Source: Marsupella aquatica (taxonomy: Eukaryota; Plantae; Marchantiophyta). From it: DNA of 64,000 nt. The notes beneath the pieces are model-generated. The model saw only the letters and a list, made by a program, of their open reading frames with translations, was not told the DNA's origin and ran no database searches. Shown here one piece after another: positions 1 to 64,000 of this stretch. Location: assembly GCA_973895155.1 (NCBI GenBank), contig OZ316892.1:21391619-21455618 (forward strand). The letters run 5' to 3'. Position 1 is the stretch's first letter, and every line of letters starts with the position of its first letter. Position numbers and translations under genes: made by a program.

Positions 1-455
1 AAATCTTCATCGTGTTGACCACATGCCTTGCACTTATGAAGTGGGCAAGCTGTGGCAAGATCGGGCAAACATGAAAAACAAAAGAACCTCACACAATATC
101 TGTCAAGGCATTTCCTAACAAGTGGTGGAGCATCAACAGAGCCCTCATAAGACCCCAACATTCCACACTGTGCACACTTAGCCTGCTTCTCCAAGCAATC
201 AGTGCACATCCAGCCTCCCTGGTGTGCTGACGGGAGGCCCACCCCTGGACAGTTGTTTTCTGCAGCAAGGTCAGACTCCGGGTTGAGGTGGAAATGCCTC
301 ATGCAAGGGCCCTCACATATGGCTAAGCCTCCACCATCGTCACAAATGGCACAACAATGAGCTGCCTTCTGAAGTTACTACCATTTGGCCCAACTACACT
401 TGTGTTGCTCACCCTCTGTCCCCCGCTTCTTGGCTCGGATTTTAGGGCGTGCCAT
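1..455 (-). pseudogene. EDM2-like composite PHD-finger gene, second copy (5' part, frameshifted, runs off window)
   Basis: Reverse complement of 44400-44875; ATG at 455-453. A 19-nt deletion near 370 relative to the other copy shifts the frame. It retains CAG where the other copy has TAG. Confidence 0.8.
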
Positions 456-1746
456 GCCTACGCATGAGACAGATAGTAGAATTTAGCAGAGTGCACAGAC
501 AATACAATTTAGCAATGTACAAAAAGTACAATGTAGCATATAAACTAGAGTGGCAATTGCTACTACAATGAAATGATCACACACAGATGCAGAGTAGACA
601 TACTTTTTGGTTTGTTGAGCCCACACTGAAAACTGATCCCCTAGTACAATAGCTCCACCTACACCTCAATTTGTGGCTATGATTCACCAAAGGAGATCTG
701 CAACAAGATTTAATGCATTTGAATCACATACAATAGTCATGACATGTAAAACAGGCATTTTTTGAACAGGATTGGTATCAAGCAGTGTGATCAGGGTTGT
801 AATTTATACATCCTAAATAGGCTATGATAGTGAATGAGACAAATAAGTTAGGCATAAATCACTTTTTCTAGGTTATCACATGGCCCATAAATTCCAGTCT
901 TTGAAAGGAGACTTTTAAGTGAGCTTGCTAGCCTCGTAAATTAGGATATTCTACTTAGTGCAACCATAATAGGATAAGTTATGTACTGTTGACCCTAAAA
1001 CCTGGACCCAAAATTGCTCATAATTCAAAATTTTAAGTAAATATCCTCTCTGTTCAAGTCCGAGTGTTAAGTTATAGGTCAATGGTCTCTGGTCTGTGCA
1101 TGCGGTGTGACAAGTGGTCCTCTAGAGCGTGTGATCCAAACATGTGTAGACACCAAAGTCATCGGTGGTGGGGTCTGGGAGGGCAAGACAAGTGACATTG
1201 CCAGGCACACTGTAGGATGGCGAGTGGTTCCAGATGATACATTGTGCTCTGTGCAAAAACCGACATCCAAGAGAATGGTCATCCAACTCTGGGACAGAAG
1301 CCCTACAGGCAGGACAGTCATATTGGCAACTATGCACACACCCTTGGCACCTAATTTGTGGTGGGTCATGTACAAGAGACACAAATACCAAGGATGTCGG
1401 GAAGGGTACTGAAGCAGGTAGAGGCCGGCTGTAGTTGTTCCTGGCAACAACAAGGTACTCAAAGTACCATGCAGACTAGGCTGGAAGGATCCCAAGTCTG
1501 ACATACTCAAGGCGCAACATCTTTGCCTTGCGTGCAAGCCGCACATGTTCAGCGTTGTGGGTCCTCACCATAAGTGCTACTTTTGTGGAGATGTCCTGTG
1601 TTCACATCCTCGGATAAGCACCTTCAATCAGCAAGGTGAGCAGGAGCTGTACTTGCCTCACCAACAGCAACCAACCTTAAATTATCAGTTCCCACTCACT
1701 GTGTCATTCCCTTGGTTCCAGCTAGAGGTCACAGTATAAACATAGT

Positions 1747-4700
1747 TGTCACGTTGTCAGCTTTGGCCTTAACTCGGGCTGCAGCTTAGACGGGCACATC
1801 CTTCATAAATATGAGGGTTCGGGCAGGGAGGGAAGCATGTAATGCACCTAATTCGTGTAAACTAGCGCTAAGTGCGCCCATTGTTAGATACGAACACCTC
1901 CTAGGTATGGTTTGTATTCCGCCACCGGAACATACCTTAGTCGATAGCAGGATAAGGGCTTCTAAGCCTTCGTGTTGCCCGCCTTCGATCCGGATTTGAT
2001 GATACAAGTCCTCAACCCGTGCTTGCAACCACTTACCCGCAAGCTGCACCCCGTGCACGATTTGGGTAGTGCGTTCGGCCCGACGTTGTCACCTATACAC
2101 GAGATTCACCCATACATATACACGCACAAGCATACAATCTCAATTTACACGAAGGAAATGGTGGGAAAGGATTTTACTACATAGGGGACATATGCGTACA
2201 CTTGATTGACCCAACAGCTTTGGAGTGAACAGGTCCAAGGCCGAGGGTGTACACTACAACGGAGCCCGGCTCCGCACTCGCCCAACGAGCTTAGTCCTAC
2301 CCCCTCCCCTTGGTACTCTTCCACTCCCAGAGGTCAGGACTCCTCGCACATACCGCGGATGTCCAATTTGAGACTAAAATAACCCCCCCTTGCCTCTACC
2401 GAGGGGTGCACTAAATACTAAGGGCCAGGGAACGGAGTGTCCTCCCGCCCAAAGATTCGCTGACTTAGGTCCTAACTAATTTGACTGTCAGGCCAAAAAA
2501 CGGCTGTGTCTTATTAGAAGATCCTAACCTACGCAGGCTGGACAGCATGGCGGTGCTGCTCTAACTAGGGTAGGTTCCTGTCCCCATAGCCTGATTTAGC
2601 TATTCCTAACCCTATTCTATTCCTACTCTGCCGCTAATGCCTGGCACGCTTGCCAGAGCCGCCCGAGTGGGAGCGGCCATCCCGTTGCTTACGAAGTCTA
2701 TCGTTGTCCGCCGTGAGGAGCTAGACCTGGTCCAGCAGAGATTCGTTCTCTCGCTTCGCCGCGTCCGTCTCCTCCGCTGCCTCTTGGCATGCCTCCTCTA
2801 GCTGCTGGGCGTCGCTCGTCAGCTTGCCCGCCAGTTGGTCTTGCTTCTCAGCTTTGGTTTGGAGCCGCGCCACTTCGGCCTGTAGCATAGCTATCTCCGC
2901 AGTGTCCCGCTGGGCCCGTTCTTCGGCCTCCTCCAGGTCTTTCTTCCAGATGACAGTTTGATTCTTCAAACTATCAATCTGGTTCCGGAGTTGTGCAATC
3001 TCGGTCTCGTTCCCAGCTTTGGCCTATTCGGCTAGGGCGGTAAGGGCGTGCGCCTTTGCTAATAACTCATCGACGACTGCAATTTTGGGTCGTAGTTGCA
3101 GAAGCTCAGCCTCTTGAGCCGCAACTTTGTTCTTTAAGTATACGGACTCCACCCGATACCACTCTATCCTTTGAAGGGCCTGTGACTGGGCCCGACCTGC
3201 CTTTACTGCGGCAACCAACTCCTGATTGAAGAAACAAGCTACCTTTTGAGCCATGAACTCCCCGGTATCCTGGGAAATTTGATGAGAGAAATCTCCCAGA
3301 AGCCCGTTCAGAAATGTACCCGGTACAAAGAGTTTCGGGTGGTCCAGGTTGTGCCTGTCCGGAGTTGGGCACGGGCAGACGTCAACACGCGCGGGGGCCG
3401 GGGTAGTGACATCCAGCCTTGGGGACGTAGTGTTGGAAGGGGTTGGAGTGTCCTCCTGCAGCAATGTCCGGTGCTTCGGAATAGCCACCGGTGGGTCTTT
3501 GGGAGACCCGGGCTCGAGTAAGGCCTCCGCTGTACCAACTTCTGTACTTGGCCCGACCTGTTGGATCGCATCTACGGTTGCGATAATCGACCCATCCGGT
3601 ACCTCCTCGGTTACGACTACAGCTACTTGTGGAGGTGGGGTGGGTGAAGCCTGCATGTCCGCTGGACTTCGGGCCTCGGGTTGGGGCCGTCTCTCCAAGG
3701 CCGGGAAAACCCACCTAGCTGGGACCAGCTTTGTAACTTTGACACGGGGAAGGGTTCGTCGATCAAACCGAGCGTACCACTCAAGAATGATCTCGATGTG
3801 GCTTGCGAAATACGCCTTTTTGCCGATGTATAGCGTCTTTCTTCGCCGCTCCATCTCTTCATGGAATTTCTTAGCGAAGTACAACGCCCACTTCCTAGGT
3901 CGATAGTTCTCGACCTGGATAACTTGGGCAGCGGAGATCTCACCCCGGGGTTCCATCATGTGGAGGGCGTACCTTTGGAACTCCAGTCGCTCAGCTATCT
4001 CGGGGATGAGGCAGGTCCTCATCACGAACCCGTTGTCCACTGCTCCCTCTGAGGAAAAACTCGAGGATTGGTACTTGGCTCCCTTTCCCCCGAGAGCCCA
4101 TGATTCGACTCAATGGTCACCTTCGGGTAAGCCGAAGATCATCTTGAGCCGTTCTTCCATGAGGGACATATTCCTTCCCCGCAGCCGAGTACCGTCATGT
4201 CCTCCCCGTAGTACCTGCAAGTGTTCCAGGGGAGAGAGGCGAGGTGCTCGAATCCCTGAGTCTTCAGGTACACCGCATGTTTGGGATGGAGGATGTTTTT
4301 ATGCACGTTTTCCCCCATGCGGTGCATTGTCACCTTGGCCGCGGCTACCATGGCCAATGGTAACCCGGATGTAGGGCGGGTTCCTTCCTCTTCTTCCCCC
4401 GTGACTGGCTCGGGGAGGGTGACACCTCTCCATCCTCTCGATCGGGCATAGGTAGTGCTACCGCCGTTAGTATTGGGCCCGGGGCGGCCACGGTCACCAT
4501 GTTGTCTATTGGAGCCGCTCCTTGGGTCCGAGCATGGGGAGGGGATGATGTAGTGTCGGCCCCCTGAGTGTTTGCTCCTCTGGGCCGCCTGAGCAAGGGT
4601 GGGGTAGCCTTGTCGTTGTCGCTGAGGTCCACAACATTGATGACGGAGCGTACTTGTACTGGCGGGGCGATCGATGGTGGGGGTTGGCTAGGCTGAGGCT

Positions 4701-5718
4701 GAGACTGAAGTTGAGTCTGAGTCTGCGTTGCTGCGGGTACGGGTATGGGGTCGACTGGGCCGGCGCCAACGGTTGCGGGTCTAGTTCCCATGAAGCTCTG
4801 CAGGTGCTGGTAGAAGTTCTCCGAAGCAAGTGCAGACGGCCTTGTCGAACGGGTAGTGTTGGACTCGCTGTTGATGATAGCCCGAACCTGAGCAGGGATG
4901 TGGTCGAAGTGGCGTCGTTGCAAGTCGATCGTACCTGGGATATTGAAGACCTCGTCCAGAAGCCGAAGCAATGCTTCCCAGAAACTGATATATTTTTCTC
5001 CATTGAAGAAGTACCCAGATACCTCTGCTGGTCGGTAAAGCTCGCTCTAAGACGGGTAGTCAAAGTTAAGGATATAGTGGTGTCGTCCTGCTAGGCGGAT
5101 GGCTCTCTCGTACTCGCGTTCGATTTTGTATCGGCGTGGGTTGGCGTGTTTCAATGAGTCGGCCAAGTGTCTTCTGGTAGATAGGAACTACGTCCAGAAT
5201 CGAATGGCCAAACTGGAGAGGATCGTGTGCGGCATTCAGAGGAGATAGCAGTGGCGACTAAGAGTGAAGGAGAGAGCTGGGGTCAAAGCTGGCGCGTGGA
5301 CTGATGGACTGGTGCACTACAAAGGGTCGGCTCCCTTTTTATACCTTGAGGGCTGGTCGATCCCTCGATGTCTCCTCGTTGCCTATAGGCTGAACCGTTC
5401 ACGCTTGTAGTGTACCGGCCGGCCACTCCGCCGGTCTAAGTCATCGCGTGTCAGTGGATGCCTCTCAAAGTTTGTTATACGGACCCAAGGGGGGGAGAGA
5501 AAAAGGGCCCATCACACGATCGCAACCCGGGCGTGCGAATGGCGACGCGCCGCCAGCCCGAACATGAATTCCCCTTATTGACTAATGATTTCCTACTCAT
5601 AATGGCTACCTAAATACTGTCGTTATGCTAATCATAGCGGCCTAAGATACCCCTAACGCGCGTGCTAAGCATGGTTTAGACCAAATCACTCATTACTCGC
5701 CGTACCGCCGGCGTCACA
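1747..5718 (-). mobile_element. 3972-bp TG..CA element (coding solo-LTR-like unit), family X copy 1
   Basis: Ends TGTCACG...CGTCACA; TSD ATAGT 1742-1746 / ATAGC 5719-5723. The empty site is visible in the paralogous region near 43105-43118. Colinear with 57013-61029. No internal direct repeat. Confidence 0.92.
2634..5236 (-). pseudogene. Disrupted family-X protein: N-terminal FW domain, PMD/Transposase_32-like domain, Pro-rich linker, coiled coil
   Basis: ORF pieces 4345-4971, 4139-4357, 3024-4040 and 2721-2969 match the 57866-59926 protein; broken by indels and stops. Outer boundaries inferred from copy 2. Confidence 0.8.
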
Positions 5719-7420
5719 ATAGCATGAAACACTCCTAATCAACTTGCTTACAAACTACGATATCCAGAAAGAGTGAAAGTCTCACCCTACAGTGAGCAAC
5801 AAAGAGGTAGTTCACTGGATGTGTTGATGTGCAGTTAAACCTCCACTATTGCTTACTTCCGGTGTATGCTGCTCAGAAAAAGACATCTTAGTAGCAGAAA
5901 ATTGAGAGTAGGATTCAAAATAGAGCTTGCAAGCGGGCTTGCAAGAGTGAATGAGCAGGAGTGTAGGCAGACTGGAATGAAACTCGTCCATAAAATAGTT
6001 GGAAACTAAAGAGTGGATGCAAAATGAAGCAAATTGCAGCACAGGTTGGCACAGGAAGTGGCCAGCAGCACTCACTCATACTTCATGAAGGATCTTTCAA
6101 GAAAAGGCCCCACCACAAGGGGGTGGCAGAAAGCAGACAAGGCTTCAGGAAGATGGGAACACAAGTCTGACCCACTGCCAAGAAGAAAGAAAACCATTCT
6201 CAACCACCCTCTATCATCAATGACAGGACATATATTCAAAAATGCAAGTTGCATATGATGAAAACAACAACATAAACTGAATTCTCAATATAAACTGCTT
6301 ATGGAGCTTTCGGGATCATTCCAAGAGCAAATGTCAACATGCCAATAGATGAAAACTCTGGCGTATAGGGCATTGCATTCCACAGAGACGTCTGCACCAA
6401 AGAGCTTGGAAGCAATTGCCTATCTGCTGGAAGCAGGAAACATATATGTAAATCCCAAGCCCATACTACACTGGAGATGATCACCTCACGACAACTCTTA
6501 CTCACCTTGCAGCACGGAGATTCTCAAAGCACACCAAGATGAGTCCTTGTAGCAAGTGAATGTTGGGCGGTGTCATGTAAGGCGCAAATCAACAGCTCGC
6601 TCCCTCCTATCTCCCTATCTGACGTATTTCTTGACATATTTAAGTAGTGCAATTTAAGCAGTCAGATGCTACTGACATAGCAATTAAGCACAAAGGCTAG
6701 TTCATGTCTTTTTACATAGAATTTTGGATTGAAGTAATCAGAGCTATACATCTAAACTTACGGTGCCAACTCCGTCAGTAGTTGCTAAAAACGGCATGGG
6801 AAACACTGGTATGATAGGAACTCAAGAAAACATTTGCGACAATGTCTTCACAGGAAAAGAAGAATCGCTAAGTGCAGTATTCTTAAGAGTAGTTTCGTTC
6901 TAATTCTGAAATCTACACATAGGACGGAAACCCAGGACATTTCTCATGAAAATTGAAGATCCCTTTGACAACTCCATGACAGCCTATTCCGCATTGTGTC
7001 CGCCCCATGCAAGCGAGGGGTGTTCATCCGAGCTTAGTCTAACCACGAATGATTGTTCTGGAAGCAGTTGCGACAATGTTTTGGTAATTTTCTCCTATCC
7101 AACTCAATAGCTCACAAACATGGCATTGGACCCATTAGCAAATTATACTTGCCATCATTCTCAACTGTATTACATGGCCCACACTGCTGATGTCCCTGAC
7201 TCTTAAGGGAAACTCATCTCCTGGGCCAGCAACATCTCAGATTCTACAAAAATGAGAAACTGTGAAGACTTATGGATTCCCACATTATGCAAAAGCTGTA
7301 TGGCACAACTACATGTATGGTGCAACTAGATGGACCCAACAAGCTAGAAATTTGGGAAACCATGGTACAGAGCTCATTTTGTGCCTCCTAAGAAGAAATG
7401 ATACGCAGTTCCTCAAGATG

Positions 7421-7925
7421 CACTAGTACATTTTTGACGACTTTCCGATACTCAAAATGCGACTATTTTGTCATGTCCGAACCCGAGAGAATCGGACATT
7501 GTTCGATACAAATACCTTCGTAATGTCCGATGTGCACCACATCGGATTTAGTTAGTCCGATGTGTTCCCTAACGCAACCAATATCCCATATCGGTTACAT
7601 CGGAACGTTTCCAAAACTAAATGAATCGGACATTTGACTGGAAAAGTATTGTCAAGGGTCCGATCTTCAGGTTATCGAATACAATGTGCGTTAGAGACAA
7701 CATCGGATATTGTCTGATGTTTATTCCAACGGACATGGTTTTTGTAATAGAATACTACAGACATAAATTGCGTAAGGTAAAGATCAGAAACATTTTCGAA
7801 GCAGTCAATATCGGACCCCTCTGTTGGAACATTGGACAAGGGGTCCGATTGATATCGGACAATTGCTGCGATTGAGCCTTTTGTGCTCCGATGCATATCC
7901 GATGCAAGTTTCATCGGATAGACCA
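7421..7925. repeat. Left subterminal repeat array of CACTA A (TCCGA/TCGGA core, both orientations)
   Basis: Dense GTCCGAT/ATCGGAC variants directly inside the TIR. Confidence 0.85.
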
Positions 7926-10032
7926 TTGGACACTAGTTATCTTGAGGTTCTTAGTTGAGTGGGGTTGAGAGAAGTATTAGAGATACTTTATGGAATATGT
8001 TTTATGCAAGAGTGGACATTGAGAAACAAATATAGTGCTGAGAAATATATAATGTCGGGAAAATAAACACAAATATGGTAGGGGGCTAGCTATAGTTGCT
8101 ACTTACTAGCTAAGTGGTGGAGGGGATGTCATCATCTTCCACTACAACTACATTGGGTCTATCCTGGACTATGGATCGTGATCGAGGGATATATGGCATC
8201 ACAATAGACCAATTTGAGTCATCCGGATAAGGTAGGTAAAAACATTGCTCAAGGTGATGTGGGAATGCAAACGGATCTGAAGACCTCCAATTTGAGCTGA
8301 TAACACTTGTCTTCAACCGAGTAAATCCGCATGCATCATCTTCACATGTACGATTGTGGCCCACAAGATTCATTTTGAACCATTTGCACTTCAATACCAC
8401 TTCCTCCAAAGTAGTATGTGCATGGTACTTCACAGTTAGGATCTCCTCAATCTTTCCATAATGAGCGATAGTGGACCGAATGGGATTCCTGTCCGATGTG
8501 TTGCTCTGTGAATCCTGGGTGAACCAACCCATGACCCCACAATCTTGTGTAGCTGCCCTCTTCTCATCAAGTCGTTCCACATGAAAGTGTCTTCCCTTGG
8601 ACCACATGGCAGTCCAAGTTGTGACTATAAGTAGTGGACCATGAACAAGGGTACAAAGCTTATCATTCACCTCTAGATAATGCAATACACTCTCCCCTGT
8701 ACCCACCAAGGCATCCACTTCTAACAACTTTGACTTCATGTATGGGTGAAACTTAGGAAATATCCGTGGTCGTTGACTATTTTGCTTCTCCTCCTCATAA
8801 AACGATGTCCACTCCCCTACAACCTCTGGTGAGTTGTACAACATAAATGTTGTGAGTTGCAAACGCTCCGCTGAGCTTAAGAGACGCTCTTTTGATGCCC
8901 TTGTGAGTCTATTGTGATGCCTAGCCAGGAATCACTAGGCCGGTTTACATGGTAAAAGCAGGAGTGTACCCTGGAAACACCTTAGTATAGTAACAAGACA
9001 AGGAAAATATAAACAATTAAGGGTGACTATGGAACCCGGGTCGAGGCCAGAAGTAAGGACGTCGGGGGAGAGAATACGATTAGGGTTAGGGCGCGCTAAG
9101 CGTCGGCGGCTAGGGGTGACCAACGGGAGGGAAGACCAGAGGAGGAGAGGGGTAAGGACCGCTCGCAAGGGATAGTGGCTCATTTGCAAGCACAAACTGG
9201 GCAGACGACTACGGGAGGCCAAATACTGTCGGCTGCTTAGGCAAGCACTCTGGGTGGGAACATATACCAACGATCGAGTCAAGGAGGGTATGAGCAACGT
9301 CAATCAAGCGGCACATTTTTGGGGATGCCTGTTCGAACGGGCAACTGAGTACATTGGGACTTATGAGGATGAAGAATCGGAGAGAGTAGCTCGAGAACGG
9401 CAGGAGCTTGCTTGACTGTGGGAGCTGCAGAAGTTTGCCTTCTTAGGAGGAGAACTCATCAAGGCCGAGTTCTTGTAGACTCCTACTGCCAATCAGCTCG
9501 ATGACCTTCTATTTTGTGAAGACAGAATCGTCGGCATTCGGGAAGCCATCAACCGCTGCAACGACGTGCACTGGGAGTTGAAGGGTGGCACGGAGGGGTG
9601 GACAAAGGCAACTATGCTAGGAGAAACATCCAGACCAGCCGAGATGAAGAGGAAGGAAACAACAACGAAGAGGCCACCCTGGCAAAAAGAACGAGGTCGG
9701 CAGCACCAAGGAAGCCAGCAGAGCAGCAGAGCAGGAGGCAGGGAGAAGCCAAAGAGGAGGAGGTTGATCCCATCAATGCCATTCCAACAAATGATGACAC
9801 CTGGAAAGGCTGGGCGGCAACCCTACCAATGGAAGTGCAACTACATTTTGCACGGGAGGAGGATGCATGCTTTATGGCCATGCAGACCAAGAAGTACCAG
9901 GGCTTCATGGTTGGATCCGGCTTGGAAGCCTTTGTAAGATTACCATGGCTGAAGCCGGAGGTGCCGGACTCAGACTTATTAGAATTTGTGGGATCATGGG
10001 AACCCGAGACCAATTCCACGAGGGTGTATGGG

Positions 10033-13000
10033 TGTCGCGCCGCTAACCTGGGCCTTAAACCCGTTTGCCAGCGAATGGAATATAAGCTTTAGGTTCAGCG
10101 ATTATTATATCGCCCAACATGCCAAAACTCGCAGTAACTCCTCCTATTACTGTGTGCGACCTTGACCACCAGTAAGGGTGAGGGTTCGGGCAAGGAGGTG
10201 TGTAGTGACCTCAATTAGCCCTAAGTCGGGCTAAGTCGATATACTTACTGGTATAACACCTGAATAATTCGTACTAGTCATAGGTATATTTGTTTTCCAC
10301 CGCTGGAATATTCCCTCAGTTAGTGACGGACTAACTCTCGGCTTGGGGCCTTTCAAGCCATCGACACGACAGGACCTTGTGACATACAATGAGTGGCAAT
10401 CCCTACCATTAGTCCGCACCCGGTACGTCCCTTAAAATGGTGCCTTTACCCAGACAAAGCATACACACAACACCAGTTACTTGCAGAAACATTAGGGGGA
10501 AAAGACTACATTTACTCAGCGAAGCATCAGTTTACATGGTTGACTCGACTTCAAAGGGGGTCAGCAGGCCCAACGGCAGTCGATGCCCAGTCTCTACGAG
10601 GCCCTACCTCGTACTTGCCCAGCAAGCTCAACTCTGGCTCTCACTCCTTGGTGCACTCTGACCCTGCTCAGGCCGGGACTCCCCGTGCCTCACCTTCCCT
10701 CTGCTGAGATAACTAAGCCTTCTCCCCCTTCCTTAGCGGAAGGGGAAGCCTAAATACTACAATCGCGGAGGAGAGCCGGAGGATACTGCCTTCTTAGATA
10801 CTACCTACTGACTAACTACCTACTGACTACTGGCCGCGCCGCACTGACTGGTTGACCGTCGACGACAAGGTGCTGACCGGAATGGCAACGGCCAAGCCTA
10901 CTGACTAATTCTAGTCCGTTGATGGACTCCATCCTACGTTGGCTGATCCTAACTGATCCGGCCCTAATTCTTCTTACTGCTGCTAATCGGCGCCTAATGA
11001 CAGTCATTGTATTGTTACGCCTAACCGAAAGATGCCGCTGACTTAACTGCCTCGCACTGCGCCTGCTTCCACCCTTTGCTAACCACCCCTTACGTGTGTG
11101 CAGTGGTTGGACCAAGGCTGGTCCCCTTGTCGGTACGAGACCTCGAGCCGCCTTGATCAGAGGTGGGCCCAGGTTTTCCCCGCTGGAGGATGAGCAGGGT
11201 AATGCGGTCCTACAAGGCCTTGTTGTCCCGTACCGCCTCCTCCGCCTCATTTGCAGCTTCATCGACCTCGGTCTGGAGCCGTGCTACCTCCAGATTGAGC
11301 TGGTCGATGGAGTTGCGATGGATCTGGTCCTGTGCTAGCAATTTATCTCGTTCGGCGGAGAGACTAGCCACCTGCTGTGCTGCCTGCAAGAATTGTTTGT
11401 TGAGGTCGGTCAGGCTGGTAACCCAAGCTGAAGATTCTGAGCGTAATTGAAGCACGGTGTCATCCAGCTTCTTGAGTTCGACCTACGCTCCGCTTAACTC
11501 CTGGTTTAGTCCGTCCCTCTGTTCGACGGTGCGGACTAACTCCTCGCGGCGGGTTGTTGCCTCCTCCTCGAGGTGTTCTACCAACATCTGGAGGCGCCTG
11601 ATCTCATTCCCCTTCGCCATGAGTTCTTCTTCCAGGCGGCTTACGATCCGTGGTTGGTGCTCTAACATGAAGAAGGCTGGTTGAAAGTACGCCGAGACTT
11701 GTTGTCCGATGTACGTCGCCAGCTCCCCAGACATAGTCTAGCTAAACTTCTGGACCAGGTCGTAGGCCATGGTCCCCGGGGCTACTTGGTAGTCCTCCAT
11801 CCTCTCGGGTACCGGTGGTTCCTCGGCAGGGGCAATGAGCTCCTCCGTAGTCAGCGCTGGGGAGGGGAAGGTCTCTTCAGGTGGTGGAGGGATTGGGGGT
11901 GGTTGTACTGCGGGTAGCGGAGGCTCGACGGAAGGGGGCGGCAGAATTTCCACAGGGGGTGGTGGCGGAGTATTAGTCGGGGCTTCCGGCTTGGGGTTTG
12001 CCCGAGGGACGGTAGTCCGCGTAGTCGGGTTTGCCTCCTCTGGGGTGGGGGTGACATTACCCGGGGCTGAGGTGGCCATATTCTTTCCTCTGGCCTCCCG
12101 CCGTGCCTTGTACCAAGCGAGGATAATGGCGATATGACTTCCAAGTAAGTCTTCCCCCCAATAGCCATACCACCCTGAGCCCACTTCAGCTCCCCCGAGA
12201 ATCTTCGGTAGAAGAATTGGGCCCAGTTTCGTCGTTTGTACTGTTCCACCTGCACGATCGTGCAGAGGGAAATCTCAGATCGTGGCTCAATCATGTGTAG
12301 GGTAGTCCGTATGAAGTTAAGCCGCTCCATACAGGTTAAGTTGGTGCATGCCCCCTGCTTGTATCCATTGTCCGTCTTACCCTCGGGTTTGAAGTGCTGC
12401 GGCGTATACTCCTTATCCCAAATTTGGATTTCCATCGGCACCGGCCCGGTTGGTAGGCAGAAGATTTGCGTTAACCGATGCTCCGTGAGTGATAAGGCCT
12501 GCCCCGAAACCTTGGTGGTCGATGCGTCAGTGTCGAAATTGGAGATGAACTCACAAATCTCCTTCGGCCTGGCGGCGCACGGCCTCCATAGCAAGTGGGC
12601 GAACCGCTCCAACTAATGCTCCTTGAGATAGTCCGCATGTTCGAGTTTCTTGATCGCGACCCAGACTACTTTGGGGACGCGGATTACCTGTAATAAGTTG
12701 GACTTCGGGTTATCCGGGGGCCGTCGGGTCTGGTTGGTTGGGGGGTTTTCCGGGGCAGGTGCAGGTGCGGCGTCGGTCCGTGTTGATTCGAGGGCTGTCG
12801 TAGTCCTTGGCCGCTTATGAGGACGCTGTTCAAGTTGCAGACTAGCTCGCTCGGAACCCAAAGAACACTCCGTGTTGATTACTGGACGGACTTGGGACTG
12901 GTTTGGTGGTACTCCGGTGGTCATTGGTTGAGGCACTGGTGGTATCGGGGTAGCCATATCCCAGTTGAAGGCGTTGGAGCTTTCCCCGAGGAACGTAAGA

Positions 13001-13954
13001 TTACGCGCTGCTTCCCGTTGTCTGCTGATATCTTCCTGGCGCTTTTCGGCTGCGATCTGCTGGTCTAGGTATCCCGGAATCTTGTCGAACTCCGCTTGAG
13101 TAAGCCGCTGGTTGCCCTTCAGCTTAAAGAACTTCGCTGGAACCTCAAGAATCGCCTCAGCTACCGATCTAAGCCCTTCCTCGCTGAGATATAGTTCGGT
13201 GATGTAGTCTCGCAGCTCGTTGTAGCTGGAATCCCTGGTGATGGCCGTCCTTTCGCAATTAACCAGTGCTACCTTGGTCACCAGCCTCGCATATCTTTGT
13301 TCGTAAGCGGCCTTCTCGGGGCAAGAGTACCAGTAAGTCTCAAAGAACTTAGCACCTACCTCGCCAAACAAGGACCAAAATCCCAAGGCTGTGAGGGTCA
13401 TACTAACCTCATAGTCCGGTTTGTTGAGTCCGCGTTCCCACCCGGCTGGTCCTCTGTCTCGTGGAGGCCTCGCTCGTCCTGACTAAATCTCGCCACATTC
13501 CGCTCTTCTCCCTCGATAATCTCCTTGTAAAGGTGACTCGATTCGATCAGCAGGGCGAGTGGGTGGCAACGTCGAATTCAAAGAAAGGTAGACATGAGCA
13601 AATGGCCCGCAGCACCATCGGCTCCTCTCTTATGGAGGTGCCAGGATGAGCCCGAGCGTGAGAAAGCCAGGCCATTTTGGTCATTGATAGCGAGCTGAAG
13701 TCGGCGCCTCGGTCGGACAAGCGTGATTCTTCTAACTGATTTTTACTCCACTGCCGCCACCGTACCTCGGTCGCGCGTAATAGTCCCCTTCCTTAACTCG
13801 TAATGATTCGATCATCTTAACCTACTCCTAATCTAATCATAATGGCAACAGACGGCTATACGTGCTATTCTACACTATGGCTACGGTCCTAATGACCGTA
13901 TAAGTCCTAATCTACGACCTGGGTTCGGTCAAGTGACACGTTACCCGTGTCACA
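10033..13954 (-). mobile_element. 3922-bp TG..CA element family Y, nested in family Z
   Basis: Ends TGTCGCG...GTGTCACA; perfect TSD ATGGG 10028-10032 / 13955-13959; no LTR pair. Confidence 0.92.
11100..13401 (-). pseudogene. Family-Y protein (FW domain, PMD/Transposase_32-like domain, Pro-rich linker, coiled coil), disrupted
   Basis: ORFs 12613-13401, 11851-12612, 11738-12184, 11483-11734 and 11210-11455 are colinear with the family X protein (LHMIEPRSEIS vs LHMMEPRGEIS; SHIAIILAWY vs SHIEIILEWY). The 3' end is approximate. Confidence 0.82.
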
Positions 13955-16900
13955 ATGGGAAGGATTTCTATCTCACTCCCCGGGTGATTGCCGAGGTGTT
14001 TGGCTTGCCGATGGGTAATAAGACCAAGTGTTGATACCAGGACTTAGACCTTACCTGACAAGGAGTTCCGGTCGTTTCCAAGACCATCAACGAAGAATGG
14101 CTTCTTCCAAAACACCTGCACCAACCCGCACATCGGAGAGATGATCGATTTCTTGCGGGTGACCATGCATTGTAACTTGCCGAGGGCAGAGATCGGCAAG
14201 GCTCAGGTCTACCTAGCAGAAAGGCCAGACCCAAGCCGGGATTACAATGGGTACCTCCTCAACCAACTGAAGAAGATCTTGAAGGAGGAACAACAGGTGA
14301 TCGGCGTGGGAAGCATGTCCCGGCTTGGCTATCACATGCCGCTGTTGTGCCGGTATGCCACAAGTCAAATCTTTGCCCCAGTACTTCCCCTATTGACAAG
14401 GGCACCAGAGGAGGTTCCGGAGCAGAGGCCGGCAACAAAAGAGCCCAACCAACCTGCCAGTCCTACGATCGAGCAGGTGTTTTGGCCAAGGAAAGAAGAC
14501 TTGCCAATGCAGCAATCAGGCATGCAAAATCTGCTGAAAATGCTGGAGAAGGAGAGAACGGCACCAGCAACGGCAACGGCACCGGTACAGGACACTGCCC
14601 CAAAGGCCGGCCTAAGCCGACTCAGGAGGGAAAACCCCTTTACCGGAGCCAAGGAGAGAAGGAGGCCGGAACATAAGCCGGGAGTGCGAATGTATGTGGG
14701 AGCCTCAAGCCCTGAATCGGAGGCAGAGCAGCCTAAGGCTCCTTCCCGCGGAGAGCAGAGGGAGAGGACAGCCTGGAACCTAGAGGAGGAACAAGAGCCC
14801 GTGGTCTGTGAGGCCGTTTTCACGACAGGACCAGGGGAACAGAGGGGGAAGCAGGGAGTCCAAGCAGTGGAGGAGGCGGTGGAGGACTACAGCAATGATA
14901 ACTCCGGCTATGGGTCGGATCATCATGTTCCAGGAGTAAGGACCTGTGGCCGTTTTATCCCCATGCTTCCAAGAGTAGTTCGAGGGGACCCCACCCAGCA
15001 GAGTAGCCCCGAGTCTCCCCCACCAGAGGTTGCTCCCCCGAGCTTTGACGGCATAAAGCAGACGGCACAAGATTTTTAGGAGCAACTTATGGAGGAAGAG
15101 AAAGCAGCCCTGGCTAGGGAGAAAGATTTACCAGGAGGAGATTGGCCGGAGGACATCAGGCGGCTTGCCGAGAAAAGAAGCAATCCTCTTGCCATCGTAG
15201 AAGAAATCCGCAAGGCGGCTTGGGAACAGAGGCCGAGGTGGTTGATGCCGATGACTTCTACTTACTCCACCTATGCTAAAGATAGAGCCATGGAGTACGG
15301 GGAGATGTGTGGGGACCTGGCGCTCAGCATCTTTGGGGAGGAGTTGGAGCGGGGACCTTTTTCCAGAGGGAGATGTTGGAGAAGCACCGATTAGAAGAAG
15401 CGGTGGCTATGGAAAGAAGCAAGAAGGACGAGGTCATCCGGCGGCTTAGGGAGATGGAAGCCGAGGTGGAAGACCTATAGGCGGGTAAGAAATCCCAAGA
15501 TGAGCTGCGGATTAAGCGGCATGAGCTAAACATCATGCAAGGACAATTGGATGCCGCTCAGTCTGGCAATCAAATTATCAAGGATGAACTGACTTGGACC
15601 CAAGGAGAGTTGGCCAGCGCAGTCAAGGACAAGGAAAAGTGGAATCAGGAGCTGAGGGACGCAGAGGAGGCCCACTTAACCACCAACAACCGGGCCATGG
15701 CGGAGACTCAGAGAAGGGAGAGGGCGTTGAAAGGAGAGCTCAAAGATATCCGCGGAGCCCTTGAGCAAAAGGAAGCAGAGTTAGGGAAATCCTATCAAGG
15801 GATTATTGCGCTGCAGCAGGAGCTTGCGTCCCTGACAGCCAGCTTCAAGGCCGACCTACATGAAAAGGACGACCAGCTTGACCAGACTTATGCCAAGATG
15901 AATAAGATGGAGTCTGTGGTCGTAGCAGAGCTTGACAAGGAGCTAAGAGCAACCCAGGAGGAGAGGGCTACCTTAAAGAAAGAATTGGAGGAAGCCAAAA
16001 AGGAGCTGGAGGAGGCGTGCAAGGACCTGGACGAGACCCAGGAGGAGTTGGAGGAAATCACAAGGAAGATGGAGAACCTACAGCGGCGAGCCGACAACCA
16101 AACGGAGCGGCTGAAGAAACAAGCCACAATATTTAAATGCTTGGCTTCATCAGGTCCAACTCCAATTGGGGCAACCCAGTTACCAGGGGTAGTATTGGCC
16201 GAAGGACAAGCCGAGACACTCACCCCGGTGCCGGAGGTAAGCGGCAAGGGGAAGGGACCAACTTGTCAAAATAGGGAAGAAGAAGAAGCGGAAACCTTCT
16301 AGGTCTGGGAGTTATACGGCTTCTCAAGCCGTTGTGACCGAGAAGATAAACCCGGCACCAACCTCCGGCATCAACACGGCGGTGGATCCACCAGTCCTAG
16401 GAAGTGGGGATGGCAAGGCCGAGGCCGGGACAACCAGTACTGAAGCCGAGGTACCAGATCCTCCACTAGAACATGTCGGGGAGGCCGTGGCCGATGCTGA
16501 GGCCGAAGCCGAGGGTGGACCCAGTCAGGCCGATGAAGAGTTGACTCGGTCCGGGGCAGGTAATCTGTCAGAGGACGGACCAACGGCAGTGGCTGCGGAG
16601 GAAGCGTTGGGGGCGTCCATTGAGGACCAGCCACCGGGGTCAATGGTGTAAGGGAGCTGTCCCTTTTAGGGAGGGCGGACGTGGAGGTAGGAGGCGTGAG
16701 TGGGCAGGGCGGGCGCTGATCTCCAAGTTTAGACTAAGGATCAGGACCAGGAGACGGCCCTGACACTTAGATTAGTGGGATTGCGGATCCACAAGTGAGG
16801 GCGACACTTGTGCTCCTGCCTCATTGTACATAGGTAGATTATAGTTAGGTAGATTACAGTAAGTAGATTAGGCTTACGCTACAAGGAATCAGGCGGATCC

Positions 16901-19140
16901 ACAACCAGGATAAGTACCTGGGCTACGAGGAGTTTAGGGCCTCTTCTTTAGCAAGTTTTTAGTTGCACCAGCAGGGCTGGGATCAAGTAGTAAGAGAAGC
17001 TCTCGGTTAGTTATACAATGACCCTTGTGTATATTCATGTTTCCTCATGCCTAAGAACTGAATAGAGTTGGCCTCACGGCTTAGTTTGCAGAGCTTGTGT
17101 ATGAGATGTATTGTTTGTATGGCAAGTGCATGGTATAACTCAGTCAGAAAGAGTCATTTTGCGATTTGTGTGTCGCATTAACTTGTGTGAAGAGTGCCCA
17201 CATCAATGAAGGGAAGTAGCAAGGGAGTGAGAGATGGATGTGTCGAGCTGAGAGAGGTCTTAGCGGCTTAACCAAGCCAATTGGGGATCATTCCGGTGGC
17301 GGAATCCAAACATACCTAATGAAAGACCAGGAGAGGAATACAAGGGAGGGCCTAGAATAGGCCGGCTAAGTATCTCATGACCCGATGAAGGATCTGTCCA
17401 GTATATGTGTGTAAAATATTAATAGTAGTAGTAGAGGAGATTAGCAGCGTCCCATGTCGCTAAGCCGCGGAAACGGCCTTGTCGAGGATGAAACCTGCGG
17501 GAATCGGCTTGTGCGGGGGGTTTCTTGGGTTTGGGGCGCCATGGGACGCACCACATCTATCATCCTTATAGTCCGCCTCTCGTGCCGCCTCATCTATCCA
17601 TCCCCTAGGAGCATTTGGATCTAGTGTGGCAACTATGTTTGTACAATAAAACATACTCTCTGCTCCAAGATGACGCTTTGCAATGCTACCTTCCACCCTA
17701 GCGCAATTAGAGACATACGATTTCATCACTCCCATATAACGCTCTACCCAATACATCCATCGACAATGCACTAGGCCTGCAATTGCAACCTCACGCACTA
17801 AATGTATGAGAAAATGAACCTGACCATCAAAAAATGAGGGAAGGAGTGCCTTCTCCAACTTGCACACAACCTCTACTCCAAATGTCTCCATTGCAGCAGT
17901 TTCATCCTCCTGTACCTCCTTCTGACATACCCATCTCAAAAGCTTTCCCAATGAGCAAAGGGCATCACGAAGTTCCTCACTACCCAATCCAATAATCGCA
18001 ACTGGAATAACATGTTCTAGTAACCAATGATAATCATGTGTTTTCAAGTAAGATGACCATTTTGGAGAATCATCCCCCCCAAATGCTTTTCGGAGATTTG
18101 CGCCATAACCTGTGGGAAACCTCATTGACCCAATACGTCTGCGAAACTCAGTGCGCTCTGCCCTACTCAAAACCCAAGGAGGATGGATGTTGGGGGGGTC
18201 ACCAGGGGGGTCCAAAGATGGCCAAAAACCAAGAAGACCATGCATCCCCATCTCCTCACAACTTTCTCTCCAATTGTGGTTCTTTTCCCCATATAGATGA
18301 CGAATCAATGATCTGCCCACATTCCCCTCAATGTGCATCGGATCTAACAAGTGATTAATGGGCAACTCTGACCAATATGGCAATTGTGACAATGCAGACA
18401 AACGGGTCATGCCACATTGGAGAATTTGTAATGGATCATCTGGGTCTTGAACTCTTTCCCATACCTCTCTCCAATACGTTGGACCCTTTCGCTGAGGTTG
18501 AGGACGAGTATCGGGTTGGCCATCTTCAGTATCATACAAGAAATGATTACTCCTCCAAGGATGGTCTTCTGGAAGATATTTGGTATGGCCATTGTAAACT
18601 ATCTTACGCAAAGTACTTGACTTGCGTCTTGCCACACCCTCCAAATCTGGTCTGCACGAAGGGCAAGCTCTATAGCCTGATGTTTGCAATCCAGAGATAT
18701 ATCCAAACCCTGCGCTTGATCAATACACAACCAGCCAATGAAAGTAAGTTAAATGATATAAATTATAACCAAAAAAAATTAATTAATAAGCATGGTGTAA
18801 ATAGATAGCAATGGAAATAAAGGTTTAATACCCTACCTCACAAATCATGCATGGTCCACATAAGAATGGCCTTCATGGTAAATGTGCGGGATAAACCTCC
18901 AGTGTTGTCACGTCCGTCATAACAATCCACCCCTCTCCAAAGTTTCAAAAGCTCATCAATCAAGGGTTGCAAGTAAATGTCAATCTTTTTTACTTGCTTA
19001 GGACCAGGGATGATCATTGAGAGTAGTAGATGACCTTTCTTCATGGCCATCCATGGAGGGATATTGTAATTTGTGAGAACTACAGGCCATACTGAATATG
19101 ACTTAGCTTTACCTGCTAATGCAAAAGGACTGGTACCATT

Positions 19141-21011
19141 TGTAATACAGTACACTAGTTAGAAATGATAGAAAAATGATAAACTTTGAACTTTTTCTAA
19201 CTCAAAGGTGCAGTATAGCTACCTTTTGTAGCAATTTAGATTAACTGAACACTTTACCTAATGATATGCTTTATCAAAGGCTATTGCTATATTGGACAAG
19301 GATCGACAATATAAATCCTTGCTCTTTGCATGCTACCAAGAAGGAAGACTCGACATCATTGGAGAAGCAATGCAGACTAGAAGATTCAAGAACCGGACTC
19401 CAAAACACTTCTTCAACAGGAATGGGCTCTGTATACCTTTATTAAGATCAACCGATCTATGCAATTTTAGTTAAATAGTTAAAATAGTCAGAAAAGTCTC
19501 ATACTCTTTCAAGAGATAGCCCTTACGTAGTAGGACCTACCCTGAAAATCTCAACTCAAACCGACATGTGTTTTGAAAGTTAAAAATATTTTAGTTTTGT
19601 TGTTTTCTGCTTAGACGCGAAAGCGCTTATGTGCCCATGCTCTTATGCGCGCATACGCCCAGCACTTAGAAAATTTTTTGGTTTTCGTTTTCTGTAACAT
19701 TTTTAACACTTTTACCTATTTTATTGAGGCACTTAGGCACCTCAGAAAAGTCTCATATTTTGCCATCATGAAGAATATACATAAGAGACCACTTCAGCAA
19801 AGTCTCACCTTTTTATGACTTTTAGTTTAGAAACTAAAATTTAGATAAAACCCATATTCATTAGTTTTACCATAATTCCACTTTTACAATAGTTAACACC
19901 TGAAATATCTTTTAGTTAGCTTTTCATTCTAGGAACATTCCACTGAACCTTGGGTACTCCTGTAGTCCACTTTTGTTACTTTTACTTTTACCTATGACCC
20001 TTGAGATACGAAAGGGCATGTCCTTTCATTATCTCTTTTCCTTTTAGTTCCTCCTAGCATATAAGTAGTAGTTCTCATGTCATTTCAAGTGTGAAGAAAT
20101 TTCATGAGCGCTTAGTTGCAAGTCTGCAACTTTGTTACCTCCATTTGTAGCAAGCACTCTATGTTGTTCCTTGAAATGATTTTTTAATAAAGATAATGGC
20201 GGCCGCGAAAAGCCCCACGGCCAGGGCAAGCAAACAGCCAAACAGGCCACAAACCAGGACCCCAATCAACAAGGGGACTCTATGTTGTTGATAAGTACTT
20301 AATACAAAGAATTTCTTCCCCTTCCTTATGTTTGAATGATTGAGATTTCAGACCAGAGAAGTAAAACTTTGTGATTGATGAATCTTTTGAATGTGTGGAG
20401 ATAGATTCCTTAATTGGTGAAGGCTATACATTCTTGAGTTCTTGATGCATATGTTTTTGGCATAACATTGCTTGTGCACGAGGTGCAAAGAATGTTATCA
20501 CCCAATTACCTGTGACTTTAAGTTGTTGATGACGGTGCTTGATATTTGTGACACAAAGTACCGATTGGATGCTGAAGTGATTGGTTGTTAATCTTAACTT
20601 AGTACCTCGGAAGGAAAGGTTGAGATGTGTAGACGGCACCCTAACAACCATCCCAGTAAAGTATTCCATTCCATAAATGTTCTTACAAGTTCAATACCTT
20701 AAATCATCTCAAATTAAGTTATGTTGAGGAGTCACCTTGGTTGTTTCCTAACTCCCTCATCATACCTCAAGATTTTCATTGTGTTTTGTTAATTGTTTTC
20801 ATTTGTTAATTTTATTTACAATGTTAAGCAAACATTCAAAACTATGCCTTGCTAAGCAACCATAGTAAAAGGCTCACCTTTGTGTTTTTGTTACTTAAGT
20901 CATTCAAAAGTGCTAAATCATAGAAAATTATTCCTTACATGTTCTTCCATGGGAACGAATACCGAGTTTTGGATCTTAAATGTTTATTTATGTTTCTAGT
21001 GTGATACTACA
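19141..21011. mobile_element. 1871-bp AT-rich non-coding TG..CA insert, probable solo LTR
   Basis: Starts TGTAATACAGTACACTAG and ends CTAGTGTGATACTACA (imperfect inverted termini); TSD CCATT/CCATC. It splits the transposase at LAADG|TSPF. Confidence 0.85.
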
Positions 21012-22088
21012 CCATCTGCTGCCAAGCCAAGTCGAACATGTGCATATTGCATGCTCACCCCTGAAAAGAATGCAATCATTCACACATGCATGTATCACTT
21101 CATATTTTAGGCCAATGGACTTCAACACCTGTTTAGCCTCCTTCCAAGAGCTTGGCATGTTGTTGCTTGGTGGTAAAATACGATCATGTAGGGTACGAAA
21201 AACATCATCCAAAAGTAGGTTGCTTGCCCCATGTCTTTGTTGCACATTCAACAACAACATTATTGCTGAGAGCCGAGATAGCCTACTCCCCTCAAATATG
21301 CGAGTACGAGCATGACGTTGAGCCTCTTCCCATTCCTTCTGCTGGCCCCCCTAGAGACATGCGGATGAGTGTTGTTGTCATCCTGGCTACCCATGTCCTC
21401 CATACCAATGTCCGCATCATCGTCATAGAACTGATCCATGAGCTCATCCATGGCCCTCTCCTCGTCAACATGATCTCCGGTTGGATTGCCCCCCTCATGC
21501 TGTACCTCAGTCTCCTCCCCACGATTGGCCACCATGGCCTCAACAAGGTGTTGCCGCATAGCTCGTGATATTACCCCAATATCAGGCACTACATATTGGT
21601 TCTATCATACAACATGCATCCATGTAATGTCATCAACATCAATCTTGCCAACAATCTCATTAATCCAACATTAGAAATGGAAAATAAATTTCAGATATAT
21701 ATATATATATATGTAAGCCCAAGAAACTAAGTTGGACGAGAATGTAGAGACAATTTTGGTGCATCCCAGTCATAATCACACAATAACTCCTCTCCCGCTC
21801 TAATGGTCCTAATGGCCATTGTCATGATGTGGTCATCCATATGTTTCACAAAATATGGGTCTCTAGGTGGACCAAACATTTGGATCCACTCTACATTAGC
21901 CTCCAAATCTCTACCTCTACCTGTGGTACTATTGATGTATCCTGCTAAATTTCCATTCCTAACAGGGTCACCGTCAATCATCCGACAATGCCACGGCCTA
22001 GTGAACACCTCGTCTGGGTCTGAGTCCATCCTCAATGCATACACCCCCCAACTTGGGTGTTGACGCAACAAAATGTTCCAACTCTTTG

Positions 22089-22432
22089 TGTTGAGCATAG
22101 ACGACATTCGCAACGGCAAGCCCATGAACTATCCAACGCACAAGAGTCGACACAGAGAGATACGTGGTTCACCTCCACATGAGGCTACGTCCACGGGAAC
22201 ACACAAGAGCTTTACTACACTCTAGGCCGACTGGCCATACCAAGCATCCACAGCACAAGCTCTCCCTATCTCTCAACTAGCTCCGTAACAATGAGCCTAA
22301 GTTTCACCAGGGTCTGGCATCAGCCCTGGCTATATACACAACAGTACTACCGCTAACATTAGCTAAGTCCTAACCCGAGTTAGACTAACTATGGTTAGCT
22401 CATGAGTCACAAGACTAGAGCAATATCTAACA
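22089..22432 (-). repeat. Copia 3' LTR, preceded on the minus strand by PPT AAGGGGGAGTT (22433-22443)
   Basis: Direct repeat of 27042-27385 with 9 substitutions counted by eye. Confidence 0.97.
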
Positions 22433-22639
22433 AACTCCCCCTTGACTCTTGTCTTGGGGACTGAACTAAATGCTACCATATGGAATCCTCAGCGGGAAGT
22501 TCTAGACAATCACCAAACCAAGTCTCCCCCTAAAAACCACAAGGGTTAACTAAGGGTTAACTAGAACTAAGCCGTAGCCAAACAGGAATGAGTAATCCAT
22601 ATACAAATAGTCACACATTACTAAATAACTCTACTTGCA

Positions 22640-25600
22640 CTACAACTGCAAAACCTGCAAAATAGCACGGTGTCTTGAGAAACTCTCCAAAGGAATCACT
22701 TTGGTAAAGGCATCAGCGGGATTGAGCTTTCCATCAATCTTGACTAGCTCAAAAGTTTTATCAGACACTGCTTGCCTGATAAAATGGTACCTGATATCAA
22801 TGTGCTTCACCCTACTATCCATCACTTGGTTAGCAGCCAAGTGAAGAGCACTTTGACTATCACAGTTTAGAGTCATTTTGCCATGCTCTAAACCCATCTC
22901 CGCAATCAACTTGTCCAACCAAATTGCTTCCTTTGCTGCTTCTGCTGCTGCAACATACTCTGCTTCTATAGTAGACTGAGATATGCACTTATGCAAGGTA
23001 GATTTCCAACTGATACATCCTCCTCCAAGAGTGTATACAAACCCAGTTGTAGACCTCCTTGTATCCAAACAGCCTCCATAGTCAGAATCTACATAGCCAA
23101 CTAACGTTCTATTTGATCTGTTATCAAATAGTAATCCATAGTCATGTGTTCCCTTCAGATACCTGAGAATCCACTTCACAGCTTTCCAATGTATCTTCCC
23201 TGGATTTGACATGAATCTGCTAACCTTGCCCACTGCTAGGGCCAAGTCAGACCTAGTACAAGTCATCAAATACATCAGACTGCCTACTGCCTTCTCATAA
23301 GGAATCTTAGCCATCAGACCTTTCTCCACAGCATCCGTAGGAGAGAAAGCTGATGATAACTTAAAATGTGAAGCTAAAGGAATACTCACTAGCTTACAGT
23401 TTTCCATGTTGAATCGTGCAAGTACTTTCCTTGCATACTGGCCTTGACTCAAGCACAACTATCCAGTGTCAGAGTTCCTAAAAATCTCCATCCCTAAGAT
23501 CCTCTTGGCCTTACCAAGATCCTTCATCCTGAATTCAACACTCAATTTTGCCTTGAGATTGTCAACCTCAGATTGATCTTTAGCCACAATCAGCATGTCA
23601 TCCACATAGATCACCAGAATGATGAAACCAAATACATCATTCTTGACTGATTTCGTATACACACAAGGATCATACACCATCCTTGTAAAACCTTGAGCAA
23701 GCATGAAATCATCAAACCGCTTGTTCCATTGTCTGGGAGACTGCTTCAATCCATACAAGGACTTGAGCAATCTGCAAACTAAGTTCTCTTGGCCCTTCTT
23801 CATAAAGCCTAGTGGCTGTCTCATGAAGATCATCTCTTCCAAGTTGCCATAGAGAAAAGCAGTAACAACATCCATCTGATCCATCCATCTGATCCATCAC
23901 TAGACCAAAAAACACAACAAGCTGACACAAGATCCGAATTGTAGAATACTTAGCCATTGGTGAAAAGACCTCATTGTAATCCACTCCTTTCTCCTGAGTG
24001 AATCCCTTGGCAATAAGCCTTGCCTTGTAGATCTTATCACCACCCTCTGAAGGACTGTCCTTCAACTTGTAAATCCACTTGCTATCCACCACTTGCTGAC
24101 CTCTTGGAAGCTCCACCAGCTCCCATGTTTTGTTGTCACTCAAAGATTGCAACTCCCTTTGCATTGTTGCATTCCACTCATGCTTCTGCTCTGAAGCACA
24201 AGCCTCACTGTATGAAGAAGGCTCTCCTTCTTCCAAGATCAAAGCCATGTCATCATCATCAGGTGCAATGTCAATATCATCTAGCTTAGATGAGTCTGCC
24301 CATTGACCATACCTGGTAGGAGCTCTAGTAGGACGACTGGAAGTTCTTCTAGTAGATGACTCAGGCTGAGCTGCTGCTGCTGCTGGTTGAATTTGAGGTA
24401 CCCCAGCAACAATCTGCTCCTCTTGTTCCATCACAGGAACCAGCTCCAAGCCCGGAGCTTCTCCATCTCTCCTGTCATGAACATCATCATGACTAATCTC
24501 CCCCTCAACCCCGTTCGGGATGGGAGATTTCCCTTGTTAATATGGGAGTCCTGAGAACTCTCCCCCTCCTTTGATGATCTGGATTCATTAAAGGACACAT
24601 CTCTACTGACAATTAGCTTACAGGTTACTGGATCCCATAACCTATAACCCTTCACACCTTTTTGATAACCAAGGAAAATGCACTTCTTCGACTTGGACTC
24701 CAGCTTGAATTGAAGCTGGGAAGGTGTAAGCACATAAGCATCACATCCAAAAATCCTTAGATGTGAGTAATCTGCTGGACGCCCGTACCTCATTTCAAAT
24801 GGCGTCTTGAATCCAATAGAATTGGATTGAGAAAAATTTACCAAATAAGCTGTAGTGTTGATAGCTTCAGCCAAAAACTCATGTGGTAAGCATGATTGAC
24901 TCAACATACTCCTCAAGCGGTCCAATAGTGTTCGGTTGAGTCTCTCAAAAACACCATTCTACTAAGGAGTATAACTTGTTGTGAGATGGCGGGTAATCCC
25001 CTACTCCTTACAATACGTTCCAAATTCCCCAGAATTGTATTCATCGCCGTTATCCGATCGAAGATATCTCACCTTATTACCAGTCTGATTCTCTACTTGG
25101 GCTTTCCACTCCTTAAAAGTGGCAAAAACATCAGACTTATTGTGTAAAAAGTATATCCACACATACCTTGAGTAATCGTCTATGAACGTGACATAGTATA
25201 ACCGTCCAGAATGTGAGGGAGTAGGGGCTGGATCCCACACATCACTATGTACATACTCAAGTACGTCCTTACTGGTGTGAGTTCCAACTCCGAAGGGTTT
25301 CCTGTGTTGCTTCCCTAGCACACAGTGCTCACAAAATTCCAACTTACAAGATTGCAAATTTGAAAGTAATCCTTTCTTCTGAAGAATAGCCAAACCTTTT
25401 TCACTCATGTGGCCCAAACAAAAGTGCCACAGTCGGGCCGTCTCCTCATGAGATAAGGTTACATTGACTTCATCACAAACTACACTGCCCTCCAAAACGT
25501 ATAGATTGCTATGTCTCCTTCCCTTCAATACAACTTTAGTACCAGTTGAAACCTGAAGAACACCATTAGCAGAACTTCACTGATGGCCATTTGCTTCTAG

Positions 25601-26935
25601 AACTCCAAGTGAAATGAGATTTTTCATCATGCTGGGAATATGTCTCACATTCCTCACCGTTCTCACAACACCATCAAACATCTGAAATCTAACAGATCCA
25701 AGTCCAACAACTTGACATGGGATTCCATTTCCCATCAACACTGACCCGTTGGAAACCGTGTAAGAACTGAAAAAATCTCTCCTAGAGCAAATGTGAAAAG
25801 TACATGCACTATCTAGAATCCAGTCATCACTACCTGGATTTGACACTACGTTGAGAGCATAACCTTGATATCATAATATGTCATCATCATCGAGTAAATC
25901 TACCTCATGCAAGCTCAATGCCGCGTTAGCAGAGGCAGTAGGGACCTTTACTCGACAATCCCTTTTCATGTGGCCAGGCTTGCCACAATTCCAACATGCA
26001 AGAGGCTTCCTCTCTTGCGATTTCCCTCTTGATTTAGATCTCCCCCGTGATGTAGATCTAAACCTGTTCTGTCCAGTTGAGCGTTGCGCTGCTCTCCCAC
26101 GGTACACGTTCAGTGCAGTGCCAGAAGAAGATGCTGTCTGTGATTGACCCAGCTTCTTCTGAGCATCATCAGACAATAAAGAGCTCACCACCTCATTATA
26201 CAAAATGGACTTTAGATCTCTGTACAAGAGCACCTACTTCAAGCCCTGATATGACGGTGATAAGGAGCTTAGCAGAAGCAAGGCCTTATCCTCATCTTCA
26301 ACTCCTTTTCCCAGGTTTGACAAATCCACCGCTAGACTGTCAAACTCATCCAGGTGATCTTGCATCTTGCTCCCTTCCTTGAGCCTGAGGTTCATCAAGA
26401 AAGACTTCTTGTATAACCGGTCTGACGCATCTTCTAGGTAATACTTCTCTCTAAGAGCCTTGAACAGTGATGAGCAATCCACATAATCATCCAGCTGCTT
26501 GATGATGTGCGGCTTAAGATATAGCATCACTGCATTGATAGCAATCACCTGCTCTTGACTCCACTGCCTCATAGAAATCTCCTCCTCTCCATCATACTGC
26601 TCTCACGATGAAAGTAGATGAGCTAAGCCCATGGCCCATAGAACACCCTTCACTTGCTTCTCCCAGAGCAAGTAATCAGTACAACCATCGTACTGCTCCA
26701 CCTCAAACTTCACTCCTCCAAATCTAGCCATCTCCCTCTTCTTCCCAACTACCGATAGCTCTGGTAGTAATACGGCTTCCTCCACTACACGCCGCACCGG
26801 TGATCGTACCGGTGTTACAAGTTCCTCCTCAAATGGTAGTAGCTCCTCCTCAGACTCTCCGTCTAATCGTCGCGATCCTGAAGCTCCACCGACGCCAATT
26901 CTTCCAGTATCCCTTGAGTCACTCATATGAAACAA
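22640..26935 (-). pseudogene. Copia gag-pol polyprotein with stops and frameshifts
   Basis: Zinc knuckle CWNCGKPGHMKRDC, protease WILDSACTFH, integrase HSDVW/FIDDYSR/LRSDNG, RT QMDV..AFL/YVDDML, RNase H YVDSDY/EAEY/KHIDIRYHF. Confidence 0.95.
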
Positions 26936-27027
26936 TCACGAAAAAACATATTTTTTCGAAACTTCTCATAAAACTCAAAACTCAACACCGCCGCATAGCC
27001 CACAAAGCTAGGAGTCCAATACTTGTC

Positions 27028-27039
27028 GCTCTGATACCA
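27028..27039 (-). promoter_or_regulatory. Primer-binding site for initiator tRNA-Met
   Basis: TGGTATCAGAGC two nucleotides inside the 5' LTR. Confidence 0.95.
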
Positions 27040-27041
27040 CT

Positions 27042-27385
27042 TGTTGAGCATAGACGACATTCGCAACGGCAAGCCCATGAACCATCCAACGCACAAGAGT
27101 CGACACAGAGAGATACGTGGTTCACCTCCACATGAGGCTACATCCACGGGAACACACAAGAGCTTTATTGCACTCTAGGCCGACCGGCCATACCAAGCAT
27201 CCACAGCACAAGCTCTCCCTATCTCTCCACTAGCTCCGTAACAATGAGCCTAAGTTCCACCAGGGTCTGGCATCAGCCCTGGCTATATACACAACAGCAC
27301 TACCGCTAACATTAGCTAAGTCCTAACCCGAGTTAGACTAACTGTGGTTAGCTCATGAGTCACAAGACTAGAGCAATATCTAACA
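27042..27385 (-). repeat. Copia 5' LTR
   Basis: 344-bp TG..CA repeat adjacent to the PBS. Confidence 0.97.
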
Positions 27386-28053
27386 CTTTGCGTTATATAC
27401 AGCCCCAATATAAGGGAAAAGGTGCTCTCCATCGTAGCCACGTCTCCATGGCTTTGGAGGGACAACAATGTCATCCAAAGCATATAGACCATATCCTATA
27501 TCAGCACCAATAGAGGACTCCTTCACTATCCAAGGATGGCCCCATATCTCCACAGGTTCATCAATAGGAATGTAATCTGGAAATTTGAAGACACTGGGAG
27601 AAAAGTCTTTCAAAACGTCTGCAGCCCTGCCAGTGAGATAGGATACTCCAAATCGGCCCTCAACGCCAATGTAATCTACATTTGTTGGAGGACGATCACT
27701 ACCTAACACCCCCTCCCAGATGTCTATGTGGTCCACAGGCCATCTACGTCTATGAGACCGTGCTCGTGTACGTAGGACTCTTGAAGTCCCAACCTCTGGA
27801 CGAGATACTGGTTCTCCCTCTACATGCTCATGTATGGGGATAGGAGCTGGGGGGCTAAGAGGAGGATGGGCAGGGGGGCTGCAAGCAAGTCTCTAGCCCT
27901 TGCTAGGAATCCTTCTAGCCACACAGCCTCATCAACCAAAGGAGGTGGGGGTCTACGGGGCACCTATTTCAGCACACAATAAATTAGTGTTATTTAAATG
28001 CAAGCCCAATTGGAGTTTCATGAATGGAATTAAAGGGGAGACATATATATTAC

Positions 28054-28284
28054 CTGGCTAGGCAAGTACCCTGGTGTATCACCCTCATGACGGCCATAGT
28101 TCTCAATGTGCTCACAAGTCTCCCAGGCATGTCGGACCACAAGTCCCTTGCATCTCACACACCAGCAAGGTATGGGCCCTAGTGGAGCACAAGGACGCTC
28201 AAGAGGAGGGGGTGGAGGAACCTCCCCCTCTGACAAGCTCGTGTCTGAGTCTGAATCCGACGTGAAACTATCGGATGTAGACAT
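28054..28284 (-). CDS. First coding exon of A TnpD/SET gene: transposase-associated Cys/His domain (PF13963-like)
   Basis: IPCWCVRCKG..TCEHIENYG resembles MRCPCTQCQG..VHLHLLRH at the N-terminus of the C transposase; ends in phase-0 donor CAG|GTAATA. Confidence 0.78.
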
Positions 28285-29637
28285 CTACATATCATCCACA
28301 TCCAACATGTAAGGCGGATTCAACAACTTATCATGTTTAAAACCACAATTAAAGAGATATATAAACATCAATTGCCCTACCTCAATGATACCCGCGCTTT
28401 GCCGTGCCTACTGGGCTGTATTCTCTACACACAAGGTGTGGGATATCCAAAATCTCTGCAGGGTGGAGATGAATATGGTTACACAAATGCTGCATAAATG
28501 CAAAAAAGTACTTGATTGACTTTTGGCACACGATATATCAAACTTGCCAAAGCAGACCTCAATGTTCCAATCCAAAATGGATGGATGGGCCGGGGAATTA
28601 CATCATACCTCATGGATGCGCGGTCTCACACTGTGCATAGTGCATTGTCCAAGAACAAAACCCTACCTAGCTAGCTACCCCCCTCAACCCAAAAAAAACA
28701 AACCTAGCTACCCCTCGATCAAAACCTAGGTACTGCACATAAAATCCAATCACAACCATTAGTGTAACAAAGGCTTAACATTATCCTCAAAAAATGTCTA
28801 ACAATATCCTATGTATTAAAACCCTATACCAATAAATCCCAAAACCCCTCAAAGCCCTAAAGTCCTTCAAAGAGAATTGGGATCAATTATAGTAAAAGAG
28901 TAAATCTAGGTACCACTTACTAGCCAAAACACCTTGACTTATCCCTGCATCCATCACTCAATGTTGAGCAAGTTAAGGCCCTATAATTACATTACTATAT
29001 AACTTAGCTTTATAAATTTAGGGTGCAATAAATTAAGCATGCAATCACAACCATATTTTAGTTATCTTAGGAAATACAAAGTCATGAACTAACCCCAAAA
29101 TTGTAGTTGCGAAGAAGGAACTTGCAAGAGGCCGGGTAACATATACACAATATGCCATCCCGTTCACGGTGTTACCTAAAAAAAACCTGATATATTCAAA
29201 AGGACCACAAAAAAGTGACTACAACCCTCCCTTCTATTACCCCACCCAATTACTTAATTCCATGCTCCACATACAAACCCAAACACCCAAACTAAACACA
29301 AAGTAAATAGATTTGACCTCCTATGGGACCAAAACATGGAATCCGTTATAGTTGATCGAGGGGTCCGATACTAAAACAAACGGAAGCAGCATCGTAAAAG
29401 CAGGAGAAAGAAAAGCAAGGAGGGGTCCGAAGCAAAACGCATCGGAAGGTCCAATTGTAGGTCCGATTCTTTCGGCTTCGGACATTGCGTTGCATAAAGT
29501 ATCGGAAACAACAGACCTGTTTTCAAAAAATAAGTCCCGATGCGGATGCGAAGATCCGGGCATCGGGCCAAGCTTCGCATTCCGTGTTTTGCGAGGCCGG
29601 GAGGCTCAGGTAGACGTCGGTGGGCAAGGAGAGAGAC

Positions 29638-32017
29638 ATGGTGGGAGGAGGATCAGGTGGTGGGGACGGGGCTGGACCCTCTCGGCCCTATGATGAGATT
29701 ATGAGGGAGATTTTTATGAGTAGGGCAAGGCTAAGTGCTGAGGATGCAGAGAGAGTTGTGCCACTTCTTCAGACCTTGATTGATGGATCCAGGATTGAGG
29801 CAGAGAATGCTGCGACTGCAACCATTGCTGCAGAGAAAGCTGCAAAGAAGAAGCGAAAGGAGGCAAAGAGAGGCAGGGAAGATGGTGAGGAATCCCTCTC
29901 TCCCCGAAAAAGAGAGAGGAAGCTTTGCAAGGCAGCTAAGGAGGCTGAGAAGAAGAGAGTGGAGGAGTTAAATCGAAAGGAAGTTGAGAGAGCTCTGAGG
30001 CCTGAGCTAGCCCTAAACTCAGGTGGCTCCCCAATGCCGAGAGGATACAATCTCTTCCGCAGCCAGTTCAAGCAGGTGGTGAAGGCCAATTTGGGGCCAT
30101 TAGATTGCTGGGGAAGGAAGACTGAGGAGGAGAAAGGTCAAATTTGAGAGCAAGTGAAGGAGCGATTCAGGAATGGGGCCTCCCTTGATGACAGGTTCTT
30201 GAATAAGAGGATATCAGCTTCACTTTCAGACATGCAAAATCATCAGAGAGAGAAGTTCAGGAAGTACCTTGCTGATTTGCCAATTGATTCAGAGGTGGTC
30301 AGGGAGCAGGGCTGTCCAGATGTGCTCTCCCCAGATGAGTGGGCAGCTTGGCTTGAGGAGGAATTAGCAATCCGAGCCTGGAAAAAAAAGAGACAATGGG
30401 ACCACGAAATCAGCTTGGTAGAGGAGAAGCGGAAGGCTGGGGAGGAAATTGACATCCTCCCCCTCCAACAGAACCTACGGCAGTGGGGAGCTCAAGCAAT
30501 ACGATTAAAAGAGCCACCCAAGGACATCATCAAAGCATTGGAGCGAGTCCAAGGGCGGCCCATCGTCACTCACCACATGGGGCAAGGAGGCTCCAATCGA
30601 CTGAAAGCAGAGTTTGTAAGTGCCTTCTCCCTCCTCCCTAGCTCCTCCCCCCCGACCACCTGACCTTCTCTTGCGAAGAGTGACTCAATTTCTGCTGCCG
30701 AATGCCTTTATGCCATTTCAGCCTGATGTTTTTTGCTCTCAGGACTGTTCTGCCCGATACTCATCCAAAGCTTTTAGCATCGGACCTAGTATCGGACCTG
30801 TTGTTATGCCATTTAGGGTTACCGGGATCCGATACTGTTTCGTTGCTTTAAGTACGGAAACAGCATCGGACCCCTCGTAAGAACAACGGGTTTTTTTAAA
30901 TGTTGCTCTTTCACTTAATTAGGGGTATGGGTTTGCATTCTTCAGTACCCTAAGAAGGCATGGGACCCCTTACAAGAATTGGGAAAAGTTGGGCCGATGC
31001 AAAGACTAGTTTTCATGCTAATGGGTTTCTCTTTTGGTATTGTGATGTGTCAGGAGCGGGACTGGGGTCGACCTATTAGGCCGTCAGAGAGGGAGTTAGC
31101 AAAGAGGGATGGACCCCGAGCTCTTAAGCTCCACCTTGAGGAGGAGCTGGGAGAGGTAATTGGTGTTGAATTGGCCCTATATAGGTTCAAATTGTTTTTG
31201 GTTGTGGTCAATATTAGAGAGCTTTCAAGGAACTATGTTTTCAAATGCAATTTAACCCTACTTATGTATTGTGCAGGATGAGGAGACAGGGTCTGATGAG
31301 GGAGAGGAGGGTGAGGGTGAGGAGGAGGGTGATGGTGAAGAAGGAGAGGATGGCGATGGAGAGGAGGGAGATGATTCTGAGGCGTCTGTGCCCTTAGAGG
31401 GTGCGGCAGAGCGATCGGGGAGGGTGCCCCGAGTTACCCCTACCCCTGCAGTCCCTCATGTTGCCCCCACATCAGCATAGAGGGGTAGGTCACATGATGT
31501 TCATGGTGTGGCCTCCCATCAGTCGGGAGTGTCACGGAGTGCGAGGCCCGGCCCCTCAGGGGGTAGTAGAGGTGGCGCGGGACCAGGCCATCGCTCTAGA
31601 GTACTATCCGGTACACCTGGCTCTTCTCGACGAGTGGGTCGTGACATGGAGGATGGTGGCTCTAGGGGGCGAGCGCCATCACGTGAGTCTTGTGGGAGTA
31701 CCGCACGGCATGGGCCACAGACAGCATCTGCAAGGGATGCATCCCATCACTCTCACAGGTCTACCGGAGGGGGAGATGGCTCCTTCCACTCTGCCGTGTC
31801 AGGGGGTTTAGAGACATCTGTTGCACCTCAGCATCCTAGTGGTGCATCTAGTGGGTCAGGGTCCCGACCAGCATCAGGCCAACCCACTGGTGAGCAGGTG
31901 GTTGCCACGGTTGTGGGCAGCCAGAGAGAGGAGGGGTCTTGTGTTCCTGGACCTGTACCACCCCCTCGTTCTTGCCTGAAGAAGAAGAAGGGACGCAACA
32001 CCCTTTTTAGAGCTTAG
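29638..32017 (+). pseudogene. CACTA A TnpA-like (Transposase_24-like) gene, three exons, divergent from TnpD
   Basis: Exons 29638-30615, 31054-31155 and 31277-32017 with GT-AG junctions conserved in B; CPDVLSPDEWAAW and HMGQGG motifs; acidic then Gly/Ser tail; two internal stops. Confidence 0.7.
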
Positions 32018-32189
32018 TGGCATGAGCTAGATATGTAGTGCATGGTAGCTTTTATACTAGCATATATATGTACCATCTAGTATAGTAAGCTACCTAGGCT
32101 ACTACATATTGTACATACCAGGGGGTTTCCCTTTTTGAATATGACATTTTGAGCTTGTACATATAACATTCTTTTGCATCAATCATAAT

Positions 32190-32700
32190 CACTAGTACAT
32201 TTTTGCTCATTTTCCGATGCTCCCGCTGAAACATGAAACAGGCGTCCGATGGCCGGAGTTACGCAAACTTTCGTTTACAAAAGTATCGGAACTTGTGATC
32301 CCCACAGCTTCGGAAACCCTTTGTCCGATTCCCAAAACATCGGACATCATTTGCGATACTCCTAATATAGGAACATATCCGATGTCTTGACTATCAGACC
32401 CCTCTTCTAAAAATTGTTACTAAGTTTCCGATCCCTAAAGTATCGCATTCAATGTCCGATTTAGTAAAGAACAGAAATATTGCGATGAAAAATGTATCGC
32501 TTAGTGCTTCCGATAGGTTGGGTATCGGAAATGTTTTCCGAAGTAGTGTTTATCACAAATAATTTTGATGCTACAAGTATCGAAAATGGAGTCCAAAAGG
32601 GTTTAAATTGGATATATGTGGTTCGAGGTCAAGATTTGAACAAGGAGGTCTTCCGATGGGCTTCCGTTGTTTTAAGCATGGGAAATGGTATCGAGAATAA
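32190..32700. repeat. Left subterminal TCCGA/TCGGA array of B
   Basis: Repeated TTCCGAT/ATCGGAA variants inside the TIR. Confidence 0.8.
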
Positions 32701-32885
32701 ATGGACGTGACTCAAATGCATATATTACTTAGGGATTGCAATTTGGATTGTGTCAAGGGACTATATACAGTTGTATCCAAAATTATATCCAACCAATGAA
32801 TCTTTGGGCACGTGTGAAATGACATGACAACATGTATATACTATCCATGAAGATAAAACATATAGGGGTTTTACCTAGGTCGCAT

Positions 32886-35800
32886 CTATTGTAATGAGGG
32901 GTCCAAATCCTCTACTACAACTACACTTGGCTTGTCTTGAACAATGGATCGTGAGCGAGGGATGTAAGGCATAACAATGGACCACTCTGGGTCATTCGGA
33001 TAAGGAAGATAGAAAGATTGCTCCAAATGATGGGGAAATGCAAATGGATTTGAGGTTCTCCAATTGGAACTAGTGACACTAGTTGCACTGGTCTTCAATC
33101 GTGTGAACCCACATGCATCTTCCTCACAGGTCCAATTATGGCCAACAAGATTCATCCGAAACCATTTGCACTTGAACACCACCTCCTCCAAGGTTGTATG
33201 GGCATGATTAATTTACGATAAGAATCTCCTCTATCTTCCCATAGTGGGCCACCGTTGAACGTATTGGATTCCGGTCAGAAGTGCTACTTTGTGACTCTTG
33301 GGTGAACCACCCCATCACCCCACAATCTTGTGTTGTTGCTCTCTTCATATCAAGATGTTGGATTCAAAAATGCCTCCCCTTTGACCACATGGCTGTTCGA
33401 GTCATGACCGTGAGTAATGGAACATGAACAAGGGTGCGCATGTCATTGGTGACCTTCGGAAAGTGCAAAACACTCTCACCCTGACCCAACAAGGCATCAA
33501 TCTCTGTCAACTTCTCCTTCATATATGGGAGAAACTTGGGGAAGAGGCGTGGCCGACAACTATTACTCTTCTCCTCCTCATAAAATGCAGTCCACTCCCC
33601 TGCAATCTCTGGTGAGTTATACAACATGAATGTGGTGAGTTGCAGACGTTCAGCAGAGCCTAGTAGTCGTTCTCCCTTTGCTCAAGTGAGTCTATCCTCC
33701 TCATAATCTGCCTCTCGTGCTGACTCATCTATCCAACCCCTTGGAGCATTTGGATCAAGTGTAGCCACAATGTTCGTACAATAGAACATACTCTCTGCTC
33801 CAAGGTGACATTTGGCAATGCTACCTTCCACCCTAGCACGGTTTGATACATATGATTTCATGACTCCCATGAATCGCTCTACCCAATACATCCAACGACA
33901 ATGTACTGGGCCTGCAATGGCTACTTCACGCACTAGATGTACAAGAAAATGAACTTGACCATCAAAGAAGGAAGGAGGGAGTGCTCGCTCCAACTTTCAC
34001 ACAACCTCCACTCCAAATACCTCCATGGCAGCAATCTCTCCCTCGTTGACCTCCTTTTGACAAACCCATCTCAACAATCTACCCAATGACCAAAGTGCAT
34101 CCCGAAGATCCTCGCTGTCCAATCCAATAATAGCAACTGGAATAACGTGTTGCAATAGACGATGATAATCGTGGGTCTTAGGGTTTAGAAAGCTGGCCAT
34201 TTTGGAGAGTCATCTCCACCAAATGTCTTGCGAAGATTGGCACCATACCCTGTAGGAAACCGCATTGACCCTATCCGCTTGCGAAACTCTATTTGCTCAC
34301 TCCTTGTGAAAACCCATGGGGGATGGATAGTAAGGGGAGGGTCAGGGTCCATAGATGGCCACAAACCATGAAGGCCATGCATCCCCATCTCCTCACAACT
34401 CTCTCTCCAATTGTTGTTTTTTTCTCCATATAGATGGCGGATCAATGACCTCCCAACATTCCCCTCAATATGCATAGGGTCCAATAGATGATTTATTGGC
34501 ATGTGTTCCCAATATGGAAGTTGTGCCAATGCAGACAAACGGGTCATGCCACATCTAGCCAAGGGTAATGGGTCATCTGGATCAGTCACCCTCTCCCATA
34601 CCTCCTTCCAATATATTGGGTCCTTCGGTAAAGGCTGAGGTCTTGTGTCTGGCTGGCCCTCATCCGTGTCATACAAAAATGGATCATACCTCCAGTCATG
34701 CCCCTCAGGAAGATACTTTGTGTGACCAATGTAAACTATCTTCCGCAGGGTGGTAGACTTTGGGCGCGCCACTCCCTCCAAGTCTGGTCCACAAGTCGGG
34801 CAAGCACGATATCCAGAAGTTTGCAAGCCAGAAATATATCCAAACCCTTCACAAACAATGGTCACAAATTAAAACCCATTAAGTTTTGAAACCAAACCCA
34901 AAGGAACAAAATAAACAGAATGATATATATATATGGGTAGCTGCACAAGCCATACTTAATTTATAAAGAGTTGGGTACCTGGAAGATCATGCATGGTCCA
35001 CATAAGAATGGCTTTGAGCTGAAACTCATGGGGTAAGCCCCCTGTATGCACTCGACCATCATAGCAATCCACTCCCCCCCAAAGTTTATGTAGCTCCTCA
35101 ATCAACGGTTGCAAGTATACATCAATCTTCTTCACTTGCTTAGGGCCAGGAATAATCATAGATAGGAGCAAATGACCCTTCTTCATGGCCATCCATGGTG
35201 GGATGTTGTAGTTAGTGAGGACTACTAGCCATACAAAGTATGGTTTGGCCTTGCCGGCCAGTGCAAATGGGCTAATGTCGTCTGATGCCAAACCAAGGCG
35301 AACATGACGAGGGTCAGTCTTGAACTCACCCCAACGCTCTTCCACAAATCTGTTTGCAGGAGAGTCAACCATCATGCGCATGGTTGGATCCTAAGTAGTG
35401 TCTGAACGGTGTTGGGAATGCCATACCATATAATTAGCCAACTCTGCGCATCGAAACTGGTGACGCAAACGAGGAATAAGAGGAAAGTACCTCATAACCT
35501 TTTGAGGTACTCTTCCTGTCAACATATCCTCACAATATCTTGGCGCGTTGCACACAGGACATGTAAGAGCATTTGAGTGCTCCTTCCTGAACAAAACACA
35601 ATCATTCACACAAGCATGTATGACCTCATACTTGAGGCCTATGGACTTCAACACTTTCTTCGCCTCTTTCCATGATGCTGGCAAGTTGTTCCCCTCTGGT
35701 AACATATGATCATGCAATGTCCTGAAAATATCATCAAGAAGCAAGTTGCTTGCTCCATGTCTTTGCTGCAAGTTCAGTAATAACATGATATATTGCTGAA

Positions 35801-36162
35801 AGACGAGATAATCTAGACCCCTCAAAAAGATGAGTTCGTGCATGCTCTTGAGCCTCCTCCCACTGGTGCGAGTGTGGATTCCGTGAAGGAGTATGCCTAT
35901 GAGGAGGAGGTAAGTCAATGTCCTCCCAGTCACCTGGGTCATGATCACCCCGGGGATCACCCTCATCTGCATCCATGAATTGGTGCATCAACTCATCCAT
36001 AGCCCGGTCCTCATCCATTCTTTCTTGGGTAGCATTAGGTAGTTCATGTGGAATGTCCATATCCTCAAAAGGTTGACCCCCTTGCCTACCATCCATGGCC
36101 TGAAGGAGATGTTGTCGCACAGCTCGTGATAATACCTCAATATCTGGCTGAACAAATGCATT
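32886..36162 (-). pseudogene. CACTA B TnpD transposase, multiple frameshifts
   Basis: IHACVNDCVLF..CPVCNAPRY, YFPLIPRL, HVRLGLASD, MWTMHDLP, DPMHIEGN, KTHDYH, WMYWVERFM; colinear with A. Confidence 0.92.
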
Positions 36163-36334
36163 CTATCATACACAAAAGAAAACAATGAGAATGATATAAG
36201 TCCAGGTCTCTCAACCAACAATTGAGACATCCATATATGAATGAGTCAAAAGACTCCATAGCTCTTGAAACCAATTAGAGAATGACTCAAGTAATATTTT
36301 TATAAAAGTGAACATATACACATGTTTGTATGTG

Positions 36335-37294
36335 CTATGAAGGACAACACCGTATGGCCATCTTAGGCGCGTTCCAATCATAGTCACAAAAGAGTTCCTC
36401 ACCAGCCCTAATAGTCCTAATGGCTATAGTCATAACATGGTCATCCATATGCTTGACATAGTAAGGTGGTGGCGGTGCCCCAAAAATCTGAACCCACTCT
36501 ACATTTGGTTGAAGTCCTCGTCCTCTCCCTTTGGTACTATTGATATACCCAGCGATGTTATCACATCGCATAGGATCACCATCAATCATCCTACAATGCC
36601 AAGGCCTCTTGAGGACCTCATCCGGATCGGAATCCATTTGCAATGCATACACTCCCCATGATGGTTGTTGCCGCAAAATAATGTTCCAATTCTTGGCAGT
36701 GTATATAGGGCCAATGTAAGGAAATAAGTGTTCCCCATCATAACCTCTTCGCCATGGCTTTGGATGGACCACAATGTCCTCCAAAGCAAATAACCCAAAT
36801 CCTACATCAACACCAAGAGAAGATGACTGCACTATCCAATGACGGCCCCATATCTCTATAGGGGCATTAGTGGGTATGCCTTGAGGGATTTTGAATATCT
36901 CAGACGAGAAGTCCTTCACAAGAGGCAACGCCTTTCCAGTGAGATATGACAATCCCAACCTACCCTCCACTACCACATAACCCTCACCTGGCTTCATCAT
37001 AGGCGGACCTACCAAGTTTGGGTCTTGAGACTCACGAGTGCCCAATGGTTTGTAATGTCTCCTATGCCTATGGGAGCGTGGGCGGGTGCGTAAAACCCTA
37101 GATGGAGGTACCTCCAGGTCACCTTGCTCAATGTCCTCCACCCTTGCTACAGGTACACTCCCGCCCTCACCATTGGGGCGCGGGGCAGGAGGAGGGGGTG
37201 TAGATGTTGATGCAAGCATCCGCCTTGCACTAGCCAAGAATGTGTCTAGCCATAGCTCTTTAGAGATCAATGGAGGAGGGGGCCTACGGGGCAC
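36335..37294 (-). CDS. SET-domain (putative lysine methyltransferase) exon of CACTA B, open frame of 319 codons
   Basis: SET motifs GFGLFA, LFPYIG, IDG, NIAGYINS, PNV, AIRTIRAGEELFCDY; begins right after acceptor TAG at 37297-37295. Confidence 0.88.
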   Translation of the reverse strand: MPRRPPPPLISKELWLDTFLASARRMLASTSTPPPPAPRPNGEGGSVPVARVEDIEQGDLEVPPSRVLRTRPRSHRHRRHYKPLGTRESQDPNLVGPPMMKPGEGYVVVEGRLGLSYLTGKALPLVKDFSSEIFKIPQGIPTNAPIEIWGRHWIVQSSSLGVDVGFGLFALEDIVVHPKPWRRGYDGEHLFPYIGPIYTAKNWNIILRQQPSWGVYALQMDSDPDEVLKRPWHCRMIDGDPMRCDNIAGYINSTKGRGRGLQPNVEWVQIFGAPPPPYYVKHMDDHVMTIAIRTIRAGEELFCDYDWNAPKMAIRCCPS

Positions 37295-37409
37295 CTATTC
37301 ATTCAAAAAAAATCCAAAATTAATAAATATATGATGATAGTGGCCATGATTGTAAGTGGCAAATTATGTTTCCTTCAAAATGTGTGGGGTGAGAGTATGG
37401 GGTGCATAC

Positions 37410-37642
37410 CTGGCGAGCTGAATGTCCTGGTAAATCAGGTTGGTGTTGCCCATAATTCTCAATATGCTCAATACACTCCCAAGCTTGACGAACCACCATT
37501 CCCTTACATTGCACACACCAACATGGAATGGGGCCTAGAGGAGGAGGAGGATGATGCGGCCTCGGAGGGGGGGAGGAATGTCCCCCTCAGAAGATGACGA
37601 GTCTGAGTCAGAATCTGACTTGGAACTCCCAGAATTTGACAT
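37410..37642 (-). pseudogene. First coding exon of B TnpD/SET gene (transposase-associated Cys/His domain); 1-nt frameshift in a G7 run
   Basis: MSNSGSSKSDSD..PIPCWCVQCKG..CIEHIENYG, homologous to 28054-28284; phase-0 donor CAG|GTATGC. Confidence 0.75.
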
Positions 37643-40600
37643 CTGCCCATCAATGTGAAAATTAATCACATGTCAAAAATCTTTCCCACCCATATTAAGT
37701 ACCCTAAATACAATATGTCAAGATTGGAACCTAGTTTACACTAAGCAAATAATTAAAAATAATGACTGTGCATCTTACCTAAATGATATCCGCGCTGAAC
37801 AATGCCTACTAGGATCTTGGCCTTAGAATATATGCTAAGACAATATCCGAAATGTCTGCACAATTAAAGGAATACCATCAGAATTTATCTATACATATGT
37901 CCCCATAGAATCATATCCACTATATATTGTGGCCATCAATGAAAAAAGTTTAGCCAAATATATACTTAAAGTGCTCACCTCCAAATGATAAAGGGAGTAC
38001 ATCATACCTTTCGGATGCACGGCCTATCGCAATGCATAATGCATTGCAAAAATGGACCTACAAAAATACAAACAAAGAGAACGACCCAACCCTCCGCAAA
38101 AAAATACTGCACAATACACGCACATGAGGTTAACTTTGTTTGGCCCCCAAAATTAAATCCACATACAAGGTGGACAAATTTGTCAAAACTTTTAATGTGA
38201 GTGGATCAATGATCATACCATTCAACCCCAAAAGTATGTTGTCATAAGGGGGACGTTACCGCACCTACAACCGGCTTTTATTCAAGAACCCCACCGCCCA
38301 AACAAAATCCGGCTACTCAACCAGGCCTACAATTACAATGCAAGTTTTCACATCAACTAAACTTACATTTCCTTACCACATCCCCAGCCCCCCCCCCCCC
38401 CATTGACTAACTTATTATAAATCCATCCTTAAAGGCATAAAAAATAATGGACAAGCTAAGTCCGATCATATTGGAAGAGGGGTCCGATACTTTAAGCATC
38501 GCTATTTCCGATCCCGTTTTCGATAGTTGAAGTATCAGATGTTCCGATTCTTAAAAAGTCAGATGGAGACACTAGTAGAAACCGGGGCAATTTAGACCAT
38601 ACCTTATAGGACTATGCCCACTAAGTCCTTTTTCCATACTTAAAACGACTCGCACCCATTGCACCGGTTTTGTTGAAGACTAGAAAAGACTATGAGAGTT
38701 TTATGGTTCACTAAAAGACTATGAGAAGTAACCTTGCTACTTTGTGAAGGGTGAATAGTCTAGCACATCATGGGTAATGTTCACTCTATGTTGAGGAGGG
38801 GTAATTCTCCTTCATCTTTGAGCCGAAAGCACCGGCGTCTATCGAGTGCCAAAGAACTGCTGGAGATCGAGCAAATTCACACTCTCAGATGTGGGTCGTG
38901 TCAAATTGTTTCCTCCATTGATGGCAGCCTTCTGTGAGATTGATTTATACTGTGTGGCTATCTGGGAGTTTTGTCGACTCATTTGACACCGATACTCCCG
39001 TGATTTCCTCATACATAGTGCCACTGCCCCCCCCGCACTGTGTTCAATCCCTATAGCTTATAGCTGCACCACTCTTGGTGGCCCTTGCTCATGCCTTGGT
39101 TTTTTTTCTTTTTCCCATTATAGTATACACCCCCTTCTTACTGATTAGGTGGATTAATTCAGTACTAGACAATGCTTTGACACTTTACACTTACACTATG
39201 CTGACCTACCGCGCCTTCTAGTGCTTATTCCCTAGTTGTTACTTGTTGCATGGACCACTAGAAGAACGGCTTCGCAATCTTTGCCTGATCTGATGACCCT
39301 GGTTGAGTAACTCTTTGTTATTGCCTCCTTTGGGCGTTGAGGTTTTATGATGCCGTTTGGCCTGCTGGTTCCCCCATCCGTGGGGTTCACGCAGAATAAA
39401 TGTAAAATTTCAAACAAAAAAAAAATTCTATAAAGAGGGTGATAGCAAGGGGCATAACTCATTAAATGTCCTTATTTGTGACCAAAAAGGTTTTGGGTTT
39501 AATGAAGTGGGGTTCATGGAGGTTGGACCATGGAGGGATGGTCAAGATATTCTTGGCCATTACTAAATCCATCTATAAAAGGTCGAGATGCACAAAGGTA
39601 GATTTGTACCGGTCCTTTTTCATACATTAGAGCTAGGTCACATTCTTGCACCGGGAATATTGCATTTTAGGACCGGATATAATGTTGGGCAACCTTAATC
39701 CTGATTATAGCGTGCAATAAAATGTCACTACCGACCATGTATGTGCAAATATGACCATTCATTGCCTAAGTTGGCCATGCAGTAACACTTTGTAGCTTTG
39801 TCCCACTTTGGGTGACACTCAACGGCTCACTCAAATGGTAAGGCTGAGTGGCTTCCCCTAATTCGGTTTCAGGCACTAAACTTCACTTTGGGAGTCTCTT
39901 TGGAGTTTTCGCCATTGTCATTGAACTTAGAACGTGAGGGGTGGAGTGTTTGGGGTTTTACGTAGGGTTTTCCTTTCAGTGTTGCCCACTTTTTGCGACC
40001 ATTGCGGAGTGAACTTCCCGCGCGTTATGTTCTTGTTTATGCTCTCGAGGAGCAGTGTTCAGGCAGTTGCGGTGATCTAACCTTGCGCTTGCAGTCTACT
40101 CATAGACCTGCATTCCTGCTCGATCTCCTTTAGGGACATTTAGTTTTCGGCTGGTAGGGCGAAGAAGGTTGTGGCTGCTGCAACGTTCGTGAGGAGCTTG
40201 TCGGAGTTTGAGGAGTCGGAGGTTGGGGTTTCTTCAAGGTTTTGGGTGACAATCTTGGTCACGGTTGTGGTATAGACCCTTTTGCTGCACCCATAACGAG
40301 CATCGGGAGGCCGTGAGGCTCATTGGGAGGTCCTTCAGTTGTCAAGCTGCCGTTGAGCTGGTGAAGCTGCATGCGGGTTGCATCTGTTCTGCAGACACAG
40401 TCAGTGTGGAAATCCGTATTTTCATAGTGCTTGTTCTTGCAACTGGGAGCCGAGAGTTTGGAGTCGGGAGCTAAGAAGGGTATTGTTAGGCTTCAATTAC
40501 TCTGTGGTTTTCTCCAACTCCATGGTACAGTTTCAATGTTAATGCTTTGTCCTTGTGCTGGTCTAGGTAGCGCGAGCTTCTACCTATTGCACCCTCTTGC

Positions 40601-43600
40601 TGTAAGCGTATTGAGCTGCCAACTGAGTGATTCATACCTGTAGCTGCTTACGCGTGATCAAGAGATTGGACAAATGCCCTCGGGGGTTTCACTTCCACAA
40701 AAATGGCATATCACGTGCGACGAAGGATAGGGTTGATTTATTGGTTCTAAGGGAAGACTTAAGAATTTTTGCAGAAGAACAATAGGGTCTTTTAAATTCA
40801 ATTTTGAGACTTATAAGAACATTAGTGTCATTTTAATCTAATTTTTGGAATATTCCAAGAATATTCCAACTTTATAGGGGTTAAAAAATAAATATTTTTT
40901 CTTACATTTTAGGGGGTCCAAGGCCTAAAAACGTCACAGGTGATGGGGAGGTCCCCATATAGTGAGACCCCCGAGCAAATGCCTAGTGCTATCTAGCAGG
41001 AGAAAACTCTTTTTGGTCACGATCGGGCGTTGGAATATAACTAAGTGCGGTAGAGCAACACGGGGAGCTGTAGAGTTGCAGACAAGACGCAACTACAGAG
41101 GAGGCATTGGGAAGGACACAACGGTGCGGTGAAGGTACAAGGACCGTGGACCCTAACTTGTTTGCTGCCTTGGGAGGATCCGGAGAGCCCAAGGCGACAT
41201 GCTTCATTGAGCCTGAGCTAGCTGAATCCAATCCAGGAGTTGTTGCGCCAAGGTGAGACTTTGAGTTTAGGGTTGCTTCAGTGTCCGAGTAGGTTTTCTC
41301 TTTGCGTCGGCAGCTAGAAGGTAAGCTCGGGGGCTTTACAAAGGGTTAGTGTTGTAGACTTTCCCTCCTGGACGTTGCGTGTCTTCATTTGCAACTTGTT
41401 TGTGGACCTGTGATCCTGAGACTGTCAAAATTGTTGTGGCCGCACCGACAACTTGATGACGCATTTTGTGGATGCACCCTTAGTAATCACGAGTACAGCT
41501 CTCCAACGATTGCACTTACCATTTTTGACCACCTTGCATGATGTCCATCCGTGGGCTGGACCCCAAGAAGTAGATTTTGGTAGATTTTGGTAGATTTTGT
41601 CTCTGCCCCCGGTCCTCATTTTGTGCAATGTCTGCTTGGCACTTGGTTCTTGATCCCTACATTGTCGTCTACCGCTCGGCTGCTTGCGGAAGGGATCAAA
41701 CAGATTGGAGGTGCTTGGTCTTGACATTCATTTTGGGTTGAAGAGTTTAGGAGGACAGCTTGCACCATCGCCGACAAGAATGACCTGCTTGTAGAACAAG
41801 AGGGACGAGCGTGAGCTGCTTGAAAATAGGAGATTAAGGGTGAGCACAAGCTGCTTGCAAAATAGGAGACTGAGGGCAAGCTGCTTCTTTGTTGCTACTC
41901 TGGCTGCGTTGCTACATTGGTTGTTGATCTTCACCCACCCACTTGCCTACTCAATTGACAGAGTACAGCTTTGTCTCTGCGTTTGTTATTTCTATCTTTG
42001 TCCCTCCCCTTGAAATTGTGGGCCTTAAAAGGTCAATAAGTTGGCTTATGTAGTTTTTATGTCCCTCCGCTATGTCAATGCGTGTTTCATTGCATCAGGG
42101 CATCGGTCGCCGTTTGCCTATAACCGGATTGTTCATTCTTTGTCCACTCATTTGATGTAATTCTTCCCGTTGCCGCCCAATGCTATGGCGCCCATGCCAC
42201 AATTTGTGGTTTTTGTCTAAGCACAAATCCTCTCTGTGCCTAGTCTCTGTGTCCCGTCATTTGGATTGATTGTTCAGACATTTCCTCTTCTCCCAGTCCT
42301 TGTCATCCACCAGCCAAAGCACATTGGATTGTTTTCAAAGGAGGGCTGTGTAGTTCAAAGGGTTTGATCTGTGCAACGGATTTGAGCAGATTGGCGGTTG
42401 TTAGTTTTCTTCTTGTAAAACCTGTCTGTCTTTCTTTTCTGCTTTCGGCCATGTCCTTCACTTCTTGCTGCAAGCTCAATGTGCTTCAGCTATGGCAATA
42501 TTCACTTACCCTGTCCCAACGCCACTGCCGTGAGCTGCAGGACAGCCATTCAACAAAAGCTGTGTACAGATTGCATGTAAGTCAGGGTATTTTATGGTTA
42601 GCAGAACAACTGTCCAAGTATGCTGCAGTGGTCGGTCTTGCGCAACTCAATGAGCCAATTTTATTTTCCCTGTGCACTTCTATTTCTCAGAGAATGCCCT
42701 GGTCATGCTCATTTGCCCCAGAGTTAGAAAACAAAGAAGAAGAGCTGACTGATTGTAATTCCAATCCATATCCTGATCGGTCAAGGATTGTTCACTACAT
42801 TGGCCTTGTCATTGGCCGAGGTCACCAAATTTTGCTTGGTTTCATTCCTGTGGAGCACTGCTGTGATGGATGAATAGTTGTCGTAGCATTCTGCAAACTC
42901 TCACGGTTTGCTTATGGCCATTATTTGCAATTTGCTGCTACTAATATGTCTTCTTCTGAGCAGCATACACCGGAAGTAAGCAATAGTGGAGGTTTAACTA
43001 CACATCAACACATCCAGTGAACTACCTCTCTGCTGCTCACTGGAGGGTGAGACTTTCACTCTTTCTGGATATTGTAGTTTGTAAGCAAGTTGATTAGGAG
43101 TGTTTCATGCTATGTTTACACTGTGACCCCTAGCTGGAACCAATGGAATGACACAGTGAGTGGGAACTGATAATTTAAGGTTGGTTGCTGTTGGTGAGGC
43201 AAGTACAGCTCCTGCTCACCTTGCTGATCGAAGGTGCTTATCAGAGGACGTGAACACACGACACTCCACAAAAGCAACACTTATGGTGAGGACCCGCAAT
43301 GCTGAACATGTGCGGCTTGCATGCAAGGTAGAGATGTTGCGCCTTGAGTATATCAGACTTGGGATCCTTCCAGCCCAGTCTGCATGGTACTTTGAGTACC
43401 CAGTTGTTGCCAGGAACAACTACAGCCGCCCTGTACCTGCTTCTCCACCCTTCCCAACATCCTTGGTATTTTTGTCTCTTGTACATGACCCGCCACAAAT
43501 TAGGGCCCAAGGGTGTGTGCACAGTTGCCAGTATGACTGTCCTGCCTGTAGGGCTTCTGGCCTAGAGTTGGATAACCGTTCTCTTGGATGTCGGTTTTTT

Positions 43601-44399
43601 CACAGAGCACAATGTATCATCTGGAACCACTCGCCATCCTACAGTGTGTCTGGCGATGTCACTTGTCCTGCCCTCCCAGACCCCACCACCGGTCACTTTG
43701 GTGTCTACACATGTTTGGATCACACGCTGTAGAGGACCACTTGTCACACCGCATGCACAGACCAGAGACCATTGACCTATAACTTAACACTTTGACTTGA
43801 ACAGAGAGGATATTTACTTAAGATTTTGAATTATGAGCAATTTTGGGTCCAGGGTTTACGGTCAACAGTACATAACTTATCCTATTATGGCTGCACTAAG
43901 TACAATATCCTAATTTAAGAGGCTAGCAAGCTCACTTAAAAGTCTCATTTCAAAGACTGGAATTAATGGGCCATGTGATGTCCTGGAAAAAGTGATTTAT
44001 GCCTAACTTATTTGTCTCATTCACTATCATAGCCTATTTAGGATGTATAAATTACAACCCTGATCACACTGCTTGATACCAATCCTGTTCAAAAAATGCC
44101 TGTTTTACATGTCACGACTGTTATATGTGATTCAAATGCATTAAATCTTGTTGTAGATCTCCTTTGGTGAATCATAGCCACAAAATTGAGGTGTAGGTGG
44201 AGCTATTGTACGAGGGGATCAGTTTTTAGTGTGGGCTCAACAAACCAAAAAGTATGTCTACTCTGCACATGTGTGTGAACATTTCATTGCAGTAGCAATT
44301 GCCACTCTAGTCTATATGCTACACTGTACTTTTTGTACACTGCTAAATTGTATTGTCTGTGCACTCTGCTAAATTGTACTATCTGTCTCATGCGTAGGC

Positions 44400-45080
44400 A
44401 TGGCACGCCCTAAAATCCAAGCCAAGAAGCGGGGGACAGAGGTGAGCAACATAGGTGTAGTTGGGCTAGATGGTAGTAACTTCTCCGCAAGTCAGATTTT
44501 CCAGAAGGCAGCTCATTGTTGTGCCATTTGTGACGATGGTGGGGGCTTAGCCATATGTGAGGGCCCTTGCATGAGGCATTTCCACCTCAACCCGGAGTCT
44601 GACCTTGCTGCAGAAAACAACTGTCCAGGGGTGGGCCTCCCGTCAGCACACCAAGGAGGCTGGATGTGCACTGATTGTTTGGAGAAGCAGGCTAAGTGTG
44701 CATAGTGTGGGAAGTTGGGGTCTTATGAGGGCTCTGTTGATGCTCCACCACTTGTTAGGAAATGCCCTGACAGATATTGTGTGAGGTTCTTTTGTTTTTC
44801 ATGTTTGCCCGATCTTGCCACAGCTTGCCCACTTCATAAGTGCAAGGCATGTGGTCAGCACGATGAAGATTTCTGGGTGGACATAGTCCACTGTGTTAGG
44901 TGTCCCACCATGTGGCACTTTCATTGTTTGAAGGAGCGTCAAGCAGAAGGCTATGCTTGTGACAGACACATCTATCATCACTCTGCACATGGTGTTGATC
45001 AATGGATCTTCTATTGTCATCGCCATGCCATAGATCCTACTTTGCACACTCCCATGAGAGATCACATTTCTTGGCTTTGA
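44400..45080 (+). pseudogene. EDM2-like composite PHD-finger protein (one TAG at 44703)
   Basis: CAICDDGG.L.ICEGPCMRHFH, WMCTDC, ACPLHKC, CVRCP..WH..CL and FYCHRHAIDPTLHTPMRDH follow the pattern I recall for the EDM2 PHD region. Confidence 0.82.
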
Positions 45081-45680
45081 ACCCGAATAATGTACATGCA
45101 TAGTGCACCTGATGTGGATACCTTGGAGATTGCAGACATTCCAATTTTGAGAAGAAGGACCTCTGTAGGAGAGGATGCTTAGGCAACAAGTACCCTAAGT
45201 TCATTACTTGTTCCTGGGTACATGCCTTCAAAAACTCCCCTTAAGCCTTCTAGGAACTTTTTTAACTCTGCAATCATTTTGATCACGACTTACATGACAA
45301 TCTACTTAAATTAAATCAGGACTTCTCATTATGAGCATATAAGTTACAAGGCTATTTAATTTGCGAGAATTCCCTTAAAGTGTACCAACATTTTGTATTC
45401 TCATTGAATGTCTACCCATTTACAACATCTGTATGTGGCATCACAAAACAATTGCACTTGTCACCTTCAATATTGTGAAGGCACATATTCAAACTATGAG
45501 GTGCATGCTTGCAGGTGTCTAGTACGTTTGTCCCAATATTTCTCCCGTTTGGAATCGGAGCAGAGACTCACCAGACGACTGGACTGGACCAAGTTATAAA
45601 CGCAGCATTTTAAGGGCCCTCCGATTATCAGGTGAACGCATTATCTTCCGGTCTGCAGTGATTAGGTGGCCCGTGTGTAC

Positions 45681-46529
45681 ATGGCCTCTAGGAAACGTAC
45701 AAAGGTTGACCACCCGCCTCTGTTGGCTGGAATCAAAGCCATTTTGATTCCTGGCCACTATGGGTTCACCCAAGTGAGTTGGCCAATCGTACAAAAACGA
45801 TTCTCAGAGTTCCATGGGACTGAAGTCAAGGACATCACTCCACAGACTACACATGTTGTTGCGGGGACATGGCTGGATGTGATGAACAAGTGGTCATAGT
45901 CCTTCATTGATTCTGCCATTACCAACCAAGGTCTAAAAGTAGTTGAAGTCTCTTGGCTGACCGATTCTGTTCAACATAGGTGTGTATAGAGTACTGAGCA
46001 ATATGAGTTGTGGGAGAGTGAGGAGGCCACTGCAGAGGCTTTGGCTGAAAAGGAAGCCTATGAAGCAGCGGCAGAGAAACCCAACTTTGCTTCTGTCCAA
46101 TATGGACCTGTTGTCAACATAGGACACCATCCTATGCGTGCAGATGCTATATTGAATGAGCATGGCAAGGAGAGAAATACCATTATGAAGGGGTTCAGTG
46201 TGGTATTTGCAGAAGAAGGAATTGGGGAGACTAAGTGCAGACTGTACAAGTCCATAGTTGTTGAGCTAGGTGGGACAGTGGAGGAGAGTCTAACAGAAAC
46301 CTCCACTCATGTTGTAGGTCTGTCATACATGAAAATATGCAGAAAATTCTTTAAGACAATAGTGCGTCATTTTGTCATGAACAACAATCTTTGGGTGCTT
46401 TCCCCTGATTGGCTTCTGGAATCAGCAGCTAGAGGGAAGCGACAGAATGCTTGGGACTTTGATATTTTTGAGGCCTGGCCCTCCAAGATTCAGCGGAGAT
46501 GTATGCTTAGCAAAGGTGGGAGAGAGTGA
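45681..46529 (+). pseudogene. Tandem BRCT-domain protein (two premature TAG codons)
   Basis: One frame containing two repeats of G...THVV...W(L)xxS (TTHVVA..VSWLTDS; LGGTV..STHVVG..PDWLLES). Confidence 0.78.
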
Positions 46530-46669
46530 GGAGTAGGAGTCCCTCATATTTTTGTATAAATCACAATTTTGTAATAAATGTGATCCTTGAACTAACTCAT
46601 CTTGTCATGGTTGGTCGCAGTTGAAGTGATTGTTGTTTCCTGCTGCGTGGGGTGTGACTGTGAATCTAC

Positions 46670-47240
46670 TTGCTGGGCTCTGTTTGGCTGAAGACTTTGG
46701 TGGGTATGCTGCCTCTTCCAGACCGTCAGGCCCTATGTAGGGTCCTCCTACGGGTTGCATCGTGCATGGCTACTGCTTGGGCTTACTTGTGTGGATTGGT
46801 AACCAGACAGAGTGTAGCTCCATCCGAGATAATGCCTGCAGACCTTGGATGTGTTGTGAATGCTGTGGTGAATGAGGATGCACAGTCCGAAGAGGACATT
46901 TACTTTTCAGCAGATGAGTTAGACAAGCACGATGCTGTAGGTGGTTCCTTGTTGCCTGATTTGGCAGATGATATAGTTCTTACACATGTTTGGCCGAGGG
47001 TTCTTGTGGTGTTTGGCGCACAAGATATCTGCAAATATAGACTAATTAGTACCTAGTGGAGGGACTTGGTAGCAACATGTGCACCATGGAGGGCACTATT
47101 GCCACTGCTTGTAGGCACGGATTGAAGACCACCATGGCATGAGCAGGGTTTAGACCTTGATGACTTAATGTACATGCCTGAGTACCTCAGGGCTGAGTGG
47201 CATCGACAACAGGATTGGTATCCGTATTTGATGTGGTAGT
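46670..47240 (+). pseudogene. Small F-box-like protein
   Basis: SLLPDLADDIVLTHVWPRV..ICKYRLIST*WRDLV fits the F-box consensus; start uncertain. Confidence 0.62.
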
Positions 47241-47570
47241 AAGATGAGGACATCTCACACCGGTCTCGCACCTGGCACCTGTGTCTATGACTATACATGA
47301 TTGGACTCTGATATGGTCATGGATGTACGTGCAGAGGCAGTACATGTGAGGACAGCGGAGGAGTTGACACCCTCAAACATTTAGGAATTTTGTCTCATTC
47401 ACTTGAGAATAGGTACATGACTCAGGCACCTATATTTTTTGTTTTTTTGTTTTTTTGGAACGTTATGCTACGTATTTTGGCAAGTACAATCGGGGGTGAA
47501 ATCCTTAACAGGAAGTGTATTTTTCACTTGCATAATAAAATGACAGGGTGCTGAGTGCGTGTGTATAGTG

Positions 47571-50500
47571 ATGGCTCCAAGGTTGCCTCTTCACAACCCA
47601 TTTAGGATTAGGCATCATGATTCTAAATTGTGGATGCGTGAACAAGCCCGGGCCGCCCAAGGTAGGAGTAGGAGGATGAGATGCCCATGCACACAGTGCC
47701 AAGGATTCAAGTCGTTGAGTTTGAACACTGTGCACCTTCACCTGCTGCGGCATGAAAGGCACCCTTGGTGGAGGGTTTGGAATGTACCAGCAGAAGAAGA
47801 CTCCTCTGATGAAGAGTGGAGAGCTGACTTTGTGGATTCTAATACAGCTAGGCGTAGAGACTATGTAGAGCAGGACATAGACTGTGCAGAGGATGGTCTT
47901 GGGGTCCAACATGAGAACGTGGATGACCAAGATGGAGATGCAGAGGCAGTCACTGAGGACGGTGGGATGGATGTCCCAAGAATGGTTCAAGAGATTTTTG
48001 AAGACCTTGATGCTTTTTACGACACAATGGAATCAGAAGAGGACAATGAACCGCAGCCACACATTGGAGACGGCCAAGCTGAACCTGACTTTGACATTGG
48101 GGAAGGTGCAGCAGAGAGGGAGTGGGTGTTTGGGGGCCCAAAACACATCAAAGAAGCTTGCATTCCTATCTACGAGGGGTCGAACTGCTCCAAGCTGGGT
48201 TTTGTCGTGTTGTTGTTGAACATCTGTGGCAATCACAATGTTCCCAATATATTTGTGACAGAGTTGTTGACCTTCCTGCGCCAAAATGTGTTACCAGATG
48301 GTAATTCAATTCCAAAAAATATGTACGAGGCTAGGAAATTGATGTCTAACCTTGGGCTGAACTATGTGTCTATTGACGCATGCCCTGATGGGTGTGTTCT
48401 CTTTCGCAAAGAGCATGCAAATAAATTGACATGCCCTCATTGTGGTAAGCACAGGTACAAGAATGTAGGGAAATGTACACACCCTGCCAAGGTTCTTTGT
48501 CATTTTCCTCTCATTCCTAGACTACAACGTCTGTTTAGATGCCCTGCCATTTCCAAGCTGATGACATGGACTCCTGATAACAAGAGCAGTGATGGCCTGC
48601 AGCGTCACATTGGAGATTCCAACCATTGGAAAGTTGTTGATGAGAGGTGGCCACAATTTGCTGCAGAGAAGCGGAACTTTCGATTTGGTCTATCACTGGA
48701 TGGAGTAAACCCATTTGGAGACAAAAACAACCGTTATTCATGTTGGCCGGTTACGCTGCTAAATTACAACCTTCCCCCATGGATGACTACAAAGAGGTTT
48801 TTTGTCATGATGGTCCTGTTAATCCCTGGACCAGCTTCTGTGACCGAGAAATTCATAGATATCATGTTGGCTCCAGCAGTGGAAGAGTGGAAGACTTTGT
48901 GGATAGAAGGGGTGTTAACCCATGATGTTTTGAAGGGGCTTCTTCGACCCAGCCCCTTTAGACTGCATGCAATTTGTTTGCTGGATATAGCAGATTACCC
49001 AGGCCATGGCATCATATCTGGATGAGTGACAAAGGGCTATGTGGGGTGCACACCATGTGGGAAAAATGTGACAAGTGAGTGGTCGCATGCCCTGCATAGT
49101 ATGAAATTTCAGGGGCATAGAAGGTATCTGCCTGCTGATCATCCTTACAGGCACACACGGTCTCAAATTGCACACTTCAACAACAAAACAGAGCTTCGTG
49201 GCCCACCACAGAGGGTCACCAGAGAGCAAGTCCTGAGGTGGGCAGCCAGGAAGGCTGATTGGGACAAGAGAAGTGCCACTGATCGAGAACCTGAGGATCC
49301 AGTGGTGAAACACGGTGTGAAAAGACAGACCTTGATGGACTTGGACTTGGAGTACTGGAGGGTAATGTACTTAGCCTCCAGCCCCTGTATGATTGCAATT
49401 TTAGATTGGAGCAATGGTGGATTGATGTTGGTTACAATCCTCCTATGTGGTTAATTAGTGTTTCTGTTGCTGAATTCTTTGCTTTGTGGAGTGTAGGAAT
49501 TCGAGCCTAGCAAACACAATGTGGACGTCATGCACATTGAGAAAAATATTTGTGAGAGCTTGCTGAAGTTCTTGTCGGGTGAGAAAGATACAGGAGCAGT
49601 TTGAGCTGATATGCAACAGAAGGGGATTCGCCCTCACCTTTGGTTGAAGCCCCATGCAAGCAATCCCAATGTACTTCTCAAGTTCCAAGCTCCCTATGTG
49701 TGCACACGGGAAGAATGGAAGACATTCTTGTATAGATTGAGCTGTCTGAAAGTGCCCTCTGGCTATGCTGGTGCCTTCAAGAAGCATATTACAAAGAATA
49801 AACTTGGCAGTATGAAAACACATGACTACCATGTGTTGATGCAGCACATTCTACCCCTATGCCTCAGAGGTCTCATGCAGAAACCAGTCCGTAATGTCAT
49901 TCTTCGACTGTGCAATGTATTTCGCCGTATATGTGTGAAAGTGTGGGATCCCCAAGGATTGGAGCAGTTGAAGCAGGATGCTGCTTATGTCCTCTGTGAC
50001 TTGGAGATATACTTCCCCCCTACTTTCTTTGATGTTATGACTCATCTCCTAATCCATGTGGTAGAAGAGCTAGGGCAGTATGGGCCAGTCAGTACCAGAT
50101 GGATGTACCCTATGGAGCGATACATGAAGTTGTTGAAAGGTCATGTGAGAACATACTACAGGCCAGAGGCTTCCATGGCATTGGGGTACATTAAGGATGA
50201 GACGTTGGGGTTCCTAACAAAGTACATGGCTGGGTTTGGTGAAGCTATGACAAGAGTTTGGAAATCTGGTGAAGATGATGGAGTGTGTGGCGAGGTTGTT
50301 GAAGGTGTGGGACGTGCTGTTCAGCTGCCTGTTGCGATTTGAGACAAGGCTCATTCATATGTGCTGGCAAACACAGAGCCTATGCAACCATGGTGGAGGT
50401 GAGTGATTGAATTGACTTGCCTTTGTTGTGATGCTTCTTGTCTGTTCCAAGGGTGATCTTAGGTTGTCATGTGTTGTTTAGACCTAACTATGCCTGTACC

Positions 50501-51271
50501 TCATATTGCAGGGAATATGATATGCAAAAAGTTGCACACTCTGGGCAGCAGGATCCCTTCCCACAGTTCGAGCAGTGGATTCGGGTGACAATTCGAGAGC
50601 ATAGTAGACATCACCCAGATATGGAGAAGGATTTGTATCTTCTATCTGTGCCACCACGATTGTCTATTCTGACCTACAAACGGATGAGAGCTTATGGAAA
50701 TCATTATCGAGTGAGGGATGAGTAGGGTGACCATTGTGTATCATATGATTGTGGTTTGATTTCTGTGTTTGAGCAGAGAACCTCTGAAGAACAGAGGGGG
50801 TGGATGAAGATGGGTTACGTGGGGGAGGTGACCGACATTTGGGTGTTGAATTATGGTAACACAAGTGACCCAGTGATATTGATGAAGGGATCATGGGTGA
50901 AATCAGAGTGGCAGAGACCAAGGGCCACCATGAAGCGTGATCATGATGGGTTCTTGTTGGCCAATTTTAGGTCCAGAGTACCAGAATGGTCTGAGCCTTT
51001 TGTTTTCCCTAGCCAAGTTGAACAGGCTTTCTTTGCAGATGTGGAGGAGTCACATGGCTGGAGGGTGGTATGCCATAGCCAAGCACGGAACAGGCGGATG
51101 GATGGAAGTAAAGTAGAGTTCAGTTTGGATGACCATGCTGCATTCGAGCATCCTAGTCACGAGACTGTACTTCCAACTCAGGCAGGGACTGACTACATCC
51201 CCTTAACATTGAGAGAGACATATGATGAACCTGGGCAAATGGAATATGATGAGGTTGATGATGTGCAATAG
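47571..51271 (+). pseudogene. CACTA C TnpD transposase with a few stops, two introns
   Basis: CPCTQC, IDACPDGCVLF, FPLIPRL, FGLSLDGVNPF, YNLPPW, ADYPG, DVMHIEKN, KTHDYH, WMYPMERYM, EPFVFPSQV; introns at ~49362-49496 and ~50399-50511. Confidence 0.95.
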
Positions 51272-51444
51272 GCAACAGCTGGTGATTGGCAAGTATGAGG
51301 TTGAGGATGACTACCTGCACAGAGTCACAGAACGGGAATTGCTATCTGGAATGATGTTTAGGATAGTTGGATATGCATGAAATTGATTGATACTTTGAAT
51401 TTAGTGTGCTAATTCTCTCTGTTTGGTTGTGGGTGCTGTGCAGA

Positions 51445-54400
51445 AGCTATGGGGGAAGAGGGTGATGACATGGAGACAGACATGGGACTTGGAGAGTGGG
51501 GTGAAGAGGAAAGATTGGATATGGATGGAGACCCAGATGCAGGGGGCTCACAGAAAAATGCACCTGTGCAGGATGCACAGGGCCCTCATCAAGTCCCAGG
51601 TAGGTGGGTAGCTAGAGAGAAATCACATAATCCATACCCTAGAAGGAGCCAGAGTTATTGGCAAGGGACGCCTGATAATTATGATGATGACTATGATGGA
51701 GCAGAAGATGGATGGGATGAATATGAACACCCAGAGCGTGGTAGAGACGGGTACAGAGGGCAATGGAAAGGTGAGGAGGATGATTGGACAAGTAAGTGCC
51801 TTGTGCTAGTGATTTTGTGATGGTAGTAGAGATTTAGCTCAATATGCACTTATCTGATGTGTAGCTAGGGCAAAGAGTTTATCTTACAGGTCCATGAGTG
51901 TGGCATGTACCTGTTGGTATGCAGACTCTGATTGGGACAATCACGAAAACAACAAAGGCCATCCACGTTCAGATAGGAGGCAATCATTCATAGGCGGGAG
52001 AAATGGCCCTAATTCATCAAGACAAAGCAATAGGACAGGTGGTCCAGAACCATCTATGCGCCAAGGGAGAGGTAACTTGGTCATTGCAGAATTGCTTTGA
52101 AGTCCAGTGTATATTTGGCAGCAGGATTTATGATTCATACTTACCTAATGGATCCTGTAAATGTGCAGGGACTCTAGGGAGGTTTGGACAATGCAATCCA
52201 AGCCGTGGAGGGACCCCAGGCCGTGGAGGGACACCTAGTAGCGCTTCAGGGAGTACCAAGGCAGGAGACAGTAACAAATTTGATAAAGTAGAAGTGAATT
52301 CCGATGGTTGGATAACTCCCACATGTGATGGTAAGAACCGTTGGCATTCTGACCTAAGAGGAGAAGTATTGCGTTGGTTAGATTTGAGCATTACAGAGTT
52401 TAGGAGTCAGAACAAAGCTGATTGGGCTGCTATCTGCAAGGACATTCTTGAACGGTGGGACTATGTTGGTAATGATGGTAAGGGCCCAGTTGAAGATTGC
52501 ATATCAGATTATGCAATGAGGATTTTGAAACAAGAGAGGCATAGGTTGAAAAGGATGTGGATAGACAATGGTTCTAACAGGAGAATGCCACCACCACCAT
52601 CATTGGAATTGGATCAATGGACACGGTTAATCAAAGGGTTCATGTCGGAGGCTGGGCAGAGCAAGAGTGAACTGATGTCAAATGCTCGAGGCAAAGTGAA
52701 ACACCTATCACAGGCTGGGAGAGGAAGTTATGCTCCAGTGAAAGAACAATTGGTAAGGCAGTGACATGCCTGATAGTAAGCCTCAAACTTATCATCTTGC
52801 TACCATTATTACATTTTCATTGACAATCAACACTTGGTTTCATTCATATGTATGTTGATGTGGACTGCAGAAGAAATTGACAGGTGAAGAACCATCAGCA
52901 CAAGAAGTGAGAGAGGAGTTAATGAAACAAAGGAGTGAGGTGACAAGTGTGACTTCCAAACAGGTGATTATGTTGTAATTCTGTATGTTCTGTGACTATT
53001 TGGCCTTCAACATCAGAAAGAATTGTAGTAGGAAGTAAGCAACCAGTTCTTGGGGACAATTATCTGAGATATGTAAGCTGTGTTATGACAGGGAACTGTT
53101 ACAACTCTCATAGAGATGTGTGAACGGTTGAAGTCATTAGAGTGTGGACTCCCTCGAGTGGAAAGTAAATTGACTGATCGTTTGGATATTGTGGAGGCAT
53201 CTGTAGCGAACCTTCTTGCATCAGTGGAATCTAATTTCAAGCTTGTGATTGAAAAATTGGGTGGTTCCCAACCAAACAATGAGGGCAACATTGTACAAAG
53301 TGTGCCCTTGTTAACAAAAAAGGGAATTGGCAAATCTGACACAGGTATGGAAATGACACCGGCCCATTGTTCATTGTGTCCTATGTTCAAATGTTAGAAG
53401 TAAGTTTTCATGAATTGAGTGAATGGTTTGAATGCAGGAAGAGTGGAGGTAGAGAAGGACCCTGTAATCAGTAAGCAGAATGGCAAAAAGGTTGCTGAGA
53501 CAGGTAACCTACTATGATCCAGTACATCACATTTGAAAAGTGCATGGAGTTTTGTGAAGCTTAAGCCGGTTGGAGGTAATCTTTTCTGTAAGAACTGATT
53601 GGATCAACTGGGATCTGAAGTGACATCATGATTGATGTATCAGGTGATTCAAAAGAGCAATGAAAAAGATGTGCCCAGTGCCTCAGTGACCATAGCCAAG
53701 GAGGTATCAGGTAAGCTGATGCTTTAAATTCCTCTCCTACCATTGTTGAGAAACAATTCAGTGGTTAATAGATTGAACCTGAATATTGTGGTGTGTTTAT
53801 TGATCAGCAGAAGCAGACATGGAGGATATGGCAATGGCAAAGAAGGGGAAGAAGGCTGTTCATAATGGTAAGGAGATAGTGACAACTTTGTGGTTGGTGA
53901 CATGTACATGGCGCACATGTGATGAGTGATTCACTTATGTTGGACAATGCACTGAATTGTAGTTGATGCAGAGTTGACAGACTCTCAACCAAGTGGGAGC
54001 AGGGTGAAGCAACGTCGAAACTTGGGAGCAACATTGGATGCAAGTAAGATTGTAGATGCTTCAATTGAAGCAAGTACAATGTTGGCAGATACTGAGATGA
54101 TGTCGCAGGCAAATCCTGCTACACAATCGGAAGTGTCAAATATGGATGCAGATTCTTTGAAGAAGAGTGTAGCCAATTCTCGATCACCAGCACAAAACAC
54201 TCGTGCCAAAGTCATGACTCGCAACCAAGGTATGAATAATGTCATGTATAAGCCACCTAGGAAAGCCAAGAAAAACAGCCAGGGTAAGGTGGAGGTGATA
54301 GCCACAGCAGAGCCAGTCCATAATCTTCTATCATGGGAGGATGACTCGCAGGTATGTGTGGGTACAGGCATTTTGCGACCGGATCATGCTAAATTCCATG

Positions 54401-54567
54401 GCAAAGTGGTCCCGGATGACCATGTAGTAGTGTTGTTGACTACAGTGATTGTATCTGATTGTAATTTGCCATTTCCGAATAGAGACGATGATCCACCTCA
54501 GGAAATAATTGCAGATGCAGTAGGATCTCTTGTGCTCTGGCCATCAGAGTGTGTTAGTCTGCAGTGA
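51445..54567 (+). CDS. CACTA C TnpA-like multi-exon gene (Transposase_24-like region and C-terminal Transposase_23-like region)
   Basis: PPSLELDQWTRLI..SELMSNARGKV..GRGSYA (52170-52752) and FHGKVVPDD..LPFP..IADAVGSLVLWP (to 54567); many small GT-AG exons. Exact structure and intactness unresolved. Confidence 0.72.
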
Positions 54568-57370
54568 TTGAATACAAGTGTAGATAGAATCATGTGAATT
54601 GTGTTACATTTTGACATTGCCTTGGAAAGATCCAAGAAATATCTGTACCAATCTTTCCATTTGGTAAAGAGGATGAAGGAGCCGTTGTGTGTGACATTGA
54701 TATTTCTGAGTTCTGTATGTATGAAACAAGTGATTGATGTCAAACTATGGCTCTATGGTGATTGTCTATGATACTTGAATCTGTTTTGTATCATTTCAAT
54801 ATTAGTGTGTATGGTATAGACAAATGCTTTGTGACCTTCTTTGTAGTCTATGATGTTTGAATCTGTGAATTCATATTAGTGTACATGAAGATGGCTTTCT
54901 GAAAATTTGTGTGAGGTTCTAATGTTAACATGGTGAATGGTGACCTTATAGAGTGAGTTCATTCCAAGTACACAATAAAACATGAATGGAATGTGTTATT
55001 TGTGCACAAGAGTGAGTTCATTCCAAGTATATAGTGGGGTCTTCATCACTCATTTCCAGTTGACATGAAAGACTTGTACATACCCCACAAAGTGTCTACT
55101 TTAGTCGTTTTATAAACCCACAAAGTATACTTAAAGACTACCCTCCATAACCTTTTGAGTCATTCCCAACGACTCACCATCGCAGCCCATAAAAGACTGA
55201 AAAAGACTCACCAAACCTACCCACACAAAGACTACAATAGACTGAAAATCCAGTCTATAAAACGACTTATAAACCAGTTCTATAAAGGACTCAGTTGATT
55301 ATAGTAACAAAACATACGACTCATAGTCCTATAAAGGACTGGAGTCCTTCCCAGTCATCTCCAAGTCCTATACGGTACTGAATAGTCGTTTAATGGGGTC
55401 TAAATACCCCCCGATTTCTACTAGTGAGGGCACAATAGGGTTTGGTACTTTTCCCGACTAAAGTACGAATGTCTTTGTATCAGGCTTGGTTTCGGATGCA
55501 ACTTGGGAGGAGCTGCCGAGTGAACACAAAGCGGAGGAGCACGCATTGGAGGTCGAGGCTATGGAGGGGAATGGCACGGATGGGGGGGAGGAGACGAAGC
55601 AGCCAGGGTGGGTGGAGATGGAGCAGGGCCATCGCAGCAGATCTCGGACATTATGGCAGAGATTTTCAAGAGGCAAGCAGGCCTGTCTGCTGAAGCTGCG
55701 GCCATAGCAGCTCAATTGACCCAGGGCCTGATTGACAAATCCAGGCAATCTGCCATAAGTGAAGCAGAGAAGGCTTTCATGGAGAGGCTAGAGAAAAGAA
55801 AGGAGAAAAAAAGAAAGAGGAAGGAGGAGAGGAAAGGCAGGCCAGTGGAGGCCCTCTCACCACAAGAAAGAGAGAAGAGGCTTAGAAAGGAGGCTCGAGC
55901 TGCAGAGAGGGCAAGGATTGAGGAAGAGAGGCTACGAGCAGAGGAAAGGGCCAAACGGCCAAAATTGTTCATTAATAAGGGAGGAGCTCCGATGACAAAG
56001 AGCTACAATTTGTTCAAAAGTCAGCTAGGGCAGGTGTTGAGGGCAAATTTCAGCCCCTTAGACTACTGGGGGAAGAAGAAAGAAGAGGAGAAATTTCAAG
56101 CAAGGGAGCAAGTGAAGGAGCGATTCTGTAATGGCTGCTTCTTGGATGATCGATGGCTGAATAAGGAGATCTCACGTTCACTTTCAGATAGACGTAATAA
56201 TGTGAGAGAAAAGATGAGGAAGTACCTGGCAGATTGTAAGGAGGAGGCAGAGATGATCAGGCAGAGAGATCCCTCGGATGAGATACCAGCTGATGCCTGG
56301 TCTGCTTGGATTGATGCTGAGCTACAGGTTCGTGCTTGGCAAGCGAGACGTCACTGGCAGGCTAAGCTCGATGAGGCAGAGAAGAGGGTCCTTTCAGGAC
56401 AGACTGTTGACATCCCCCTCCTACAGCAAAACTTAATGGAATGGGAGGCCAAATTAGCACTGCTTGGAGACCCTCCACTTTACATTCAAAATGCAATTGA
56501 GAGGGTGGAGAAGAGGCCTGCAGTTACTCACTGAATGGGGCAGGGTGGAGCGCATCGTCTCAAAGCAGAGTTTGTGAGTCCTCTGCTCCCCTCCTCCTTG
56601 CTCGCCTCCTTGCTGACTTTGCACCTTGAAATTGGGTCCTCCCTCTCCCTGATCACCTCAGGCACAACCTTGGCTATGCCTGCATAAGTCCTCCCAGACC
56701 TCCCCTCTTATCCCTGTGCGTTTGTTATCGAGTATGTATCGCAAGTTTTGATGTGTCCTTACTTTTTTTTCTGTTTCCGATTCTATTCCGATTGCTGAAG
56801 AGTCGGAAATGGAGTGGGACTCTCTCTTATGGGTTTTGGACGCAAGGCTTCCGATTATGGTCCGATTACCTGAGAATCGGACCCTGAATCGGACCTTAGG
56901 TTTTGGGGTTTAGGGTGGAGGGGTCCAATTAGGGAAGCATCGGAAAAATTCAAATTTTAGAATATTTGACTGTTTTAGGCACGCCGGGCGGTTTGCTTTT
57001 TTTAAGGAGTGTTGTGACGCCGCCGGTACGGCGGTTAATGAGTGATTCAGTCTAACTGCGCTCGGCACGCGCGTTAGGTGGGTCTTAGGCCGCTATTATT
57101 AGCATAACGACAGTATTTAGGTAATCATTAGGGGTAGGACATCATTAGGCAATAAGGGGGACTTCAGGTTCGGGCTGGCGGCGGGTCGCTATTCGCACAC
57201 CCGGGTTACGAGCGTGGAAGGGCCCCTCCCTCGGGTCCGTATAACGAACTTAAGGAAGCGGCCACTGACGCACACTGACTCGGACCGGCGGAGTGGCCAG
57301 TACACCACAAGCGTGAGCGGTTCAGCCTATGGGCGTCGAGGAGACGTCGGGGATCGATAAGCCCTCAAAG

Positions 57371-57377
57371 TATAAAA
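57371..57377 (+). promoter_or_regulatory. Putative TATA box of family X
   Basis: TATAAAA followed by GGGG and a CT-rich leader, ~108 nt before ATG 57479; conserved in copy 1 at ~5336-5343 (minus strand). Confidence 0.6.
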
Positions 57378-57478
57378 GGGGAGCCAACCCTTTGTAGTGC
57401 ACCAGTCCATCAGTCCGCACGCCAGCTTCGACCCTAGCTCTCTCGTTCTCTCTAGGTCGCCACTACTATCTCCTGTGA

Positions 57479-60133
57479 ATGTCGCACACAATCCTCTCCA
57501 GCTCGGCCATTCGATTCTGGACGCAGTTCCTATCTACCGGAAGGCACTTGGCCGATTCATTGAAACACGCCAACCCGCGCTGATACGAAATCGAAAGCGA
57601 ATACGAGAGAGCCATCCGCCTAGCAGGACGACACCACTACATCCTTAACTTTGACTACCCGTCTCAGAGCGAGCTTTACCGACCAGCAGAGGTATCTGGG
57701 TACTTCTTCAACGGAGACAAATATATCGGGTTCTGGGAAGCATTGCTTCGGCTTCCGGACGAGGTCTTCAACATCCCGGGTACAATCGACCTGCAGTGAC
57801 ATCACTTCGACCACATCCCTGCCCAGGTTCGAGCTATCATTAACGTCGAGTCCAGTACCAACCGTTTGACAAGGGCGTCCGCACTCGCTTCGGAGAACTT
57901 CTACCAGCACCTGCAGAGCTTCATGGGAACTCGGCCATCGACCAACATGACCAACTCAGCCATGCCCGTACCCGTACCCGTGCCCATGCAACCCCAGCCT
58001 CAACCTCAGGCTCAGCTTCAGCTTCAGCCTCAGCCGCAGCCTAGCCAAACCCCACCACCTATCACCCAGCCAGCACAGGTACGCTCCGTCATCAACGCTG
58101 TGGATCTTAGCGATGACGACGAGGCTACCCCACCCTTGACCAGGCGGCCCAGAGGTACAAGCGCTCGGGGGGCTGACACTATATCGTCCCCACCCCCTGC
58201 TCTGACCCCAGGAGCGGCCCCAGCAAACAACATGGTGACCGTGGCCGCCCCGGGCCCGTTACCAACGGCAGTGGCACTCCCCAGGCCCGATCGGGAGGAT
58301 GGGGAAGTATCACCTTCCCCGAGTCAGTCACGGGGAAAGAAGAGGAAGGAATCCGCCACTGCATCCGGGTTACCGTTGGCCACGGTAGCCGTAGCCAAGG
58401 TGACGATGCACCGCATGGGGGAAAACGTTCACAGCAACATCCTCCATCCCAAGCATGCGGTGTACCTGAAGACTCAGGGATTTGAGCACCTCGCCTCTCT
58501 CCCCTGGAACACTTGCAGGTACTACGGGGAGGACATGACAGAATTTGTCAAGAATTATGACGACGTACGTCAACAAACTCGGTTGCGGGGAAGGAATATG
58601 TCCCTCACAGAAGAACGGCTCAAGATGATCTTTGGGTTACCCGAAGGTGACCATCGAGTCGAATCACGGGCTCCCGGGGGCAAGGGGGCCAAGTACCAAT
58701 CTTCAAGTTTTCCCTCAGAGGGAGCAGTAGACAACGGGTTCGTGATGAGGACCTACCTCATGCCCGAGATAGCTGAGCGGCTGGAGTTCCAAAGGTACGC
58801 TCTCCACATGATGGAACCCCGGGGGGAGATCTCCGCTGCCCAGGTTATCCAGGTCGAGAACTATCGACCTAGGAAATGGGCGTCGTACTTCGCTAAGAAA
58901 TTCCATGAAGAGATGGAGCGGCGAAGGAAGACGCTGTACATTGGCGGGAAGGCGTATTTCGCTAGCCACATCGAAATCATTCTTGAGTGGTACGCCCGGT
59001 TTGATCGGCAAACCCTTCCCCACATCAACGTTACAAAGCTGGTCCCAGCTAGATGGGTTTTTCCGGCATTGGAGAGACGGCCCCAACCCGAGGCCCGAAG
59101 TCCAGTGGACACGCCAGCTTCACCCACCCCACCTCCACAAATAGCTGTAACCGTAACCGAGGAGGCGCCGGAGGGGTCGGTCATCACAACCGTTGATGCG
59201 ACCCAACTAGCCGGGCTAAGTACAGAAGTTGGTACGGCAGAGGTCTTACCCGAACCCGGGTCTCCCAAGGACCCACAGGTGGCAATTCCGGAGAACCGGA
59301 CATCGCTGCAGGAGGACACTCCAGCCCCTTCCAACGTTATGTCCCCCAGGCTGGACGTCATTGCCCCAGCCCCTGCGCGTGTTGACGTCTGCCCGTGCCC
59401 AAATCCGGACAGGCACAACTTGGACCACCTGGAACTCTTCGTACAGGGTACGTTCCTGAACGGGCTTCTGGGAGATTTCTCTCATCAAATTGCCCGGAAT
59501 ACCGGGGAGTTCATGGCCCGGAAAGTAGCCTGTTTCTTCAATCAGGAGTTGGTTGCCACCGTAAAGGCAGGTCGGGCCCAGTCGGAGGCCCTTCAGAGGA
59601 TAGAGCGGTACCGGGTGGAGTCCATGTACCTAAAGAACAAAGTGGCGGCTCAAGAGGCTGAGCTTCTGCAACTACGACCCAAGGTTGCAGCCGCCGATGA
59701 GTTGTTAGCAAAGGCGTACGCTCTTACCGCCCTAGCCGAACAGGCCAAAGCTGGGAACGAGGCCGAGATTACACGACTCCGGAACCAGATTGACAGTTTG
59801 AAGACACAAGCTGTCACCTGGCAGAAAGACCTGGAGGAGGCCGAGGAGCGAGCCCAGCGGGACACGGCGGAGATAGCCACGCTGCAGGCCGAGATAGCGC
59901 GGCTCCAAACCGAGGCCGAGAAGTAGGATCAGCTGGCGGCTAAACTGACGAGCGACGCCCAGCAGCTGGAGGAGGCATGTCAGGAGGCAGCAGAGGAGAC
60001 GGACGCGGCGAGGCGAGAGAACGAATCTCTGCTGGACCAGGTCCAGCTCCTCAAAGCGGACAATGACAGGCTTCGAAGGCAGCGGGATGGCCGTTCCCAT
60101 TTGGGCGGCTTTGGCAAGTGTGCCAGGCATTAG
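57479..60133 (+). pseudogene. Family-X protein (~880 codons ancestral; 686-aa open stretch 57866-59926)
   Basis: GFEHLASLPW..EFVKNY..RGRNMSLTEERLKMIFGLP resembles the plant transposon PMD/Transposase_32-like pattern; C-terminal heptad coiled coil; a few stops. Confidence 0.8.
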
Positions 60134-62639
60134 CAGCGGAGTAGGAATAGATTAGGATTAGGATTGGCTTAGTCAGGCTCTTGGGACAGGCATCTGCCTT
60201 AGGTACAGCAGTGCTGCCCTGCTGTCCAGCCTGCGTAGATTAGGATCTTCTAATAAGACACAACCGTTTTCCGGCCTGACTGTCAGCTTAGTTAGGACCT
60301 TAGTCAGCGAATCTTTGGTGAGAGGACACCCCGTCCCTCGGCTCTTAGTATTTAGTGCACCCCTCGGTAGAGGCAGGGGGGGTTTTTAGTTTCAGAGTCG
60401 GACATCCGCGGGATATGCGGGGAGTCCCGACCTCTGGGAATGAAAGAGTACCAAGGGGAGGGGGTAGGACTAAGCTCGCCGGGCGAGTGCGGAGCCGGGC
60501 TCCGTTGTAGTGTGCACCCTCGGCCTTGAACCTGTTCATTCCAGGGCTGTCGGGTCAACTAAGTGTACGCATATGTCCCCTTTGTAGTAAAATCCTTTCC
60601 CATCATTTTCCTTCGTGTAAATCGAGATTGTATGCATGTGTGCGCATATGTGTGTGGGTTTCTCGTATATGGGTGGCAGCGCCAAGCCGAACGCACTACC
60701 CGAGACGTGCACAGGGTGCAGCCTGCGGGTAAGTGGTTGCGAGCACGGGTTGGGGACCTGTATCATCGAATCTGGATCAAAGGCGGACAGCACGAAGGCT
60801 TAGAAGCCCTTAAGCCGGGGTCGATCCTGCTATCGACTAAGGTAGTTCCGGCGGCGGAACACAAACCATACCTAGGAGGTGTCCGTATTTAGCAATAGGC
60901 ACACTTAGCGCTAGTTTACGAGAATAAGGTGCATTACGTGCTTCCCTTCCTGCCCGAACCCTCAGATTTACGAGGGATGTGCCCGTCTAAGCTGAAGTCT
61001 GAGTTAAGGCCGAAGCCTACGACGTGACAAGTGTCGGGCTTAGGTTGTTGTTGCTTTTTGCGATAGTTAGGCCACGATAATAAGGGAGTATTTTATATAG
61101 GTAGAGTGGGTAGTGATACCCATGAGTTGAAAGGGATGTGGGGGTGTTAGGGAATTTTTCTAAGTAATGTGTGGGGCTAGGTAGGGATTATTATTCATTA
61201 AGTAATGTGGGGGATTTGGTAAGGATTAACTTTTAAAATAATGTATTTCAAGTAATGGGGGGTTTCAATTTTATTCTCATTTGCCGGGGAGGGGGGTTAA
61301 TTATTATCTTGAGTATGGTGCAGGAGCGAGAGCATGGACGCCCAATCTTGCCGCCTGAGAGAGAGTTGGCTAAGAAATTTGGAACGCGGGCTCTGAAGTT
61401 TCACATGCAGGACGAGTTGGGGTCGGTAAGTATATGCACAATTGAAAACCATATTTCTAACCTTTGAATGCAACATGGTTATAATCACTCCCTTGTAGGT
61501 CATTTGCAACACTAACACTTGGGTTGATGGTTGCTTACATGTATGTAGGAGTCAAATGAGGAGTCAGAGGGTTTGGACTCAGCCGAGGAGGGTTCGGGGG
61601 CCTCAGATTCAGAGTCTGAGGCTGAGGCTGAGGAGGGGAGTGTGGCACCCACCCCTGTTCGCTTGATTGGCGGCGCATCCCGAGGGACTCAAGGTAGTCA
61701 TTCCAGACGGAGGACTGGTGGTGATGTAGGTGGCCGTAGAGTAGCAGGAGGTAGTGGGGGTGCTACAGCTGCTGGAGGTGGTGTTGGGACAGGTGGTAGT
61801 GGGCGCCGGGGAGGTTTTGATCGATCTGCAGGTGCTGGTGGGCGGGGTAGTACTGGGGCCCATAGTGGTTCTCACAGGCCCGGGTCTGGTGGGGGGGTTG
61901 GTAGTGGGCCCCATGGTGGTTCTCACCGCCATTCAGGGGTTGTTGGCGGGAATGGTTCTCGCCGTTCAGGGGCTAGTGGTGGAGGGGCTAGTGGTGGAGG
62001 GGCAAGTGGGGGTGGGAGCACTGCTCGTGGTCATTCAGGGGCCAACAGGGTGAGTGGGACTGCAGTTGGTGGCATTGGTGATGGGACTCCATCTCATCAG
62101 TCAGGGGCTAGTGGAGGTGCAGGGTCTCACCACTCTGCAGCCCAAGGGGGTAGTGGAAGTGCATCATTTCATACTTGCTCCGATGCTGGGGGTGTTGCAG
62201 TGCCTTCTCATGACTTAGAAGGTGATGTTGGTGACGTTGGTACCGCGATAGCTCCAAGCACCACAGCTGCAACTGGATCTCATGCTGTCATTGATAGGGT
62301 CCTAGGGTTAGTGCCAGATGCCACTACCCGACCAGAGAGTTATCGCCCTCGTGCCAAGAAGAGGAAGGGAGGACATGCACCAACATATGGATAGGCCAGG
62401 TAGCTTAGCATAGGACCATTTGTAGGTAGGCCGTGATGCCATGCAGGTTGAGATGGATTATACACTTGTACATGTAAAGGTTGTACTTTCCATGCTAGAG
62501 GAAGCCATCCTCTTTTGTATATATAATGGCAGGGGTTTTCCCCCTTTTGAGTCTCACTACCATTCTTGCTACCCATGCTCACTTCCATGCATCCCAACAT
62601 TGTAACCCCCACACCCCCAAAATTAATAATCAGAAATTT

Positions 62640-63868
62640 ACCCCATCAATTATCCGATACTCCTCCGATCTTAAAACTATCAAAATGTCCAATTCTCTAA
62701 AACTCAGAATTTGCCATCCCCAGAGAATTGATCTTTCCGATACCCTCAGTTACGGTCTTTCCAATACTTCTACTAACGGTATTTCCGATATTTCTAACGA
62801 CAGTATTTTCGATCCTCTTATTTACGGTCTTTGCGTAACCTTTTGCTACGCAATATGCAATATTCATAGTTACCCAAATTCCGATTCTCTACATATCGGA
62901 AGTGTATCGAAAACACTCGGCTTGTGGGCCGCCTCCCCTCTTCCATTTCCGATTTTATGAACATCGGATGGCTGTTTTTCCGTTATTGTCAAGTACGCAA
63001 AGTGCGTTAATTTTAGTATCGCAAAGTCCGATTATCTTCCGATTGTCATTATCCGATGGGTTGAGTATCGGAATTTGCGATACATTTAGAGTCGGATGAG
63101 ATGTTTTTCTTGGAAAATTTTTACAAAGGGATCCGAAGGTGTTCGTATCGAAAATTGGCCTCATAATGTACTAGTGAATTTAACCAAATTTGGCCCATTT
63201 CACCATGAAATAACCGTAAATCCTCAAATACCAACCCCATGAGGCCCACTCTTCTATCAAGAAAGAATCACCCTTGTCCGTTACTAGTCCAATGCAATAT
63301 ACATCGGAAAAACACCTAATTATCCCATGCTTTCAGTATCGGGACATCCGATACTATGCTCTTCAAAAAGTCCTATACTAAACGCATTGGACCCCTCGTC
63401 CAGCAAGCATGACAAAAATCCAATGTCCGATACCGACCACTTCGGACCATCCAATATAAAAACAATCGGATTGTCCGATACATGCAACATTGGACTTTCC
63501 AATCTGTATTCCAACGGATGTTGCGATACTAAACGCATCGGAAACTCTGATGCTATAAATTATGCACATTGCAAAGCTCTAGGTAACGGAAATTTCAATA
63601 TGATATGTATCAGACGCCAAGTTTTGCGATTAAGGTCACCCAAGTAGATATCCGACTCTCTTTGCATTGGATACAAAATAGTCCAAAATGGTTTGCTTCG
63701 GAAATACCGATGCAGAGAGAAACGGAAAGTCCGAAGGTTGGTGTCCGATATGTGGAGAATGGGAACATACAAAGCGGGTTACATCGGAAGTACCAAATTT
63801 AGTGTGCAACTTTCGTGAAGGGATCCAATGGAGATGGCATCGGATAAAGGCCCAAAAATGTACTAGTG
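62640..63868. repeat. Right subterminal TCCGA/TCGGA arrays of B (to 63176) and A (63180-63868)
   Basis: Dense TCCGAT/ATCGGA motifs leading to each TIR. Confidence 0.85.
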
Positions 63869-64000
63869 ATGACTCATGCACTGGCAGAAGAGGCAGCATG
63901 GCTAGAAGCGCAAAAGATAGACAGCTTTGAGATGCAAAAAACTAACCCAGGATGTGATTATTAGTAGGAAATTGTGACCACCTCCAACTGGCTGTAGCTC

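Follow-up and report, generated by a model that had tools for sequence, protein, structure and literature searches.

In two CACTA transposons of the liverwort Marsupella aquatica the first coding intron of the transposase gene contains a conserved SET exon, and the arrangement of splice sites around it suggests that one transcript is likely spliced either to this exon or to the TnpD transposase body. The two elements, called A and B here, lie one within the other in the 64,000-nucleotide stretch of contig OZ316892.1 that was analysed (the window), which is transposon-rich and plant-type; the SET/TnpD gene is on the minus strand. One promoter would give a transcript with short non-coding exons and an exon for a Cys/His module (the finger). 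Use of the near acceptor would lead to a finger-linker-SET protein, a predicted protein-lysine methyltransferase, and use of the far acceptor, across an intron of 1.0-1.25 kb, would lead to the TnpD transposase. The initial annotation had proposed this shared first exon. The SET domain, the selection acting on it and the layout of one donor and two acceptors support the proposal in part, and gene models of relatives speak for one of its two joins, with the finger joined to SET in 16 of 17 models and to TnpD in 0 of 17.

CACTA elements A and B

A and B are CACTA/EnSpm DNA transposons, and the identity first assigned to them is upheld by their inverted ends, 3-bp target duplications, subterminal repeats and TnpD profiles. 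A third element, C, lies inside B.

32190..63176: CACTA element B, outer limits including nested insertions; ends CACTAGTACATT, target duplication AAT
7421..63868: CACTA element A, outer limits, enclosing B; target duplication ATG
38570-55426: CACTA element C, inside B; imperfect target duplication

The terminal inverted repeats start with CACTA(G) and match in inverted orientation at 16/16 bases in A and 12/12 in B. The 3-bp target duplications are ATG/ATG for A and AAT/AAT for B, and only the A-A and B-B combinations match among nine pairings of ends. Near the element ends the subterminal repeats TCGGA/TCCGA reach 7-13 per 500 bases, compared with a window mean of 1.0. The TnpD of B contains the Pfam domains Transposase_21 (129.6 bits), DUF4218 (92.9 bits) and DUF4216 (28.4 bits, which is under the Pfam cut-off of 30.6). 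Element C is a different CACTA without a SET exon, whose TnpD is about 40% identical to those of A and B in the Transposase_21 region. When C is removed in silico, B has the same plan as A, with a TnpD gene on the minus strand and a second gene head-to-head with it on the plus strand.

One donor and two acceptors

The exons of the SET/TnpD gene in B are as follows.

37779..37855, minus strand: predicted (putative) non-coding 5' exon, AG/GT boundaries, donor region kept in A
37410..37642, minus strand: first coding exon, Ser-rich start and Cys/His zinc-finger-like module CxCxxC...H...G.H, phase-0 donor, frameshifted
37295..37409, minus strand: intron of 115 nt to the SET acceptor, GT...AATAG, GC 0.33, two AG dinucleotides only
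36335..37294, minus strand: SET exon, 319 open codons and its own stop, linker (about residues 1-100) and SET domain
36163..36334, minus strand: A/T-rich gap of 172 nt ending in the TnpD acceptor GTATGATAG
32886..36162, minus strand: TnpD body with Transposase_21, DUF4218 and DUF4216, stops and frameshifts, further intron 34978-34847

Those of A are interrupted by insertions.

28054..28284, minus strand: first coding exon, 77 codons, open, Cys/His module, phase-0 donor
27386..27963, minus strand: 5' part of the SET exon, one frameshift near its start, 53% identical to B over 163 codons
22089..27385, minus strand: Copia-type LTR element in the SET exon, LTRs 334/343 identical, duplication CAAAG, gag-pol-like frames recognised by eye
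21727..22088, minus strand: 3' part of the SET exon with the stop, Pfam SET 29.3 bits, 74% identical to B
8110..21601, minus strand: TnpD body from the acceptor at 21602, split by insertions

In B the donor CAG/GTATGC follows 37410, the SET acceptor AATAG/GTG ends at 37295, and the TnpD acceptor GTATGATAG/AAT ends at 36163 and opens the reading NAFVQPD; a further donor, belonging to the putative 5' part, follows 38008. In A the donor follows 28054, the SET acceptor ends at 27964 and the TnpD acceptor at 21602. Both elements have the donor and the two acceptors in phase 0, whether read in the Cys/His, the SET or the TnpD frame, and all six splice positions of the initial annotation are confirmed. 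The two gaps have a GC content of 0.28-0.33, compared with 0.45-0.55 in the exons, and the intron before the SET acceptor of A contains one AG only. Similarity between A and B starts at the SET acceptor, ahead of any Met, where 18 of 28 residues agree, 7 of them by synonymous codons, and in A no in-frame Met precedes the first SET motif. The pre-TnpD gap can be aligned between A and B at the 10 acceptor bases only; after the acceptor and ahead of the first Met, 14 of 22 residues agree, 6 by synonymous codons. Measured from the donor to the TnpD acceptor, the intron that skips the SET exon is 1247 nt long in B; in A its length was about 1.15 kb before the insertion.

From these positions, use of the near acceptor would very probably give a finger-linker-SET protein of about 340-400 residues, and use of the far acceptor would in good probability restore the usual TnpD with its finger in front. 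Neither copy works as it stands. The first coding exon measures 233 nt from its ATG in B and 231 nt in A, which marks the exon of B as frameshifted; the SET exon of A has its own frameshift and the Copia insertion; and TnpD is broken in both copies, the breaks in B being seen against a more intact locus (L003, below). We also observed that the SET exon of B is fully open and its TnpD has several breaks, a difference made up of few events that may be due to chance, and that a Met inside the finger frame of B (37410-37500) could start a finger-truncated SET protein, comparable to gene model P0001.

The exon on which both products would depend encodes C-x-C-x-x-C, a His and G-x-H, the first four of these positions being conserved in 28-30 of 30 rows, and it likely binds zinc. 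The predicted fold of the module has two short strands plus one helix (pLDDT 73). Foldseek returned 11 rows for it, all C2H2-finger proteins, at E 4-9 with none significant, and a wide fold search reached Z 2.0 at best. The label "transposase-associated", under which this exon was first described, is overstated, as only relatives match the profile, and below its threshold. The exons of A and B give no match to PF13963 at E up to 10; relatives match it below threshold (L009 at E 0.011, P0075 at E 0.031 and element C at 24 bits, all under the cut-off of 27.7), and 5 of 30 aligned members, element C among them, match at E up to 0.5. In element C a homologous-looking CxCxxC..H module (PF13963, E 4e-5) is in the same frame as TnpD, which speaks for the finger-TnpD join.

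The SET domain and its possible activity

Profile and predicted fold both identify the middle exon as a SET domain, in agreement with its first description. The exon of B matches Pfam SET (PF00856) with 33.7 bits against a cut-off of 22.4, and the model predicted from a 62-row alignment (pLDDT 90, pTM 0.86) has the SET fold. Foldseek matched this model to SET8 at E 3e-7 and also to EZH2, Set1, SET7/9 and LegAS4, and Atlas likewise assigns SET (score 0.96). In the fold search 36 of 48161 chains had a Z of at least 8, with EZH2 at Z 12.4 and an rmsd of 2.8 over 141 residues. SET8, EZH2, Set1, SET7/9 and LegAS4/RomA share the fold (Z 10.6-12.4, rmsd 2.5-3.0, 124-141 residues aligned) and are just 17-30% identical to the SET exon; because the top solved matches are tied in Z at 15-30% identity, they permit no assignment of substrate or subfamily. 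A profile was needed to find the best sequence match among solved structures, LegAS4 at E 1.5e-6, as phmmer with a single SET exon gave two chance matches only.

The G-x-G, the motif-II Tyr and the tyrosine of GEEL..Y have known roles in active SET lysine methyltransferases. In the 62-row alignment the G-x-G is kept (G165 in 59/61 rows, G167 in 61/62), as are the tyrosines Y193 (46/62, with F in 15), Y198, Y216 and the terminal Y305 (55/59). Asn252 is conserved, Asn264 is present in 62/62 rows and Glu300 in 58/60, and GE/DEL is conserved. At the position of the RFxNHSC motif N is found in 56/62 rows, and Ser replaces His in 60/62 (NS, not NH). LegAS4, which is described as methylating H3K14, also lacks the motif His, with YINF and thus F at the position; the activity of LegAS4 suggests that NS bars membership in the canonical SET class and not activity. 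The residues that line the pockets are conserved across families down to 25-30% identity. We rate it as rather likely that the domain binds SAM and methylates lysine; the element probably retains it as a lysine methyltransferase from which it benefits. According to the Phe/Tyr-switch rule, a residue near the terminal Tyr is linked to the number of methyl groups transferred. Two positions ahead of the terminal tyrosine most members have a small or aliphatic residue, which under this rule would allow more than one methyl group.

What such an enzyme would act on is a separate question. It is conceivable, at well below even odds, that the substrate is a histone tail and that the enzyme is guided by the shared finger to the element or to the transposase, where it would ease silencing. 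Action on the element's own chromatin is the most appealing reading, and a target other than histones or a role without catalysis has about the same probability. The best of the alternative explanations accepts the splicing as described and takes the SET protein for a catalytically weak reader or scaffold, or for an enzyme that methylates TnpD, the second protein or a host silencing factor; this is possible to the same limited degree as the histone-tail reading. The NS found instead of NH in 60 of 62 rows points this way, as do the lack of a cysteine cluster after the domain, a long insert that occupies the substrate-side region, and the presence of non-histone and inactive SET/PR domains among the fold matches at similar Z. 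However, the pocket tyrosines, the asparagines and the G-x-G are retained across families at 25-30% identity, and LegAS4 is described as active without the His.

Relatives in mosses and liverworts

A scan of metagenomes gave 24 loci, of which 23 belong to the SET family and 22 of these form one close group, about 43% identical to B in SET; one member (L007) is 91% identical to a Sphagnum gene model. One locus (L024) was left out of the 23-locus counts, having 27% identity, a GC content of 0.62 and no other element part, and another (L016) breaks off within SET into unrelated sequence. Since 22 of the 23 loci are one family, the independent lineages represented by DNA are A, B, the 22-locus family and L001, which ends before TnpD. 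By tblastn across the 24 loci, the Cys/His exon was found upstream in 10, TnpD downstream in 11 and the second gene head-to-head in 6; most loci that lack neighbouring parts end too soon. A motif search found the SET acceptor in 15 of the 24 loci and the TnpD acceptor in 15, in one of them with AG changed to AA. Five of the 24 (L004, L005, L007, L009, L020) have the donor and both intact acceptors on one contig in phase 0, with skip introns of 980-1064 nt, and L011 is a sixth such locus, with AG changed to AA. Of 11 loci examined, 9 have a first exon of 231 or 234 nt, and in L003 398 codons are free of stops from the TnpD acceptor through or into Transposase_21. The donor, both acceptors and their phases, as first proposed for A and B, thus recur in a family whose SET is 43% identical to that of B, which argues that the layout is not due to chance. 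Judged from these sequences, the layout of one donor and two acceptors is old and common to distant bryophyte families.

A profile search gave 142 SET relatives, no close host enzyme being among them. Twenty of the 142 were looked up, and those named are from Riccia sorocarpa (11), Calypogeia fissa, Adiantum and Ginkgo; the named protein closest to B is from Calypogeia fissa and is 70% identical in the SET domain. Three Riccia models contain SET-family sequence together with Transposase_21. As the profile search gave these three, the result that none of 7986 candidates was a longer SET-family protein (603-2000 residues) is a weak negative. A search with a finger profile gave 41 proteins, made up of 17 named gene models and 24 unspliced frames. 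Sixteen of the 17 named models, from Sphagnum, Calypogeia and Riccia, run from the Cys/His exon straight into the start of the SET exon, and 0 of 17 join the finger to TnpD; one finger-SET cluster comprises 360 sequences. Four gene models (P0078, P0099, P0116, P0196) fuse SET pieces to transposase, at differing places. Because gene models are predictions, mostly one per locus, they carry little weight in either direction.

The SET domain of P0199 from the moss Sphagnum is 76% identical to that from the liverwort Calypogeia, and the finger up to 84% (P0220 and P0201 compared), whereas two Calypogeia families are only 43% identical; the tree groups Sphagnum and Calypogeia members with full support. 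This could be explained either by slowly evolving old lineages or by transfer between co-occurring bryophytes. The distant SET-family members P0089, P0150 and P0162 come from Calypogeia, Adiantum and Ginkgo, with a Cys/His-rich N-terminal region in P0089, and may be other elements or domesticated genes.

An alternative explanation for the layout is that finger-SET and TnpD are not splice alternatives at all. TnpD would then have its own promoter and a Met behind the SET stop, or finger, SET and TnpD would form a single fusion by way of a donor within the SET exon. The missing finger-TnpD join in the 17 gene models fits this, and so do the four models with SET pieces fused to transposase and the Met that lies 9-23 codons from the acceptor in each TnpD exon. 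However, three families keep the TnpD acceptor and its phase, nothing else in the gap can be aligned, and the residues ahead of this Met are conserved as well. A SET-TnpD gap of just 125-172 nt also speaks against this alternative. As to a three-part fusion, a search of A and B for a shared GT donor close to the end of the SET exon was negative, and the fused models depart from that exon at differing points and cut SET short. Counting against our main reading, a clear polyadenylation signal after the SET stop was not established. We regard separate genes or a fusion as improbable, and the choice between two acceptors behind one shared exon as the better reading.

Selection on the SET exon

Between A and B the SET domain has a dN/dS of 0.13 over 215 codons (pN/pS 0.26, bootstrap 0.20-0.34), and the other parts have values of 0.04-0.17 (TnpD core pieces), 0.35 (TnpD start) and 0.22 (Cys/His exon), all of them rough ratios as synonymous sites are near saturation. 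Comparison of L001 with five loci of the Sphagnum-related family gives a dN/dS of 0.32-0.36. Within the 22-locus family the pooled pN/pS is 0.75 for SET and 0.40 and 1.26 for two TnpD pieces, and such a near-neutral SET with an erratic TnpD is expected of dead copies. To go by these ratios, purifying selection has kept both the SET exon and the transposase in families of mosses and liverworts. The selection test suggested with the initial annotation thus favours its proposal, with 0.13 for SET beside 0.04-0.17 for the transposase, and the A/B value refutes neutral drift of the SET exon.

CACTA elements do capture host fragments, as described in the available part of one source (PMC8616336), element C has PHD and BRCT cargo, and distant relatives in Ginkgo, Adiantum and Calypogeia (P0089) may be other elements or domesticated genes; nevertheless, that the SET exon is a drifting captured host fragment (Pack-CACTA cargo), or a domesticated host gene among transposon pieces, is highly improbable given a dN/dS of 0.13 with synonymous sites near-saturated, position and phase fixed in several families, TnpD following in 15/24 loci (acceptor motif) or 11/24 (tblastn), a place inside inverted ends and target duplications, and no close host enzyme among 142 relatives.

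Comparison with known systems

SETMAR is a fixed host gene in which a host SET domain lies upstream of a mariner part. It resembles the arrangement in A and B in that SET and a transposase-derived part are in one protein, and differs in that the SET exon here travels in mobile elements and follows the first exon of the transposase. A fixed host fusion of the SETMAR type is ruled out by the inverted ends, the target duplications and the multiple copies.

The closest parallel to the splicing proposed here is En/Spm, which makes TnpA and TnpD through alternative splicing, and in Spm3 TnpA relieves silencing, according to the parts available of two sources (10.64898/2026.08.24.746577; PMC13547354). 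As described there, maize En/Spm and Arabidopsis EN/SPM3 are like our model for A and B in having one transcription unit with two products, one of which is TnpD. However, the alternative product of En/Spm is described as a helix-turn-helix DNA-binding protein, and that of A and B would be a predicted enzyme sharing the transposase's first exon; A and B also have a further gene head-to-head. The term "SET domain" is absent from both sources.

SET genes themselves are on record as transposon cargo. PAG2 of Plavaka in red algae, within the EnSpm/CACTA superfamily, has SET (PF00856) and is proposed as a modulator of transcription (10.1101/2025.02.11.637652). Compared by its description only, in the part of the preprint available, PAG2 is a separate accessory gene of the Plavaka lineage, joined to an adenine methylase, and its description mentions no exon in common with the transposase. 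HarbingerS and oomycete MuDR elements are reported to carry SET genes (PMC12730594), and Helitron captures too (10.1101/2025.02.11.637652, the Bostrychia preprint); as far as these excerpts go, they concern other superfamilies and hosts, with SET as accessory genes. VANC of VANDAL elements, an element-encoded relief of the element's own silencing (PMC8616336), has the role proposed for SET here. Unlike the product of A and B it is described as belonging to MuDR-type elements, without a SET domain and as a separate gene, and its function has been shown experimentally.

The initial annotation knew of no CACTA family with this layout. The novelty is narrower, since a SET gene is already in print for the EnSpm/CACTA superfamily (PAG2) as well as for Harbinger, MuDR and Helitron elements, and the sharing of the exon is not. 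In the literature covered, neither a bryophyte CACTA that has a SET exon nor the shared-exon layout was found described; Repbase, in which such a family may be on record, and most subscription journals are outside that coverage. The shared-exon layout is a new arrangement of a known kind of cargo, and A and B add two distant families, each with its two ends and its target duplications. The sharing of the first exon points to a way in which an accessory enzyme can take over the promoter and the targeting part of a transposase.

Transposons are known to resist silencing by DNA-binding factors (VANC, TnpA), and the parts of the literature covered contain no test of a SET enzyme encoded by a transposon. 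The furthest-reaching interpretation is that a bryophyte-wide CACTA lineage encodes a histone methyltransferase and aims its mark at its own copies through the shared finger, with the choice of acceptor serving as a switch between protecting and moving; we hold this to be doubtful, slightly more so than the histone-tail reading it builds on. If it were true, no histone-writing anti-silencing enzyme would have been shown in a transposon of a land plant before this one. The small, conserved, high-copy moss and liverwort SET candidate, with its intact gene models, makes self-written histone marks directly testable. Many proteins annotated in bryophytes as "SET domain-containing" are transposon products, and these would inflate counts of host methyltransferases.

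The second gene and the nested insertions

A second gene lies head-to-head with TnpD in both elements.

55524..62394, plus strand: second gene of B, head-to-head with TnpD after removal of C, interrupted by a retroelement
29614..32017, plus strand: second gene of A, head-to-head with TnpD

The region 55524-56534 of B is homologous to 29614-30663 of A, with a dN/dS of 0.18-0.29, a value of purifying selection. Considered as a possible TnpA-like product, the second gene was matched by neither Pfam nor Atlas, and its comparison with the Transposase_24-like frame of element C was not significant. It has the same orientation in 6 of the 24 loci; Arabidopsis elements with separate TnpA and TnpD genes have these head-to-tail, as far as described in the available part of PMC13547354.

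The segments 1746-5719 and 57012-61030 are inverted copies of each other (about 89% identical) and form a retroelement-like unit of no clear family with a 708-codon frame. In element C, Pfam recognises NSD-type PHD-finger frames at 44373-45080 and a BRCT frame at 45990-46529, so that C may represent a second CACTA lineage with a predicted chromatin reader. The cargo region recurs, inverted and 94-98% identical, at 1-1745 and 5719-5904. A, B and C are three CACTA elements nested one in another, the inner two having landed in or beside the second gene region, which also has clusters of the subterminal motif (29.0-29.5, 30.5-31.0 and 56.5-57.0 kb). A preference for insertion into relatives is a possible explanation of this nesting.
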